Position numbers and translations under genes: made by a program
Notes under the pieces: generated by a model
Databases searched by the model: none
Told to the model about the DNA's origin: nothing
What the model saw: the letters and a program-made list of their open reading frames with translations, nothing else
Shown here: positions 1 through 64,000 of the stretch, in pieces
Numbering within the stretch: position 1 is the first letter of the stretch
Layout: each line of letters starts with the position of its first letter
Origin: an uncultured Actinomycetes bacterium
GTDB taxonomy: Bacteria; Actinomycetota; UBA4738; HRBIN12
DNA length: 64,000 nucleotides
Assembly: GCA_963723855.1 (NCBI GenBank)
Contig: CAVRSI010000013.1
Coordinates: 166,196-230,195, forward strand
Reading direction: 5' to 3'

Positions 1-1
1 G

Positions 2-562
2 CACGGCTACCGCGGGGCCCGCGTCGAGGACATCGCCACCGAGGTCGGCGTGGCCAAGGGCACGGTGTTCCTGGACTTCTCCAACAAGGAAGGGCTGTTC
101 CTGGCCGCGTACCAACGAGCGGTCTCGAGCCTCCCGGCGTGGCTCGATGCGCCCGGGGACGTTGTCGAGAGCGGATTCTGGGCCACGCTCGACTGGTGGC
201 TGGAGCGGACCGAGGAGTTCGGCCGCCAGGACTGGGTGGCGAACCGGGTGGCGTTGATCGGCCGGTACGACACGGGTCTGGGACTGCGCCGACCGATCGA
301 CCGCTTCATGCGGAGCGAGGACCCGTACGGCACGCTCGAGTTCGTGGAGTTCGGCGTGCGACGCGGCGAGGTCCGCAGCGACGTTGACGTCGAGATGCTC
401 GCGTCGATGATGGACTGGCTGGCCGAGCGGTTCCAGGACGCGCTGGTCTCGGAGGACCTCGACCCCGGCTTGATCCACCGGACGCCCGAGCGCCGATCCA
501 TGCGGATCCGCGAGTTCGTCGAGGTGCTCCGCGGAGGCATCGAGGACCGACACGATGAGTGA
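2..562 (+). CDS. TetR/AcrR-family transcriptional regulator (5' end outside window)
   Basis: Frame from nt 2 reads HGYRGARVEDIATEVGVAKGTVFLDFSNKEGLF, a TetR-type HTH. The ORF continues to the TGA at 560-562. It lies directly upstream of the proline dehydrogenase. Confidence 0.85.
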   Translation, partial: HGYRGARVEDIATEVGVAKGTVFLDFSNKEGLFLAAYQRAVSSLPAWLDAPGDVVESGFWATLDWWLERTEEFGRQDWVANRVALIGRYDTGLGLRRPIDRFMRSEDPYGTLEFVEFGVRRGEVRSDVDVEMLASMMDWLAERFQDALVSEDLDPGLIHRTPERRSMRIREFVEVLRGGIEDRHDE

Positions 563-565
563 ACG

Positions 566-1501
566 ATGACGCTGTCGACCTCCGTGATCCGCCCGTCGAT
601 CCTGCGCCTGGCGGGATCTCCGTGGTTCCGCCGGCTGGCCACGACCACCCGTCCCGGCCGCGCCGTGGCGTCGCGGTTCGTCGCCGGCGAGACGCTGGAT
701 CAGGCCATGGCCGTCGCGCGGGACCTCGACCGGAACCGCGTCGCCGCCATGCTCGATCACCTGGGGGAGAACGTGGGAACGGCCGCGCAAGCCGTCGACG
801 CGCGCGACGCGTACCTCACGGCGATCGGGGCGATCCGGCTCGACCCCTCGATCGACATCGCCGTCTCGCTCAAGCTCACGCAGCTCGGTCTGGACCGCTC
901 GGTCGAGGATTGCGTGGCGAACGTCGAGCCCATCCTCGCGGCGGCCGACGATGCCGGCACCCTGGTGATGATCGACATGGAGGCCCACGCCTACGTCGAT
1001 CGAACGCTCGACGTCGTGCGCCGGGTGCACGCCGGGCACCCTCGCGTCGGCGTGGCGCTTCAGTCGTACCTCCGCCGCTCCGTGACCGATGTCTTCGACC
1101 TGCCCATCGGTATCCGCGTGCGGCTGGTGAAGGGTTCCTACCTCGAGCCCCCCGAGGTCGTGTACGCCGACAAGCAGGAGGTGGACCAGAGCTTCCGGCG
1201 GTTGTTCGTCACGCTCTTCGAGCGCGGTCACGCGATCGACGTGGCGACGCACGATCCGCGGCTGCTCGAGGGCGTCCGCAGGATCGTCGATGCCACCGAG
1301 AACGGCTGGTTACGGGTGGAGTTCCAGATGCTGTACGGTGTCCGCCGGGATCTGCAGGCCGACCTCGCGCGGCGCGGTTACCCGGTTCGGGTCTACGTCC
1401 CGTACGGCACCGAGTGGTACCCCTATCTGACGCGTCGGCTGGCGGAGCGACCCGCGAACATGTGGTTCTTCGCGTCCAACCTGATACGGAGCGCACGATG
1501 A
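566..1501 (+). CDS. Proline dehydrogenase (monofunctional PRODH)
   Basis: 311-aa ORF. RFVAGETLDQAMAVARDL, LDHLGENV and the C-terminal VYVPYGTEWYPYLTRRLAERPANMWFF are typical of bacterial PRODH-domain proteins. Confidence 0.85.
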   Translation: MTLSTSVIRPSILRLAGSPWFRRLATTTRPGRAVASRFVAGETLDQAMAVARDLDRNRVAAMLDHLGENVGTAAQAVDARDAYLTAIGAIRLDPSIDIAVSLKLTQLGLDRSVEDCVANVEPILAAADDAGTLVMIDMEAHAYVDRTLDVVRRVHAGHPRVGVALQSYLRRSVTDVFDLPIGIRVRLVKGSYLEPPEVVYADKQEVDQSFRRLFVTLFERGHAIDVATHDPRLLEGVRRIVDATENGWLRVEFQMLYGVRRDLQADLARRGYPVRVYVPYGTEWYPYLTRRLAERPANMWFFASNLIRSAR

Positions 1502-2340
1502 CAGCCAAGGAGATACAGAGGCGGGTGGCGTTCCTCGGCGGCGGCAAGATGGCCGAGGCGCTCATCTCCGGACTGATCCGCTCGGGCGGGCGGACGGCGG
1601 ACGAGATCATGGTCACGTGCCGCCGTGAGGAGCGCGCGCTGGAGCTCGCCGGCAAGTACGGCGTCACCGCGACGCTCGACAACGCCGAGGCTGCGCACTG
1701 GGCGCACGTCCTGGTCCTGATGGCCAAGCCGCAGGACATGGAGGTCCTCCTGACGCAGATCCGGGGCGCCGTGTCTCCTGAGGATCTGGTCGTGAGCTTC
1801 GCCGCCGGCATCCGCACGTCGTTCGTGCAGAAGCATCTGGCCGACGACGTGGCCGTGGTCCGCGTCATGTCGAACGTCCCCGTCATGGTGGATGAGGCGA
1901 TGTCGGTGATCGCGGCCGGGTCGCGCGCGACGGACGAGCACATGGTGATCACCGAGGAGCTGCTCGGCTACGTCGGGAAGGTTCTGCGGCAGAAAGAGGT
2001 CCACATGGACGCCGTCACGGCGACGAGCGGCAGCGGCCCGGCGTACTTCTTCCTGCTCGCCGAGGCCATGATCGAGGCCTGTATCCTGCTGGGACTGTCG
2101 CGCGACGTCGCGACCGAGCTGATCATCCAGACGATGCTCGGTTCGGCGAAGATGCTTCGCGACACCGGCAAGCATCCCGTGGAGCTCCGCGAGATGGTGA
2201 CGTCGCCGGGCGGCACGACGATCGCGGCCATCCGCATCTTGGAGGAAGCCGGGGTGCGCGCCGCGTTCCTCAACGCGATCGACGCCGCCTGCAAGCGGGG
2301 CCTGGAGCTCGCCCAGGGCGGCGATGACGACGAAGACTAA
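1498..2340 (+). CDS. proC: Pyrroline-5-carboxylate reductase
   Basis: ATG at 1498 overlaps the upstream stop (ATGA). Contains the Rossmann motif VAFLGGGKMAEALISGL and the ProC signature MVTSPGGTTIAAIRILEE. 280 aa. Confidence 0.92.
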   Translation: MTAKEIQRRVAFLGGGKMAEALISGLIRSGGRTADEIMVTCRREERALELAGKYGVTATLDNAEAAHWAHVLVLMAKPQDMEVLLTQIRGAVSPEDLVVSFAAGIRTSFVQKHLADDVAVVRVMSNVPVMVDEAMSVIAAGSRATDEHMVITEELLGYVGKVLRQKEVHMDAVTATSGSGPAYFFLLAEAMIEACILLGLSRDVATELIIQTMLGSAKMLRDTGKHPVELREMVTSPGGTTIAAIRILEEAGVRAAFLNAIDAACKRGLELAQGGDDDED

Positions 2341-2350
2341 GGAGTAGTTG

Positions 2351-2473
2351 ATGGGCAAAGGAGACCTCGCCAAGGTCCGCGACTCGAAGGACCGGCAGCG
2401 TGAGAAGAAGGAGCGCGACAAGCGTCAGGCCGCCGAGCGCGGCAAGGCGCGGAAGGCAGCGAAGAAGAAGTAG
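2351..2473 (+). CDS. Small Lys/Arg-rich protein (40 aa), hypothetical
   Basis: Not in the ORF track (below its size cutoff). AAGGAG at 2339-2344 lies 6 nt before the ATG at 2351. Reads MGKGDLAKVRDSKDRQREKKERDKRQAAERGKARKAAKKK, stop TAG at 2471-2473. Confidence 0.5.
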   Translation: MGKGDLAKVRDSKDRQREKKERDKRQAAERGKARKAAKKK

Positions 2474-2487
2474 ATCGGCCGGGCTCC

Positions 2488-3147
2488 TCAGTTCGACGGC
2501 GAGAGCCGGCGCACGGCGTCTCGAAGCTCACGGAGCTCACGATGGAGGTCGTCGATGTTCGACTTGGTTGCCGGCTCCGCCTCCGGCTTGAGCTTGTAGT
2601 CGATAGCCCCGCCCGTACGGAGCTCGGCCCACTGGACATCGTCACTGGGGTCTCCGACGCCTTGGCGGCGCAGCTCGGCGAAGAGGTCCAGCTGCGAGAT
2701 GCCGAGCCCCCTGAGTGCCCATTCCTGGATCTCCCCATCGTCGATGAGGAGTACGGGATCCGTTCGCGTGGCGAATAGGCTGCTCACCATGCCCGTCGGC
2801 TCGGGCGAGGGCTTGCGCTCCTTCTCCTCCTGTTGGCTCCGGTCGGCCCGCCCCATCTTCCGGGCCCACTCCCAGCGCGCCACGAGCTCGTTCGCCACGA
2901 TCAACGTCACCGCCCCCACGGCGCCGCCGACGAACGAGTTGTCGGGACCGATGATCGCGTTCTGGACGACGTTCGACAGCAGGAGCACCACGACGAAGTC
3001 CGACGCCGTGAGCTGCGCGGCGTCGCGCTTCGCGAAACGCATCAAGATGTAGATCAGCGCGTACACCGCCACGGTGCGCAACACCTTGTCCCAGATGGGG
3101 ATCTGCGACCGAAGGATGTCGTTGAACGATCCGGCGATCAGGTGCAC
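2488..3147 (-). CDS. DUF421 (YetF-like) membrane protein
   Basis: 219 aa. QLTASDFVVVLLLSNVVQNAIIGPDNSFVGGAVGAVTLIVAN matches the DUF421 core as I remember it. Confidence 0.7.
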   Translation of the reverse strand: MHLIAGSFNDILRSQIPIWDKVLRTVAVYALIYILMRFAKRDAAQLTASDFVVVLLLSNVVQNAIIGPDNSFVGGAVGAVTLIVANELVARWEWARKMGRADRSQQEEKERKPSPEPTGMVSSLFATRTDPVLLIDDGEIQEWALRGLGISQLDLFAELRRQGVGDPSDDVQWAELRTGGAIDYKLKPEAEPATKSNIDDLHRELRELRDAVRRLSPSN

Positions 3148-3162
3148 GGTGCCTCCTCTTCC

Positions 3163-3945
3163 TCAGCGGGGTGAGAGCCGGTTGCGGAGCGTGCCGATGC
3201 CTTCCGCCGCGAGCTCGATGCGAGCCCCGGGCCACAGACGCCGGGACGGGTCGAGGTCGGCGCCTCCGAACGGACCGAGCGCGAACGCGTCGCCGCGTTC
3301 CAGGGTCGCGATCCGGGAGGCGTCGCTGATCAGTGCGTACAGGCTCGCGGCCGCTCCGTTCAGGTTGCCCTTGGCGAGCTCCTCGCCGTCGATCGTGACC
3401 TGCACGATCATCGTCTGCGGGTCGATCTCGTCGGCGGTCACGACGCACGGACCGATCGCCAGCGGGAGGCCGTCGGACGTGGTCAGCGGATCGCCGCTCG
3501 CACCGTGCGCCGACCAGTCGTTCACCAACGTGTACCCGAAGATGTTCGCGGGAACCTCGTCGGGTGCGGCGCCCGTGGTCTCCAACCCGAGGACGGCGGC
3601 GACCTTCGGCTCGTAGTCGATCCAGGCCGCGTCGAGCGGCCAGGGAACGTCTTGCTCCGGCCCGACGATGCGGCGCTCCACCGCATAGGCGTCGGGGGTG
3701 AGCAAGGAGGAGGGGAAGAGGGGCGGCAGGATACGTGCCTGTTCGACGACGTGGTTCGCCGTCTCGTCTCGTTCGAGGGCGGCACGGGCGGCATCCATCA
3801 CGGAGCCGCGGCTGCTCGCCACCAGAGCTTCCAAGGTGGTGGGGAAGGCGGGGTGCCCAACCACGTCGGGCAGATCGACTACCTCACCCCCGAGGATCGC
3901 TCCCAGTCGCCGGTGCCCCCTCCGGTCATAGGTCACGAGCCTCAT
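3163..3945 (-). CDS. Fumarylacetoacetate hydrolase (FAH) family protein
   Basis: 260 aa. N-terminal MRLVTYDRRGHRRLGAILGGEVVDL and a C-terminal domain with FAH-fold character (FGYTLVNDWSA, GDAFALGPFGG). Confidence 0.75.
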   Translation of the reverse strand: MRLVTYDRRGHRRLGAILGGEVVDLPDVVGHPAFPTTLEALVASSRGSVMDAARAALERDETANHVVEQARILPPLFPSSLLTPDAYAVERRIVGPEQDVPWPLDAAWIDYEPKVAAVLGLETTGAAPDEVPANIFGYTLVNDWSAHGASGDPLTTSDGLPLAIGPCVVTADEIDPQTMIVQVTIDGEELAKGNLNGAAASLYALISDASRIATLERGDAFALGPFGGADLDPSRRLWPGARIELAAEGIGTLRNRLSPR

Positions 3946-4105
3946 CAGGGAGCCGAAGCATACGCCCGCCCACCTGCGATTTCCGGGTTTGGGCCGACGA
4001 ACTGCCGGTCACACGCGGATAGGCGCTCAACGGGGGCGTTGGCTAAGCTACACGTGGCATCACCAGCGGTTTCCGAACGCATCCGATGGAAGGGGATGAC
4101 GCCCC

Positions 4106-5672
4106 ATGTCGACGAAGTTCCGCATCACCTACGCGACCATGTCGGCCGACAACGAGGAGCTCCAGCAGGCCTATGACGAGGCCGCCGAGCGGATGAAGGG
4201 CGAGCTCGGCAAGGACTACCCGGTCATCGTGAACGGCGAGGAGCGCTGGCGCGAGGACAAGTACATCGAGCCGTCGCCGATCGACCACGACGTCGTGATC
4301 GGCCGCTTCTCGCAGGCGACCGCCGAGGACGTCGAGGACGCGGTCGCCGCGGCCAAGGCGTTCTCGCTCGAGTGGGACCGGATGGGGTGGAAGGAGCGCG
4401 TCCGGATCCTCCGCAACGTGGCCGACATCATGGAGGACCGGCTGTTCGACCTGGCGGCGCTGATGGCCTACGAGGTCGGCAAGAGCCGCCTCGAGGCACT
4501 GGGCGACGTGCAGGAGACCGCCGAGCTGATCCGCTGGAACTGCGACGCGATGGAGCAGCACGACGGGTTCCGCACGCCGATGAGCGGTCTCGGCGCCGCC
4601 GGCGACTACTACGACGTGATGCGCCCCTACGGGGTGTGGGCCGTGATCAGTCCGTTCAACTTCCCGATGGCCCTGTCGGGCGGGCCGTCGTCCGGCGCGC
4701 TCGTCGCCGGCAACTGCGTGGTGCTGAAGCCCTCGAACCAGGGCGCGCTGCTCGGCTACAAGCTCTACGAGTGCTACCGGGACGGGGGCGTCCCCGCCGG
4801 GGCGTTCCACCTGGTGGTCGGACGCGGCGCGGTGGCCGGCGAGGCGCTCTGGAAGCACCCGGACGTCGCCGGCGTCACGTTCACCGGCTCGTACCAGGTG
4901 GGCATGAGCATCTACCGGGAGTTCGCGACCGACGTGCCGAAGCCCGTGATCTGCGAGATGGGCGGGAAGAACCCGGCGATCGTCACCAAGAACGCGGACC
5001 TCGACGTCGCGACCGACGGCGTGCTGCGCTCGGCCTTCGGGTTCGGCGGGCAGAAGTGCTCGGCGTGCTCGCGGGTGTTCGTGGAACGCGAGGTCTACGA
5101 CGACTTCCTCGGGATGCTCAAGGAGAAGACCGAGAAGATCACGGTCGGCGACCCGATCCGGCGCGACGTCTACCTCGGGCCGATCATCAACGAGGCCGCG
5201 CTCGACACCTATGAAGAGGCGGCGGCCGAGGCCGGGAAGAACGGCACGCTCGTGACGGGCGGCGCGCGTATCACCGAGGGCGACCTGGGTCGGGGGCTCT
5301 TCGTGCAACCGACGATCGCCGAGGCGCCCGACGACAGCTGGCTCTGGAAGAAGGAGCTGTTCGTGCCGTTCGTCATGGTGGCGCCGTTCGACGAGCTGGA
5401 TGACGCGATCGAGAAGGCGAACGCGACCGAGTACGGCCTGACGGCCGGGTTCTTCAGCACGGACCAGGCGGAGGTCGACGAATGGCTCGACCGGATCCAG
5501 GCGGGCGTGGTCTACGTGAACCGTCGCGCCGGCGCGACGACCGGGCGCGTGGCCGGGCGTCCAGCCGTTCGGCGGCTGGAAGGGCTCCGGGACGACCGGC
5601 AAGGCCGGCGGCGGTCCGTACTACGTCTCGCTGTACCTGCGGGAGCAGTCGCGGACGGTGATCTCGGAGTGA
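4106..5672 (+). CDS. pruA: L-glutamate gamma-semialdehyde (P5C) dehydrogenase, aldehyde dehydrogenase family; one +1 frame break
   Basis: ALDH motifs present (FTGSYQVG, EMGGKNPAIV, GQKCSACSR). Frame is lost at GGG 5543-5545. Dropping one G restores ...VYVNRRAGATTGAWPGVQPFGGWKGSGTTGKAGGGPYYVSLYLREQSRTVISE, stop at 5670-5672. Length 1567 = 3n+1. Confidence 0.85.
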
Positions 5673-7027
5673 GCCTGGAGGACGTGGAGCTCGAAGCCTT
5701 GGCGAACGCCGAGGCGCCGCACCTGATCACCGATCTCCCGGGGCCTGTGGCGCAGGAGGTCCTGGACCGCGACGCGCGCGTGACGAGCCCGTCGCTCCCG
5801 CGCGTGTACGAGTTCGTCCCCAAGCGGGGCTCCGGGTCCGTGGTCGAAGACGTCGACGGGAACCTCTTCCTCGACGTCAACGCCGGCATCGCGGTCACGT
5901 CGACCGGACACTGTCACCCGAGGGTGGTGGCGGCGATCCAGGAGCAGGCGGCGGAGCTGATCCACTACTCGGCGAGCGACTTCTTCCTGCCCATCTATTC
6001 CGAGGTCGCCGAGCGCCTGGACGAGATCGCGCCGATGTCGGGGCCCGTCCGCTCGTTCCTCACGAACTCCGGGACCGAGGCGGTCGAGGCGGGCATGAAG
6101 CTCGCCCGGTGGGCGACGGGACGGCAGTACATCCTGGCGTTCTACAACTCGTTCCACGGCCGGTCCTATGGGAGCGTCTCCCTCACCGCGTCGAAGGCGG
6201 CGTACCGGGCGGGGTTCGGGCCGCTGCTGCCGGGCGTGATCCACGCCTACTACGGCGACGGTCGCGACATGGACATGGCGCCGGGCTCCGCCGAGGACGG
6301 CTTCCCCACGATCGACTACATCGAGCACTTCCTGTTCCGCAAGATGGTCTCGCCGCTCGAGGTGGCGGCGATCGTGGTCGAGCCGATCCTCGGTGAGGGC
6401 GGCTACATCGTCCCGCCCGACGGGTGGCTGATGGCGCTCCGCGAGCTCTGCGACCGCCACGGGATCTTCCTGGTCTGCGACGAGGTGCAGTGCGGCATGG
6501 GGCGCACCGGCAAGATGTGGGCGGTGGAGCACACGGGGGTCGAGCCCGACATCCTCCTCGCCGGCAAGGGCATCGCGAGCGGCATGCCGCTCGGCGCCAT
6601 GATCGCCAAGGACGAGAAGATGACGTGGACGATCGGCACCCACGGCTCCACGTACGGCGGGAACGCCGTCTCCTGCGCGGCCGCTCTGGCCACGATCGAC
6701 GTGATCCGCGACGAGCACCTGATGGAGAACGCGTCGAAGGTCGGCGACGTCCTCCTCAACGGTCTCCGCGACCTGCAGGAGCGGAACGACCGCATCCGCG
6801 AGGTCCGCGGGCTCGCCCTGATGATCGGCGTCGAGCTGCCCGACCATCACGCGATGATCGCCGTGGAGCAGGCCGCGTTCAAGCGGGGGCTGCTCGCGCT
6901 CGGGTGCGGTGAGAGCACGATCCGGATGTCGCCCCCGCTCGTGTTCCGTGAGGACCAGGCGCGGACCGCGCTGGAGATCTTCGAGGGCGCACTCGCCGAC
7001 GCCGAGGGCGCCGGGGAAGCCGGGTAG
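5669..7027 (+). CDS. Class-III (GabT / ornithine-type) pyridoxal-phosphate aminotransferase
   Basis: GTG at 5669 overlaps the repaired pruA stop (GTGA). Contains LTNSGTEAVEAGMKLAR, CDEVQCGMGRTGKMWA and GSTYGGN. 452 aa. Confidence 0.88.
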   Translation: MSLEDVELEALANAEAPHLITDLPGPVAQEVLDRDARVTSPSLPRVYEFVPKRGSGSVVEDVDGNLFLDVNAGIAVTSTGHCHPRVVAAIQEQAAELIHYSASDFFLPIYSEVAERLDEIAPMSGPVRSFLTNSGTEAVEAGMKLARWATGRQYILAFYNSFHGRSYGSVSLTASKAAYRAGFGPLLPGVIHAYYGDGRDMDMAPGSAEDGFPTIDYIEHFLFRKMVSPLEVAAIVVEPILGEGGYIVPPDGWLMALRELCDRHGIFLVCDEVQCGMGRTGKMWAVEHTGVEPDILLAGKGIASGMPLGAMIAKDEKMTWTIGTHGSTYGGNAVSCAAALATIDVIRDEHLMENASKVGDVLLNGLRDLQERNDRIREVRGLALMIGVELPDHHAMIAVEQAAFKRGLLALGCGESTIRMSPPLVFREDQARTALEIFEGALADAEGAGEAG

Positions 7028-7036
7028 GAGCTCGTC

Positions 7037-7414
7037 GTGACCCTGAGCCTGGACACCATCACGTTCGACTGCGCGGACCCCAAGGCGCTGGCTGCGTTCT
7101 GGGCGGCGGCGCTCGGCATGGTCGTGGACGACGAAGATGACGACGGCGCGTTCGTCGTGGACCCCGAAGGGAAGAGCAGGGGCTTGTTCTTCCAGAAGGT
7201 TCCGGAGCCGAAGGCCGTGAAGGATCGGATCCATCTGGACGTCCGGCCGAGCGGCTCGATGGCCGCCGAGGTGACGCGGTTGAAGGAGCTCGGCGCCACC
7301 GAGGACGGGCTCGTGGAGGTGGAGAACAGCTTCTGGACGATCATGCTCGATCCCGAGGGCAACGAGTTCTGCGTGTTGCGTGGCCCCGAGGACGGATGGT
7401 CGGGTGAGCTCTGA
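7037..7414 (+). CDS. VOC / glyoxalase-like family protein
   Basis: 125 aa. LDTITFDCADPKALAAFWAAALG ... IHLDV ... DPEGNEFCV is the glyoxalase-like-domain pattern. Confidence 0.7.
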   Translation: MTLSLDTITFDCADPKALAAFWAAALGMVVDDEDDDGAFVVDPEGKSRGLFFQKVPEPKAVKDRIHLDVRPSGSMAAEVTRLKELGATEDGLVEVENSFWTIMLDPEGNEFCVLRGPEDGWSGEL

Positions 7415-8327
7415 CAAGGTCGCGACCATGCACGACGCCGTCGAGGCGTTGGTGCAGGACGGCGACACGGTGGCGATCGAGGGGTTCACCCACCTCATCT
7501 GTTTCGCGGCCGGGCACGAGATCATCCGTCAGGGCCGCCGCGACCTGACGCTCTGCCGCCTGACCCCCGACGTGATCTACGACCAGATGATCGGGGCCGG
7601 CGTCGCGTCCAAGCTCGTGTTCTCGTGGCTGGGCAACCCGGGGGTCGGCTCCTTGCACGCGATCAGGCGCCGGATCGAGCGCGCCGACCCGGCGCCGCTC
7701 GAGATCGAGGAGTACTCCCACTTCGGCATGGTGTGCCGGTACGTCGCCGGCGCCTCGAACCTGCCGTTCTTCCCCATCCGCAGCTACTTCGAGTCCGACA
7801 TCCCGGAGGTGAACCCCAGCATCAAGGCGATGGTCTCGCCGTACGAGGACGCGACCGAGGTGCACGTCGTGCCGCCGCTGAATCCCGACGTCACGATCGT
7901 TCACGCGCAACGCGCCGACGCCAGCGGCGATGCCCAGATCTGGGGGCTGCTCGGCTGTCAGAAGGAGGCCGCGTTCGCGGCCGATCGCGTGATCGTGGTG
8001 TGCGAGGAGATGGTGGAGGAGTCGGTGATCCGCGCCGACCCGAACCGCACCGTGATCCCCGGGGTGATCGTCGACGCGGTGGTGGAGGAGCCGTTCGCGT
8101 GCCATCCGTCGTTCACGCAGGGGTACTACGACCGCGACAACGCGTTCTACCTGGCGTGGGATGAGATCGCGCGCGACGCCGCCTCGCTCGATGCGTGGCT
8201 GGAGGAATGGGTCTACGGCCTGGCGAGCCACGCCGAGTACGTCGAGAAGATGGGCGAGCAGCTGTGGGATTCTCTGCGACCCGAACCGGCGATGTCGGGA
8301 GAGGTCGACTACGGGCGGTACGCGTGA
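7404..8327 (+). CDS. CoA-transferase subunit A (family I, glutaconate-CoA-transferase-like)
   Basis: GTG at 7404 is in frame (the ORF track starts at 7380). Reads VEALVQDGDTVAIEGFTHLICFAAGHEIIRQGRRDLTL. Confidence 0.8.
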   Translation: MSSDKVATMHDAVEALVQDGDTVAIEGFTHLICFAAGHEIIRQGRRDLTLCRLTPDVIYDQMIGAGVASKLVFSWLGNPGVGSLHAIRRRIERADPAPLEIEEYSHFGMVCRYVAGASNLPFFPIRSYFESDIPEVNPSIKAMVSPYEDATEVHVVPPLNPDVTIVHAQRADASGDAQIWGLLGCQKEAAFAADRVIVVCEEMVEESVIRADPNRTVIPGVIVDAVVEEPFACHPSFTQGYYDRDNAFYLAWDEIARDAASLDAWLEEWVYGLASHAEYVEKMGEQLWDSLRPEPAMSGEVDYGRYA

Positions 8328-9118
8328 GCGACGATGCGATGACGGCCGCGGCCGATCTCGGCTATTCCAAGTCCGAGATCATGATCGCGGCGAGCGCGCG
8401 CCAGCTCGACGCGGTCCAGAACTGCTTCGTCGGCGTGGGCTTGCCGAACATCGTCTGCAACCTGGCGCAGCGAACCGTCTCGCCGGACCTGCAGCTGGTG
8501 TACGAGTCCGGCGTGTTCGGCGCGCGCCCGGAGCGCCTGCCGCTGTCGATCGGCGACCCGACGCTCGTCACGGGCGCGACCGCCGTGACGTCGATGTTCG
8601 AGCTGTTCGCGTACTACCTCCAGGCGGGCTTGATCGATGTCGCGTTCCTGGGCGCGGCGCAGATCGACCGGTTCGGCAACATCAACACCACCGTGATCGG
8701 CGACTACGCCAACCCCAAGGTCCGCCTGCCCGGTTCCGGGGGCGCGTGCGAGATCGCGATCAACGCGCGGCAGGTCATGGTGATCATGCGGCAGGGCAAG
8801 CGCTCGTTCGTCGACACGATCGACTTCCGGACCTCGCCCGGACATTCGGGGGACCCGGCGCACGACGCCGCGCGCGGGTGGTGGGGCAGCGGACCGACGA
8901 GCGTCGTGACCGATCTGGGCACGTATACGTTCGACGAGGCAACCGGCGAGATGACCCTCGCGACCCTGCACCCGGGCGTCACGCTGGATCAGGTGGGCGA
9001 GAGCATGGGCTGGCAGCCGAAGGTCGCCGCCGAGCTGGGCCAAACGGCGCCGCCGACCGCGGAGGAGCTCCGCCTGATCCGCGAGGAGCTGGACCCGGCC
9101 GGCGTCTACACCACGTAG
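8324..9118 (+). CDS. CoA-transferase subunit B
   Basis: GTG at 8324 overlaps the subunit A stop (GTGA). Contains VGVGLPN ... ESG ... AQIDRFGNINTTVIGDY ... LPGSGGACEIA. Confidence 0.8.
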   Translation: MSDDAMTAAADLGYSKSEIMIAASARQLDAVQNCFVGVGLPNIVCNLAQRTVSPDLQLVYESGVFGARPERLPLSIGDPTLVTGATAVTSMFELFAYYLQAGLIDVAFLGAAQIDRFGNINTTVIGDYANPKVRLPGSGGACEIAINARQVMVIMRQGKRSFVDTIDFRTSPGHSGDPAHDAARGWWGSGPTSVVTDLGTYTFDEATGEMTLATLHPGVTLDQVGESMGWQPKVAAELGQTAPPTAEELRLIREELDPAGVYTT

Positions 9119-9131
9119 CGCAGGTGGAGCG

Positions 9132-9362
9132 GTGCCTCCGGGCGGTACCGTAGCGGCCATGCCGGAGCGCGATCCGGGACGCGAGCCCTCCCCGTGGGCC
9201 GATCCCGCCGAGATGAACGAGCCCGAGCCGGATTGGGCCAAGGAGATCCGCGCCCGCCGCAAGGCTCGAGCCGAGCGGCTGCGCAAGGTCTTCGACGGCT
9301 TCGACGCGCAGCCGCTGAAGCGGCCCGCTAAGCCGAAGCCCCCCGCGGGTGACGCCGGATGA
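9132..9362 (+). CDS. Hypothetical small acidic/basic protein
   Basis: 76-aa ORF whose stop overlaps the next ATG (ATGA at 9359). No recognisable domain. An alternative ATG start lies at 9159. Confidence 0.35.
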   Translation: MPPGGTVAAMPERDPGREPSPWADPAEMNEPEPDWAKEIRARRKARAERLRKVFDGFDAQPLKRPAKPKPPAGDAG

Positions 9363-10669
9363 GCCACGTGTTCCCGCGGGTGCTCAACCGGACGCTGCCC
9401 ACGGCTGTTTCCGCGGAGGGCGCTTGGATCGTCGACGCGGACGGGAAGCGTTACCTGGACGGCGCCGGCGGTGCGATCGTGATCGGGGTCGGGCACGGCG
9501 ATCGAGCGCTCATCGACGCCGCGACGGCACAGCTCAACACCACCCAGTACGTCCACGGCACGATGTTCACGACCGAGGCGGTCGAACGCTACGCGGACGA
9601 GCTCGCGCCCTACCTCCCCATGGACGACCCGCGCATCTATCCGGTATCGGGCGGAAGCGAGGCGGTCGAGACCGCGATCAAGATGGCGCGCGCGTACCAC
9701 CTGGCTCGCGGCGACGACGTCCGCTCGACGATCATCGCCCGGCGGAGCTCGTACCACGGCAACACGCTCGGCGCGCTCGATGCGAGCGGGAAGGAACCGA
9801 TCCGCAAGCCCTACACGGCCTGGCTCGGGCGGTTCCTGCATGCGCCGGCCGCCTACGAGTACCGATGCGGCAACCCGCAGCACCCCGAAGGATGTGGCGC
9901 CTGGCACGCCTCGGAGCTCGAGCGGATGATCTCGCTCGCCGGCGCGGACAGCGTCGCGGCGTTCATCGCCGAGCCGGTGGGCGGGGCGACGCTCGCGGGC
10001 GCCGTTCCCACCGACGACTACTGGCCGGCGGTCGTCGAGGTCTGCCGCAGGCACGGCGTGCTCGTGATCGCGGACGAGGTCATGACCGGGTTCGGACGGA
10101 TCGGACGGTGGTTCGGGGTGGACCACTGGAACGTTCGACCCGACATCCTCACGGCCGGGAAGGGAACGACGAGCGGCTACGTGCCGTTCGGGTTCGCCGC
10201 GGCGAGCGGCGAGGTCTTCGACACGATCGCGACGACGGGGTTCGTCCATGGGTTCACGTGGTCGCACAACGCGCTCGGCGCGGCGGTCGGACGCGCGGTG
10301 ATCCGCCGGCTCGCCGAGGGAGGCTTGATCGACCGGAGCGCGGACCTGGGGGAACGGATCCGCAAGGACCTCACCGTTGCGCTCGACGGTGATCCATCCG
10401 TGGGGGACGTGCGGGGGATCGGCATGTTGATCGGCGTCGAGCTCGTGCGAGACCGGGAGACGAAGGATCCGTTCCCGCGCACGGAACACGTGAGCGAGCG
10501 GGTGGTCGGCGCCGCGCGGGATGCCGGACTCCTGCTCTACTCGAGCACGGGTCACGTGGACGGGACGAACGGAGACCTGGTGATGGTCGGGCCGCCGTTC
10601 GTCTTGACCGACGACGACGCCACCCTGTTGGTGGAGCTGACCGCGGCCGCGATCCGCTCGCTGCGGTGA
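9359..10669 (+). CDS. Class-III aminotransferase (omega-transaminase-like)
   Basis: 436 aa. Contains VSGGSEAVETAIKMARAYH, IADEVMTGFGRIGRWFG and AGKGTTSGYVP. Confidence 0.88.
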   Translation: MSHVFPRVLNRTLPTAVSAEGAWIVDADGKRYLDGAGGAIVIGVGHGDRALIDAATAQLNTTQYVHGTMFTTEAVERYADELAPYLPMDDPRIYPVSGGSEAVETAIKMARAYHLARGDDVRSTIIARRSSYHGNTLGALDASGKEPIRKPYTAWLGRFLHAPAAYEYRCGNPQHPEGCGAWHASELERMISLAGADSVAAFIAEPVGGATLAGAVPTDDYWPAVVEVCRRHGVLVIADEVMTGFGRIGRWFGVDHWNVRPDILTAGKGTTSGYVPFGFAAASGEVFDTIATTGFVHGFTWSHNALGAAVGRAVIRRLAEGGLIDRSADLGERIRKDLTVALDGDPSVGDVRGIGMLIGVELVRDRETKDPFPRTEHVSERVVGAARDAGLLLYSSTGHVDGTNGDLVMVGPPFVLTDDDATLLVELTAAAIRSLR

Positions 10670-11811
10670 GCGAGCATGTCGGCCTCGTGCTCTGCCCCGA
10701 GGCCAGGATCTACGATCATGGTCCGCAGCATCCGCTGCGACCCCAGCGCGTCCTGTTCACCTGGGATCTGATCCGCGCGCTCGAGCTGGATGAGCTGCCC
10801 AACGTCGAGCGGCTCCGCAGCACCGACCCGGCGGACGACGCCACGATCGAGCTCGTGCACACGCCGGCGTACGTGGACGCGACGCGTCAAGCGGGCCACG
10901 GTGGATCGGGCGACTGGGCCCGGTTCGGGTACGGGCCGGGTGACAACCCGATCTTCGACCGGATGCACGAAGCCGGGGCGCTCGTGGTGGGTGCCAGCGT
11001 GATGGCGGCGCACGCCGTCTGGTCCGGTGACGTGGAGCATGCGTTCAACGCCGCCGGTGGCCTGCACCACGCGATGCCGGAACGCGCGTCGGGCTTCTGC
11101 GTCTACGACGATCCCGCCGTCGCCATCGCCTGGTTGCTCGAAGCCGGAGCCGAACGGATCGCCTACGTCGACGTCGACGTGCATCACGGCGACGGCGTGC
11201 AGTTCATCTTCTACGATGACCCGCGCGTGCTGACCATCTCGATCCACGAGTACGCGCCGTGGTTCTTCCCCGGCACGGGCGCCATCACCGAGCGAGGCGG
11301 CCCCGCGGCGATGGGGAGCGCGGTCAACATCCCTCTGCCACCGTTCACCGGCGACGACGCTTGGCTCGAGGCCTTCCGATCGATCGTCCCTCCGCTGGTC
11401 CGACGGTTCGCGCCTGACGTGTTGGTGACGCAGCTCGGATGCGACACGCACGCGACCGACCCGCTCGCGCAGATGCAGCTCACGATGCGGGCGTACCGAG
11501 AGACCGCGAAGGAGCTGCACACCCTCGCGCACGAGGTGGCGGAGGGCCGATGGGTGGCCACCGGCGGCGGGGGATACCAATGGGCGCGCGTGGTCCCGCG
11601 GGCCTGGACGATCGCGTTCGCCGAGATGGCGGACGCGGAGCTGCCCGACCAGCTCCCCGAGGGCTGGATCGAGCAGGTGGAGTTCGAGATCCGCGGCGCG
11701 GTTCCGACGACGTTCGCGGACCCTTCGATGGGTGCGGGCGACGGCGACGACGGGGCACGCGCGGTTGCGGCCCAGGTGCGCGCCATGGTCGGTCTCGAGG
11801 GGTCCGAGTGA
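10666..11811 (+). CDS. Histone-deacetylase-family protein (acetoin utilisation AcuC-like)
   Basis: 381 aa. Contains HPLRPQRV, GGLHHAMPERASGFCVYDD and DVDVHHGDGVQ, the zinc-deacetylase signature. Confidence 0.85.
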   Translation: MSEHVGLVLCPEARIYDHGPQHPLRPQRVLFTWDLIRALELDELPNVERLRSTDPADDATIELVHTPAYVDATRQAGHGGSGDWARFGYGPGDNPIFDRMHEAGALVVGASVMAAHAVWSGDVEHAFNAAGGLHHAMPERASGFCVYDDPAVAIAWLLEAGAERIAYVDVDVHHGDGVQFIFYDDPRVLTISIHEYAPWFFPGTGAITERGGPAAMGSAVNIPLPPFTGDDAWLEAFRSIVPPLVRRFAPDVLVTQLGCDTHATDPLAQMQLTMRAYRETAKELHTLAHEVAEGRWVATGGGGYQWARVVPRAWTIAFAEMADAELPDQLPEGWIEQVEFEIRGAVPTTFADPSMGAGDGDDGARAVAAQVRAMVGLEGSE

Positions 11812-13223
11812 CGACGCGGACCAAGCTCGTGTGCACGCTGGGTCCGGCGACGAATACGCCGAAGTTCATCCGCGGGCTGGTCACTGCGGGCGCGACGATC
11901 TTCCGCATCAACTTCTCCCACGGCACGCCCGCCGATCATGCGCGGGCGGTCGAGCTCGTGCGGGCCACCGAGGCGAAGCTCGACCGGGCCCTGGCCGTGA
12001 TGGCCGACCTCCCGGGACCGAAGGTGCGCCTGGGCGTCGTCCACCCCGACGCGTTGAAGCTCACGCCCGGGCAGGCCTTCGCGTTGCGGCCGGACGGAGA
12101 GGGAGGCCGGGACGGCTCGTCGACGACCTATCCGGGACTGGCACGCGACATGCGGGTGGGGGACCGGATCCTGTTGGCCGACGGAGCGGTCGAGCTCACC
12201 GTGTCGGATATCGACGGGTCGATCGTCCGGACGGACTGCGTGCGCGGCGGCACCGTTCGCTCCGGCCAGGGGGTGAACGTCCCCGCCGAACGCCTCAGCC
12301 TGCCGGCGGTCACGGAGCGCGACCGCGAGGGCTTGGTCCGCGCGCTCGATCTGGGCGTCGACCTGGTGGCGCAGTCGTTCGTGCGTGACCCCGACGACGT
12401 GAAGGAGCTGCGTTCGCTGATGGGCGAGCGCGCGGTGCCGATCGTGGCGAAGATCGAAACGAAGCCCGCCGTGGAGCAGATCGAGAAGATCCTGCGCGTC
12501 ACGGACGCGGTGATGGTCGCGCGCGGCGACCTGGGCGTGGAGCTTCCGATGGAACAGGTCCCGCTGCTCCAGAAGGATCTCCTGCGCGCTGCCCGGGGGG
12601 CCTCGCGACCGGCGATCGTCGCCACCCAGATGCTGGAGTCGATGATCCGAGCGCCCAGGCCCACGCGCGCCGAGGCCACCGACGTCGCGAACGCGGTCCT
12701 GGACGGCGCGGACGGCATCATGCTCTCGGGCGAGACGGCGATCGGCCGGTTCCCGTTCGAGGCCGCCGCGGCCGCCGCTCGGATCGCCGAGGCCGTCGAA
12801 TCGCGCGGGGCCGAGTATCGGGCGGCGCAACCGGCGTGCCGCCACACCGGCGAAGGGCCGGCGGTCGCGCATGCGGCGGCGGCGGTCGCCACCGAGGATC
12901 GCGACGTGGTCGCCATCACGTGCTACACGGAGACGGGCCGGACGGCGCGGCTGCTGTCCGCGGAGCGTCCGGGTTGTCCGGTGTACGCGTTCATCCCGGA
13001 CGAGAAGGTCCGGCGGGCGAACGCCGTACAGTGGGGGGTGATCCCGCTGCCGTCGCGCAAGCCGGCCGACACCGACGAGATGATCGCGTTGATGGACGAG
13101 GGACTGCAGGCGTTCGGGCTCGCGAAGCCGGGGGACGCCGTCGTCATGGCGGCGGCATCGCCCGCCGGCAAGACCACCACGAACATGCTGAAGATCCACC
13201 GGGTCGGATCGCCCGTCCGCTGA
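11808..13223 (+). CDS. pyk: Pyruvate kinase
   Basis: GTG at 11808 overlaps the upstream stop (GTGA). Contains TKLVCTLGPAT, FRINFSHG, MVARGDLGVELP and MLSGETA. 471 aa. Confidence 0.93.
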   Translation: MTTRTKLVCTLGPATNTPKFIRGLVTAGATIFRINFSHGTPADHARAVELVRATEAKLDRALAVMADLPGPKVRLGVVHPDALKLTPGQAFALRPDGEGGRDGSSTTYPGLARDMRVGDRILLADGAVELTVSDIDGSIVRTDCVRGGTVRSGQGVNVPAERLSLPAVTERDREGLVRALDLGVDLVAQSFVRDPDDVKELRSLMGERAVPIVAKIETKPAVEQIEKILRVTDAVMVARGDLGVELPMEQVPLLQKDLLRAARGASRPAIVATQMLESMIRAPRPTRAEATDVANAVLDGADGIMLSGETAIGRFPFEAAAAAARIAEAVESRGAEYRAAQPACRHTGEGPAVAHAAAAVATEDRDVVAITCYTETGRTARLLSAERPGCPVYAFIPDEKVRRANAVQWGVIPLPSRKPADTDEMIALMDEGLQAFGLAKPGDAVVMAAASPAGKTTTNMLKIHRVGSPVR

Positions 13224-13269
13224 CCAGCGACGCGGGACGGGGAACGAGGACCGACGGAGGAGAGCGTAT

Positions 13270-13461
13270 GTGGAGTGGACCAGGGCTCGGAGGCAACGCG
13301 TTCCCGGCCGTCCCGAGGGCGAACCCTCGAACCGCATCGAGGAGCAGGAGCTCGAGGAGGCAGGGCACCGGCACGTCGAGGATGAGGCGATGCACGCGCA
13401 GCATACGCACCGCACCGGCTTCTTCTCCCGGTTGTTCCGTCGCCACCGGTCGGACAACTAG
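13270..13461 (+). CDS. Hypothetical 63-aa protein
   Basis: GTG-initiated ORF with high third-position GC. GGAGGA lies a few nt upstream. No homology recognised. Confidence 0.3.
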   Translation: MEWTRARRQRVPGRPEGEPSNRIEEQELEEAGHRHVEDEAMHAQHTHRTGFFSRLFRRHRSDN

Positions 13462-13476
13462 TCCGATCCGGACTAG
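13458..13476. terminator. Perfect 8-bp-stem palindrome between convergent genes (possible bidirectional terminator)
   Basis: The sequence is CTAGTCCG-ATC-CGGACTAG. It contains the stop codons of both convergent ORFs (TAG at 13459-13461 on +, CTA at 13473-13475 on -). There is no U-tract. Confidence 0.25.
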
Positions 13477-13952
13477 CCAGGGTCCAGGGCCCTCACGATC
13501 GCGTCGACCAGCCAGGTGAGGTACCCGTAGAGCGCGAACGTCGACGCACGGGGGTCACCGGCGGCGAAGTCGTCCTCGGTGGTCTCCTCGGTGATCTCCA
13601 ATCGCGTCCCGAGCACCAACCGCAGGTCGTTCAGCACGCCCAACCACGACAGGAGCTGATCTTCGCTGAGGAGGTCCGCGTCGATCGAGCGTTCCATGTC
13701 CTTGATCGACGACAGGCGCTGCGACGTCAGATCGTCGCCCGCCATCCGCTCGAACTCTAGGTTGCGGATGGGATCGTCTTCGTACGCGGGCGGATAGAGC
13801 CGCGCCATGGCGGGGTCGCTCGTCGGGTCCTCGTTCTCGATCAGGTTCCGCAGTTGATCCGGCAACCCGCGCAGGATGGTGCGTTCATCGGGGGTCAGTC
13901 GGAGCTCGAAATCGCCGCGACGGGTGCGCTTGACCGGTCCACCGCGTGCCAC
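13473..13952 (-). CDS. DUF2017 domain protein
   Basis: 159 aa, immediately downstream of clpS, which is the usual actinobacterial arrangement. Contains RLYPPAY.DDP and a LNDLRLVLGT-type core. Confidence 0.75.
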   Translation of the reverse strand: MARGGPVKRTRRGDFELRLTPDERTILRGLPDQLRNLIENEDPTSDPAMARLYPPAYEDDPIRNLEFERMAGDDLTSQRLSSIKDMERSIDADLLSEDQLLSWLGVLNDLRLVLGTRLEITEETTEDDFAAGDPRASTFALYGYLTWLVDAIVRALDPG

Positions 13953-13955
13953 GCC

Positions 13956-14264
13956 TCAGGCGTCTTTCTGCATCGTTGCCCACAAGCCGTGTGCGTGCAG
14001 CCGCGCGACGTCGAACTCGGCCTTCTCGCGGGTGCCGTTCGACACGACCGCCTTGCCTTTCGTGTGGACGTCCATCATCAGCTTCTCGGCTTTGGTGCGC
14101 GGGTATCCGAAGAGCTTCTGCAGCACCCAGGTGACGTACGACATGAGGTTCACGGGGTCGTTCCACACGATGACCACCCACGGGGGATCCGGCTCGGGGA
14201 CATCGTCGCTCGCGGGGCGATCGATCCTGCTGGGAGCCGTGATCGTCTCGGCGGAGATGTTCAT
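13956..14264 (-). CDS. clpS: ATP-dependent Clp protease adaptor ClpS
   Basis: ATG (cat at 14262-14264). 102 aa containing [47 protein letters not shown]. Confidence 0.9.
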
Positions 14265-14725
14265 CGCTTCGGGTTGCGGCCCGCCAACTCGTCGATGGTG
14301 CGTCTCACGCGACGTGCGCGGGTCTCGTCCCTCTTCGCCTCCTTGATGTAGCCGACGAGCTCTCGCCGGTGCGACGGGGCGAGGTTCTTCCACGTCACCG
14401 CCGCGACCGGGTCCGCCCGCAACGCCGTCGCGAGGATCTCCGGCGGCGTGTCGTCGCCGCGGGGTTCGCTGTCGAGCGACATGACGACCGCGACGCTGTC
14501 GCCGATCGACAGTTCGAGCGCGTCGACGTTCGCTTTGTGCACGCCGAGGAAGAACGTTTGGCCCATCTTCACCACGTTGCTCCGGAACGGGTGGCCGTTG
14601 AGCGAGCCGGCCACGCGCGACATGTGCGTGGCACCGAGCGAGGTCACGCATGCCCCGTCCACCGCGATCGCGTGCCCGCCTCCACGAGCCGCGAGCAGCT
14701 CACCGTCGAACGCGATCTCGGTCAT
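14261..14725 (-). CDS. DUF1905 / YdeI-family protein
   Basis: Inner ATG (cat at 14723-14725) gives 154 aa: [23 protein letters not shown] ... [29 protein letters not shown]. Confidence 0.65.
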
Positions 14726-15516
14726 CCGTCCGCCGCCTTCGTTCCCTTGAGGCCCATGTCCCGGCCCTTTCGCACCCCCCAACGGTACAGCGGGGGCGTG
14801 AGCACGCGGAACGCCTGCAGCGGGCTGATGTATCGCGGGACGGACAGCTCGGGCGCGATGTCCTCGCGGACCACCCGGACGACCGCACCGGCCACGCGGT
14901 CCAGCGTGAGGATCATGCGAGGGTCCATGCCCACCAGCGGGAAGCTCTCGGTCCTGACGAACCCCGGGTTCACGGCGGTGACGAGGACGCCCTGGTCCTC
15001 CACCTCGTAGAACAGCGATTCCGAGAACGCGACCACCGCGTGCTTCGAGGCGCCGTACACGGCCGCGCCCGGCGTGGCGAAGCGTCCGGCGAGCGACGCG
15101 ACGTTCACGATGTGGCCGTGCCCGCGCTTCAGCATCCCGGGGAGGAACGCCCGGGTCCCGTACATCACGCCGAGGACGTTCACCTGGATGATGGCGTCGA
15201 TCTGCTGATACGTGAGGTCCGCGAACGTCCCGCCGCCGGGCACGCCGGCGTTGTTCACCAGGATGTCGCACGGACCGAACGCCTCCTTCACGACCACGGG
15301 CAGTGACGTGAGCTGCTCTCGGTCCGTCACGTCGCAACGGACGGCGAGGGCCGTGCCGCCGGCGCGTTCGATCCGATCGGCCAGGACGTCGAGCCGGTCC
15401 TTGCGGCGCGCGGCAAGCACGACCTTCGCTCCTCGCTGCGCGAGGGCCACGGCGACCGCCTCCCCGATCCCGGACGACGCGCCGGTCACGACCGCGACCG
15501 AGCCCTTCAGTTGCAC
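14722..15516 (-). CDS. SDR-family oxidoreductase
   Basis: GTG start (cac at 15514-15516). Contains VAVVTGASSGIGEA, NNAG and YGASKHAV. 264 aa. Confidence 0.88.
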   Translation of the reverse strand: MQLKGSVAVVTGASSGIGEAVAVALAQRGAKVVLAARRKDRLDVLADRIERAGGTALAVRCDVTDREQLTSLPVVVKEAFGPCDILVNNAGVPGGGTFADLTYQQIDAIIQVNVLGVMYGTRAFLPGMLKRGHGHIVNVASLAGRFATPGAAVYGASKHAVVAFSESLFYEVEDQGVLVTAVNPGFVRTESFPLVGMDPRMILTLDRVAGAVVRVVREDIAPELSVPRYISPLQAFRVLTPPLYRWGVRKGRDMGLKGTKAADG

Positions 15517-15540
15517 GCCTGCTCCTCTACGCTGGGATGG

Positions 15541-16380
15541 ATGGACGTTATCGAAGCGCATGCCCGTCGTCTGCCGATCGTGGACGAACGCTTCACCCCC
15601 CGAAGCTACCCGCGCGACGAGCTCGCGCGCGCGCTCGTGGCGGGGCGGGTGGCGGGCGTGGCCACGCACCCGCTGGACAACGTCCGCCGGAACGCCCGAC
15701 TGCTGCTGGAGGGCGATCCCGACAAGCAGTTCGGCCTGACCGGGTTGCAGGATGGTCTGGCGTTCCCGGACGTGCTCGAGTTGGTGTCTGCCGGCGCAGG
15801 AGTGAGGATCGATCCCGCGAAGGAGCTCGGCGACGTCCTGATAGCCCCCGAGCCGATCCTGGACGCGTGCGAGGCGCTCGGGCGGCGGCTGGCGCTCGCC
15901 GCCGAAGGCGGCGAGCGGGTGCTGATCGCCACCGGTCATCCCGGCGCGCTCGACCTGCTGTACCGCGAGCTCGAGCGGACGCTCGTCGCGCACGGAGGGT
16001 TCGTGATCAAGCCTGCCGACGGCGATTCGTGGCGCGATCCCGGTCTGGAGCACGACTGGTCGATCGGCTACCTCTCGGGGGTCGGGATGCAGACCGACGG
16101 CCGCGTGCCCCGCCACACGCACTGGCCGGACGCGATGCGTCGCATGCTGGCGGCCGAGCGTCCGGACCTGGTGCTCGCCGACCACGGGTTCGCGGGAGCG
16201 GCCATCGAGGCGGGCGTGGAGACGGTGTCCATTGCCGACGTCAACGATCCGGCGCTCCTGGTCGCGAAGGCCCAGGGCCGCACGGAGGTGGTCGTCGTGA
16301 TGGACGATCACGTGGCGGCGGACGCCTACTGGCCCTGCTTCCAGGCCGCCGCGGCCGCGTTCTCCCAGGTCAGCCTGTAG
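15541..16380 (+). CDS. Conserved hypothetical protein (family usually annotated 'phosphatase' in Actinomycetota)
   Basis: ORF track 15511-16380; the ATG at 15541 (MDVIEAH...) is preferred. The function call is from memory of neighbouring-gene annotations only. Confidence 0.5.
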   Translation: MDVIEAHARRLPIVDERFTPRSYPRDELARALVAGRVAGVATHPLDNVRRNARLLLEGDPDKQFGLTGLQDGLAFPDVLELVSAGAGVRIDPAKELGDVLIAPEPILDACEALGRRLALAAEGGERVLIATGHPGALDLLYRELERTLVAHGGFVIKPADGDSWRDPGLEHDWSIGYLSGVGMQTDGRVPRHTHWPDAMRRMLAAERPDLVLADHGFAGAAIEAGVETVSIADVNDPALLVAKAQGRTEVVVVMDDHVAADAYWPCFQAAAAAFSQVSL

Positions 16381-16418
16381 GCACAAGGGAGGGCTATCCG
16401 GCGAGGGCACCCTTCCCC

Positions 16419-16424
16419 TACAAT
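16419..16424 (+). promoter_or_regulatory. Candidate -10 hexamer TACAAT, 9 nt before GTG 16434 (possible leaderless or near-leaderless transcript)
   Basis: TACAAT is seen directly. No convincing -35 element and no SD before the GTG. Confidence 0.25.
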
Positions 16425-16433
16425 CCGCCCATC

Positions 16434-16631
16434 GTGAAGAAGGAACCATTCACCGAGGCTCGGCTGCTGACCGTGAACGAGGTCGCTGACCTCTTGCGCG
16501 TATCCAGGATGACCGTCTACCGGCTGATCAAGACAGGGGAGATGTCCGCCTTCAGGGTGGGAAGGGGCTATCGGCTCCGCGAGGAAGACATCGATAGCTA
16601 CCTGACCGAGCGCTACACCGAGGCCGGATAA
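16434..16631 (+). CDS. Excisionase-family helix-turn-helix DNA-binding protein
   Basis: GTG at 16434, 65 aa. LLTVNEVADLLRVSRMTVYRLIKTGEMSAFRVGRGYRLREEDIDSYL is the excisionase/MerR-like HTH. The same family sits next to bS22 in mycobacteria. Confidence 0.85.
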   Translation: MKKEPFTEARLLTVNEVADLLRVSRMTVYRLIKTGEMSAFRVGRGYRLREEDIDSYLTERYTEAG

Positions 16632-16684
16632 CCGCCAAAGGTATCTGGCAGAGCGCTCTCGCGTACACGCGGCACCGAGCCTCC

Positions 16685-17596
16685 GTGATGAGACGGAGGG
16701 GGTCCGTGAACGAGCACGACCGGCTCGTGGATCGAGCCGCGCGCGACGCCCACACGGTCCTGTTCGTGGGAGGCATCGACGCGGGCAAGAGCACGCTGGC
16801 CCGAGCCGTCTCCGCGTACGCCCTGACGCTCGGTCGCTCCGTCGTCTACATCGATGGGGACCTGGGCCAGAAGACCGTCGGGCCGCCCGGCACGGTGGCC
16901 ATGAAGCGCATCCGTTCGACCGACGACCTCACGTTCGACCGCCTCGCCGACGCCGACGGGTTGTCGTTCGTGGGATCGCTGTCGCCCCAGGGGCACCTGC
17001 TCCCGCTCGTGACGGGGATGGCGAGGCTGCACGACGAGGCACGCGCCGAAGGGACCGACCTGATGGTCGTCGACACGAGCGGGATGGTGTCGGGCATCTA
17101 CGGCCAGCTGGTCAAGTACCACAAGGTGGAGCTTCTCCAGCCCGACCTCGTCGTCGGACTGCAGCGAGGCGAGGAGCTCGCCCCGGTGCTCGGCGTCATC
17201 GAGCGGTTCTTCAGCGTCGACGTCGTCTCACTCGGCGTGCATCCCGCCGTCGAGCCCACGAGCGTGGAACAGCGAGCGGAGCATCGCCAGCAGGCGATGG
17301 CGCGGTACTTCCGTGGCGACCTCAACCGGTTCCGGATCCGGCCCACGGTGTTCATGCCAAGCCTCCCTCCGCTCTTCGACCTGGCGCAGCTCGATCGGCT
17401 GCTCGTCGGCCTCTCCGACGGCAGGGGGGCGTACACGGGCGTGGGCTACCTGGAGTTCGTGCCCGAGGACGGAGCGCTCCGCCTGATATCGCCCGTGGCA
17501 GATCCGCCCAAGGCCCTTAGACTGGGGTCCGTCCGTCTGGAGGAGAGCTATCGCGCCAAGCGCGTCGACCTCCGGAACCTGTTCGGAACCGAGTGA
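16685..17596 (+). CDS. Clp1/Grc3-like P-loop NTPase (putative polynucleotide 5'-kinase)
   Basis: 303 aa. Shows Walker A VGGIDAGKST, then YIDGDLGQ..GPPGT, FVGSLSP, VVDTSGMVSG, PDLVVGL and ARYFRG, in the same motif order as eukaryotic/archaeal Clp1. Confidence 0.7.
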   Translation: MMRRRGSVNEHDRLVDRAARDAHTVLFVGGIDAGKSTLARAVSAYALTLGRSVVYIDGDLGQKTVGPPGTVAMKRIRSTDDLTFDRLADADGLSFVGSLSPQGHLLPLVTGMARLHDEARAEGTDLMVVDTSGMVSGIYGQLVKYHKVELLQPDLVVGLQRGEELAPVLGVIERFFSVDVVSLGVHPAVEPTSVEQRAEHRQQAMARYFRGDLNRFRIRPTVFMPSLPPLFDLAQLDRLLVGLSDGRGAYTGVGYLEFVPEDGALRLISPVADPPKALRLGSVRLEESYRAKRVDLRNLFGTE

Positions 17597-17618
17597 GTCG
17601 ACCGAGAGTGAGGAACGC

Positions 17619-17720
17619 TTGCCGTCGCTGATCAAGAAGCGCCGCAAGAAGATGCGGAAGAAGAAGCACAAGAAGCTTCTGAAGCGCACGCGCCACCAGC
17701 GCATGAAGCTGGGCAAGTAG
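17619..17720 (+). CDS. 30S ribosomal protein bS22
   Basis: Not in the ORF track. TTG start after GAGAGTGAGGAA. Reads (M)PSLIKKRRKKMRKKKHKKLLKRTRHQRMKLGK, 33 aa, near-identical in pattern to mycobacterial bS22. Confidence 0.85.
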   Translation: MPSLIKKRRKKMRKKKHKKLLKRTRHQRMKLGK

Positions 17721-17742
17721 CCGCTCCCGAGGTCCCTGACCC

Positions 17743-18513
17743 GTGCGCCAACCGGCTCGCTCGAGGTTCGGTCTGCTGATCGGCTCGATCCTTGCCGCCT
17801 TGGTGCTCGCACTGCCGGCCTGCCATCAGGCCGAGGCGATCCGTGCGCAGGCGCTCGCCGACTCTCGGGCCGTGTCGTTCGAGTCGATCGACGGCGTGCA
17901 GCTTTCCGGACGGATGTTCGGGCCCGAAGGAGCCACCGCGGGGATCGTGTTGTTGCACATGCTGCCGGCGGATCAGCGTTCGTGGTTCGACTTCGCCGAT
18001 CAGCTGGGCACCCTCGGCTACCGCACCCTGACCTTCGACTTCCGCGGGTACTGCCCCGGCGGCGACGGGGGCTGTTCCGGTGGGAGCAAGGACATCTCCG
18101 CGATCTGGCAGGACGTCGGCGGCGCGGTCGGGCTCCTTCGGACGGAAGGTGTGCGGCGGATCGGGCTGGTCGGGGCGAGCATGGGCGGCACCGCCTCGCT
18201 CGTCTACGCCTCGGAGAGCGGCGTGGACATCGACGCGCTGGTGACCCTTTCGGCGCCGGACGCCATCGAGGGGCTCACGGCGGGTCCGGACGTCCTGCAG
18301 AGCGTGAGCTCGGCGAAGCTATTCCTGGCCGGGAACGGCGACGGGAACGCGGCCGCGACGGCGCAAGCGTTCTACAACGAGAGCGGGCAGCCCAAGCGCG
18401 TCGAGATCCTGCCGACCGCCGATCACGGAACCGACATCCTCGAGGGGAACCAGGGCGAGAACGCCCAGAACCTGATCGTCGGCTGGCTCGGCCAGCACGT
18501 GCCGGTGACATGA
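17743..18513 (+). CDS. Secreted alpha/beta-hydrolase lipoprotein
   Basis: Signal peptide with lipobox (LALPAC). Has a GASMGG nucleophile elbow and a dienelactone-hydrolase-like layout. Confidence 0.75.
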   Translation: MRQPARSRFGLLIGSILAALVLALPACHQAEAIRAQALADSRAVSFESIDGVQLSGRMFGPEGATAGIVLLHMLPADQRSWFDFADQLGTLGYRTLTFDFRGYCPGGDGGCSGGSKDISAIWQDVGGAVGLLRTEGVRRIGLVGASMGGTASLVYASESGVDIDALVTLSAPDAIEGLTAGPDVLQSVSSAKLFLAGNGDGNAAATAQAFYNESGQPKRVEILPTADHGTDILEGNQGENAQNLIVGWLGQHVPVT

Positions 18514-19295
18514 GCCGGCCCATCGTGTTCCTGACCGACTACGGCATGGCCGACGAGTTCGTCGGCGTGTGCCACGGTGTGATGCTCCGGATCGCTCCCG
18601 ACGTGCAGGTGATCGACCTCACCCATTCGATCCCTCGCCAGGACGTGATGCACGGCGCGCTCACGCTGGGGCGCGCGACGTCGTACCTGCCCGAAGACGC
18701 CGTCTACGTGGCGGTCGTCGATCCCGGGGTCGGGTCCGGACGGGGATCGATCGCCGTTCGAGCCGCGTCGGGAGCGTGCCTGGTCGGGCCCGACAACGGG
18801 CTGCTCTCCCTCGCGTGGGAGGCGCTCGGCGGGGCGGCGGACGCGGTCGAGATCACGTCCGACGACGTCGTGCTCCAGCCGGTCTCGCGGACGTTCCACG
18901 GGCGGGACGTGTTCGCCCCGGCGGCCGCGCACCTCGCGGTGGGGATGCCGCTCGCCGCGCTCGGTTCCGCGGTCGACGTGGACCGGCTCCACGTGCTGGA
19001 GCTGCCCGGACCCATGGTGGCGGTGGGAGCCATCGGCGCCCGGGTGACGGGCGTCGACGGGTTCGGCAACGTGCAGTTGAACGTCGGGCCGGACGACCTC
19101 GAGGCCGCCGGTATCGGGCCGGTGCTGACGGTCCGCGGCCGGTCCGTTCCTCGCGTGGGGGTCTTCGTCGACGTTCCCCGGGGAGCGATGGGGGCCATCA
19201 TCGACTCGCAGCAACAGCTGGCGCTGGTCGTCAATCAGGGGAGCGCCGCCGACACGCTCGGCCTGGCGGTCGGCAAGACCGTCGTCCTCGAATAG
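18510..19295 (+). CDS. SAM hydrolase / SAM-dependent halogenase family protein (DUF62)
   Basis: ATG at 18510 overlaps the upstream stop (ATGA). Contains IVFLTDYG..DEFVGVCHGVM, VVDPGVGS, VGPDNGLL and FHGRDVFAPAAAHLA. Confidence 0.85.
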   Translation: MSRPIVFLTDYGMADEFVGVCHGVMLRIAPDVQVIDLTHSIPRQDVMHGALTLGRATSYLPEDAVYVAVVDPGVGSGRGSIAVRAASGACLVGPDNGLLSLAWEALGGAADAVEITSDDVVLQPVSRTFHGRDVFAPAAAHLAVGMPLAALGSAVDVDRLHVLELPGPMVAVGAIGARVTGVDGFGNVQLNVGPDDLEAAGIGPVLTVRGRSVPRVGVFVDVPRGAMGAIIDSQQQLALVVNQGSAADTLGLAVGKTVVLE

Positions 19296-19311
19296 GCGTC
19301 CGGGGGTTGGG

Positions 19312-19470
19312 TCAGGGCGACGCGCTGATCGACAGGCTCGGGAGCTGTCCCGGACTGGTCGGGCCCTCGAGCGGCGTGCCGTCGCCCGACGCGATCACGA
19401 ACTGCGCGATCCCGGCTCCGATCAAGAGCGCGAAGAGGACGATCAAGATGATGAACGTGGGGCGCCGCAT
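19312..19470 (-). CDS. Hypothetical 52-aa single-TM protein
   Basis: Not in the ORF track. Reads MRRPTFIILIVLFALLIGAGIAQFVIASGDGTPLEGPTSPGQLPSLSISASP and lies just downstream of the isomerase gene. Confidence 0.4.
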   Translation of the reverse strand: MRRPTFIILIVLFALLIGAGIAQFVIASGDGTPLEGPTSPGQLPSLSISASP

Positions 19471-19488
19471 GGCCGGCGGGAACGCGGG

Positions 19489-20310
19489 CTAGCCGGCCTC
19501 GAGCCGGGTGACCGGCTCTCCGAGCCGACGCTCCACGCCTTCGCGCATCGAGATCATGATCGCCTGGAGCCGGTCGGCGTCCGTCAGGTAGCGCCGGAGA
19601 TCGACCTCGAGCGAGATCGCCCCCGCGTAGTCGCTCGACGCCAGGTCGTCCAGGAACGCGTCCAGCGGGAGCACACCTTCGCCGGGTGGAAGGTGCGAGT
19701 CCCAGCCCTTGCCGGCGTTGTCCGACAGGTGCACGTGGCGGATCCGGCGGTCGAACCGCCGCCGGACCTCCACCAGGTCGTGCTCGGCGACCGCGGCGTG
19801 GCTCGTGTCCAGAACGATGTCGGGCAGGCCGTCGAGCTCCTCCAGGTCCTGGTTGGCGTGGAACGTCATCTCGCGGCCCCCGACGCGCACGGGGAACATG
19901 TTCTCGACCGCGACCGTCACGCCGGTCGACGCCATGAGATCGGGGAGCCGATCCTCCAGCCAGCGGCGGAACGATCGCTGCCACCGGTACGGCGGGTGGA
20001 CCACGACGATCGGGATCTCGGCGTCTGCGGCGACCTCGATGGTCCGTTCGACCTTGGCGATCGGGTCCGTCCCCCACACCCTGCGCGTAAGGAGCAGGCA
20101 CGGTGCATGGATCGCGCCGATCGTGAGGCCGTGCCCGGCGGCGAGGGCACGCATCTGCACGGGATCCTGGCTCGCGGGGTCCTTCGTGACCATGACTTCA
20201 GCGCCCTCGTACCCGGTGTCGGCCAGCAGATCGAACGTCTGCGTGAGCGGCCGGGCGAAGAAGGCAGCCGACGAGAACAGGATGATCCTTGGGGAAGGCA
20301 TCACCTCCAT
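19489..20310 (-). CDS. Sugar-phosphate isomerase/epimerase (xylose-isomerase-like TIM barrel)
   Basis: 273 aa. Contains GYEGAEV ... IHAP ... VAVENM ... HVHLSDN ... ISLEV. Confidence 0.8.
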   Translation of the reverse strand: MEVMPSPRIILFSSAAFFARPLTQTFDLLADTGYEGAEVMVTKDPASQDPVQMRALAAGHGLTIGAIHAPCLLLTRRVWGTDPIAKVERTIEVAADAEIPIVVVHPPYRWQRSFRRWLEDRLPDLMASTGVTVAVENMFPVRVGGREMTFHANQDLEELDGLPDIVLDTSHAAVAEHDLVEVRRRFDRRIRHVHLSDNAGKGWDSHLPPGEGVLPLDAFLDDLASSDYAGAISLEVDLRRYLTDADRLQAIMISMREGVERRLGEPVTRLEAG

Positions 20311-20360
20311 TGTAGGTGCGAGCCGGGCGCGGAGCTAGAGCGGCCGATATCCTGCCCGCC

Positions 20361-21068
20361 ATGTGGGTGTTCCCTCTGGTGGCGGCTGCGGTCGCGTTCG
20401 TGTTCGCCGTGCTCCTGGCGAAGCAGTACGTCGAGCGACGCCGGTCCTACCAGCTGCTCTGGGCGATCGCGCTCCTCATGTATGCGGCGGCGTCCGTCGC
20501 CGTCGCGATCGGCGCCTTGAACGGCTGGAGCCGGCTCGCGTTCGAGGTGTACTGGCTGTTCGGTGCCGTTCTGAACGTGCCCTTCCTGGCGGCGGGTGAG
20601 CTCCAGCTGCTCGTCCGCGATCGGACCTTCGCCCTGGTGCTCGACGTCGTGCTGGTGTTCCTGGTCGCGTACGCCATCTCGGTGGTGCGCGGGGCCACCT
20701 ACGATGCGCACGCGCTCGCCCAACAGCTGCCGTCGGGCAAGCACGTGTTCGGCGACGGCACACCCGCTCATCGCCTCCCGCAGCTCATCTCCATCCCGTC
20801 CTACCTGGTGCTCGTCGGCGGCACGCTCTGGTCGGCGTGGCGGATGCGCGGTCGCCCGGAGCTGAAAGACCGGTTCGTCGGCACGCTGCTCATCGCGATC
20901 GGCGCGACGATCATCGCCGGCTTCGGCTCGACGTTCGCAGCGCTGGGCAAGCTCCCGCTGTTCTCCGTGTCGCTCCTCGCGGGCATCGTCGTGATGTTCT
21001 GGGGCTTCCTGCGAGCTTCGAAGCCCACGGCCGTGCCATCGGCCGCGCCGGCGCCCGGCGCCAACTGA
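20361..21068 (+). CDS. Polytopic membrane protein, function unknown
   Basis: Inner ATG at 20361 (MWVFPLVAAAVAFVF...). About 7 hydrophobic segments. Confidence 0.6.
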   Translation: MWVFPLVAAAVAFVFAVLLAKQYVERRRSYQLLWAIALLMYAAASVAVAIGALNGWSRLAFEVYWLFGAVLNVPFLAAGELQLLVRDRTFALVLDVVLVFLVAYAISVVRGATYDAHALAQQLPSGKHVFGDGTPAHRLPQLISIPSYLVLVGGTLWSAWRMRGRPELKDRFVGTLLIAIGATIIAGFGSTFAALGKLPLFSVSLLAGIVVMFWGFLRASKPTAVPSAAPAPGAN

Positions 21069-21286
21069 TCGAGCGCGTTCGTTCATCGGCTCGTCCCTTA
21101 TCGCAATGCGCTGCATCTCCATCCTCGATTGATCCGGCCGCCCCGTAGGCGCGAAGCACGCGCGTACCGCCCCGCTCGAGGAAGGGGGGATGCGGCAGAT
21201 CCTTCGGCGGGCAGGCCGTCGAAGAGGCGCGGGCGGACCACGACATCCGTACGCACGTGCAACCGTGCGATCGAAAGGAGTCACCC

Positions 21287-22686
21287 TTGTCAGTGCAACG
21301 CATCCGCAACAAGGTGCTTGCGGCGGCGACGGCGCTGGTGGTCGGAGGGGGCCTGTTCGTCGGCCTCGCCCCGCTCGCCAGCCGCGCGTCGAGCCACCGC
21401 GAGGCGCCGCTCACGGCTGCGGACCCGCAGATCGACAACACGGACGTCTACGCGTTCGTGAGCCCCGATCGCCCCGACACCGTGACGCTCGTCAGCTCCT
21501 GGATCCCGTTCGAGGAGCCGGCCGGCGGCCCGAACTTCTACCTGTGGGCCGAGCACACGAACTACGACATCAACATCAGCAACGACGGCGGAACGAACGC
21601 CGACATCACGTACCGCTGGCAGTTCACGACGCACTACCGCAACCCGAACACGTTCCTGTACAACACGGGTCCGGTCACGTCGCTGAACGACCCCGATCTG
21701 AACATCTACCAGACGTACGACCTCTGGAAGATCTCGAACGGGCACAAGACCCGCCTCCTGCACGACGCGAAGGTGGCGCCGAGCAACGTCGGCGCCGCCT
21801 CCATGCCGAGCTACAACGGCGACCTGTTCGACGCCGCAACCACGCGGTTCGGCGGATCGAACGCGTCGTACAGCTGGGTCGGCCAGTCCGACGACCCGTT
21901 CTTCCTCGACCTGCGGGTGTTCGACCTCCTGTACGGGGCGAACCTCTCCGAGGCCGGTCACGACACCCTGTCCGGGTTCAACGTGAACACGTTCGCGTTG
22001 CAGGTCCCGACGAAGGACGTGACCAAGGGCAGCGAGTCGACGATCGGCATCTGGAGCACGGCATCGCGTCCGAGCATGCGCGTCGAGCAACGGTGACGGC
22101 AGCCAGTCGTTCAGGGGCAAGAACGTCCAGGTCTCGCGCCTGGGCAACCCGCTCGTGAACGAGGTCGTCGTCCCGGTGGGCTTGAAGGACTACTTCAACT
22201 CCTCCAAGCCCAAGCGCCGACGGCGCGGCCCTGCCGCTGGTCCAGGACCCCGAGCTCCCGCACCTGCTCAACGCGGTGTACGGGCACCGAGGTCCCGGAC
22301 TCGGACCCGACAGCACGCCGGGCATCCAGCGGGCGGACCTGATCCAGGTCTTCCTGACGGGCGTCCCGACGCTGAACCAGCCGGCGCACGTCAAGGCCGA
22401 GCGAGATGCTGCGGCTGAACACGGCCATCGCGCCGTGCTCGACCGCCTGCTCGACGCCTGGGCGTCATCGGTGGCGACACCGCGGGGTTCCCGAACGGCC
22501 GTCGTCTGTCCGACGACGTCATCGACATCTCGCTGCGGGCGGTGCTCGGCGTGCTCCTGCCGGACCACCAAGCCGCTGGCGGACACGATCGGTGACGGCG
22601 TCGACGCGAACGACGTTCCGTTCCTGAGCGCGTTCCCGTACGTGGCCTACCCGGCCTCGGGGTCGGACCCGACGCCGCACAGCTGA
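21287..22686 (+). pseudogene. DUF4331 domain protein (secreted), five +1 frame breaks in the 3' third
   Basis: AAGGAG at 21275-21280, then TTG at 21287. A signal peptide is followed by the DUF4331 hallmark SSHREAPLTAADPQIDNTDVYAF. Reading frame rotates 2->0->1->2->0->1 near 22088, 22213, 22398, 22452 and 22572. The repaired text includes LGNPLVNEVVVP, EMLRLNTAIAP, LGVIGGDTAGFPNGRRLSDDVIDISLR and GDGVDANDVPFLSAFPYVA. Length 1400 = 3n+5. Confidence 0.8.
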
Positions 22687-22767
22687 TCGAACGGATACGC
22701 GGACACGGGGTCCGGCCCTTCGGGCCGGACCCCGCTCCCACGACGACGCAGCGAGGAGCGACCAGAG

Positions 22768-24111
22768 ATGAAGCGAGTGGCTCGGATCGGCGGGCGGCGG
22801 TGCTCGCGGCCGCGCTGTTCGTCGCCGGCGGGATCGGCCTCTTCCGTTCGGGCGCGCGATGGTGCGCACGCACAGCGCGGCGTCCATCGCACCTCGGCGG
22901 ACACCTTGCTCGCGCCCGCGATCAGCGGGTCGCTCGAGCAGATCATCGAGAACCTCCAGTCCCGGCTCCGGGTGCTGCCCGACGGACTGGCAGGCGTTCG
23001 CATCCCTCGGCCTCGCCTACGTCCAGCAGGCGCGCGTCACGGCCGACCCCAGCTACTACCCGAAGGCCCAGGGCGTGCTGCGAGCGCTCGCTCGGGCTGG
23101 AGCGGAACGACAACTTCGCGGCCATGGTGGGCATGGCCGCGCTCGCCGCGGCCCGGCACGACTTCGCCGGCGCGCTGCGGTGGGGCGAGCAGGCCAAGGC
23201 GATCAACCCGTACAACGGCAACGTCTACGGCGTGATCGGCGACGCGCAGGTCGAGCTCGGCCGGTACCAGCGACGCGTTCGCGACGTTCCAGACGATGGT
23301 GGACACGCTGCCGGGCGTCGCTTCGTACGCCCGCGTCTCGTACGCCCGCGAGCTGATGGGCGACGTGCCCGGCGCGATCAAGGCGATGGAGGCGGCGCGC
23401 GACATCGCCGGGACGCCGGCGGACTCCGCGTGGGCGGGCTACCAGCTGGGCGAGCTGTACTTCAACCAGGGGAACCTCGACGACGCCGCAGGCTTGCCTA
23501 CGCTCGCGGCGTCGCGACCGACGCGGACTACGTCCCGCCGTTCGCCGGCCTCGCCAAGGTGGCGTGGGCGCGCGGGCACCTCCGGAAGGCGATCGCCGGC
23601 TACACCGATGTCGTCTCGCGGTACCCGTCGCCCGAGTACGTGATCGCGCTCGGCGACCTGTACACGGCGGCCGGCAGACCGAGCGAGGCCGCGCAGCAGT
23701 ACGCGCTGGTCCACGCCGAGGAGCAGCTCTTCCGGGCGAACGGCGTGAACATCGACCTGGAGCTGGCGCTGTTCGACGCGGCGCACGGCGATCCTGCGGG
23801 CGCGCTTGACGGCCGCTCGCGACGAGTGGGCCAAGCGACACAGCGTGCACGTGGCGGACGCGTACGCCTGGGCGCTCTACGCCGACGGGAGATACGGCCG
23901 AGGCGGCCGTCTACGCCCGGAAGGCCATGGCGCTCGGCTACCGCAACGCCCTGTTCGCGTTCCACGCCGGGATGATCCAGGCGCGAGCTGGGGAACCGCG
24001 ACGCAGGCGCGACGCCTGCTGGCGGAGGCGCTCGACATCAACCCGCACTTCTCGATCCAGTACGCGCCCGTCGCGCATGCGACGCTCGCGAAGCTTGGAG
24101 GCGCGGCATGA
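22768..24111 (+). pseudogene. Tetratricopeptide-repeat protein with N-terminal membrane anchor; about 10 frame breaks
   Basis: Fragments in all three frames join into MKRVARIGG/AAVLAAALFVAGGIGLF ... DWQAFASLGLAYVQQARVTADPSYYPKAQGVL ... NDNFAAMVGMAALAAARHDFAGALRWGEQAKAINPYNGNVYGVIGDAQVELGRY ... AGNRDAARRLLAEALDINPHFS. Breaks lie near 22795, 22855, 22983, 23080, 23270, 23490, 23805, 23895, 23990 and 24005. Confidence 0.75.
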
Positions 24112-25582
24112 GGCGGACCGTCCGCCGGTGCCTGGCGCTCGTGACGTTGCTCTCGGTCGCGGTCCTGTGGCCGGCGGCGGCTGCGTCGGCGCACCCGCTT
24201 GGGCAACTTCACCGTCAACCTCTACAGCGGCATCCACGTGGTGCCCGGTGAGATCCGGATCGACTACGTGATCGACATGGCGGAGATCCCGACGTTCCAG
24301 GAGATGCCCTCGATCGACACCGACGGCGATGGGCACGATGTCGGCGGCCGAGCTCGCGTCCTGGGCGGCGGGAGAGCGCCCGGCGCTCGGCCGACGAACC
24401 TCGTCGCTCTCGGTGGACGGGCGGCAGGTCGTCGCTCGAGGTGCGCTCGGCCGCCGCGCGCCTGCGCGACGGGCAAGGAGGACTGCCGATCCTGCGGTTC
24501 GAGGGGATGTTCGCGGCCCCCGTCGCGCGCGACGGGACGCATCGCGTACAGCGACGACAACGACGCCGACACGATCGGGCTGGCGCGAGATCACGGCGGT
24601 CGGCGAGGACGGGCGAGGCGATCGAGGGGCTCCGACGTGCCGGCCGAGAGCGTGAGCGACGCGCTGCTCTCCTACCCGCAGGATCTGCTGTCGAGCCCGT
24701 TGCACGTCACGTCGATGCGGGCGTCCTTCGCCCCGGGCGACGTCCGTCGGCTCGATCGATCCGAGCCGTCGGAGCGCGGTCGACGCGGCCCGGCCGGGCG
24801 TCGACACCGGCCCGTTCGCCGTCGCTCGTCGACAACCACGGGATCGTGCTGGTCCTGCTGGGGTTCGCGCTCGCCGTGGCGTTCGGCGCCTGGCACGCGC
24901 TTGCTCCCGGGACACGGGAAGACGCTGATGGCGGCGTACATGGTCGGCTCCGAGACGAAGGTGCGCCAGGCCGTGGCCGTCGGCTCGGCGGTCGCCGTGA
25001 TGCACACGGCATCCGTCCTGGGCCTCGGGCTGCTCGTGATCACGCTGGAGCAGACGTTCCGTCCCGAGGCGCTGTACCCGTGGCTCGGGCTGCTGTCCGG
25101 GGTCGTCGCCATCGGTCTGGGCGCCTACCTGATGATCGGCCGGCTCGCCGCGTGGTCGGACGCCGCAGGCGCGCCGAAGCACACGAACGCGACGCACGAC
25201 ATCGGGACGCAGCACGACCATGCCCACGACCATGCCGGCCACACGCCACGGCCTGCCCGAGGGCGTGTCGCTCACCTCGAAGCGCGGGACTGCTCGCGCT
25301 GGCGCTCGCCGGAGGCATCCTGCCGTCGCCGAGCGCGTTGATCGTGATGCTCGGCGCGATCCAAGGCGCACCGCGTCGGCTACGGGATCGGGCTGATCCT
25401 GGCGTTCAGCGTCGGCCTCGGCCCTGGCGCTGATCGTGGTGAGCCTGGGCGCGCTCCGCGCGCGCGAGGCCATGGCGAACCGCCTCTCGTCGTTCTGGGG
25501 GCGGCTGGTGCCCGTGCTCTCGGCCTCGGCGATCGTGGGGGTCGGGATGTTCCTCGCGGTCCGGGGCGCGATCCAGATCTAG
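24108..25582 (+). pseudogene. NicO/RcnA-type nickel/cobalt transporter with N-terminal extracytoplasmic domain; roughly 14 +1 frame breaks
   Basis: ATG at 24108 overlaps the TPR stop (ATGA). Has a signal peptide (AAASAHPLGNFTVNLYSG). Contains the transporter signature GAWHALAPGHGKTLMAAYMVGS, a His-rich loop HDHAHDHAGHTH and C-terminal LLALALAGGILPSPSALIVMLGA. The frame rotates by +1 repeatedly. Length 1475 = 3n+2, consistent with 14 insertions. Confidence 0.7.
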
Positions 25583-25608
25583 GAGCCGGCTCGCGCGGGA
25601 CCGGTTCG

Positions 25609-26324
25609 TCAGCTGGCCGTCTGCCAGACGGCGACCCGCGGCGTCTCCGGCGTGGACCCTGCCGGCTCGACCGAGATGAGGACCCGGTCGTACAGGCTCG
25701 GATCGAACTCCAAGGGCACGACCGTCAGTCCGGGGTCGGGCGTGAAGTCGGTGGCCCACGTCGCCTGGGAGCCCGAGAGCAGCCACACGCGGTAGACGGA
25801 TCCATCCGGGCGGAGCCGGCACGTCGCTGCCCACCAGGTAGAAGTGTTCGACGCCCGGCTGAGAGATCTCGGTGATGGGCTCGGTGTCCGAGTCCGTGCT
25901 GTTCACCTGCACCATGGATGCTCCGGGCTGCCGGGCGAAGTCGAGGGCGGAGCGGACGTCGTTGATCTGCGACCGCGTGTCGTTCATGCGCATGTTCTGC
26001 GTCACGGCGAGCCCCGCGAAGCCCACCACGGCCACCACGCTGGCGGCGACCGCGAAGGCCGCCACCGGACGCCTGCGCCGATCCTGCGCGCCGAGGTCCC
26101 GGTGCAGTCGCGGGAGCAAGGTGTCGGGCGGTCCGACGGGGCCGCGCCTCCAGCGCCAGGTCCGCCGTCACCGCCTGGAACACCGCGAGCGAATCACGGC
26201 ACGCGGGGCACTGCGGAACATGATCGGAGAGCAGATGATCGGCCCGGGCGGCGTCCTCCCCGGAGAGGCTCCGCAGCACGTAGCCCGCCAGCAGCTCCTC
26301 GATCGCCTCGTGACTCTCCGTCAA
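25609..26324 (-). CDS. Anti-sigma factor (zinc-finger N-terminus, RskA-like extracytoplasmic C-terminus); two +1 frame breaks
   Basis: TTG start at 26324. HVPQCPACRDSL is the anti-sigma zinc motif. Contains a TM segment (VAAFAVAASVVAVVGFAGLAV). Breaks near 26130 and 25818-25822. The repaired C-terminus is PAPPDGSVYRVWLLSGSQATWATDF...VAVWQTAS. Length 716 = 3n+2. Confidence 0.7.
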
Positions 26325-26325
26325 C

Positions 26326-26901
26326 CTAATCCTCCCGGTAGAGCCCTCGACGGAGCTTCCGCATCGCCGCCAGGGTCCTCGTCTTCACGGTCCCGATGGG
26401 GATGCCGAGCTCCTCGGCGATCTGGGCCTGGGTATACGCCTGGAAGTACGCCATCTCGAGCACCTGTCGTTGTGGGTCCGGGAGCGTCGCGAGGGCTTGG
26501 CGGACCTCCCGTCGGCGGATCCCGAGGAACGCTTCGTCCACGACATCCTCCCCAGGGTCTTCGACGGTCAGCGGCTCGAGGTTCGCCGCGCGCTCGGTTC
26601 GTTTGCGGAGCCGTTCCTCGCGACGGACCGTATCGACCGCTCGATGGTGCACCAGGGACAGGAAGAACGTCCGGAACGCGCCCCGCGCCGGGTCGAACGC
26701 TTCGGGGGCTCGCCAGAGCGCCATGAACGCGTCGTGGACGACGTCCTGCGCGAGCATCTGCTGCCCCGTGAGCCGGTATGCAAGCCCGTACGCCGTCGGG
26801 GCGTACCTGCGATAGAGCTCGTCGAACGCGCCGCGGTCGCCGGACGCGAGCCTCCGGTGCAGCTCCAGGTCGTCGACGTCGCCGTTCCTCATACCGCTCA
26901 A
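26326..26901 (-). CDS. ECF-type RNA polymerase sigma factor
   Basis: 191 aa (TTG at 26901; alternative ATG at 26892). Region 2 DVVHDAFMALW and region 4 YTQAQIAEELGIPIGTVKTRTLAAMRKLR. Confidence 0.88.
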   Translation of the reverse strand: MSGMRNGDVDDLELHRRLASGDRGAFDELYRRYAPTAYGLAYRLTGQQMLAQDVVHDAFMALWRAPEAFDPARGAFRTFFLSLVHHRAVDTVRREERLRKRTERAANLEPLTVEDPGEDVVDEAFLGIRRREVRQALATLPDPQRQVLEMAYFQAYTQAQIAEELGIPIGTVKTRTLAAMRKLRRGLYRED

Positions 26902-26965
26902 GTTGTATCACCCGCCCTCGGCCACATCGGCGAGGAACGGTGCCACTCGCGGGTAGCATCGCCGG

Positions 26966-27202
26966 ATGCGCATCGTCCTGTATTCGAGAGCCGGCTGTCA
27001 TCTGTGCGAACTGGCCAGGGACGCGCTGCTGGCGGAGCGAGCCACGAGCCCGTTCGACCTGGTCGAGGTCGACATCGCCGGCGACGACGACCTCGAGCGC
27101 GAGTACGGGATCCGGATCCCCGTGGTGGAGATCGACGGGGAGGAGCGGTTCGAGTACGAGGTCGACGTGACCGAGCTGGCCTCCATCGTGCGGGACGCCT
27201 GA
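26966..27202 (+). CDS. Glutaredoxin-like protein
   Basis: 78 aa. MRIVLYSRAGCHLCELA has the CxxC motif, followed by YGIRIPVV. Confidence 0.8.
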   Translation: MRIVLYSRAGCHLCELARDALLAERATSPFDLVEVDIAGDDDLEREYGIRIPVVEIDGEERFEYEVDVTELASIVRDA

Positions 27203-27289
27203 CCCGCCCGCGGTCGGAGCGCTTGTGAACTTGAGAACGCGGAGCCCGGTGGGCTACCCTGCGCCCATGGCGGCCCGTCCGGTGCGCGC

Positions 27290-27973
27290 ATGACGAAGGG
27301 CCGGCCCATCCCCGAGGCGACCGTGGGACGCCTGCCCATCTACCTCCAGGCGCTCGTCGACATCGCGGAGTCTGGGGAATCCAGGGTGTCGTCGGAGGAG
27401 CTGGCCGAGGCGGCGGGCGTGAACTCGGCGAAGGTGCGGAAGGACCTGTCCCACCTCGGCTCGTACGGGACGCGTGGCGTCGGCTACGACGTCGCCTACC
27501 TGATCCACCAGATCCGCCGCGAGCTCGGCCTGACGCAGGATTGGCCCATCGTGATAGCGGGCATCGGGAACCTGGGGCATGCGCTCGCGAACTACCGCGG
27601 GTTCCCGGAGCGCGGATTCAGCGTCGCCGCGCTGGTCGACGTCGATCCGTCGAAGGTGGGTCAGCGCGTCGGGCCGGTGGCCGTGCACCATGTGGACGAC
27701 CTGCCGGACCTGGTGCGATCGCTGGACATCGCGATCGGCGTGATCGCCACGCCCGCGGCGGTCGTCCAGGAGGTCGCGGACCTGATGGTCGAGGCCGGGA
27801 TCCGCTCGATCCTCAATTTCGCGCCGGCCGTGATCGTCGTCCCGAAGGGGGTGTCGGTCCGCAAGGTGGACCTGGCCGTGGAGCTGCAGATCCTGGCGTT
27901 CTACGAGCAGCGGAAGGCCACGCTCGCGGACGTGCGCCGCCGCGGACGTGCCGTGGCGGACGTCGAACGCTGA
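27290..27973 (+). CDS. rex: Redox-sensing transcriptional repressor Rex
   Basis: 227 aa. ATVGRLPIYLQAL, SSEELAEAAGVNSAKVRKDLSHLGSYGTRGVGYDV, and Rossmann IAGIGNLGHALANY. Confidence 0.93.
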   Translation: MTKGRPIPEATVGRLPIYLQALVDIAESGESRVSSEELAEAAGVNSAKVRKDLSHLGSYGTRGVGYDVAYLIHQIRRELGLTQDWPIVIAGIGNLGHALANYRGFPERGFSVAALVDVDPSKVGQRVGPVAVHHVDDLPDLVRSLDIAIGVIATPAAVVQEVADLMVEAGIRSILNFAPAVIVVPKGVSVRKVDLAVELQILAFYEQRKATLADVRRRGRAVADVER

Positions 27974-28087
27974 CTACTTCGCGATCGTCACCCACATCAG
28001 GAAGAGCACCACCAGCACCATCAGACCGAACAAGATGAACTGGATGCTCCCCTGCTCGAGGAGGGGGACCGCGTCCGCACCGATCAT
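27974..28087 (-). CDS. 37-aa single-TM peptide, last gene of the bc-like operon
   Basis: Not in the ORF track. AAGGAGGGAAACGACG precedes the ATG (cat at 28085-28087). Reads MIGADAVPLLEQGSIQFILFGLMVLVVLFLMWVTIAK. Confidence 0.55.
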   Translation of the reverse strand: MIGADAVPLLEQGSIQFILFGLMVLVVLFLMWVTIAK

Positions 28088-28115
28088 CGTCGTTTCCCTC
28101 CTTCAGACTTGGCGT

Positions 28116-28868
28116 CTATGCCGGGCCGTACCATGCGGGCGCGCTCCCACCGGTCAGGAACGCTTTCCGCTTCTTCTCCGCGCGATCGAGCAACGGGAGG
28201 TGGAACAGGAACAGCAGGATCGCAGCGATCATGAACATCAGCGAGTAGCGCGGCACGCTCCCCGAGTCGTGATACAGGGCAAGGGTGACCTGTGGGCCGC
28301 CTCCCGAGAAGTGCGCCTCCACGACCGCCAGCGGTGTCTTGCCGTCCTCGGCCGTGGCGAACTTCACGCTGTCGATCGTGAACTGCGTGCCCTGGATGGC
28401 GTCGGTGGCGAGCGGATCGATCCCCAATCCTTCGTTCGCCTTCAGCGCCAGGAACGTCGTGGCGGCGCTGCTCACGGACTGGATGGACGAAAGCTGGCCC
28501 GGGTTCGGCGCCGCCCAGCCGTCGCCGGGATACTCCTCGAACGTGGTGAAATGCTCCCCCGATACGCTGAGGCCGGCCTCCAGCACGACCCAGGCGGGCT
28601 CCTGGCCGCGCGGTCCCTGGTTGGTCGGCGTGCCGGGCCCCTGGGCCCAGAACCCGAAGAACCAGAGCGACGAGTGGATGATCAGCCATCCCGAGAAGCA
28701 GACCGCGAGGATGAGGTAGCCCATCCACTTGCCGAAGACGAACGAGAGCATCAGGTACACGCTGCCGACGAACAGGATGAACGCCATGATGACCACTCCG
28801 GCGCCCTTGAACATCGTGCCGCATTCGATGTGGAACCCCAAGCACGTGTGAACCTGCTGCGCGAGCAT
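28116..28868 (-). CDS. Membrane protein (N-terminal TM bundle, ~150-aa extracytoplasmic domain, C-terminal TM), function unknown
   Basis: In the ORF track this is the 3' part of 28116-29684. Once the cytochrome c frame is repaired, ATG at 28868 overlaps its TGA (TGATG). An alternative ATG lies at 28814. Confidence 0.6.
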   Translation of the reverse strand: MLAQQVHTCLGFHIECGTMFKGAGVVIMAFILFVGSVYLMLSFVFGKWMGYLILAVCFSGWLIIHSSLWFFGFWAQGPGTPTNQGPRGQEPAWVVLEAGLSVSGEHFTTFEEYPGDGWAAPNPGQLSSIQSVSSAATTFLALKANEGLGIDPLATDAIQGTQFTIDSVKFATAEDGKTPLAVVEAHFSGGGPQVTLALYHDSGSVPRYSLMFMIAAILLFLFHLPLLDRAEKKRKAFLTGGSAPAWYGPA

Positions 28869-29684
28869 CAGGCGCCGGCTCCGGTCGCACCCGTGGCGCC
28901 GCTCGCCCCTGAGGCGCCGCTCGCTCCTGAGGCGCCGCTCGCGCCCGAGGCGCCGCTCGCGCCTGCGGCGCCCGTCGCGCCGGTGGAGGCCGCCGGCGAG
29001 GCCGACGGAGAGTTGACCGCCTTCACCGCGTCGGGGTTCGATGCAGATGTTGTCCTTGAACGGGATGTTCTTCGAGCTCATGTAGACCAGGTAGTTCACG
29101 ATGTCGTTGATCTGCTGGTCGTCGAGCGCGCCCTGGTACCGGATGCTCCACGACGGCATCACGTTGCGCCCTTGCTCGATCGTCGTGTAGATGTCGTCGA
29201 GCGACTTGATGAGCGGGTGGCCGTACTTCGGTCCTCCGCAGACCGTCGTCAGGTTCGGGGGATAGGCGTAGCCGGTGCCCGACGGGATCACTCCGCCGCG
29301 GAGCTCCGGACCGTGACACCTGACGCATCCCACGCCGAGCTGGTTCTCCTCGCTGAACAGCTGCGTCGCGAGGTGACCCCGCGCGATGGCTTCCGTCTTC
29401 AGCGCCTTCTCCTGCTCGAGGTTCGTCGAGGGCTCGATCAACCAGGTGAAGGGGAGCCAGACGACGAAGAACGCGACCAGGAGCACGCCCCAACCCTGGA
29501 GCTTCTGCAGGAGCGGCGTCTCGAGCGCGGGATCCGACGGGCCGGGCTCCATCGCCGGCGGGATGTCCGGAGCCGGCTCGCGCGTGACGCGGCTCCGCAG
29601 GATGAGGGCCGCCGACGCCGCCACGACGAAGATGCCCCCCAGGACGAGGAGGATCACCCCCGCGGTGTCGCTCAACGCCAGCAT
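28868..29684 (-). CDS. Membrane-anchored monohaem cytochrome c with Gly/Ala/Ser-repeat tail; one +1 frame break
   Basis: Two N-terminal TM segments. Haem motif CVRCHG and distal MPSW. Removing one C from the CCCC run (plus-strand GGGG 29033-29036) gives ...ICIEPDAVKAVNSPSASPAASTGATGAAGASGASGASGASGASGASGASGATGATGAGA, stop at 28868-28870. Length 817 = 3n+1. Confidence 0.75.
28896..28985. repeat. Five tandem copies of an 18-bp unit (GCGCCGCTCGCNCCNGNG)
   Basis: Units at 28896, 28914, 28932, 28950 and 28968 (the last degenerate). On the minus strand they encode the (GAS)n tail of the cytochrome c. Confidence 0.85.
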
Positions 29685-29705
29685 GTCGTCGATCCGGTCC
29701 TCTCG

Positions 29706-30251
29706 CTATCCCGGGGCCACGCAGAACGGACCCTGCGGCGGTTCGTCGATCGTGTCGGTCCCTCGCGGAGGTCCGAGGATCACCGTCGAGGTGTCCACGA
29801 ACACGTTGCCGTTCTCGACCTTCACGACGAAGCGATCCATCCCGCGTGGGGCCGGGCCCAGCTGGTACTCGCCCGCGAAGTTGTACTTGGAGCCGTGGCA
29901 CGGGCACTCGAACCACTGCGAGGACGCGCAGAACGGCACCCGGCACCCCAGATGCACGCACCGCTGATAGAGCGGCATGATGCCGTCGGTGGTCACCTGC
30001 TCAGCCGGGTAGTCGGCGTCGGGGGTGACCTTGCCGTCCCACGGCACCACGTAGAAGCGCCCCGCACCGTTGTACACGGGTCCGTCGCCCAGCTGCGACT
30101 TGATGTCGGCCAGCGCCCCCGCGTTGATCACCGAGCCGAACCCACCCTTCAGGCTCGGCCAGAGGAACGCGATCGTCGCCCCGCCGAACTGCGCACCGAA
30201 CACGAGCAGCGAGGTCAACAGGGACTTGCGGAAGAAGTCGCGCCGGGACAT
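29706..30251 (-). CDS. Rieske [2Fe-2S] subunit (possible N-terminal extension to 30411, see findings)
   Basis: Twin-arginine MSRRDFF followed by a TM segment. Cluster boxes CVHLGC and CPCHGS. 181 aa. Confidence 0.9.
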   Translation of the reverse strand: MSRRDFFRKSLLTSLLVFGAQFGGATIAFLWPSLKGGFGSVINAGALADIKSQLGDGPVYNGAGRFYVVPWDGKVTPDADYPAEQVTTDGIMPLYQRCVHLGCRVPFCASSQWFECPCHGSKYNFAGEYQLGPAPRGMDRFVVKVENGNVFVDTSTVILGPPRGTDTIDEPPQGPFCVAPG

Positions 30252-30407
30252 GGCCGGGGCCTTCCGCGCCGGGGCCGGGCGCGCCGTCGGCGACGTCCCG
30301 TTGCACCTTGGCGGCCCGCATGAACGACAACCCGAACACGATCGCGAACACGTCGATGATCACGAAGACGACGATCGCCGCGACGACGCGGGTGGAGATC
30401 GCGAGCG

Positions 30408-31253
30408 TCATAGGTCGAAGAACACCCCTTGCGCCCACGGCCAGATCCAGTTGTAGCCGGGGCCGCGGAAGAAGCAGCCGATGATCGTGAGCGTCGCGCC
30501 GAAGCAGAACAAGATCGTGAACATCGAGATCGCGATCTTGCGATCGCCCGGCCGGACGCTCGGGTTGCGGTCCACGTACGGCACCGCGGCCAGGCCCACC
30601 AGGATGAACGTGGGGATCGTGATACCGGCGATCATCGGGTGGAAGTAGCGGAGCAGCTCCTGGAGACCCAGGAAGTACCACGGGGCCTTCGACGGGTTCG
30701 GCGTGAGGTTCGGGTTGGCCAGCTGTCGGAGCGGAGCCATCACGAACGTCGAGAAGACCAGCAGCCCTGCCGTGAGGATCAGCATGGCCACGAACTCCTC
30801 GATCAGCAGGTGCGGCCAGACGTTGACGCGGTCGCCTTGCTCGCGCTCGACTCGCTGGATGCCCTCCGGCGGGACGAGCGCGAGGAGGCGGTGCTTGTCG
30901 TTCGCGCCCTTCTTCGGCGTCGGGATGTTGCCGGTGGGAAGGGGTGCGGTGCGCACCGGCGTGGTGACCGGTGTCGCGACGGCGACGGCCGCCGCCGGAG
31001 CCAGGCGGGGGCTGCAGCGGCTGCCGGCGCGGCGGCCGGTGCGCCTGCCGCCGGGGCCGCCGCCGCGGGGGCGGACGGCTGCGGCCGGGGCCGGAGCGGC
31101 GGCTTCCTCCTCGGGATGAGCGGCCTTGTACGCGCGGACCGCGGCCGAGCGAGCACGGCCCTCCGCGACACGACGGTCCGAACCCTTCGCGAGCTCGGCC
31201 GCGAGCGTCGCGTCGAAGACTGCCTGATCGAGCGGGGTGTCTTCTCTCGCCAT
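30408..31253 (-). CDS. Cytochrome b C-terminal half / subunit IV (PetD-like) with long Ala/Pro-rich N-terminal extension
   Basis: 281 aa. PNPSKAPWYFLGLQELLRYF corresponds to the PEWY-box region. Three TM segments. The N-terminal ~130 aa are low complexity. Confidence 0.8.
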   Translation of the reverse strand: MAREDTPLDQAVFDATLAAELAKGSDRRVAEGRARSAAVRAYKAAHPEEEAAAPAPAAAVRPRGGGPGGRRTGRRAGSRCSPRLAPAAAVAVATPVTTPVRTAPLPTGNIPTPKKGANDKHRLLALVPPEGIQRVEREQGDRVNVWPHLLIEEFVAMLILTAGLLVFSTFVMAPLRQLANPNLTPNPSKAPWYFLGLQELLRYFHPMIAGITIPTFILVGLAAVPYVDRNPSVRPGDRKIAISMFTILFCFGATLTIIGCFFRGPGYNWIWPWAQGVFFDL

Positions 31254-31267
31254 CGCTCAGTCGCCCC

Positions 31268-32040
31268 CTACAGCGGTCCCGAGATGCCGCCGTCCTTGCG
31301 GATCCGCCAGAAATGGACCGCAAGGAAGATCACCAGCACGAACGGCAACGCCAGCACGTGGAGCACGTACCACCGCAACAGGGTGTTGCGGTCCCACGAC
31401 GACGCCGCCCAGCAGCAGGAAGTTGGCCTGCTTGGCGATGAACGGAGAGTAGCCCGCGAGCGACGTGCCGACCGTGACGGCCCAGATCGCCAGCTGGTCC
31501 CACGGCAGCAGGTAGCCGGTGAACGAGAGGCCGAGCGTGAGGAAGAGCAGGATCACGCCGACGACCCAGTTGAATTCCCGCGGCGGCTTGTAGGCGCCGG
31601 TGTAGAACACGCGCGCCATGTGCAGCGTCACGGAGAACACCATCAGGTGCGCGCCCCACCGGTGGAGGTTGCGGACCAGGTCCCCGAAGAACACCGTCGT
31701 CCGGATGCTCTGCATGTCGGCGTAGGCGACGGCGCCGCCGATGTCGGCCATCGGCCGGTAGAAGAACATCAGGAAGATCCCGGTGACCGTCGAGCAGGAT
31801 GAACAGGAAGAACGACAGGCCGCCCAGGCAGAACGTGTAGGTGAGCTTCAATCCGTGCCGCTTCACCTTCACCGGATGCAGGTGGTACAGCACGTTGTTC
31901 ATGGTGGCGAGCGCGCGATCGCGCGATGTGTCCTTGTAGCCCTTGCGGAAGATGGAGCCCGGCCGGAAGATCGACTTCCAGACCTCGGTGTCGCGCAGGC
32001 GGTCGCCGACCTCGCTCGGCGACGGCGGCTTGAGCTTCAC
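31268..32040 (-). CDS. Cytochrome b6-type subunit (N-terminal half of cytochrome b); two +1 frame breaks
   Basis: The two track ORFs 31330-32040 and 31257-31769, plus a third frame, join into a 256-aa protein. Contains [11 protein letters not shown] (Cys codon at 31828-31830), [38 protein letters not shown] and [29 protein letters not shown]. Breaks at about 31790-31795 and 31404-31408. Length 773 = 3n+2. Confidence 0.85.
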
Positions 32041-32085
32041 CAGGCGTTCCCTCCCCTTCTCAGCTCGATCGCGGTCGCCCCGGCC

Positions 32086-32484
32086 TCACTCCGCCGCGGC
32101 CTGCGACAGAGGGACCTCAGCCATCGGGCGCGTTCCGCCGGTCGAACCCTCCGGCAGGCGCGCATAGTACAGCGTGTCGGTGGGGCATCGGTCGACGCAC
32201 ACGGAGCACCGGGTGCACGCGTTGTCGTCCACCACGAAGATCGCAGAGGCGACGTTCACCTCTGCCCCGACGGCCTGCTCGTCGGCTCCCTCGACGATGT
32301 CCGTCGACAGCATGTAGATGCAGTTCCAGGGACACACGTCCTCGCAGGCGCGGCAGAGGATGCAGTTGTCGGGGTCGAGCATCAGATGCTTCGGGGACTT
32401 GACCCCTTCGGCGAGCCAGGCCGGGTCGACCGCCTCCACGACGTAGTCCTCGTGGATGTCGACCTCGGTCTTCGTGAATACCAT
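32086..32484 (-). CDS. 2x[4Fe-4S] ferredoxin-type protein
   Basis: 132 aa with two CxxCxxCxxxCP motifs (CILCRACEDVCP, CTRCSVCVDRCP). No signal peptide or TM segment. Confidence 0.85.
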   Translation of the reverse strand: MVFTKTEVDIHEDYVVEAVDPAWLAEGVKSPKHLMLDPDNCILCRACEDVCPWNCIYMLSTDIVEGADEQAVGAEVNVASAIFVVDDNACTRCSVCVDRCPTDTLYYARLPEGSTGGTRPMAEVPLSQAAAE

Positions 32485-32491
32485 CGCGGCT

Positions 32492-32881
32492 CTACCGATA
32501 CCCGCCCGTGGGGCGCACGTCGCCCGCCTGCCCGCGGAGCTTCCGGCGCCAGTTCTGCATGATCGCCGCGACCACCAGGATGCCGATGATCGGCACCGTC
32601 ACCAGGCCCATCGCGATCGCGTCGCGGAGCTCCTTCAACCAGAAGCCGTGCGGGCCGGCGCCGCTCCATTTCAGCTTCTGGTCGGCGAAGTACAGCCAGA
32701 ACGACGGGATCACCGATGTGAAGATGACGATGAAGAACGTGAGCACAACGGAGAAGACGACGGCCTTGGTCCAGTTCCATTCGAAGGTCTTGAGGAAGCC
32801 TTCGGCCTGCTGTTTGCGGTGGGCGAGCCGTGCCTTCGTCTTGGCGAACCGAGGCGCGTCCACAACCTCGATCTGGCTCAT
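32492..32881 (-). CDS. Two-TM membrane protein, first gene of the bc-like operon, function unknown
   Basis: 129 aa. Hydrophobic segments AVVFSVVLTFFIVIFTSVI and GLVTVPIIGILVVAAIM. GGAGA lies upstream of the ATG. Confidence 0.6.
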   Translation of the reverse strand: MSQIEVVDAPRFAKTKARLAHRKQQAEGFLKTFEWNWTKAVVFSVVLTFFIVIFTSVIPSFWLYFADQKLKWSGAGPHGFWLKELRDAIAMGLVTVPIIGILVVAAIMQNWRRKLRGQAGDVRPTGGYR

Positions 32882-32908
32882 GCCGGCATCGTCTCCATGG
32901 GCGGGGCG

Positions 32909-32914
32909 ATTATA
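32909..32914 (-). promoter_or_regulatory. Candidate -10 hexamer TATAAT for the bc-like operon
   Basis: The minus strand reads GGCTATAATCGCC, 27 nt upstream of ATG 32881. No clear -35 element. Confidence 0.35.
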
Positions 32915-32950
32915 GCCATGTGCCGTTTGACCGGAACGGACGCGGCGGGC

Positions 32951-32968
32951 TTGTGAATCGCTTCACGA
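32951..32968. promoter_or_regulatory. Rex operator-like palindrome TTGTGAATCGCTTCACGA
   Basis: Matches TTGTGAA-N4-TTCACAA at 13 of 14 defined positions. Lies in the divergent region between the bc-like operon and ccdA. Confidence 0.6.
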
Positions 32969-33090
32969 ACTAGCACTATGCCGCCCGCGAGCGCCCGTCG
33001 CAACCCAAACGGCGCGTCGCCGGCTCGCGCGCGGCGGCCCATAGGCGGCGGCCCATACACTGAGCCCCGCTCCCGGACCCCGAGGCAGCG

Positions 33091-33819
33091 ATGATCGCCG
33101 ACATCGTCCAGACCGGCCTCACCTCATGGTGGGCACCCGCCCTCGCCTTCGTGGCGGGACTCGTCTCGTTCGCGTCGCCGTGCGTGTTCCCGCTCGTCCC
33201 CGGTTACGTGTCCTTCGTCTCGGGCGAACGAGCCGTCGACGGCGAGACGCAGCGTCCCTTGCTGCCGATCCTGCTCTTCATCGCCGGGTTCACGATCGTG
33301 TTCACGCTGCTCGGTGCGTTCGCCAGGCGGTTCGTGCCGATCTTCAAGGGCGACGTGGGCCAATGGGTCGGCGGCGCCGTGGTGATCGCGATCGGCCTGT
33401 TCATGATCGGCTACGCCCTCCGGCGCGGCTCCGTCACGCTCTACATGGAGCGGCGCCCGTTCCTCGAGAAGGTCCGGCCCGGCGCGGTGGGGGCGTTGCC
33501 GCTCGGCATGGCGTTCGCGGCGGGGTGGACGCCGTGCCTCGGCCCCGTGCTGACGGGGATCCTGGCGATCGCGGTCACGGAGAGCACGCTGCGCGGCATC
33601 GTGCTGCTCCTCGCGTACTCCCTCGGTCTGGGGGTTCCGTTCTTCCTCGTGGGGCTCGGCGTCCAGCGGTTCATGGGCGCGTTCGGCTGGGTCCGTCGTC
33701 ACTACGCATGGATCGCGGGCGTGTCGGGGGCGCTGCTGGTCGTGGTGGGCGTGCTGTTGGTGACGGGGGAGTTCACCCGGATCGTCGCGCCGCTCGCTCG
33801 CTTCGCTCCCGGCTTGTGA
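33091..33819 (+). CDS. ccdA: Cytochrome c biogenesis thiol-reductant transporter CcdA
   Basis: 242 aa. FASPCVFPLVPGY and GWTPCLGP are the two conserved Cys motifs. Confidence 0.9.
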   Translation: MIADIVQTGLTSWWAPALAFVAGLVSFASPCVFPLVPGYVSFVSGERAVDGETQRPLLPILLFIAGFTIVFTLLGAFARRFVPIFKGDVGQWVGGAVVIAIGLFMIGYALRRGSVTLYMERRPFLEKVRPGAVGALPLGMAFAAGWTPCLGPVLTGILAIAVTESTLRGIVLLLAYSLGLGVPFFLVGLGVQRFMGAFGWVRRHYAWIAGVSGALLVVVGVLLVTGEFTRIVAPLARFAPGL

Positions 33820-33891
33820 GCTGCCCACAGGCTGCTCCGCTCGCACCCGCACCTGGTTCCGCGCCCGACCGTAGAATCCTCGCGAAGCCCC

Positions 33892-35472
33892 ATGTCCTCC
33901 TCCAGCCGGATCACCTTGCGACGGTCCACGGCCTTGGTGTGGCGCACCCTGCGCTCGATGCGCACCGCGCTGATCCTGTTGCTGATGCTCGCGCTCGCTT
34001 CCGTGGCGGGGTCCCTGGTGCCCCAATGGCCGAACTCGCCCGAGCGCGTGATCCGGTATCAGCTGGACCACCCGCTGGTCGGCGCGTTCTACGGGCGGGC
34101 CGGGCTCTTCGACGTGTACGGATCGTGGTGGTTCGTGCTGATCACGACGCTGCTGTTCGTCTCACTCGTCGCGTGCCTGTTCCCGCGCACCCGGGCGCTC
34201 GTGCGCACGCTCCGCCAGCGTCCGGTCCAGGCGCGCGAGATCGATGCGTTCCGGCTGTACGAGGAACGCGTGGTCTCGGCGGATCCCGCCCGAGCGATCG
34301 ACGGGTCGCGCCGCGTGCTTCGCCGCCGCCTGTTCCGCGTGGCGCGAGACGGCGACGGCCGGCCGGCGCTCGCCGCCGAGAAGGGCGCGCTCCGTGAGGT
34401 CGGGAGCCTGCTCTTCCATTGGGCGTTCCTGTTGATCGTGATCGGCGTGATCTACGGCAAGGGCACCGGCTTCACCGGCAGGGCGGTGGTGGTGGAGGGC
34501 AAGACGTGGATCGACGCGCAGGCGAACTACGACGGCGACCTGCGCACCGGACGGTTCTTCAACGACGACTTCACCGGTGTGGGGCTCCACCTCCGAGGGT
34601 TCGAGGACACGTACCGGACGAGCGGCCAGCCGATGGACTTCGTCTCGCACGTGGATCTGTTGGACCCGCAGGGCAACGTGTCCCGGCAGGCCGACATCCG
34701 CGTGAACCATCCGGCCTCGATCGACGGGGTGGAGTTCTTCCAGTACGGCTTCGGGTGGGCGCCCGTCGTGGAGGTTCGTGAGCACGGCGAGCTCATCGCG
34801 TCCGAGCCCATCACGTTCGTCCAGGACACGGCCCCCGAAGGTATCCCGCAACTGGCGATGCCGTGGCACGGCATCCTCAAGCTGCCGTCGCTGCACCCGC
34901 AGGTGGGCCTCACCCTGGAGCTCTGGCCGGACAGCCGCGCGTGGCTCCAGCTGCGGACGACCGGCCAGCCGGTCGCGATGACCCAGTCGTTCGAGCCGAT
35001 CATGTTCTACAAGGTGTACCGCGGCGACCTGACCGACACGTCGCCCCGGTCCCTCGACGCCACGGTGATGCGGAAGGCCGGACAGGGTGTCGTGGGCGCC
35101 GCGCAAACCGTCGACCTGCGGACCGGGAAGGTGGTCGCCGACGGCACCTCGGTGTCCGGCCTCACGATCTCGTTCCCCGAGCTACGGCAGTACAGCGTGT
35201 TCCAGGTGAGTCGCGACCGTGGTGTGCCCTTGGTGTTGCTTGCCGCTATCCTCGTGCTGCTCGGACTCCTGCCCGCGCTGTACTCGTCGCGACGCAAGGT
35301 CTGGGTGCGAGCGGAGCCGAACGGAACCGGAACCGTGCTCAAGGTCGGGGGATTCGCCCTGCAACGCAAGCCGCAGTTCGATGAGGAGTTCTCGAAGCTC
35401 GTGGACGCCATGGCCCGCGCCGCGGGCGACGCGCCGGCGGTCGAGGAGAGGGAGCCGGTGAGCTCGCGATGA
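33892..35472 (+). CDS. resB: Cytochrome c biogenesis protein ResB (Ccs1)
   Basis: 526 aa. N-terminal RSMRTALILLLMLALASVAGSLVPQ, a large extracytoplasmic loop and a C-terminal TM segment. Syntenic with ccdA and ccsB. Confidence 0.88.
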   Translation: MSSSSRITLRRSTALVWRTLRSMRTALILLLMLALASVAGSLVPQWPNSPERVIRYQLDHPLVGAFYGRAGLFDVYGSWWFVLITTLLFVSLVACLFPRTRALVRTLRQRPVQAREIDAFRLYEERVVSADPARAIDGSRRVLRRRLFRVARDGDGRPALAAEKGALREVGSLLFHWAFLLIVIGVIYGKGTGFTGRAVVVEGKTWIDAQANYDGDLRTGRFFNDDFTGVGLHLRGFEDTYRTSGQPMDFVSHVDLLDPQGNVSRQADIRVNHPASIDGVEFFQYGFGWAPVVEVREHGELIASEPITFVQDTAPEGIPQLAMPWHGILKLPSLHPQVGLTLELWPDSRAWLQLRTTGQPVAMTQSFEPIMFYKVYRGDLTDTSPRSLDATVMRKAGQGVVGAAQTVDLRTGKVVADGTSVSGLTISFPELRQYSVFQVSRDRGVPLVLLAAILVLLGLLPALYSSRRKVWVRAEPNGTGTVLKVGGFALQRKPQFDEEFSKLVDAMARAAGDAPAVEEREPVSSR

Positions 35473-36426
35473 CCGACCTGCAATGGGGCCGGCTGTCCAA
35501 CGACGCGTTCACCGTGGCGCTCTTCGCGTACATCGTCGCGATGGTGGGGTACTTCGCGTACCTCGCCTTCCGCCGAACCTCGCTCTGGGCCACCGCCCGC
35601 ACCATCGCAACCGTCGGGTTGGTCGCGAACGTCGTCTGCGTGGCGACGCGAGGGCTCGCCGCCCACCGCGTGCCGTGGGGCAACATGTACGAGTACTCGG
35701 TCCTGCTGGCGCTCCTCGTGGTCGCCGGGTACCTGCTGATCGTCGAGGGCTACTACAAGATCCGAACCCTCGGCGGGTTCGCGTTGATGTTCTCGGTGTT
35801 CACCATGGCGATCGCCGTGTCGTTCCTCTACGTGGGTCCGGGGCCGCTCGTACCCGGCGCTGAACTCGTACTGGATCAAGATCCACGTGGTCGCAGCGAT
35901 CACCGGTTCGTCGCTGTTCGCCCTGGGCGGCGGCGTCCTCACGATCTTGTTCCTGATCCAGGACCGCAAGGAACGCCGAGAGGTGGCCGCGCTCCGCGCG
36001 CAGGAGCCGCCGCCCATCATGGGTGGATCGGTCGGCGTCGACGCGCCACCCGACTTCTCGCCGGATGCCGACGAGCCCGCGAGCGGCGCCGTCGCACGGC
36101 GAGGCGTGCTGCCCCCGGCCGCGTCGCTCGATCGCATGGCGTACCGGGTGATCGCCTTCGCGTTCCCTATCTGGACGTTCGCGGTGATCGCCGGCGCGAT
36201 CTGGGCGCAGAGCGCGTGGGGACGGTACTGGGGCTGGGATCCGAAGGAGACGTGGTCCTTCGTCACGTGGGTGATCTACGCGGGGTATCTCCACGCGCGT
36301 TCGACGTCCGGGTGGAAGGGGCGGCCGGCGGCCGTCATCGCGTTGGTCGGCTTCGTCTCGCTGCTGATCACGTATTACGCGGTGAACCTCTGGATCGTCG
36401 GGCTGCACTCGTACAAGGGGTTCTGA
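35469..36426 (+). CDS. ccsB: Cytochrome c-type biogenesis protein CcsB (ResC); one +1 frame break
   Basis: Contains WGNMYE and the WGRYWGWDPKETW (WWD-type) motif. Frame is lost at CCC 35853-35855. The repaired join is ...GPLVPALNSYWIKIHVVAAITGS. Length 958 = 3n+1. Confidence 0.88.
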
Positions 36427-36431
36427 CAACA

Positions 36432-36455
36432 CCGCCGCAGTCGTTCGAGCGGCGG
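36432..36455 (+). terminator. GC-rich hairpin CCGCCGC-N10-GCGGCGG after ccsB
   Basis: 7-bp perfect stem. No U-tract. Could be an intra-operon attenuator or processing site. Confidence 0.25.
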
Positions 36456-36533
36456 AGGGGACGGTGGTACAGTGCGCGCGGCCCGGCGCCCGCACCGGCG
36501 TCGGAGCGCCTGTACCGGGGAGGCAAGGGAGAC

Positions 36534-37636
36534 TTGCGGAAGCGGCTGCTCTGGGTCCTGGGCCTCGCGGCCCTCGGCCTGATGCTGGCGTCCTGCGCTC
36601 CGCATGCCAGCCAGGATTCGTTGCAGCCCGCCGGTCCGTACGCGCAAGAGATCAAGAACCTCTTCGTCCCGGTGTTCTGGATCGCGGTCCTCGTCTTCGT
36701 GATCGTCGAGGGCGGGATCGTGCTCCTCGTCGTGAAGTATCGCCACCGCAAGGGGCAAGAGCGGATGCCCCCGCAGATCCACGGGAACACGCGCCTGGAG
36801 ATCGGCTGGACGATCGTGCCCGCCGTCATCCTCGCGGTCGTCATGGTGCCGACGGTGGCGACCATCTGGGACCTGGCGCGCAAGCCGCCCGCGGACGCGC
36901 TCCACATCACGGTCCAGGGTCATCAGTGGTGGTGGGGGTTCGTCTACACGGACGCCGACATGAAGACCACGTACGACACCAACGGCCCCATCACCGTCGC
37001 CGACGTCATGGTGATCCCCGCCGGCCGGCCGGTGTACCTGGATCTCGAGTCGGTGGGAGGCCTGATCGGCGGGCACGAAGGCGCAGGCCGACTACGCGGT
37101 GATCCACTCGTTCTGGATCCCGCAGCTCGCCGGGAAGCAGGACGTGGTCCCCGATCGGACGAACCACATCCTGATGCAGGCCGACCATCCGGGGACCTAC
37201 TTCGGTCAATGCGCTGAGTTCTGCGGGCTGGAGCACGGCAAGATGCGAGCGCGGGTCGTGGCGCTGTCCCAAAGTGACTGGGAGGCGTGGGTCGCCAACC
37301 AGAAGCAGCCGAGCGTCACGCCGATCGGATCCGCTCGCCGCCAAGGGGATGGATCTGTTCTCCAACCCGCTCTCGGGTGACCGGGGCAGCTGCATGGCGT
37401 GCCACTCCCTCGGAGGCATCGTGACCGGCGTGAACGCCGCCCCGAACCTGACGCACTTCGCCGATCCGAACCATCAGTGCTTCGCCGGGTGCGATTGGGA
37501 GACGGTCGACGAGGAGGCGCTCGCCGCGTGGCTGCACGATCCGAACGCCGTGAAGCTCGGAGCGAAGATGCCCAACTACCACCTGACCCAGGGCGAGATC
37601 GACGCGCTGGTCGCTTACCTCGAGAGCCTGACGTGA
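36534..37636 (+). CDS. ctaC: Cytochrome c oxidase subunit II with fused C-terminal cytochrome c domain (caa3-type), lipoprotein signal; two +1 frame breaks
   Basis: TTG at 36534 after GGGAGG. Lipobox LASC. CuA site HSFWIPQLAGK...CAEFCGLEHGKM. Haem c motif CMACHS. Breaks at GGG 37071-37073 and GG 37327-37328. Length 1103 = 3n+2. Confidence 0.88.
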
Positions 37637-37650
37637 GGGGGTCTCGGTAG

Positions 37651-39526
37651 ATGGCGAGCATCTCCATGCCGGCCGAGCGGACCCGGGGCATCCGTCGTCC
37701 CTCGGCGTTAACCGGCTTCTCGAGCTGGCTCACGACCGTGGACCACAAGAAGATCGGCCTGATGTACGGGGTGACCGCGTTCGCGTTCTTCATCATCGGC
37801 GGTCTGGAGGCCCTGCTGATCCGCTCCCAGCTCGCGCGTCCGGATCAGACCATCCTGAACGCCGATCAGTACAACCAGATCTTCACGATGCACGGGCTCA
37901 CGATGATCTTCCTGTTCGTGATGCCGATGTCGGCGGCGTTCTTCAACTACCTGATCCCGCTGATGATCGGCGCCCGGGACGTGGCGTTCCCGCGCATCAA
38001 TGCGTTCAGCTATTGGTTGTTCCTGTTCGGCGGGTTGTTCCTCTACTCCAGCTGGTTCCTGGGCGGCGCGCCCAACGGCGGGTGGTTCGGATACGCGCCC
38101 AACTCCACGACCGACCCCACCATCGGCATGACGTTCTACGCGTTGGGACTGCTGCTCACCGGGATCGCGTCGACGGCGGGCGCCGTCAACCTCGGCGTCA
38201 CGATCATCAACATGCGCGCGCCGGGTATGTCGTTCTTCCGGCTCCCCGTGTTCGTCTGGATGGGGCTCGTGACGCAGCTGCTCCTGGTGTTCTCGTTGCC
38301 GATCATCACGGTCGGGCTGTTCGAGCTGCTCTTCGACCGCCGGTGGGGAACCCATTTCTTCGACCCGACCCAAGGCGCCGACCCGGTCCTGTGGCAGCAC
38401 CTGTTCTGGCTGTTCGGCCACCCGGAGGTCTACATCCTCATCCTGCCCGCGTTCGGCATCTTCTCGGAGGTGCTGCCGGTCTTCAGTCGCAAGCCGCTGT
38501 TCGGGTATCAATTCGTGGTGTTCTCGGGGATCGCGATCGGGTTCATCGGGTTCGGCGTCTGGGCGCACCACATGTTCGCCGTGGGCCTGGGTCCGGTCGC
38601 GAACACGGCGTTCGGCATCTCGACGGCGATCATCGCCATCCCGACGGGCGTGAAGATCTTCAACTGGATGGCGACGATGTACAAGGGCGACCTGCGGTTC
38701 ACCTCCGCGATGATGTTCTCGGTCGGCGGCGTGGCGATGTTCGTCATCGGCGGGCTATCCGGCGTGACGCACTCGATCGTCCCCGCCGACTACCAGCAGA
38801 CGGACACGTACTACATCGTGGCGCACTTCCACTACGTCCTCTTCGGGGGCGCGATCTTCGGCCTGTTCTCGGCGGCGTACTACTGGTGGCCGAAGGTGTT
38901 CGGTCACCTGCTGTCCGAGGGCCTGGGCAAGCTGCACTTCTGGCTCATGATCATCGGGTTCAACCTGGCGTTCGGGCCCATGCACATCCTCGGCCTGCAG
39001 GGCATGATCCGCCGGGAGTACACGTACCCGGCGTCGCTCGGTCTCACGTTCTGGAACGAGATCTCCACGCTGGGCGCGTTCATCATCGCGGTGTCGATCC
39101 TGGTGTTCATCGCCAACGCGGTGCGGACGACCATGCGCCACCGCCCGCTCGAGTCGAACGATCCGTGGGACGCGCGCACGCTCGAGTGGATGACGGCGTC
39201 GCCGCCGCCCGTCTACAACTTCGACGAGATCCCGGACGGTCCACTCGCTCGACGAGTTCTGGCACCGCAAGTACGCCGAGGACAAGAGCGGGAGGCTCGT
39301 TCCCGTCCAGGCGGGTGCCGCGGATCGGCTCGAGCCCGACCGGTCGCACGGGACGGCGCACGCGATCCATCTGCCGAGCCCCTCGTACTGGCCGATCGTC
39401 GCGGCCCTCGGACTTCCCATCATGGCCTACGGGGTCATCTACTCGTGGTGGCTGGTGGGCCTCGGCGTGGCGGTCACGCTCGTCGGTGTCTACGGATGGG
39501 CCCTCGAGCCCTCGGTGGCGGAGTAG
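37651..39526 (+). CDS. ctaD: Cytochrome c oxidase subunit I with extra C-terminal two-TM extension; one +1 frame break
   Basis: Classical haem-copper oxidase sequence (WLFGHPEVYILILPAFG, HHMF, HFHYV). Break at GG 39234-39235. The repaired tail is EIPTVHSLDEFWHRKY...HLPSPSYWPIVAALGLPIMAYGVIYSWWLVGLGVAVTLVGVYGWALEPSVAE, stop at 39524-39526. Confidence 0.92.
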
Positions 39527-39528
39527 CC

Positions 39529-40147
39529 ATGGCCGACGTCGCGATCGACGAAGGGACACGACGAGCACGAGACCACGACCGGTCTCCCGCACACCAAGCT
39601 CGCGATGTGGCTCTTCCTCTCCTCCGAGTGCCTGCTGTTCGGCGCGCTGATCACCACGTACGTGCTGTACCGGAACGCGAGCATCAAGGGTCCGTACCCG
39701 TCAGACGTCTTCGACATCGGCTACACATCGGTGTCGTCGTTCGTCCTGCTGGCCAGCTCACTGACCATGGTGCTCGCGCTCGCCGCCGCGCAGAAGCGGG
39801 ACTTCATGCGGATGCGTCTATGGCTCGTCACGACGGCGATGCTCGGGCTGACGTTCGTGGGAGGTCAGGTCTACGAGTTCACGCACTTCTACCGCGAGGG
39901 CCTGGCGATCACCACCAACCTCTTCGGCACGACGTTCTTCGTCCTGACCGGCTTCCACGGCGTGCACGTCACCGTCGGCATCTTGATGCTGCTGTCGCTC
40001 ACGGGGATGTCGTTCGCGGATCGGCTCCCCGAGGATCCGGCGTTCCCCGTGGAGATGGTGGGTCTGTACTGGCACTTCGTCGACATCGTGTGGATCATCA
40101 TCTTCACGGTGGTGTACCTGATCCCAACGGCTCCGGCCGGGAAGTAG
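39529..40147 (+). CDS. ctaE: Cytochrome c oxidase subunit III; one +1 frame break
   Basis: ATG at 39529. Break at GGG 39553-39555. The repaired N-terminus is MADVAIDEGHDEHETTTGLPHTKLAMWLFLSSECLLFG. Also contains FHGVHVTVG and YWHFVDIVWI. Length 619 = 3n+1. Confidence 0.88.
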
Positions 40148-40152
40148 GAGCG

Positions 40153-40493
40153 ATGTCGGACATCCACGTCGACGAGCCGGGCGCCGCGGTGAGGAACACG
40201 CGGCGCCGCACGTGCATCACCCGGGCGCCAAGGAATACGTTCGCATCTTCTTCATCCTGGTCGCGATCACCGCGCTCGAGGTCGCCATCTACTTCGTGCG
40301 CGACACCATCGGCGGATGGTTCCTCCCGATCCTGTTCGGGCTGATGATCTCGAAGTTCACGATCGTGGTCCTGTGGTACATGCACCTCAAGTTCGACGAC
40401 CGCCGGTTCGCACGGTTCTTCGTCATGGGACTCGCCGGCGCGACCACCCTCTACCTGGTCGTCCTCCTCACGCTCAAGACGTTCCTGGACTAG
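40153..40493 (+). CDS. Cytochrome c oxidase subunit IV family protein (prokaryotic aa3-type small subunit); probable -1 break, or GTG start at 40212
   Basis: AGGAG lies 4 nt before ATG 40153. The conserved part is KEYVRIFFILVAITALEVAIYF...VVLWYMHLKF. Joining to ATG 40153 needs one missing base near 40186-40190 (length 341 = 3n-1). Confidence 0.7.
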
Positions 40494-40497
40494 CGCG

Positions 40498-41331
40498 ATG
40501 AACCTCACTCCCTGGCACGCGCACCCCGACGTCTGGCTCCTCTTCGGCTCGATCGTCGCCGCCTACCTGATCGCCGTTCGGCGTCACGAGCGCGAGACCG
40601 GCGAGCCGGTCGCGAAGCGCCGGACGCGGTTCTTCGTCGCGGGGGTCGCGGTGCTCTGGATCGGAGCCGATTGGCCGATCCACGATCTCGCCGAGCGCTA
40701 CCTGTATCTCGTCCACATGTCGCAGCACCTCCTGTTCACGTTGATCGCCCCGCCGTTGTTGATCGCGGGGATGCCGGCCTGGCTCCTCCGCCGGTTCCTC
40801 GGGCCCCGACCGGTCGCGACCGCGTTCGGGTTCCTGACGAAGCCCCTCGTCGCGCTGATCGTCTTCAACTCCGCGCTGTTGTTCGTGCACTGGCCCGCGG
40901 TGGTCGAGCTGTCCGTCCGATCCGAGTGGTTCCACTTCGGACTGCACGTGCTGCTGGTCTCGACCGCGCTCCTGATGTGGTGGCCGGTGATGTCGCCGTT
41001 GCCGGAGTACCCGGCGCTGCCGGCTCCCGGGCAGATGCTCTACCTGTTCCTGCAGTCGCTCGCCCCGACCATCCCGGCCTCGTTCCTGACGTTCGGCAAC
41101 CACCTCTTGTACCCGGTGTACGGGACGTTCCCGCGGATCTGGGGGATCAGCCCCCTGACCGATCAGCTCATCGCGGGGCTGATCATGAAGCTCATCGGCG
41201 GCGCGATCCTGTGGGTGTTCATCACGGCGATCTTCTTCCGGTGGTACCGGCAGGAGCGCCACGACGAGGGATGGGACGCGTCCCGGTACCGTGACGTCGA
41301 ACACGACGTCCACGTGGAGTTGCAGCGATGA
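40498..41331 (+). CDS. ctaG: Cytochrome c oxidase assembly factor CtaG (Caa3_CtaG family)
   Basis: 277 aa polytopic protein. Contains HMSQHLLFTLIAPPLL and MWWPVMSPLP. Confidence 0.85.
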   Translation: MNLTPWHAHPDVWLLFGSIVAAYLIAVRRHERETGEPVAKRRTRFFVAGVAVLWIGADWPIHDLAERYLYLVHMSQHLLFTLIAPPLLIAGMPAWLLRRFLGPRPVATAFGFLTKPLVALIVFNSALLFVHWPAVVELSVRSEWFHFGLHVLLVSTALLMWWPVMSPLPEYPALPAPGQMLYLFLQSLAPTIPASFLTFGNHLLYPVYGTFPRIWGISPLTDQLIAGLIMKLIGGAILWVFITAIFFRWYRQERHDEGWDASRYRDVEHDVHVELQR

Positions 41332-42375
41332 CCGATCAACTGACTGACGAGAAGCCGGCCCCTGCGCCGGACGCGCACCCCGAGACGCGGCAGGGGTTGC
41401 TGCTGCCGATCGTCATGCCACTCGGCATCTTCCTCGGCATCGGGCTCCTGCTCTTCGGCTTCTCGCGCGTCCTGCTCTCGGTGTCAGCCGCGGCCGCGAC
41501 GGTGATCGCGCTCGTCGTGGCCGCCTCGATCCTCGGTGTGGCGACGATCGTCGCGTCTCGCGAACGGCTCTCCAACGGAACCCTCTTCTCCATGATCGGC
41601 GTCGTGGCGGGGGTGGCGATGCTCGCGGGTGGCATCGCGATCGTCACGATCGGCACCGGGAAGGAGGCCGGCGGGGGCGGCGGCGGGCCGCAGGTCATCG
41701 CGCTGATGGCGCCGAAGGGCGCCGCGGTGACCGGTTTCCAACCGACCGACGCTCTCCGTCGCGGCGGACAAGCCGATCGAGCTCGACTTCACCAACCAGG
41801 ATCCCGGCATCCAGCACAACGTCGTGATCTTCCGCGAGGACCCGGCCAAGAACCCCAACGCGACCCCGGTCTTCTCCGGCGATCTGGTCACGGGCGTGAA
41901 CAAGGCCACGTACGCCGTGCCTGCACTGCCGGTCGGCACGCTCTACTTCCACTGCGAGGTGCACCCGACGACCATGGTGGGGACGATCGAGTCCGCCGTC
42001 GGTGGGGGCGGCGGCGGCGCACCTGCGGGCCCGGTCGTCACCGCCAAGGGGCTCTCGTTCGATACCAAGGAGATCGACCTGCCCGCCGGGCAGCCGACGA
42101 CCATCACGTTCCACAACGAGGACGCCGGCATCCCGCACAACATCGCGATCTACACCGACAGCACGCTGTCGACGGTCCTGTTCCAGGGCGAGCAGTTCCC
42201 GGGCGTGGCGACCCAGGAGTATCAGGTCCCGGCCCTCGATCCGGGGACGTACTACTTCCACTGCGACGTCCACGCGACGATGAACGGCAGCGTGGTCGTC
42301 GGGCCGCCCGGCGGGGGATCGGGTTCCGGAGGCGCCTCTGCGACCGGCGCCACCGGTGCCTCGCCCTCCGGCTGA
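41328..42375 (+). CDS. Membrane-anchored protein with two tandem type-1 (blue) copper cupredoxin domains; one +1 frame break
   Basis: ATGA overlap with ctaG. Three TM segments and a Gly linker. Two repeats each carry H...C..H..M ligands (IQHNVVIF...YFHCEVHPTTM; IPHNIAIY...YYFHCDVHATM). Break at about 41746-41747. Length 1048 = 3n+1. Confidence 0.8.
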
Positions 42376-42406
42376 GCGTTCCTCCGACCCCTGTTAGCGT
42401 GAACCC

Positions 42407-42943
42407 ATGGCCCGCCGACATGCCCTCGCTCCGGCCGTCGTGGCCCTCGTGCTGGTGACGGCCGCCTGCAGCGGAACCGACGGCGCGTCCGGCGCGAACG
42501 ATCCGTTGGGGGCGAAGGCGATGAACGAGCCGGCACCGGCCCTCGCCGGCGACACGGTCGGGGGCGGAACCGCCGCGCTCGCCCACCTTCGGGGCAAGGT
42601 CGTGGTCGTCAACTTCTGGGCGACCTGGTGCACACCGTGTCGCGCAGAGCAACCGGAGCTCGTCGGACTCTCGAACGACTACCGGCACGAAGGCGTCGAG
42701 TTCCTGGGTGTGCTCGAGCGCGACGACACCGCGAAGGCGAAGGCCTGGGTGAAGGAGTTCGGCGTGCCGTATGCGAGCATCGTCGACGAGTCGGGCGCTT
42801 GGGCAGACGACTTCGCGTTCTTCGGGCTGCCGGACACCTACGTGATCGATCGAGCCGGCACCATCCGATGGTCGGTGTTCGGGCAGACCGACGCTTCGCA
42901 GCTGCGTCCGCTCATCGACGAGGTGCTGGCGCAGCCTGCGTGA
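42407..42943 (+). CDS. TlpA/ResA-family thiol-disulfide oxidoreductase lipoprotein
   Basis: Lipobox VTAAC. Contains the thioredoxin motif NFWATWCTPCRAE. Confidence 0.88.
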   Translation: MARRHALAPAVVALVLVTAACSGTDGASGANDPLGAKAMNEPAPALAGDTVGGGTAALAHLRGKVVVVNFWATWCTPCRAEQPELVGLSNDYRHEGVEFLGVLERDDTAKAKAWVKEFGVPYASIVDESGAWADDFAFFGLPDTYVIDRAGTIRWSVFGQTDASQLRPLIDEVLAQPA

Positions 42944-42952
42944 TTGCCCGCG

Positions 42953-44785
42953 CTAGTGGCCCAAGGGCGAGAGCGCATCCAGGGCGACGGCGCCGAAGAG
43001 CGCGGCCAGGTACACGATCGAGTACTTGAAGACGCCCCATGCTCGGTTGGGGTCGGGTTCGCGCCACAGACGAAGCGCCCGGTATACGAAGACGCCGCCC
43101 AGCACGATCGCCGTGGACAGGTAGACCGGCCCCATGTTCCCGATGGGGTACAGGAGCAGCGTCGTACCGAACAGCGCGAGCGAGTACAGGAAGATCTGCC
43201 GGCGGGTCTCGTCCTCGCCTTTCACGACGGGCAGCATCGGGACGCCGGCCGCGGCGTAGTCGCCCTGGAACCGGATCGAGAGCGCCCAGAAATGCGGCGG
43301 GGTCCACACGAAGATGATCGCGAACAAGATCAAGGCCGGAGCGGAGAGCGTTCCGGTCACGGCGGCCCATCCGACGAGGGCGGGAACGGCGCCCGCTGCG
43401 CCCCCGACGACGATGTTCTGCGCCGTCGTGCGCTTCAGCCACATGGTGTAGATGAAGACGTAGAAGGCGATCGCCGAGAGCGCGAGCGTCGCCGCCAGGA
43501 CGTTCACCGTGATCGACAGGAAGAAGTAGGACGCGGCGCCGAGCACGAAGCCGAACCGCAGGGCGTGATCGGGCGTGACGGTGTGCGCCGGCAGTGGCCT
43601 GCCTCGCGTCCGCCGCATGATCTCGTCGATGTCGCGGTCGAGGTACATGTTGATCGCGTTGGCGGATCCCGCGGCGACCGTGCCGCCCAGCAGCGTGGCG
43701 AGCAGGAGACCCGCCGACGGTATCCCCTGTGCGGCAAGAATCATCGCCGGCACCGTCGTGATGAGGAGGAGCACGATGATCCGCGGCTTCGTGAGGCGAA
43801 CGTACGCGATGATCGTGTCGCGGAGGGTGCCGTCGCCGGCCGGTGCGGGGTCGCCGTTCGGATCGGACGGCTCCCCGGGCGGGCCGGCGTGCACGGCCAA
43901 CCGCCTCGACACGGTGGCCAGCGCGACGAGCGTCGCCCAGATCAGCACGGACAGCGCCACGTGGAGCACGACGGCCCACGGCCGCAGGCGCGACCAGACG
44001 TTCATCGCGCCGGAGATGATCTGCCCCACGAACAGGCAGAGCGCGAGCGTCGAGAGCACGACCAGATCCTTCGAGCGGGCAGCCATGGTGCGCGCGCGGA
44101 TGGCGACCCACAGCACCAGCAGGAACACGCCCGCCGCGAGGACCCGGTGGACGAACATCGCCGTCGCCGCGCCACCGAGCGCGGGGACCAGGCGGCCGTT
44201 CATCAACGGCCAATCCGTGAAGACCAGCCCGGCCGAACGGGCGCGGACGTACGTCCCGACCAGCAGCAGGGCACCGGCGGCGCCGGTGGTGATCAACGTG
44301 AGCTTCGCGAACGCACCATCGCTCCCACGCGCCTGATCGCTCCTCTCCGGGAGTCTCACGACGCAGAACGAATCGGTGGCCACGTAGATGACGTCCGCGA
44401 CGAACGCGAGCGCCACGGCGAAGTGGGCGGTGACCCACCACGGGTTCAGCTCCGTGTGGACGACGATGCCTCCCAGCACGGCCTGGCCGAAGACCAGCGG
44501 GATCGCGGCCGTCGCGGGCCACACCAGCGACGGGACGTCGCGGTACTGCCGCCACGCCACGACGGCCGTCGCGACGACCAGGACCGAGACGACGAACACC
44601 AGGAACCGGTGCGAGAACTCGATCAACGAATGAACGGTGCCGGCGGGGAAGAGCCGCCCGGGCGTGCATTCGGGCCAGGTGGAGCAGCCGAGGCCCGATC
44701 CGGTGCCGCGGACGAGCCCGCCGACGGCGAACAGCACGATGGTCGCAGCGGCGGTTGCGAGCGCGAGCTTCTGGAAGCGATTCAT
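42953..44785 (-). CDS. ctaAB: Fused haem A synthase (CtaA, N-terminal) and protohaem IX farnesyltransferase (CtaB, C-terminal)
   Basis: ATG (cat at 44783-44785). 610 aa in one uninterrupted frame. The CtaA part has GSGLGCSTWPEC and HRFLV/HRVLA pairs. The CtaB part has LTKPRII, NMYLDRDID and WTPPHFWALS. Confidence 0.85.
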   Translation of the reverse strand: MNRFQKLALATAAATIVLFAVGGLVRGTGSGLGCSTWPECTPGRLFPAGTVHSLIEFSHRFLVFVVSVLVVATAVVAWRQYRDVPSLVWPATAAIPLVFGQAVLGGIVVHTELNPWWVTAHFAVALAFVADVIYVATDSFCVVRLPERSDQARGSDGAFAKLTLITTGAAGALLLVGTYVRARSAGLVFTDWPLMNGRLVPALGGAATAMFVHRVLAAGVFLLVLWVAIRARTMAARSKDLVVLSTLALCLFVGQIISGAMNVWSRLRPWAVVLHVALSVLIWATLVALATVSRRLAVHAGPPGEPSDPNGDPAPAGDGTLRDTIIAYVRLTKPRIIVLLLITTVPAMILAAQGIPSAGLLLATLLGGTVAAGSANAINMYLDRDIDEIMRRTRGRPLPAHTVTPDHALRFGFVLGAASYFFLSITVNVLAATLALSAIAFYVFIYTMWLKRTTAQNIVVGGAAGAVPALVGWAAVTGTLSAPALILFAIIFVWTPPHFWALSIRFQGDYAAAGVPMLPVVKGEDETRRQIFLYSLALFGTTLLLYPIGNMGPVYLSTAIVLGGVFVYRALRLWREPDPNRAWGVFKYSIVYLAALFGAVALDALSPLGH

Positions 44786-44852
44786 GGAGTCGGGCCGAGC
44801 CCGGCTCATGATAGCCACAGAGGAACGGAGCGGCGCTTGCGATACTGATGCC

Positions 44853-45720
44853 ATGTCGGCCGACCGAACATCGCTGGCCCCGCCCGAGCTCCTGGCGGTC
44901 CGCGCCCGCATCGACCGGACCCTCGATCGCTTCCTGACGGGGGTCCGCGACGAGATGGAGGGCGTGGCGCCGGATGCGTTGCTCCCGATCGACGAGGTGA
45001 TCCGGCTGACCATGGCGGGTGGCAAGCGGCTCCGTCCGATGTTCTGCTTCTGGGGCTACCGCGCGGCGGGCGGCGCCGACGACCGGCGGATCGAACGGGC
45101 CGCCGCCGCGCTCGAGCTGCTGCACACGATGGCGTTGATCCACGACGACCTCATGGATCGCAGCCCGGATCGCCGCGGCGCGCCCGCCAGCGCGTTCCAA
45201 CTGGCCGATCGAGCTCGTGCGCGTGGATCGTCGGACCCCGAGCGTGCGGGTGCCTCGCTGGCGCTGCTCGCCGGCGACCTCGCGAACGTCCTCGCCGATC
45301 GACTGCTGCTGACCTCCGGGTTCGAGCCTCGGGCCCTGGTCGGCGCGCTCGACCGTTACCACCGGATGCGAACGGAGATGGCCCTCGGACAAGCCCTCGA
45401 CCTCATCGGTGGGGACACCGATCCGGCGTTGGTCGCGAGACTCAAGGGCGGCTCCTACACCGTGGAGGGCCCGCTGCTCGTCGGTGCCGCGCTCGCGGAG
45501 GGCGACCCCGGCGGCGACGGCGGCGCTCGCGGCCTTCGGGGCTCCGCTCGGTCTGGCGTTCCAGCTCCTCGACGACGAGCGCGACGGCGAGGCGGTGCTC
45601 GACCCGGGGCGCGTGGCCGGTCTGATCGCGCAGGCCCGAGCCGGGCTGGACGCACCCGGTCTCGACCCGCAGGCCGTCGGAGCGTTGCGCGCGATGGCCG
45701 ACCTGGTCGCGGTGGGATGA
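44853..45720 (+). CDS. Polyprenyl diphosphate synthase family protein; one +1 frame break
   Basis: First DDxxD motif (LIHDDLMD) is present. Break in CCCC 45506-45509. The repaired 3' part is ...AEGDPAATAALAAFGAPLGLAFQLLDDERD..., which holds the second Asp-rich motif. Length 868 = 3n+1. Confidence 0.8.
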
Positions 45721-46148
45721 GCGGGGATCTCGAGTTCCTGCGGCGCGCCTTCCGCGACGTCCCGAACTGCCATCTCTCGACCCTGGACCAGTCCGGCGCG
45801 CCCCACGTCGCGCCGCGGTGGTTCGTGTGGCTCGAGGACGGCTTGTTCATCTCGACGCGCCGCGGCGATGCCAGCTGGGAGAACGTGCTCCGCGACCCGC
45901 GCGTCTCGGTGGTGGTCGACCGCGGCCGCGACTGGACGGAGCTGACGGGCGTTCGCGTGGATGGTGCGGCCGAGGCGATCGCCGCCGAGCATCCGGACAT
46001 CCGCGGCGTGATGTCGGCCTGGCACGAGAAGTACCGGTCGATGTTCGCGGGCGATGGGTTCGAGCGGCTGACCCGCCAGGTGCCGGCGCTCGGGTTCCTC
46101 CGGGTGAAGGTGGCGGCCGCCGACGCTTGGGATCACCGTGCGGGATGA
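45717..46148 (+). CDS. Pyridoxamine 5'-phosphate oxidase-family (PPOX-class, possibly F420-dependent) protein
   Basis: ATGA overlap with the upstream gene. 143 aa: HLSTLDQSGAPHVAPRWFVWLEDGLFISTRRG... Confidence 0.7.
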   Translation: MSGDLEFLRRAFRDVPNCHLSTLDQSGAPHVAPRWFVWLEDGLFISTRRGDASWENVLRDPRVSVVVDRGRDWTELTGVRVDGAAEAIAAEHPDIRGVMSAWHEKYRSMFAGDGFERLTRQVPALGFLRVKVAAADAWDHRAG

Positions 46149-46193
46149 GGGGCAAGGTCGGTTTGGCCTTCCGCGAGGACCGGCGTAGGCTGC

Positions 46194-46211
46194 TTTGTGA
46201 AGCCCTTCACA
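46194..46211. promoter_or_regulatory. Rex operator-like site 1: TTGTGAAGCCCTTCACAT
   Basis: Matches TTGTGAA-N4-TTCACAA at 13 of 14 defined positions. Its left half could double as a -35 element. Confidence 0.65.
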
Positions 46212-46216
46212 TGCCG

Positions 46217-46222
46217 GTAGCC
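46217..46222 (+). promoter_or_regulatory. Candidate -10 (TAGCCT, TAnnnT type) between the two Rex sites
   Basis: Lies 17 nt after TTGTGA (46194-46199). Weak evidence; position only. Confidence 0.3.
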
Positions 46223-46226
46223 TGAG

Positions 46227-46244
46227 CTTGTGAAGCCTTTCACA
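46227..46244. promoter_or_regulatory. Rex operator site 2: TTGTGAAGCCTTTCACAA (perfect half-sites)
   Basis: Matches the consensus at 14 of 14 defined positions. Lies 21 nt upstream of GTG 46265. Confidence 0.75.
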
Positions 46245-46264
46245 AGCTCGCCGAGGGGGAGCGC

Positions 46265-47512
46265 GTGAGCCGGTTGGAGACGGACGTCCTGGTCGTCGGA
46301 GCGGGGCCCGGTGGGTCCGCGACCGCGTATCACCTCGCTCGCCACGGCGTGGACGTGACCATGGTCGAGCGCTCCGCGTTCCCGCGCGAGAAGGTCTGTG
46401 GCGACGGGCTGACCCCCCGGGGCGTGGCGGCGCTCCTCAAGATGGGCGTCGATCCGAGCGAGCCGGGATTCGAGCGGGTGAAGGGTCTGCGGGTCCATTC
46501 CCGCGACGCGTTGATCGAGCTGCCGTTCCCGCAGCTGCGGACGTTCCCCGATTACGGCCTGGTGCGGACGCGCCACGACTTCGACGCGCTCCTCGTGCAG
46601 CGAGCCCAGAAGGCGGGCGCCCGCTTGATGGAGCGGACGGAGGCGATCGCCCCGATCATCACCGACGGATGGGTCCGGGGCGCCACGATCCGGGCCGTCG
46701 AGGACAAGGACGCCGAGCCCACGGAGGTGCGAGCGCGGTTCGTGATCGCGTCCGACGGCGCGGCGTCGCGCTTCGCCAAGCCGGCGGGGATCGTGCGCGA
46801 CGAGAGCCGGCCGCTCGGGATCGCCGCGCGCCGCTACTACCGGACGGACTATCACCCGGGACCCTGGCTCGAATCCTGGCTCGACCTCTGGGAAGGGGAC
46901 CTGCTCCTGCCGGGCTACGGCTGGCTGTTCCCCGTTGCGGGAGGGACGATCAACCTGGGCGCCGGCCTCCTGAACACGTTCAAGAACTTCAAGGACGTCT
47001 CGGCCCAGCGACTGTTCAACGCGTTCGCCTCGATGCTGCCTCCCTCGTTCGGCATCTCGGAGGACACCGCCGAAGGGCGGCTGCTGTCCGGGCCGCTCCC
47101 GATGAGCTTCAACCGTTCGCCGCAGGCGGTGCCCGGCATGTTGCTGGTCGGAGACGCCGCCGGCGCGGTGAACCCGTTCAACGGGGAGGGCATCGCGTAC
47201 GCGATGGAGACCGGCGAGATGGCGGCGGACCTGGTGCACGAGGCGCTGGTGCGACGCCGTCCGGGCCTGACCATGATGTACCCGACCGCCCTGCGCGAAC
47301 GCTACGGCCGGTATTTCACGATCGGGCGGGGGTTCGCGCGCGCGGTGGGCAAGCCGACGATCATGGGATTGGCGACCCGGTTCATGCTCCCGCGCCCGCT
47401 GGTGATGAGCTTCGCCCTCCGCGTCATGGGGAACCTGAGCGACGGTCGCGACGGCGATGCGCAGGACCGCCTCTTCTACGTGCTGGAACAGGTCGCGAGA
47501 GCGCGTTCATGA
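46265..47512 (+). CDS. Geranylgeranyl reductase family flavoprotein (menaquinone/isoprenoid side-chain reductase-like)
   Basis: 415 aa. Contains DVLVVGAGPGGSATAYHLA, REKVCGDGLTPRG and GDAAGAVNPFNGEGI. Confidence 0.88.
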   Translation: MSRLETDVLVVGAGPGGSATAYHLARHGVDVTMVERSAFPREKVCGDGLTPRGVAALLKMGVDPSEPGFERVKGLRVHSRDALIELPFPQLRTFPDYGLVRTRHDFDALLVQRAQKAGARLMERTEAIAPIITDGWVRGATIRAVEDKDAEPTEVRARFVIASDGAASRFAKPAGIVRDESRPLGIAARRYYRTDYHPGPWLESWLDLWEGDLLLPGYGWLFPVAGGTINLGAGLLNTFKNFKDVSAQRLFNAFASMLPPSFGISEDTAEGRLLSGPLPMSFNRSPQAVPGMLLVGDAAGAVNPFNGEGIAYAMETGEMAADLVHEALVRRRPGLTMMYPTALRERYGRYFTIGRGFARAVGKPTIMGLATRFMLPRPLVMSFALRVMGNLSDGRDGDAQDRLFYVLEQVARARS

Positions 47513-47525
47513 CCGTGCAAGTAGG

Positions 47526-47969
47526 ATGCCGCCCGTGCTGATCGCGTACCTCCCCATCCTGCTCCTGGCGATCCTGGCGGTGGTGTTCGCGGTCGGCTCG
47601 CTGACGGCCTCCTCGACGCTCCGGCCGAACCACCCGAACCTGGTGAAGCTGTCGGCGTACGAGTGCGGCAACGATGCCATCCGGCTGCCCGGGGGTGAGC
47701 GGTTCTCGGTCAAGTTCTACGTCGTCGCGATGCTGTTCATCATCTTCGACATCGAAACGATCTTCCTCTTCCCGTGGGCGGTCGCGTTCCGCGAGCTCGG
47801 GCTGTTCGGTCTCGGCGAGATGACGGTGTTCATCGCGCTCGTGTTCGTCGCCTACGTCTACATCTGGCGCAAGGGCGGCTTGGACTGGTCGGTCGTGACG
47901 CCCGTCGAAGAGGAGTTGGGTATCGGCGTCGAGGTGGAACCAGCGCTGGAGGTCGTCGGTGCCCGTTGA
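47526..47969 (+). CDS. nuoA: NADH-quinone oxidoreductase subunit A
   Basis: Contains YECGND...[26 protein letters not shown]. An alternative GTG start lies at 47535. About 25 extra C-terminal residues overlap nuoB. Confidence 0.88.
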
Positions 47970-48477
47970 GCGCCTCGAGGGCATCCACCTCGGAACCACT
48001 CCCGAGGAGGTCGAGGAAGAGGTGGAGCGCGGCATCCTGCTCACGTCCCTGGACCGCGCGGTGGGATGGGCTCGAAAGCAGTCCATGTGGCCGGCCACGT
48101 TCGGTCTCGCGTGCTGCGCGATCGAGATGATGTCGACCGGCGCCGGCCAGTACGACCTCTCGCGGTGGGGGATGGAGCTGTTCCGGGGATCGCCCCGGCA
48201 GGCCGACCTGATGATCGTGGCCGGCCGTGTGTCGCAGAAGATGGCGCCGGTGCTCCGCCGCATCTACGACCAGATGCCCGAGCCCCGGTGGGTCATCTCG
48301 ATGGGCGTCTGCGCCTCCGCCGGCGGCATGTTCACGAACTACTCGATCGTCCAGGGCGTCGACACGATCGTTCCGGTGGACGTCTACGTGCCCGGCTGCC
48401 CTCCCAAGCCCGAGATGTTGATGCACGGGATCTTGAAGCTCCAGGAGAAGGTGCGGACGTCGGAGACGTTCCGGTGA
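47959..48477 (+). CDS. nuoB: NADH-quinone oxidoreductase subunit B
   Basis: Contains [21 protein letters not shown] and VPGCPP, the N2 cluster ligands. Confidence 0.93.
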
Positions 48478-48975
48478 TGCCGGCCGAGCTCGCGGACCGC
48501 GTGCGCGGTCGCTTCGCGGACGTGCTCGTCGCGCGCGAGGAGGTCACCGCGATCGTCGGGGCGCGACGATCTCCTCGACGCGCTGGTGACCCTCCGCGAC
48601 GACCCCGAGCTGTCGTTCGACTTCCTCTCGAGCCTCACGGCGACGGACTGGCCGAACCAGGACCCGCGCTTCTGGGTCGCGTACGAGCTCCGCTCCATGG
48701 GGGAGAAGCATCGCGTGCGATTGAAGGTCGGTGTCCCGGAGGCCGATCCGCACATCTCGTCGGTCACCGGTCTGTTCCCCACCGCGAACTGGCACGAGCG
48801 CGAGGTCTTCGACTTCTACGGGATCGTGTTCGACGGACACCCCGACCTCACGCGGATCCTCCTGCCCGACGATTGGGAGGGCTTCCCGCTCCGCAAGGAC
48901 GAGGAGCTCGGGGGCGTGAACACGCGTTACCGGGGCGCGTTCATCCCTCCCGTCGACCAGCGCACGACGATCTAG
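48477..48975 (+). CDS. nuoC: NADH-quinone oxidoreductase subunit C; one +1 frame break
   Basis: Break in GGGG 48558-48561. The repaired join is ...[36 protein letters not shown]...[21 protein letters not shown]. Length 499 = 3n+1. Confidence 0.88.
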
Positions 48976-48979
48976 ACCG

Positions 48980-50248
48980 ATGCCGGGAACGCCGACCGAC
49001 GCCCCGCTCCGCGACTCCTCCGGAGAGATCCGGCAGGAGACCATGATCATCAACATGGGTCCGCAACACCCGTCGACGCACGGGGTGTTGCGGCTGTTGC
49101 TGGAGCTGGACGGCGAAACGGTCATCACGTGCAAGCCGATCATCGGCTACCTCCACACGGGCATCGAGAAGAACACCGAGTACCGGACGTGGATGCAGGG
49201 CGTCACGTACGTGACCCGCGCCGATTACCTGTCGCCGTTCTTCAACGAGCTCGGCTACTGCCTGGCGGTCGAGCGTCTGCTCGGGATCGAGGCGCCGCCG
49301 CGGGCGCAGGTGATCCGCGTCCTCTTCTGCGAGTTGAACCGGATCTCGTCACACCTGGTGTGGCTCGCGACGGGCGGGCTCGAGCTGGGCGCGGTGAGCG
49401 TCATGCTGTACGGCTTCCGCGAGCGCGAGGTCCTGATGGACGTGTTCGAGTCGGTCACCGGACTGCGGATGAACCACGCCTACATCCGGATCGGCGGCGT
49501 GATCATGGACATCCACGAGGAGGGCATGGCCAAGATCCGCGAGTTCCTCCGCGTGATGCCGGGGCGGATCGACGAGACCGAGTCGCTGCTGTCGGAGAAT
49601 CCGATCTGGGTGCAGCGCAATCGCGGCGTGGGGGTGCTGTCCGCGGCCGACGCCCTGGCGTTCGGGGTCACCGGACCTATGCTGCGGGCCGCCGGCGTGG
49701 CCGCGGACCTGCGCAAGGACATGCCGTACGGCGGGTACGAGACCTACGACTTCGACGTGCCGGTCCGCAGCGAGGCCGACTGCTACGCCCGATACATCAT
49801 CCGGCTGGATGAGATGCGACAGTCGATGCGCATCGTCGAGCAGTGCCTCGAGCGGCTCGAGGAGCCGGGTCCGGTGATGGTGGAGGATCCGAAGGTTCGC
49901 TGGCCCGCCCAGCTCGAGGTCGGTCCCGACGGCATCGGCAACTCCAACGCCTACATCCATCACATCATGGAGGAGTCGATGGAGGCGCTGATCCACCATT
50001 TCAAGATGGTGACGCAGGGCGTGGAGGTTCCGCCCGGCGAGGTGTACCAGGCGGTGGAGTCGCCGCGCGGCGAGCTTGGGTTCTACGTCGTGTCCGACGG
50101 GGAGCACCGGCCGTACCGCGTGAAGATCCGCGATCCGTCGTTCGTGAACCTGCAGGCCACGCCTGTCATGGTCGAGGGGCACCTGATCGCGGACGCGATC
50201 GCGTCGATCGCAAGCATCGATCCCGTGCTCGGGGGCGTCGATCGCTGA
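48980..50248 (+). CDS. nuoD: NADH-quinone oxidoreductase subunit D
   Basis: 422 aa, intact. Contains [24 protein letters not shown] and [11 protein letters not shown]. Confidence 0.95.
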
Positions 50249-50829
50249 TGGCGATCTTCGACGGCACCACGCTCGAGGAGGCCCGGGCGATCATCGCCCG
50301 CTACCCGGTCGGCCGCGAGCGCTCTGCCGTGATGCCGCTGCTGTACCTGGCGCAGTCGATCGAGGGTCGCGTGACGCGCGACGGGTTGCGCGAGGTCGCG
50401 GCGCTGCTGGACGTGACCACGGCGGAAGTCGAGGCGGTCGCCAGCTTCTACACGATGCTGCGACTGCGTCCGACGGGCCGGCACGTCGTGTCGGTGTGCA
50501 CGAACCTGTCGTGCGCGCTGCGCGGCGCCAACGACGTCTTCGACACGGCGCGCGAGGCCGCCGGCATACCGCACGGCGAGGAGCTGTCCCAGGACGAGCT
50601 CATCACGCTGCACGAGGAAGAGTGTTTGGGCGCGTGCGAGAAGGCCCCCGTCGTGTCGATCGACTTCGTCTATCACGACGGCGTCACCCCGGAGCGCATG
50701 CGCGAGCTGGTCGCAAGTCTCCAGGCGGGCGAGGTGCCGGCTCCGTCGCGCGGCGAGCCGATGGAAGACTTCCGCGCGGCATCCCGCCTGCTCGCCGGCC
50801 TGCCACCTCGCCAGGAGGTGGATGCGTGA
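50248..50829 (+). CDS. nuoE: NADH-quinone oxidoreductase subunit E
   Basis: Overlapping stop/start (TGATG). Cys ligands of the 2Fe-2S cluster: VCTNLSC ... CLGACEKAP. Confidence 0.92.
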   Translation: MAIFDGTTLEEARAIIARYPVGRERSAVMPLLYLAQSIEGRVTRDGLREVAALLDVTTAEVEAVASFYTMLRLRPTGRHVVSVCTNLSCALRGANDVFDTAREAAGIPHGEELSQDELITLHEEECLGACEKAPVVSIDFVYHDGVTPERMRELVASLQAGEVPAPSRGEPMEDFRAASRLLAGLPPRQEVDA

Positions 50830-52130
50830 GCCTGGAGTTCGAGCGCGTCATCACCGCGAACTGGGGCGACGACAGCGTTCGGTCGCTCGCCGGCTACGAG
50901 GCGAAGGGCGGCTACGCGGGACTCCGCGCCGCGCTCGAGATGGCGCCGGACGACGTGATCGCGGTCGTGAAGGACTCGGGGCTCCGCGGCCGTGGCGGGG
51001 CCGGCTTCCCGACGGGGATGAAGTGGTCGTTCGTGCCGCAGGACACGGGCAAGCCCACGTACGTCACCGTGAACTTCGACGAATCGGAGCCGGGGACGTG
51101 CAACAACCGCGAGCTGATGGAGCGCGAGCCGCACCAGATGCTCGAGGGCGCGATGATCGCGGCATACGCGATCCGGTGTCACACCGTGTTCGTCTACTGC
51201 CGCGGGGAGTTCCTGTGGCCCGGCACGGTCGTGCAGCGCGCGATCGCGGAGCTGTACGCCAAGGGCTATGCGGGCAAGGGCATCCTGGGCAGCGACTACG
51301 ACCTGGACATCGTGATGCACCGCGGGGCCGGCGCGTACATCTGCGGAGAGGAGACGGCGCTGCTGTCCTCCCTCGAGGGGTTCCGCGGCCAACCGCGGCT
51401 GCGCCCGCCCTTCCCGGCGGTCGAGGGTCTCTACGAGTCACCGACAGTGATCAATAACGTCGAGACGCTCTGCAACGTCCCGCACATCGTCACGCGGGGT
51501 GCCGACTGGTTCAAGAGCCAGGGCACCGAGAAGGCCCCCGGCACGAAGATGTTCACCATCTCCGGCAAGGTCGAGCGCCCGGGCAACTACGAGCTGCCGC
51601 TCGGCACGCCGTTCCGCGTGTTGCTCGAGGACTACGCGGGCGGCATGCTCGGGGGCGGCACGCTGAAGGCGTGGACCCCCGGTGGGTCGTCGACCCCCAT
51701 GCTCACGGCCGAGCACCTGGACGTCGGGCTCGATTTCGAGTCGATCGCGGCGGTCGGCTCGTTGCTCGGCACCGGCGCGTGCATGGTCATGGATCAGAGC
51801 GACTGCATCGTCGAGGCCGCCCGGCGCCTGGTGGAGTTCTACGCGCACGAGTCCTGCGGGAAGTGCACGCCCTGCCGCGAGGGGACGTGGTGGGCGGAGC
51901 GCGTGCTCGGGCGGATCGAGGAGGGGTACGGACGCAAGGAGGATATGCCGTTGCTGTCCGAGGTCGGGGGCAACATCTTGTTCCGGGCGTTCTGCGCGCT
52001 GGCCGACGGAGCCGTTTCCCCGATCTCCTCGACGCTGCAGTACTTCATGGACGAGTACGAGGCACACGTCGAGCTGGGTCGGTGCCCGCTCAGCCCCGAG
52101 CCGGCCGACGCCGAGGTGGCCGCTTCGTGA
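50826..52130 (+). CDS. nuoF: NADH-quinone oxidoreductase subunit F
   Basis: GTGA overlap with nuoE. Contains GLRGRGGAGFPTG, GAGAYICGEETALL and ESCGKCTPCREG. Confidence 0.95.
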   Translation: MSLEFERVITANWGDDSVRSLAGYEAKGGYAGLRAALEMAPDDVIAVVKDSGLRGRGGAGFPTGMKWSFVPQDTGKPTYVTVNFDESEPGTCNNRELMEREPHQMLEGAMIAAYAIRCHTVFVYCRGEFLWPGTVVQRAIAELYAKGYAGKGILGSDYDLDIVMHRGAGAYICGEETALLSSLEGFRGQPRLRPPFPAVEGLYESPTVINNVETLCNVPHIVTRGADWFKSQGTEKAPGTKMFTISGKVERPGNYELPLGTPFRVLLEDYAGGMLGGGTLKAWTPGGSSTPMLTAEHLDVGLDFESIAAVGSLLGTGACMVMDQSDCIVEAARRLVEFYAHESCGKCTPCREGTWWAERVLGRIEEGYGRKEDMPLLSEVGGNILFRAFCALADGAVSPISSTLQYFMDEYEAHVELGRCPLSPEPADAEVAAS

Positions 52131-52138
52131 GCGCACGG

Positions 52139-54544
52139 ATGGTGACGCTCACGATCGACGGCAAGGAGGTGACCGTGCCGGCCGGCACGCTGGTCATCCG
52201 CGCGGCCGAGCAGCTGGGGATCGAGATCCCGCGGTTCTGCGACCACCCGTTGCTCGATCCGGTCGGCGCGTGCCGTCAGTGCTACGTGGAGATCGAGGGA
52301 CAGCGCAAGCTCTTCACCTCGTGCACGACCACCGTCGCGCCGGGCATGGTCGTGATGACGCAGAACACCAGCCCGCAGGTCCAGGACGCCCAGGTGGCGA
52401 ACCTGGAGTTCCTGCTGCTCAACCACCCGCTCGACTGTCCGATCTGCGACCGCGGGGGCGAGTGCCCGTTACAGGATCAGGCGCTCGCGTTCGGGCCGGG
52501 GGAGAGCCGCTACATCGAGGCCAAGCGGACGTACCCGAAGCCGCTGGCGCTCTCACCCCTCGTCGGTCTGGATCGCGAGCGGTGCGTCCTGTGCGCCAGG
52601 TGCACGCGGTTCTGCGACCAGATCTCCGGAGACCGCTTCATCGAGCTGTTCGATCGCGGTGCGGGTGAGCAGGTGTCGATCGCGCCCGGAGAGGACTTCC
52701 GTTCCCCGTTCAGCGGGAACACGGTTCAGATCTGTCCGGTGGGCGCTCTCACCGCCACGCCGTACCGCTTCGTGGCGCGTCCGTTCGATCTCTCGTCCGT
52801 CGACACGATCTGCCCTCACTGCAGCGCCGGCTGCAACATCAAGCTCGACATGCGCCGCGGTGAGGTCGTGCGTCAGCTCGCGCGCGACAACCTGGAGGTG
52901 AACGACGCGTGGCTCTGCGACAAGGGCCGGTTCGCGTTCCGGTTCCCCGACGCGCCGGACCGGGTCACCACGCCGTTGATCCGAGAGCACGGTCTGGAAC
53001 CGGCGTCGTTCGGCGAGGTCCTGACGACGATCGCGGGATGGTGCGCCGGGAAGCGTGTCGCGTTCCTCACTGGCGGACGCCTGATGGACGAGGACTACTA
53101 CGCGCTCTCCAAGCTCGCGCGCACCGTCTTCGGTACGAACGACCTGGACCACCGCCGCGACGAAGGAACGGGGATCGGGGGCTTCGACGGAGCGACGGCC
53201 CATCCGGTCACATATGACGACGTCGAGCGCGCCACGGTCATCCTGGTCGCGGGGCTGGACGCCGAGCAAGAGGTACCGATCCTGCACCTGCGGCTGCGCA
53301 AGGCCGCACGGCGCGGCGCGAAGATCTTCGTCCTCCATCCCCGGCTGACCCGGCTTCACGATGTCGCGGAGCACATCCTGTGCCGGCCCGGCGACGAGGC
53401 GTGGCTGTTGGAGACGGAAGAAGGCCGACGTCGTCCGGAGATCGAAGCAGTCGTCGATGCACTGCGGGAGGCGGGCGACGCCGGACTCGTGATCGCCGGT
53501 CCGCGACTGGCCGACCACGCACTCGGCGTGCCAGACGCCGGGGCGCTCGCCGCCGAGACCGGTGCGCGGTTCGCCTACGTGACCCGACGGGCCAACGACC
53601 GTGGCGCGCTCATGGCGGGCGTGCACCCGCAGCTCCTCCCCGGCGGTCGTCGCTTCTCTCTCGGAGAGGAGCGCGCGGAGGTCGAGGCGCTCTGGGGTCC
53701 GATGATCGTCGGCGACGAGGGACGGAACTGGTGGGGCGTCCTGGAGGCGTGTGCGGCGCGGGACGTCGATGTGCTGTTCCTGATCGGAGTCGACCCCCTT
53801 CGCGATTACCCCGACGCCGCCTTGGCGACGCGAGCGCTCCAGAACGTCGAGCACGCGGTCGTGCAGTCGCTCGAGCTGGGCTCGCTCGAGCCCTACGCCG
53901 ACGCGTTCCTTCCGGCGGCCGCGTTCCTCGAGAAAGACGGACACGTCACGACATGGGAGGGCCGCAGTCAGCGGATCAGGCCCATCCGCGGTTCGGCAGG
54001 CATCTCGCTGCCCGACTGGGAGATCTTCGCGAGCCTGGCGCTCGCCTCCGGCGGCGATCTCGGTTTCGAGACGCTCGACGAGCTGCACGACGAGATGGGA
54101 CGGCTCCTGGCTCCTCGTGACGCGACGCCGAGCACCGTCTCCGCGGTGGGTGCTGCGCAACGGGTCACCGGCGAAGGTGAACTCCTCCTCTTCACGTACC
54201 CGCTGCTCGTCGACGAGGGCCGATTGTCCGAACGTTCCGACGAGCTGAAGGCGGCGCTGGAGGACGAGCCGTTCCTGGAGATGCACCCGAGCGACGCCAC
54301 GACGCGCGCCGTGGTTGACGGTGGCAGGGTGATGGTGCGAACCGCCGCGGGACAGGCGGAGCTGCCGGTTCGCGTGACCGACCACGTCGCCGAGGGGTCG
54401 GTCTTCGTGCCGTTCAACCAGCCGGGGTTCGCAGCCAACACCATCCTGAACGGCTCGTTCTCGATCGCCGCCGCCGTCGAGCCGGTCGGCGCCCCCGCCG
54501 GTGAGCTCGAGACGGCGGAGGCGGCTGCGGGAGGCGAGAGCTGA
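52139..54544 (+). CDS. nuoG: NADH-quinone oxidoreductase subunit G
   Basis: Intact, about 800 aa. Contains [24 protein letters not shown] and [15 protein letters not shown] at 52127 (GTGA overlap) is an alternative start. Confidence 0.93.
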
Positions 54545-55680
54545 TGGACTGGCTCGACTGGCTCCTGTTGATCGCGCGGGTCGTCGTGGTGTTCTTCGCG
54601 TTGCTGATCTCGGTGCTCCTGTACGTGTGGATGGAGCGCAAGGTGATCGCCGACTTCCAGACCCGCAAGGGGCCGATGCGCGCCGGGCCGCGCGGGATCC
54701 TGATCACGCTCGCCGACGGCATCAAGCTCTTCTTCAAGGAGGGCATCACGCCGACCAACGCCGACCGGGTCGTGTTCGTGATCGCCCCGGTCCTCGCGAT
54801 CGTCCCGGCGTTCCTTGCGTTCTCGGTGATCCCCTTCGGCATACCCGTCACGCTCTTCGGCCGCACCGTCCCCTTCCAGGTCGCGAACCTGGACATCGGC
54901 ATCCTCTGGATACTCGCCATGACGTCGATCGGCGTCTACGCGGTGGTCTTCGCCGGCTGGTCCAGCGGTTCGAACTATCCGCTGTTGGGCTCGATCCGCT
55001 CGACGGCGCAGATGGTCTCGTACGAGGTGGCCATGGGTCTCGCGCTCGTCGCCGTCATCCTGTACTCCGGCCATCTGAACCTGAACGCGATCGTCGCGCA
55101 GCAGGACAAGGTCTGGAACGCGATCCCGCAGTTCCCGGCGTTCGTCGTCTACCTGATCTGCGGCCTGGCCGAGACCAACCGTCCGCCGTTCGACCTCGCG
55201 GAGGCCGAGACCGAGCTGGTCGCCGGTTTCCACACCGAGTACTCGGGGATCAAGTTCGCGCTGTTCTACCTGGGCGAGTACGTGAACACCGTGACGGTGT
55301 CGGCGATCGCCGTCACGCTGTTCCTCGGCGGCTGGCGCGGGCCGCACCCGGACTTCCTGCTCTGGCTCTGGCCGCTCCTGTGGTTCCTGTTCAAGATCAC
55401 GGCCGTGATCTACGTCTACATCCTGGTCCGCGGCACGCTGCCGCGGATGCGCTACGACCGCCTGATGAACTTCGGCTGGAAGCGGCTGATCCCGTTCGGT
55501 CTGGTGTGGGTGCTCGTGACGGGGTTCGTCGTGGCCGCGCCCGAGCACCTCACGCGCAAGGAGCTCTTCACCGGGGCCGCGGTCGTGTTCGGTGTCCTCG
55601 TGCTCGCGATGCTGATCGCTCCGTTGTTCGCGCCGAAGGCGACGAAGGAACAAGAGCAGGATCAGGAGGTGACGTCGTGA
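54544..55680 (+). CDS. nuoH: NADH-quinone oxidoreductase subunit H
   Basis: 378 aa, intact. Contains [15 protein letters not shown] and [26 protein letters not shown]. Confidence 0.95.
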
Positions 55681-56195
55681 CCGCGGAGGGTTCCGGGAAG
55701 GACCCGCAGGGCCAGCCGGGCGGGATCATCGACGGCGCCATCGCCATGGCCAAGGGCATGGGCACGGTCTGGAAGCAGACGTTCCGCCGGGACAACACCG
55801 AGCAGTACCCGACCGAGATCGTGCCCTCGCCGGAGCGCTCCCACATCGGACGCCATCGGCTCAACAAGCACGAGAACGGCCTGGAGAAGTGCATCGGATG
55901 CGAGCTCTGCGCCTTCGCGTGCCCGGCCGATGCCATCTGGGTCGAGGGCGCGGACAACGACCCGGAGGATCCGACCTCCCCCGGTGAGCGATTCGCCAAG
56001 GACTATCAGATCAACTACCTGCGCTGCATCATGTGCGGCCTGTGCGTCGAGGCGTGTCCCACCCGCGCCCTGACGCTCACGAGCTACTACGACCTCGCGT
56101 TCACCACGCGCGAGGAAGCGATATGGACGAAGGAGCAACTGCTCGAGCCGCCGCCCGAGCTCGGTACCGATCCGGTCGACCGGGAGGGCCGGTAG
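55677..56195 (+). CDS. nuoI: NADH-quinone oxidoreductase subunit I
   Basis: GTGA overlap with nuoH. Contains [12 protein letters not shown] and [12 protein letters not shown]. Confidence 0.93.
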
Positions 56196-56788
56196 TGCAC
56201 GCGGATCTCATCCTGTTCTGGGTGTTCGCGCCGCTCTCGATCGCGAGCGGCATCGCGATGCTGCTGATGCGGAACGCCGTCCACGCGGCCCTGTTCCTCA
56301 TCGTGAACTTCTTCTGCCTGGCGATCTTCTACCTGATCCTGGGCGCGCCGTTCCTGTTCGCCGTCCAGATCATCGTCTACGCGGGCGCGATCATGGTCCT
56401 GTTCCTCTTCGTGATCATGCTGCTCGGCGTGGACGGCCGCGAGGACCTCCGCGAACGCCGGCTGATCGCGCAACGCCCGCTCGCCATCGCGTTGGGTGTC
56501 GCGTTCGTCCTGGAGGTGTTCTTCGCGATCCGTGCCTCGATCGGCTTCTCGCGCTACGCGCCCGCCGGTTTCGACAAGGTGAACGATGGCGGCAACACGC
56601 GGGCGCTCGCGCGGGTGCTGTTCCACAAGTACTTCTTCCCGTTCGAGGTGACCTCGATCCTGTTGATCATCGCGGCGATCGCGGTGATGGTCCTGGCTCA
56701 GCGGAAGGCGCGCGCCGTCACGCAGGCCGAGATGGAAGCCCACAACGCCGCGCTCGAGCCGGCGGGCGGGCCGAGGCCGGTCGCGTGA
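56195..56788 (+). CDS. nuoJ: NADH-quinone oxidoreductase subunit J
   Basis: GTG at 56195 overlaps the nuoI stop. Contains [51 protein letters not shown]. Confidence 0.9.
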
Positions 56789-57090
56789 GCACTCCTATCG
56801 GCTACTTCTTGGTGCTCTCGTCGATCCTGTTCGCGATCGGAACCGTCGGCGTGCTGGTCCGCAAGAACGCGCTCGTCATCTTCATGTCCGTCGAGCTCCA
56901 GCTGAACGCCGTCAACCTGTCGCTCGTCGCGTTCTCACGGATGCACAACAGCCTGGACGGCCAGGTCATCGCGTTCTTCTCGATGGTCGTGGCCGCCGCC
57001 GAGGTCGTCGTCGGACTCGCGATCATCGTGTCCGTCTACCGGCGGATCCGGTCGGTCAACGTGGACGATGCCGAGGCGCTGCGCGGATGA
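56785..57090 (+). CDS. nuoK: NADH-quinone oxidoreductase subunit K
   Basis: 101 aa. Contains [12 protein letters not shown] and [11 protein letters not shown]. Confidence 0.93.
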
Positions 57091-58972
57091 GCGCGAGCGG
57101 GTCGCTCTGGTTGATCCCGGCGCTGCCGCTGCTCGGTGCGGCGCTCAACCTGTTCGTCGGCAAGCGCCTCGGACGGTCGGCGGGCATCGTGGCCTCCGTC
57201 CTGGTGGCCGCATCCTTCGCCGTGTCGCTCGCCGTCGTCGGGAGCCTCCTGGGCTTGGGCGCCCAGGAACGGGTCCAGACGCAGCATCTGTTCGAATGGA
57301 TCCACGTCGGCTCGTTCTCGGTCGGGGCGACGCTCCGCCTGGATCCGCTCTCCGCCACGATGATCCTGGTGGTCACGGGGATCGGCCTGCTGATCCATGT
57401 CTACGCCGTCGGCTACATGCGCGACGATCCCCGTTACGGGCGCTTCTTCGCCTACATGAACCTGTTCGTGTTCTTCATGCTGATGCTGGTCCTCGGCCAG
57501 AACCTGCTCGTCCTCTACCTGGGCTGGGAGGGCGTCGGGCTCTGTTCGTATCTGTTGATCGGCTTCTGGTTCGAGAAGACCGAGAACGCGAACGCGGCGA
57601 AGAAGGCGTTCGTCACGACCAGGATCGGCGACACGGCGATGCTCATCGGTCTCGCCCTGATCGCGGTGAAGTTCGGGACGCTCGACTACACGGTCATCTT
57701 CGGGACGGCGGGGAGCACGCTCACGAAGTCGCGCGGCGACCGCGATCGCGCTGCTCCTGTTCGCCGGCGCGATCGGGAAGTCCGCCCAGGTCCCGCTGCA
57801 CGTCTGGCTCCCCGACGCCATGGCGGGTCCCACGCCCGTGTCGGCGCTCATCCACGCGGCCACGATGGTGACGGCCGGTGTCTACCTGGTCCTGCGGATG
57901 CACGTGATCTTCGAGATCTCGGGCGTGGCGCTGACCGTGGTGGCGGTGGTGGGCGTCGTGACGATGCTCTTCGCGGGGACGTGCGCGTTCGGCCAGGACG
58001 ACATCAAGCGCGTCCTGGCGTACTCCACGATCAGCCAGCTCGGGTTCATGTTCATCGCGGCGGGGCTGCGGGCGTACTCGATCGCGCTCTTCATGCTGGT
58101 CGCGCACGCGTTCTACAAGGCGCTGATGTTCCTCGGCGCCGGGTCGGTCATGCACGGGATGCACGACCACACCGACATGAAGCAGATGGGCGGGCTGCTG
58201 CGGCGGATGCCCGTCACCGGCGTCACGTTCGTGGTCGGCGCGCTTGCGCTGGCCGGCGTCTACCCGCTCTCGGGGTTCTTCGCCAAGGACGCGATCCTCG
58301 AGGTGGCGGACAACACCGGGCACACCTGGCTGTTCGTCCTCGGCGTCGTCGGTGCGCTCATCTCCTCGCTCTACATCGGGCGGCTGGTGTTCCTGACGTT
58401 CTTCGGCCGGCCTCGATCGGAGGAGGCGGAGCACGCCCATGAGTCCTCGCCCGTGATGACGATCCCGCTCATCGCGCTCGCCATCGGCGCGGCGACTGGC
58501 GAGCCTGCTCGACCTGAACCTGCACGGGGTCCTCTCGACGTTCGTCGAGCCGGTGCTGGGGGCCGTGCCCGAGGGATCGGTCGGGCTCACGCACGCGGCG
58601 ATCGTCGCGATCTCCTCGTCCATGGTCGTGATCGGCGTGCTCACGACCTGGTTCGTCTACGGCTCGGGGAACATCGATTGGCTCGCGCTCCGTGTCCGGA
58701 TGCAGCCCGCCCAGCGCGTGCTCGAACACGGCTGGTACGTGGACAACTACTACTCGGCGCTCCTGGTCACGCCGGGCAAGGCCGTCGCCGCGTGGCTCGC
58801 CTACGTCTTCGACACGCGGGTCATCGACGGCGTCGTGAACGGGATCGGGGCGTCCGTCCGGGCGCTGGCGCGCAGCGGGCGGCGGCTGCAGACCGGCCTC
58901 GTCCGCACGTACGCGCTGGCGTTCCTCGCGGGCGCGATCTGCCTCCTCGTCTATGTCGGGGTCCGGCTGTGA
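57087..58972 (+). CDS. nuoL: NADH-quinone oxidoreductase subunit L; two +1 frame breaks
   Basis: Three track fragments (57087-, 57820- and 58553-58972) join. Breaks near GG 57735-57736 and about 58490-58497. Contains [47 protein letters not shown] and [10 protein letters not shown]. Length 1886 = 3n+2. Confidence 0.9.
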
Positions 58973-60508
58973 GCGATCACCTCCTGTCGATCGTGACGTT
59001 CCTCCCGCTCCTGGGGGCCGTCGTCGTGCTGCTGTGGCGGGGCGCCTCCGACGACTCGGCTCGATGGGCCACGATGCTCACCGCGGTCGTCACGTTCATC
59101 GTCTCCCTCGCCATCCTCGGCCGGTTCGATCGCGCCGACGCCGGGTTCCAGATGGTGGAGCGCGCCACCTGGGTGAAGAGCATCGGGCTGCAGTACCTGG
59201 TCGGCATCGACGGCGTCAGCCTCTGGATGGTGCTGCTGACCACGTTCCTGTTCCCGTTGTCGGTGCTGGCGTCGTGGAGGGTGGAGAAGAACGTCCGGCT
59301 GTACATGGTGTCGATGCTCGTGCTCGAGACCGCCGTGCTCGGGTCGTTCGTGGCGCTCGACCTGTTGCTCTTCTTCGTGTTCTTCGAGGCGCTGCTCGTT
59401 CCGATGTACCTGATCATCGGGGGATGGGGCGGCGAACGACGCATCTACGCGGCGGTCAAGTTCTTCCTGTACACGATGGCGGGCTCCGCGTTCCTCTTGG
59501 TGGGCATCCTGTTCCTGTACTCGCGGTCCGCCGGACCGGTGGGTCACGGGACGTTCGATATCCAGCAGCTGACGTCGGTGGCGGGCTGCCTTGCCGGCGA
59601 GCACCGCGCGCTGGCTGTTCCTCGCGTTCTTCGTGGCGTTCGCGGTCAAGGTCCCGCTGTTCCCGCTCCACACGTGGCTTCCCGATGCGCACACCGAAGC
59701 GCCGACGGCGGGCTCGGTCCTGCTGGCGGGCGTCCTGTTGAAGGTCGGCGCGTACGGGTTGATCCGCTTCAACCTGCAGCTCTTCCCCGACGCCGCGAAG
59801 TACTTCGCGTCGGCCGTCTCCATCCTGGCGGTGATCGGCATCATCTACGGCGCCGTGGTCGCGCTGATCCAGACGGACATCAAACGCCTGGTCGCGTACT
59901 CCTCCGTCTCGCACCTGGGGTTCGTCGTCCTCGGCATCTTCGCGTTCACCGACCAGGGCGTGACGGGTGGCGTCCTGCAGATGGTGAACCACGGCCTGTC
60001 GACGGGCGCGCTCTTCTTGCTGGTCGGGATGGTCTACGAGCGAACGCATACGCGTGATCTCGGCAAGATGGGGGGCCTCGCCGTCGTCATGCCCTGGCTC
60101 ACCGGTGCCTTCTTGTTCGCGGTCGTCTCCTCCGTGGGCTTGCCGGGGTTGAACAACTTCGTCGGCGAGTTCCTGGTGATCCTGGGGTCGTTCGCCGTGA
60201 ACCGGTGGTTCGGCGCGCTGGCGGCGGTCGCGGTGATCCTGGCGGCCATCTACCTGCTCTGGTCCTACCAGCGGATGGCGTACGGACCCATCCACGAGGA
60301 GCATTCGTTGCTGCCGGACGTGAACCTCCGCGAGGTGCTGGTCCTGGCACCGGTCCTGACGCTCCTGCTCGTGTTCGGCGTCTTCCCGAAGCTCCTGACC
60401 GACCGGATCGACCCGACGGCGAAGGCCGTGGTCACGCACGTCGCCCCCGACCATCTCACCGATGTCGGCGCGACGGCCGTCGTGCAGGCGAACGGAGCCG
60501 GTTCCTGA
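58969..60508 (+). CDS. nuoM: NADH-quinone oxidoreductase subunit M; one +1 frame break
   Basis: GTGA overlap with nuoL. Break near 59583-59590. Contains FFEALLVPMYLIIGGWGG, VKVPLFPLHTWLPDAHTEAPTAGSVLLAG and LVAYSSVSHLG. Length 1540 = 3n+1. Confidence 0.9.
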
Positions 60509-61956
60509 TGCCGACGCCCAAGCTCGAGTTCGCGCCGATCCTGCCCGAGCTGTTCCTGTGCGGCGTCGCGATCGCGGGGCTGCTGTACGAGGCGATGGCC
60601 CCGAAGACCGACCGGCGGTGGCACCTGGTGCTCGCCATGTCCGGGCTGGTCGCCGCGGCGCTCGCCACGTTCCCGCTCTGGCACTGGACGGGGGATCGCA
60701 CGGTCATGGGGCAGATGGTCTCGGTCGACCGCTTCTCCGTCGTGTCCCGTTTGATCCTGCTGGGGATCGCGGCGATGGGGCTGCTGCTGGGCACGCACTA
60801 TTTCGCACGGTCCGGCGACGCGTTCCGCGGGGAGTTCTATCCGCTCGTCCTGTTCGCCACGGCGGGGATGACGTTGATCACGGCCGCGGCCGACCTCATC
60901 CTCGTGTTCCTGTCCCTCGAGATCCTGTCGCTGTCCCTCTACGTCTTGACCGGCATCACCGGGCGCCGCAACTCGAACGAGGCTGCCATGAAGTACTTCC
61001 TGTTGGGGGCGTTCTCGTCGGCGTTCTTCCTGTTCGGGGTCGCGTGGGCGTACGGGGCGACGGGCACGACGAACATCACGGCCATCGCGAACGCGCTCGC
61101 CGGGCGGACCGGCGACCAGGGTCTCGCCTTGCTCGCGTTCGTGTTCCTCACGATCGGGTTCGGGTTCAAGGTGTCGGCGGTGCCGTTCCATCAATGGACC
61201 CCCGACGTCTACCAGGGCGCGCCCACGCCGGTGACGGCGTTCATGTCGGCGGCGACCAAGGTGGCGGCGTTCCTGGCCCTGGTCCGCGTCCTGGACGTGG
61301 CCCTCCAACCGCTGTCGTGGGACTGGGTGCCGGTGATCTGGGTCCTGGCGGCGGCGTCCGTGATCGTCGGGAGCGTGCTCGCGATCGCCCAGTCCGACAT
61401 CAAACGGATGCTCGCCTACTCGAGCATCGCGCACGCCGGGTTCATCCTCACGGGCCTGACGTCGTCGGACCAGACCGGGATCCGCGCGGCGATGTTCTAC
61501 CTGATCGCGTACGCCCTGATGACGCTGGGAGCGTTCGGCGTGGTGATGCTGGTGTCGGCCAGAGGCGAAGAACAGACGTCCCTCACGTCGTACGCGGGCC
61601 TCTCCAAGCGCAGCCCCCTGCTGGCCGGGCTGATGACGCTGTTCCTGCTGTCACTCGCCGGTATCCCGCCCACGGTCGGGTTCGTTGCCAAGGTGGGGGT
61701 CTTCAGCGCGGCGATCCGCGCGGGTCACACGTCCCTGGCTCTGATCGGCGTGGTCGCGAGCGTGGCCGCGGCGTTCTTCTACCTGCGGGTGATCGTCTTG
61801 ATGTACATGCAAGAACCGCAGGGGAGCCTGGACGAGGATCGATCCCTCATGCCGAGGGTCGCGATCGCGATCCCGGCTATCCTCACGCTGGTCCTCGGCA
61901 TCTTCCCCGGCCTCATCGTGGGGATCCTCGAGAGGGCCTCGATCCTCAGGTGGTGA
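60508..61956 (+). CDS. nuoN: NADH-quinone oxidoreductase subunit N
   Basis: 482 aa, intact. Contains FKVSAVPFHQWTPDVYQGAPTPVTAFM and MLAYSSIAHAGF. Confidence 0.93.
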   Translation: MPTPKLEFAPILPELFLCGVAIAGLLYEAMAPKTDRRWHLVLAMSGLVAAALATFPLWHWTGDRTVMGQMVSVDRFSVVSRLILLGIAAMGLLLGTHYFARSGDAFRGEFYPLVLFATAGMTLITAAADLILVFLSLEILSLSLYVLTGITGRRNSNEAAMKYFLLGAFSSAFFLFGVAWAYGATGTTNITAIANALAGRTGDQGLALLAFVFLTIGFGFKVSAVPFHQWTPDVYQGAPTPVTAFMSAATKVAAFLALVRVLDVALQPLSWDWVPVIWVLAAASVIVGSVLAIAQSDIKRMLAYSSIAHAGFILTGLTSSDQTGIRAAMFYLIAYALMTLGAFGVVMLVSARGEEQTSLTSYAGLSKRSPLLAGLMTLFLLSLAGIPPTVGFVAKVGVFSAAIRAGHTSLALIGVVASVAAAFFYLRVIVLMYMQEPQGSLDEDRSLMPRVAIAIPAILTLVLGIFPGLIVGILERASILRW

Positions 61957-61957
61957 G

Positions 61958-62971
61958 ATGAGCCGAAGGGTGATCCCGGGACTGGAGCCGCCGGACGCGG
62001 CGCTCGAGGCCGACATCCGCGCGCGCCTCGACCAGGTCGAGCAGGCGTTGGAGAAGTCCGTGCGCGTGGAATCGTCGGGCCTGCTCTCCGAGACGTCGTC
62101 CTACCTGATCGCCGCCGGGGGCAAACGTTTCCGAGCGATGCTGGTGCTGCTGGCGGGCTACTTCGGCGATCCGTCGGATCCGCGGCTGATCGGCGGCTCC
62201 GTGTCGATCGAGCTGGTGCACCTGGCGACCCTGTACCACGACGACGTGATCGACGAGGCCGATGCCCGTCGCGGAGCGCCGTCGGCCAACATGCGCTGGG
62301 ACAACACGGTTGCGATCCTCTCCGGGGACTTCCTGTTCGCCCGGGCCTCCGAGATCTCGACGGAGCTGGGCGCCGACGTGTGCCGGCTCCTCGCCCGCAC
62401 CATCGCCATCCTCTGTGACGGACAGATCCGCGAGGTGGACAGCTCGGCCAAGGTGGAGCAGCCCGAGAGCAACTACCTGGAGATCATCCGGCGCAAGACC
62501 GCCTCGTTGATCGCCACGTCGTGCCGGCTCGGGGGCATGCTCTCGGACGCCACGCCCGAGCACACGGACATCCTGGAGGAGTTCGGCGACGCGCTGGGGA
62601 TGGCCTTCCAGCTCTCCGACGACATCATGGACATCACGGCGACACAGCTCGAGCTGGGCAAGGAGCCGGGCTCGGATCTCCGCCTCGGCGTCTACACCGC
62701 CCCGATCCTGCACGCGCTGGCCCACGACGAGCATCGCGAGGAGCTGGCGCGGATCCTGGGACACGGGGCTCCGGACGGCGAGTTCCTGGATCGAGCGCTC
62801 GAGATCGTGCGCGCCGGGGGTTCGATCGACCATGCCCGCAGGGCCGTCACGGGCGAGGTCGGGAGGGCGATCGGGCTGGCCAGGAGGCTGCCGCCGGGTC
62901 CGGCACAGCACGCGCTGGAGCAGCTCGCGCGCTTCCTCGCGGCTCGCTGCGGAGCGGAGCAAACACCGTGA
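61958..62971 (+). CDS. Long-chain polyprenyl diphosphate synthase (menaquinone side-chain type)
   Basis: 337 aa, intact. Has DDxxD motifs (LYHDDVIDEAD, FQLSDDIMD) and GKRFRAMLVLLAG. Starts 2 nt after the nuoN stop. Confidence 0.88.
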   Translation: MSRRVIPGLEPPDAALEADIRARLDQVEQALEKSVRVESSGLLSETSSYLIAAGGKRFRAMLVLLAGYFGDPSDPRLIGGSVSIELVHLATLYHDDVIDEADARRGAPSANMRWDNTVAILSGDFLFARASEISTELGADVCRLLARTIAILCDGQIREVDSSAKVEQPESNYLEIIRRKTASLIATSCRLGGMLSDATPEHTDILEEFGDALGMAFQLSDDIMDITATQLELGKEPGSDLRLGVYTAPILHALAHDEHREELARILGHGAPDGEFLDRALEIVRAGGSIDHARRAVTGEVGRAIGLARRLPPGPAQHALEQLARFLAARCGAEQTP

Positions 62972-62993
62972 GTGATCCTGCTAGGATCCGCGC

Positions 62994-63011
62994 TCGGGAA
63001 ATCGTTCACAA
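62994..63011. promoter_or_regulatory. Rex operator-like site TCGGGAAATCGTTCACAA upstream of the second nuoA
   Basis: Matches the consensus at 12 of 14 defined positions; the right half is perfect. Ends 2 nt before GTG 63014. Confidence 0.45.
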
Positions 63012-63013
63012 AC

Positions 63014-63379
63014 GTGCCTAACTACTATGAGTCGTACGCGGTAGTACTCGCGGTCGCCGTGGCGGGCGTCGCCCTCGTCGTCGTCGCGTTCGGGACCGCC
63101 CGGCTCATCGCTCCCCATCGCCCCCTCCCGTCGAAGCTCACGACGTACGAGTGCGGCATCGATCCGGTGGGCAAGGGCTGGGCGCAGAGCGAGGTCCGCT
63201 ACTACATCTACGGCTTCCTCTTCGTGATCTTCGACGTGGAGAGCGTGTTCCTCTTCCCGTGGGCCCGGGTCTTCCAGGGACTCGGGTACACGGCCGTGGG
63301 CGAGATGGGCGTGTTCATCGCGATCCTGGCGGTGGGCCTGTTGTACGCCTGGCGCAAGGGGGTGCTGAAGTGGGTCTGA
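63014..63379 (+). CDS. nuoA: NADH-quinone oxidoreductase subunit A, second copy
   Basis: ORF track 62972-63379; GTG at 63014 gives a typical length. Contains YECGIDP...[22 protein letters not shown]. Confidence 0.85.
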
Positions 63380-63882
63380 TCACCGAGCGAACCCCCATCC
63401 CGAAGATCCAGCCGGTCAAGTTCATCCTCAACTGGGGACGCAGGTACTCCCTGTGGGTCATGAACTTCGGTTTGGCCTGCTGCGCGATCGAGCTGATCGC
63501 CACGTCCACCTCGAAGCACGACTTCATCCGGCTCGGTGTGATCCCGTTCGCGCACGGCCCGCGCCAGGCCGACCTGCTCATCGTGGCGGGCACGCTGACC
63601 GACAAGATGGCCCCGGCCCTGGAGCGCGTCTACGACCAGATCCCCGATCCCAAGTACGTGATCTCGTTCGGGTCGTGCTCCAACTGCGGCGGACCCTACT
63701 GGGACTCCTACTCCGTGACGAAGGGGGTCGACCAGATCCTCCCCGTCGACGTCTACGTCCCGGGCTGCCCTCCGCGGCCCGAGGCGCTCCTGCACGGCAT
63801 CATCCGCCTGCAGGAGAAGATCAAGGACGAGAACATCGAGGAGAAGTTCAGTGGCCGGGACTCCGCACCCGCTCTCCCCTGA
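63370..63882 (+). CDS. nuoB: NADH-quinone oxidoreductase subunit B, second copy
   Basis: GTG at 63370. Contains [23 protein letters not shown] and VPGCPP. Confidence 0.9.
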
Positions 63883-64000
63883 CGAGACGGCCTCCCGGCT
63901 CCGAGCCCATTTCGGGGAGGACATCGTTGAGGCCGTGGAGCAGCACGGCCACGCGGTCGCCACGGTCTCGATCGACCGGTACCACGACGTCTGCCGGTTC
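63851..64000 (+). CDS. nuoC: NADH-quinone oxidoreductase subunit C, second copy (3' end outside window)
   Basis: GTG at 63851. Reads ...[35 protein letters not shown], a typical NuoC N-terminus. Runs to the window edge in frame. Confidence 0.7.

Follow-up and report, generated by a model that had tools for sequence, protein, structure and literature searches.

Which respiratory complex is encoded by an operon that places a ferredoxin gene directly ahead of split cytochrome b genes, and does the ferredoxin belong to that complex? The question arises from a 64,000-nucleotide stretch of an uncultured Actinomycetes genome (the window), in which eight minus-strand genes (g1 to g8) form a tightly packed single unit at 27974-32881. 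The gene set and order given in the preliminary description hold: a protein with two transmembrane (TM) helices (g1, 32492-32881, a 129 aa ORF), a 2x[4Fe-4S] ferredoxin (g2, 32086-32484, 132 aa, Pfam Fer4/Fer4_7), a cytochrome b6-type subunit (g3, 31268-32040, 256 aa after repair), a subunit IV-like protein (g4, 30408-31253, 281 aa, Pfam Cytochrom_B_C), a TM+Rieske 2Fe-2S protein (g5, 29706-30411), a 2-TM mono-haem class I cytochrome c (g6, 28868-29684), a membrane protein (g7, 28116-28868, 250 aa) and a single-helix TM peptide (g8, 27974-28087, a 37 aa ORF). That description was silent on one point, namely that frame breaks interrupt the cytochrome b6, Rieske and cytochrome c genes in the window. 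Its proposal that the genes form one transcription unit, preceded by a -10 box and a site for Rex, is supported by gene overlaps (ATGA at 30408-30411, TGATG at 28868), by a minus-strand TATAAT hexamer at 32909-32914, 27 nt 5' of the g1 ATG, and by an operator in the divergent ccdA/g1 intergenic region. A two-hexamer scan found no full sigma-70 promoter, so the TATAAT is a -10-only candidate.

The broken genes raise the possibility that the operon is no longer functional. Two extra bases, at 31792 and 31388, spread cytochrome b6 over three reading frames, and the Rieske gene has an extra base at about 30280. A further one at 29039-29041 puts the cytochrome c domain of g6 out of frame with its Gly/Ala/Ser tail, so that the sequence as given continues from the cytochrome c into g7 as one ORF of 522 aa. 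A local shift, at about 31004-31078, also affects the Ala/Pro linker of subunit IV. With four frame breaks within about 5 kb of the given sequence, the frameshifts might be real and the operon a decaying pseudogene cluster in this organism, but we regard this as highly improbable. The four insertions (two in g3, one each in g5 and g6) are confined to the window and absent from 8/8 close relatives aligned, and the shifted frames keep a GC3 of 0.85-1.0 with no accumulation of stops. In a 94% identical short-contig NCBI assembly (L002), all eight genes are intact (129/132/256/278/234/271/250/37 aa). Private indels with lengths that are not multiples of 3 occur at about 0.9 per kb over 11 kb of the window, with equal density in the flanks and other essential genes, and other long-read MAG contigs have the same rate. 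Because similar breaks affect many other genes of the window, including those for CcsA, CoxII, CoxI, CoxIII and a cupredoxin, we read them as long-read assembly errors, not pseudogenes. Once repaired, cytochrome b6 covers the Pfam Cytochrome_B model end to end (positions 9-188 of 189).

A b6f-like core with cytochrome b6 and subunit IV on separate genes had been proposed for this locus, and the catalytic genes bear this out. Pfam matches in the operon comprise cytochrome b, subunit IV, Rieske and cytochrome c, and g3 contains four haem-ligand His and the CxGG haem-ci motif in the form FCLGG, kept in 54/56 relatives. Its best solved relative is the chloroplast cytochrome b6 of b6f (1q90_B, E 9e-45), to which Cys35 and all four His align; on the basis of the CxGG motif, g3 is predicted to bind a haem ci covalently. 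Subunit IV bears the rare Qo motif APWY, found as APWYFL in 70/74 relatives. An additional TM helix opens the Rieske protein, and an internal twin-arginine motif (SRRDFFRK) and then a second helix come after it; the cluster boxes CVHLGC and CPCHGSKY are kept in 76/78 relatives. Two N-terminal TM helices precede the class I cytochrome c domain of g6 (CVRCH), and an 18-nt tandem repeat codes for the Gly/Ala/Ser tail; 79/80 relatives have a single CxxCH, and outgroup orthologues are di-haem. Both cytochrome b subunits are extended on the cytoplasmic side, g3 by 45 conserved N-terminal residues and g4 by a long N-terminal region made up of a conserved helix, the Ala/Pro linker and a conserved segment. 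In g4, alignments to NCBIfam ExtQ and PetD begin only at residue about 145, and g3 scores 288.6 bits against ExtP (cut-off 290); neither residues 1-45 of cytochrome b6 nor residues 1-145 of subunit IV are represented in the ExtP, PetB, ExtQ and PetD profiles. Across all ferredoxin-linked operons, cytochrome b6 residues about 20-66 are near-invariant.

When solved structures, curated families and the literature were searched, we found neither a subunit-for-subunit match to a characterised complex nor a ferredoxin subunit of this kind, in agreement with the earlier view that no characterised bc1/b6f-type complex corresponds. The Firmicute bc complexes, previously suggested among the nearest analogues, are not the closest by sequence; the closest catalogued relatives form the uncharacterised ‘APWY clade’ (subfamily G), which includes Geobacter ExtP/ExtQ. 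Since related complexes of the APWY clade, Geobacter ExtOPQ for example, work with no ferredoxin gene (PMC5877670), the ferredoxin is not needed for core catalysis. A ferredoxin gene together with three genes for additional membrane proteins has been seen in no studied complex III.

These three proteins had been called orphans, and the absence of family matches stands for g1 (Pfam and NCBIfam) and g7 (Pfam), but they are not private to the lineage, given that homologues of g1 and g7 occur at matching positions in outgroup loci. The two TM helices of g1 are bounded by basic N- and C-termini, both read as cytoplasmic, making it a candidate membrane anchor or partner of the ferredoxin. It lies upstream of the ferredoxin gene in every related locus of sufficient reach, and its outgroup counterparts have the motif TWxxA...VPxxWLxY in common. 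The g7 protein consists of a TM hairpin, a periplasmic alpha/beta domain of ~130 residues and a C-terminal TM helix, ending in an invariant tail (PLLDRAEKKRK...WYGPA). It has >592 homologues, and its AlphaFold2 model (pLDDT 78) matches no PDB structure (best TM-score 0.14). By tblastn, g8 occupies the equivalent position in 78 related loci at a median of 62% identity.

Co-conservation of the ferredoxin and the three membrane proteins with the Rieske/cytochrome b genes is strict: among 80 species-level MAGs, every locus that is long enough contains the eight genes in one order, and the linkage extends to distant lineages. There, ferredoxins with just 32-41% identity occupy the same seven-gene module (small TM protein, ferredoxin, b, subunit IV, Rieske, cytochrome c, X). 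Eight of nine distant N-extended ferredoxins that were looked up lie directly 5' of a cytochrome b, which is 251-263 aa long where intact. One copy of the module, in an NCBI MAG labelled Ilumatobacteraceae, abuts nuoA. The operon is not peculiar to the source genome but is the standard type in this MAG and its Acidimicrobiia relatives, a widespread class, and is most likely the complex III operon of an uncultured soil Actinomycetota lineage, always with a ferredoxin gene.

The ferredoxin itself is of a NuoI/HycF-like type and has two CX2CX2CX3CP motifs (both present in 52/53 relatives), no signal peptide or TM helix, and a family-specific N-terminal extension (DDYxLxEVDxxWL). Residues 22-108 give a below-threshold match to the NuoI profile, and the resemblance to NuoI/NdhI chains in the PDB is likewise below threshold; structure prediction gave no reliable model (pLDDT 46). 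Median identity among relatives is 92.6% for b6, 83.3% for the ferredoxin, 74% for subunit IV and 65% for the Rieske protein, so that the ferredoxin, as the second most conserved product, is under stronger constraint than the Rieske protein. Lacking a membrane anchor and matching only generic Fer4 in Pfam, g2 could be an ordinary soluble ferredoxin, co-transcribed as part of the Rex regulon but neither bound to the complex nor exchanging electrons with it directly, and one relative (P0286) does sit outside any cytochrome b context. We consider this quite unlikely in view of its invariant slot between g1 and cytochrome b, held even at the low identities of the distant modules, the tight or overlapping junctions (g1 and the ferredoxin gene are 7 nt apart in the window, whereas in the outgroups they overlap or leave a gap of 3 nt), and the N-terminal extension, which is missing in a control ferredoxin that has no cytochrome b module around it.

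Very probably, then, the operon encodes a complex III with a conserved ferredoxin partner. Its product would be a quinol:cytochrome c oxidoreductase, the quinol presumably being menaquinol, in which a four-helix cytochrome b6 would carry haems bL and bH and the covalent haem ci, alongside a separate subunit IV with the APWY quinol-oxidation motif and a two-helix Rieske protein. The membrane-anchored mono-haem cytochrome c would hand electrons towards the caa3 oxidase encoded nearby. As subunits or dedicated partners, g1, g2, g7 and g8 are fixed parts of the module and may associate physically with the core. The ferredoxin may dock on the cytoplasmic (n) face, where g1 and the N-terminal extensions that cytochrome b6 and subunit IV have in this family would secure it, and act as a two-cluster, NuoI-like wire between a cytoplasmic redox partner and the haem ci/quinone-reduction site. 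A precedent exists in the cytoplasmic Fe-S/NAD(P) subunits proposed for the b6-like complexes of anammox bacteria (PMC12954380; PMC5600118). A complex III with such a wire at its n side is in our judgement the best explanation of the whole, held with moderate confidence.

The direction and partner of electron flow can be suggested more tentatively. Most plausibly, the ferredoxin would feed low-potential electrons into the quinone pool at the haem ci/quinone-reduction site, although we advance this input role as a possibility that is by no means the probable one; profile searches with Pfam and NCBIfam found no dehydrogenase or flavoprotein module encoded in the operon. Electrons might instead leave through the ferredoxin, bifurcated quinol oxidation sending the low-potential electron via bL, bH, ci and the two clusters to a cytoplasmic ferredoxin or, through a partner, to NAD(P)+. 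The same scheme has been put forward for the decorated Rieske/cytochrome b complexes of anammox bacteria, which share the general layout of a b6-like core with a cytoplasmic Fe-S protein (PMC12954380; PMC5600118), and the unusual APWY motif also occurs in complexes for which a reversed or atypical Q cycle is suspected (PMC4122944). Nevertheless, such an output module seems improbable here: the operon lacks an NAD(P)/flavin module, the surrounding genes, which include those for caa3 oxidase and complex I, belong to an ordinary aerobic chain, and transfer from menaquinol to a low-potential 4Fe-4S pair against the membrane potential would, by reasoning alone, be energetically marginal.

Operon linkage is equally compatible with dedicated assembly factors, and g1 and the ferredoxin, perhaps joined by g7 and g8, could serve in biogenesis. 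They might, for example, maintain haem or cysteine in the reduced state on the cytoplasmic side so that the single thioether bond of haem ci can form, in place of the CCB pathway, which serves haem ci in b6f. No operon product matches a CCB family in Pfam, leaving the maturation route of the predicted haem ci unaccounted for; moreover, the genes are always beside cytochrome b with no recognisable catalytic partner, and the operon adjoins cytochrome c maturation genes, of System II in the window lineage and System I in two outgroups. This adjacency is not universal, however, with Acidimicrobiia-type loci flanked by a divergent cytochrome c gene upstream and nuo genes downstream, and a ferredoxin better conserved than the Rieske protein would be more usual for a subunit that transfers electrons. 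The conserved extensions that b6 and subunit IV carry on the cytoplasmic side point to a permanent docking surface, and we are aware of no cytochrome maturation system that includes an Fe-S protein. A biogenesis role is accordingly unlikely in our estimation, if a little less so than an output module.

Regulation of the operon with complex I is suggested by the Rex sites. Upstream of g1, the Rex-type palindrome TTCGTGAAGCGATTCACAA (32951-32969, parsed TTCGTGAA-GCGA-TTCACAA) matches GTGAA-N4-TTCAC exactly, as do just two other sites in the window, both preceding the nuo region, and its core is kept in 40/51 related loci. Allowing up to one mismatch, the window contains 7 sites against 0.84 expected by chance. 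Rex, a sensor of NADH/NAD+, would set expression of the operon together with that of complex I. The rex gene itself (27290-27973, plus strand; Pfam Put_DNA-bind_N and CoA_binding in the orthologue) is convergent with the operon and abuts g8, and it is found at the operon-adjacent position in 75 related loci as well as in the outgroup loci L084 and L088.

All eight consecutive minus-strand genes that the preliminary description had assigned to this operon were recovered as coding regions at 27974-32881, in the order claimed. The first, g1, encodes a 129-aa two-helix protein (32492-32881) and is followed by g2, a 132-aa ferredoxin with two CX2CX2CX3CP motifs (32086-32484; Pfam Fer4), g3, a cytochrome b6-type gene (31268-32040; Pfam Cytochrome_B), g4, a subunit IV-like gene (30408-31253; Pfam Cytochrom_B_C), and g5, a Rieske gene with an extra transmembrane helix ahead of the domain (29706-30411; Pfam Rieske). 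Downstream lie g6, a cytochrome c gene with two N-terminal helices and one CxxCH (28868-29684; Pfam class I), g7, a 250-aa membrane protein (28116-28868), and g8, a 37-aa hydrophobic peptide (27974-28087). The intergenic gaps from g1 to g8 are 7, 45, 14, -4, 21, -1 and 28 nt, and the ATGA overlap at 30408-30411 and the TGATG overlap at 28868 are both present. The genes and their order are real, but four frameshifts had been read through without mention, so that the eight-gene operon as originally written is only partly confirmed.

[quoted passage not shown] In cytochrome c, too, the domain and the Gly/Ala/Ser tail lie in different frames, which as written gives a 522-aa ORF continuing into g7, and a stretch of the Ala/Pro linker of subunit IV is locally frame-shifted. 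When the region was aligned with eight relatives (roughly 74-100% protein identity), each break was found to be a single extra base in the window only, at 31792, 31388, about 30280 and 29039-29041. A genuine pseudogene cluster is the biological alternative for such frameshifts, and we reject it as barely credible on three lines of evidence that point instead to technical error. Private indels of a length not divisible by three number 10 over the 11 kb around the operon, a rate of about 0.9 per kb that matches other long-read MAG contigs; genes elsewhere in the window (CcsA, CoxII-cytochrome c twice, CoxI, CoxIII and a cupredoxin gene, at 35469-42375) are also split across frames, with breaks at, for example, about 35852, 37080, 37290, 39235, 39530-39605 and 41800; and a 94%-identical contig from an NCBI assembly (L002) has all eight genes intact, at 129, 132, 256, 278, 234, 271, 250 and 37 aa. 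The frame breaks are consensus errors, and because private indels occur across the window, frame repair is needed before any ORF-based reading. The nearest genome matches are nanopore-derived 'MFD' soil MAGs.

The split b6/subunit IV core reported earlier is borne out by a separate g3 and three-helix g4 in which the His ligands, a CxGG motif and a PxWY-type motif are all present. Once repaired, cytochrome b6 covers positions 9-188 of the 189 in Pfam Cytochrome_B, i.e. the whole model, and among solved structures it is closest to the b6 subunits of b6f (1q90_B, E 9e-45). The four haem-ligand His residues all align with those of 1q90_B, as two pairs with 13-residue spacing on helices B and D. 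YCIGG (Cys35) of Chlamydomonas b6 is matched by FCLGG, which 54 of 56 relatives keep, the CxGG Cys being the predicted haem ci/cn ligand. Subunit IV matches Pfam Cytochrom_B_C over residues 179-271 and carries APWY (70/74 relatives) as its Qo motif, replacing PEWY or PDWY. The Rieske protein has both cluster boxes, CVHLGC and CPCHGSKY (76/78), and an internal twin-arginine motif, SRRDFFRK, after its first helix. For cytochrome c the only family matches are Cytochrome_CBB3 and Cytochrom_C, both class I, and the single CxxCH is found in 79 of 80 relatives. Its Gly/Ala/Ser tail (28877-28981) contains an 18-nt tandem repeat that varies in copy number among close relatives; the orthologue in four distant outgroup loci (L084, L087, L088 and L093) is di-haem, while the window lineage has one haem and this tail.

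Among curated NCBI models, g3 scores best against ExtP, the cytochrome b of the Geobacter ext cluster, at 288.6 bits, which is borderline but below the cut-off of 290, and g4 against its subunit IV, ExtQ, at 54.6 bits versus a cut-off of 150. The actinobacterial models score far lower relative to their cut-offs (bc1_QcrB_actin, 107.6 versus 500 bits; bc1_QcrA_actin, 23.1 versus 275), and a tblastn search of cytochrome b6 against plasmids returned only generic cytochromes b of <48% identity, with Bacillales QcrB at 46-48%. Judged by its sequence, the core belongs to the b6-type family, broadly defined, with split b6 and subunit IV and a predicted haem ci. The combination of APWY with a short CxGG cytochrome b places it, by motif assignment, in the 'APWY clade' of Kao & Hunte (2014), no member of which has been characterised in vitro or in vivo (PMC4122944), and in subfamily G of cytochrome b as defined by Dibrova et al. 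in 2017 (PMC5600118). Split cytochromes b are listed for few Actinobacteria, and these cases belong to either the APWY clade or the PEWY-cyt c clade; the APWY clade is known to include those of deep-branching members such as Ilumatobacter (PMC4122944).

As had been proposed, the operon corresponds subunit for subunit to no characterised complex: strict b6f, QcrABC, QcrCAB, ExtOPQ and the anammox type each fail on a defining feature. With b6f (PetB/PetD/PetC/PetA) it shares the split four-helix b6 and three-helix subunit IV with aligned His ligands and CxGG Cys, a Rieske protein whose best curated match is the b6f iron-sulfur subunit (under cut-off), and the presence of small single-helix peptides, although none of PetG/L/M/N was recognisable as a homologue of g8. 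It differs in having a class I cytochrome c with two transmembrane helices in place of cytochrome f, APWY rather than PEWY, long cytoplasmic extensions on b6 and subunit IV, an encoded ferredoxin with g1 and g7, and a respiratory rather than photosynthetic context. The lack of cytochrome f (PetA) rules out a strict photosynthetic b6f.

We know of no counterpart of the ferredoxin, g1 or g7 in Firmicute or heliobacterial operons. Those b6c-type complexes (QcrABC; PetCBDA) resemble ours in their Gram-positive-type respiratory b6-like core, CxGG and c-type cytochrome in place of cytochrome f, and here too the partner would be a caa3-type oxidase, but they carry PDWY or PEWY instead of APWY (PMC4122944). 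Firmicute QcrABC is ruled out by the unfused subunit IV (30408-31253) and cytochrome c (28868-29684), which have the Rieske gene between them. Geobacter ExtO/ExtP/ExtQ, from the APWY clade, share the short CxGG cytochrome b and APWY subunit IV; in contrast, their cluster adds multihaem cytochromes and an outer-membrane porin to the core and contains no ferredoxin (PMC5877670), its profiles are without the cytoplasmic N-terminal extensions, and the typical motif of the clade is WCMGG rather than FCLGG (PMC4122944). With scores under the cut-offs and no multihaem cytochrome or porin genes nearby, an ExtOPQ module is ruled out as well.

Actinobacterial QcrCAB (bcc) belongs to the same phylum and has the same role in the chain, its Rieske protein has the extra N-terminal helix before an internal twin-arginine motif, and its di-haem cytochrome c has a parallel in the outgroup versions of the operon. 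Here, however, cytochrome b is split, much closer to b6 and equipped with CxGG, the cytochrome c of the window lineage is mono-haem, the gene order differs and there are additional genes. We rule out QcrCAB on the split b, against an unsplit QcrB of about 540 aa, and on one CxxCH, against a di-haem QcrC.

The anammox complexes Kuste4569-4574 and Kustd1480-1485 also have a b6-like core with subunit IV and a proposed cytoplasmic-face protein that connects the n-side, i.e. the cytoplasmic face, to cytoplasmic redox carriers (PMC12954380; PMC5600118). For these complexes a bifurcating output has been proposed (PMC12954380), and output to a cytoplasmic acceptor can be considered for the present operon too. 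We think it improbable here. The additional anammox protein is a large Fe-S flavoprotein that binds NAD(P), while ours, a two-cluster ferredoxin of 132 aa, has neither an NAD(P) nor a flavin domain; on the p-side, the anammox partners are hexa- or octahaem cytochromes rather than a simple mono-haem cytochrome c. An anammox-type complex as such is ruled out, as no NAD(P)/FAD domain or multihaem protein occurs among the eight products.

What seems to be new is the composition that includes the ferredoxin, g1 and g7; the core clade has already been catalogued and the gene clusters are present in public genomes. As far as we could find, neither solved structures and curated models nor papers in the searchable literature, where absence is no proof, describe a complex of this kind with a ferredoxin, g1 or g7. 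The ferredoxin is predicted to be cytoplasmic, since it has no signal peptide, twin-arginine motif or transmembrane helix; both cluster motifs are kept in 52 of 53 relatives. It resembles NuoI over nearly its entire length (TIGR01971, residues 22-108, E 5.6e-10), but at 38.9 bits stays under the cut-off of 113, and its PDB matches are polyferredoxin modules, the best being an FwdF module, and NuoI/NdhI chains. NuoI/TYKY-type proteins, as found in complex I and related hydrogenases, are wires seated on a membrane subunit beside the quinone site. The operon ferredoxin is like them in its two CX2CX2CX3CP clusters and N-terminal extension; unlike NuoI, its genomic partner is cytochrome b6, not NuoH or NuoB, and its best PDB match is the FwdF module. 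An AlphaFold2 model of the ferredoxin, built from a 43-sequence alignment, was unusable (pLDDT 46).

That the ferredoxin is a soluble protein merely co-transcribed with the core we regard as improbable. Cytochrome b6 has a 45-residue cytoplasmic N-terminal extension containing near-invariant stretches of 15 and 16 letters, and subunit IV has a cytoplasmic N-terminal region of ~145 residues; both are confined to ferredoxin-linked operons and are missing in the ExtP, PetB, ExtQ and PetD profiles. It is plausible that these extensions, together with the basic termini of g1, form an n-side docking surface for the ferredoxin beside the predicted haem ci.

Searches of Pfam and NCBIfam placed g1, g7 and g8 in no family. 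A model of g7 of the AlphaFold2 type, of moderate confidence (pLDDT 78), shows a periplasmic alpha/beta domain between a pair of N-terminal helices and a single C-terminal one. A fold search of it against the PDB gave no structural relative, the best TM-score of 0.14 being beta-lactamase noise. The tie of g1, the ferredoxin, g7 and g8 to the complex rests on co-conservation and gene coupling. Such a tie would also be seen if the extra proteins were biogenesis factors for the core, acting for example in haem ci attachment, an explanation to which we give a small but real chance.

For the synteny survey, an alignment of g7 homologues was scanned against one genome per species, which yielded 80 loci, all from uncultured Actinomycetota MAGs. 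By tblastn of the eight products, gene order was identical in every locus long enough to contain them, and across the surveyed loci the operon is flanked by a divergent ccdA and a convergent rex. Median identity within the lineage is highest for b6 (92.6%) and the ferredoxin (83.3%), followed by subunit IV (74%), Rieske (65%), cytochrome c and g8 (both 62%), g7 (59%) and g1 (56%). The ferredoxin gene is thus locked to a haem-ci-type cytochrome b6 gene and conserved above Rieske.

Our first search for ferredoxin homologues was saturated by the window lineage (82% identity or more), and distant members were found by searching 50%-identity representatives and then inspecting their genomic context. 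The loci of distant full-length relatives have ferredoxins 32-41% identical to that of the window, and in 8 of 9 the next gene downstream encodes a cytochrome b of the b6 type, 251-263 aa long where it was called intact. These outgroup modules begin with a small transmembrane protein and the ferredoxin, continue with cytochrome b, subunit IV and Rieske, and end with cytochrome c followed by one more membrane protein. Downstream, L084 and L088 have a convergent rex, and in L089 a Rex-like gene comes after the module on the same strand. At the positions matching g1 and g7 the outgroups have weak homologues, which share a TWxxA...VPxxWLxY motif with g1 and a transmembrane hairpin, periplasmic domain, C-terminal helix and basic tail with g7. 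A control ferredoxin lacking the N-terminal extension of the family had no cytochrome b module around its gene. One N-extended relative, P0286 (L095 672-1085), is 40% identical and has an insertion in the first cluster motif; it has no cytochrome b genes around it, its neighbour being an unannotated 511-aa gene, and it may be a paralogue that serves a different partner.

The shared outgroup module indicates that seven of the eight genes form a set older than the split of the window lineage from Acidimicrobiia. A profile of the outgroup ferredoxins matched 3924 proteins at an E-value of 1e-5 or better, the named ones from Acidimicrobiales and Ilumatobacteraceae, and the module lies directly upstream of nuoA in an Ilumatobacteraceae-labelled NCBI MAG and on a 3.4-Mb contig. 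Had the ferredoxin and orphan genes not been co-conserved with Rieske/cytochrome b genes, the proposal would have failed; the 80 loci and 8 of 9 outgroups show that they are. The operon type is widespread and overlooked rather than confined to the window genome, the linkage spanning the soil actinobacterial lineage and the sampled Acidimicrobiia-type loci, where the ferredoxin family amounts to thousands of metagenomic sequences.

The best-supported reading is that the operon encodes the quinol:cytochrome c reductase of the lineage, which would run a Q cycle on a b6-type n-side bearing the predicted haem ci and deliver electrons to the neighbouring caa3 oxidase. That this is a complex III with a conserved ferredoxin partner we hold with considerable confidence. 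What the partner does is far more tentative. Of the roles considered, the likeliest is that of a two-cluster wire at the n-side, which would lead from a cytoplasmic donor to the haem ci/quinone-reduction site, but we offer this electron-input role as a possibility rather than an expectation. It is similarly uncertain that the ferredoxin is a permanent n-side subunit feeding low-potential electrons directly to haem ci and the quinone-reduction site, with complex III doubling as a ferredoxin (or other low-potential donor):menaquinone oxidoreductase.

Few energy-converting enzymes have been studied as thoroughly as Rieske/cytochrome b complexes, but the role of haem ci and the entry of ferredoxin electrons at the quinone-reduction side are still debated. 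Should the ferredoxin prove to be a subunit, an abundant environmental class would have a main complex III of undescribed composition, and a non-photosynthetic, tractable system would be available for electron entry at a b6-type n-side. If true, the n-side subunit reading would give respiration its own hard-wired version of the ferredoxin-to-b6f route that has long been debated for cyclic electron flow. A 'cytochrome b with a cytoplasmic oxidoreductase attached' has been proposed as the ancestor of bc complexes, and on this reading the operon would encode a living case of one. A ferredoxin subunit would also bear on the proposal that bc complexes started as membrane-anchored dehydrogenases.

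Regulatory elements claimed upstream of g1 were found as well. A perfect TATAAT hexamer lies at 32909-32914, and a palindrome, TTCGTGAA-GCGA-TTCACAA, at 32951-32969. The latter has one mismatch to what we take to be the Rex operator consensus, TTGTGAA-N4-TTCACAA; the GTGAA-N4-TTCAC core of this putative site is kept upstream of g1 in 40 of 51 loci, and the rex gene is adjacent, in keeping with the Rex-like operator described earlier. Only two other exact matches to the core exist in the window, both within 46197-46243: GTGAAGCCCTTCAC (46197-46210) and GTGAAGCCTTTCAC (46230-46243), which precede a geranylgeranyl-reductase-like gene (46265-47512) and nuoA (from 47457). Their position suggests Rex control of complex I along with the Rieske/cytochrome b operon, and with boxes ahead of both g1 and nuoA the two are probably co-regulated through the NADH/NAD+ ratio. 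Such co-regulation fits a main-chain respiratory role and does not discriminate between the mechanistic models. A two-hexamer promoter scan gave no match, a terminator scan gave weak matches that all lie inside coding sequence, and an Rfam search of the whole window returned nothing. The ccdA/g1 intergenic region contains a perfect 14-nt tandem duplication at 33031-33057 (GCGGCGGCCCATAG x1.9), the extra copy of which is missing in all 8 aligned relatives and may be either real or an assembly artefact.

Several features of the neighbourhood were recorded in passing. In the window lineage the operon lies beside System II cytochrome c maturation genes (CcdA/ResB/CcsA; 33091-37217), whereas in two outgroup lineages (L084 and L087) it lies beside the System I genes CcmABCEFH, apparently as the result of a swap of maturation systems around a complex III module that stayed the same. 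A small glutaredoxin-like gene (PF05768) on the plus strand at 26966-27202 adjoins rex, as does its counterpart in the distant L088 (9022-9252), and may be part of the conserved neighbourhood. Further along, a segment of about 4.5 kb (21072-25605) is present in the window and in contig L001, where it corresponds by position to DUF4331, TPR and NicO-like genes, and is missing from the 95%-identical MAG contig L004; it is a presence/absence polymorphism. Finally, a single 690-aa minus-strand ORF at 42953-45025 looks, from its sequence, like a fusion of a CtaA-like haem A synthase as the N-terminal half with a CtaB-like protohaem farnesyltransferase as the C-terminal half.
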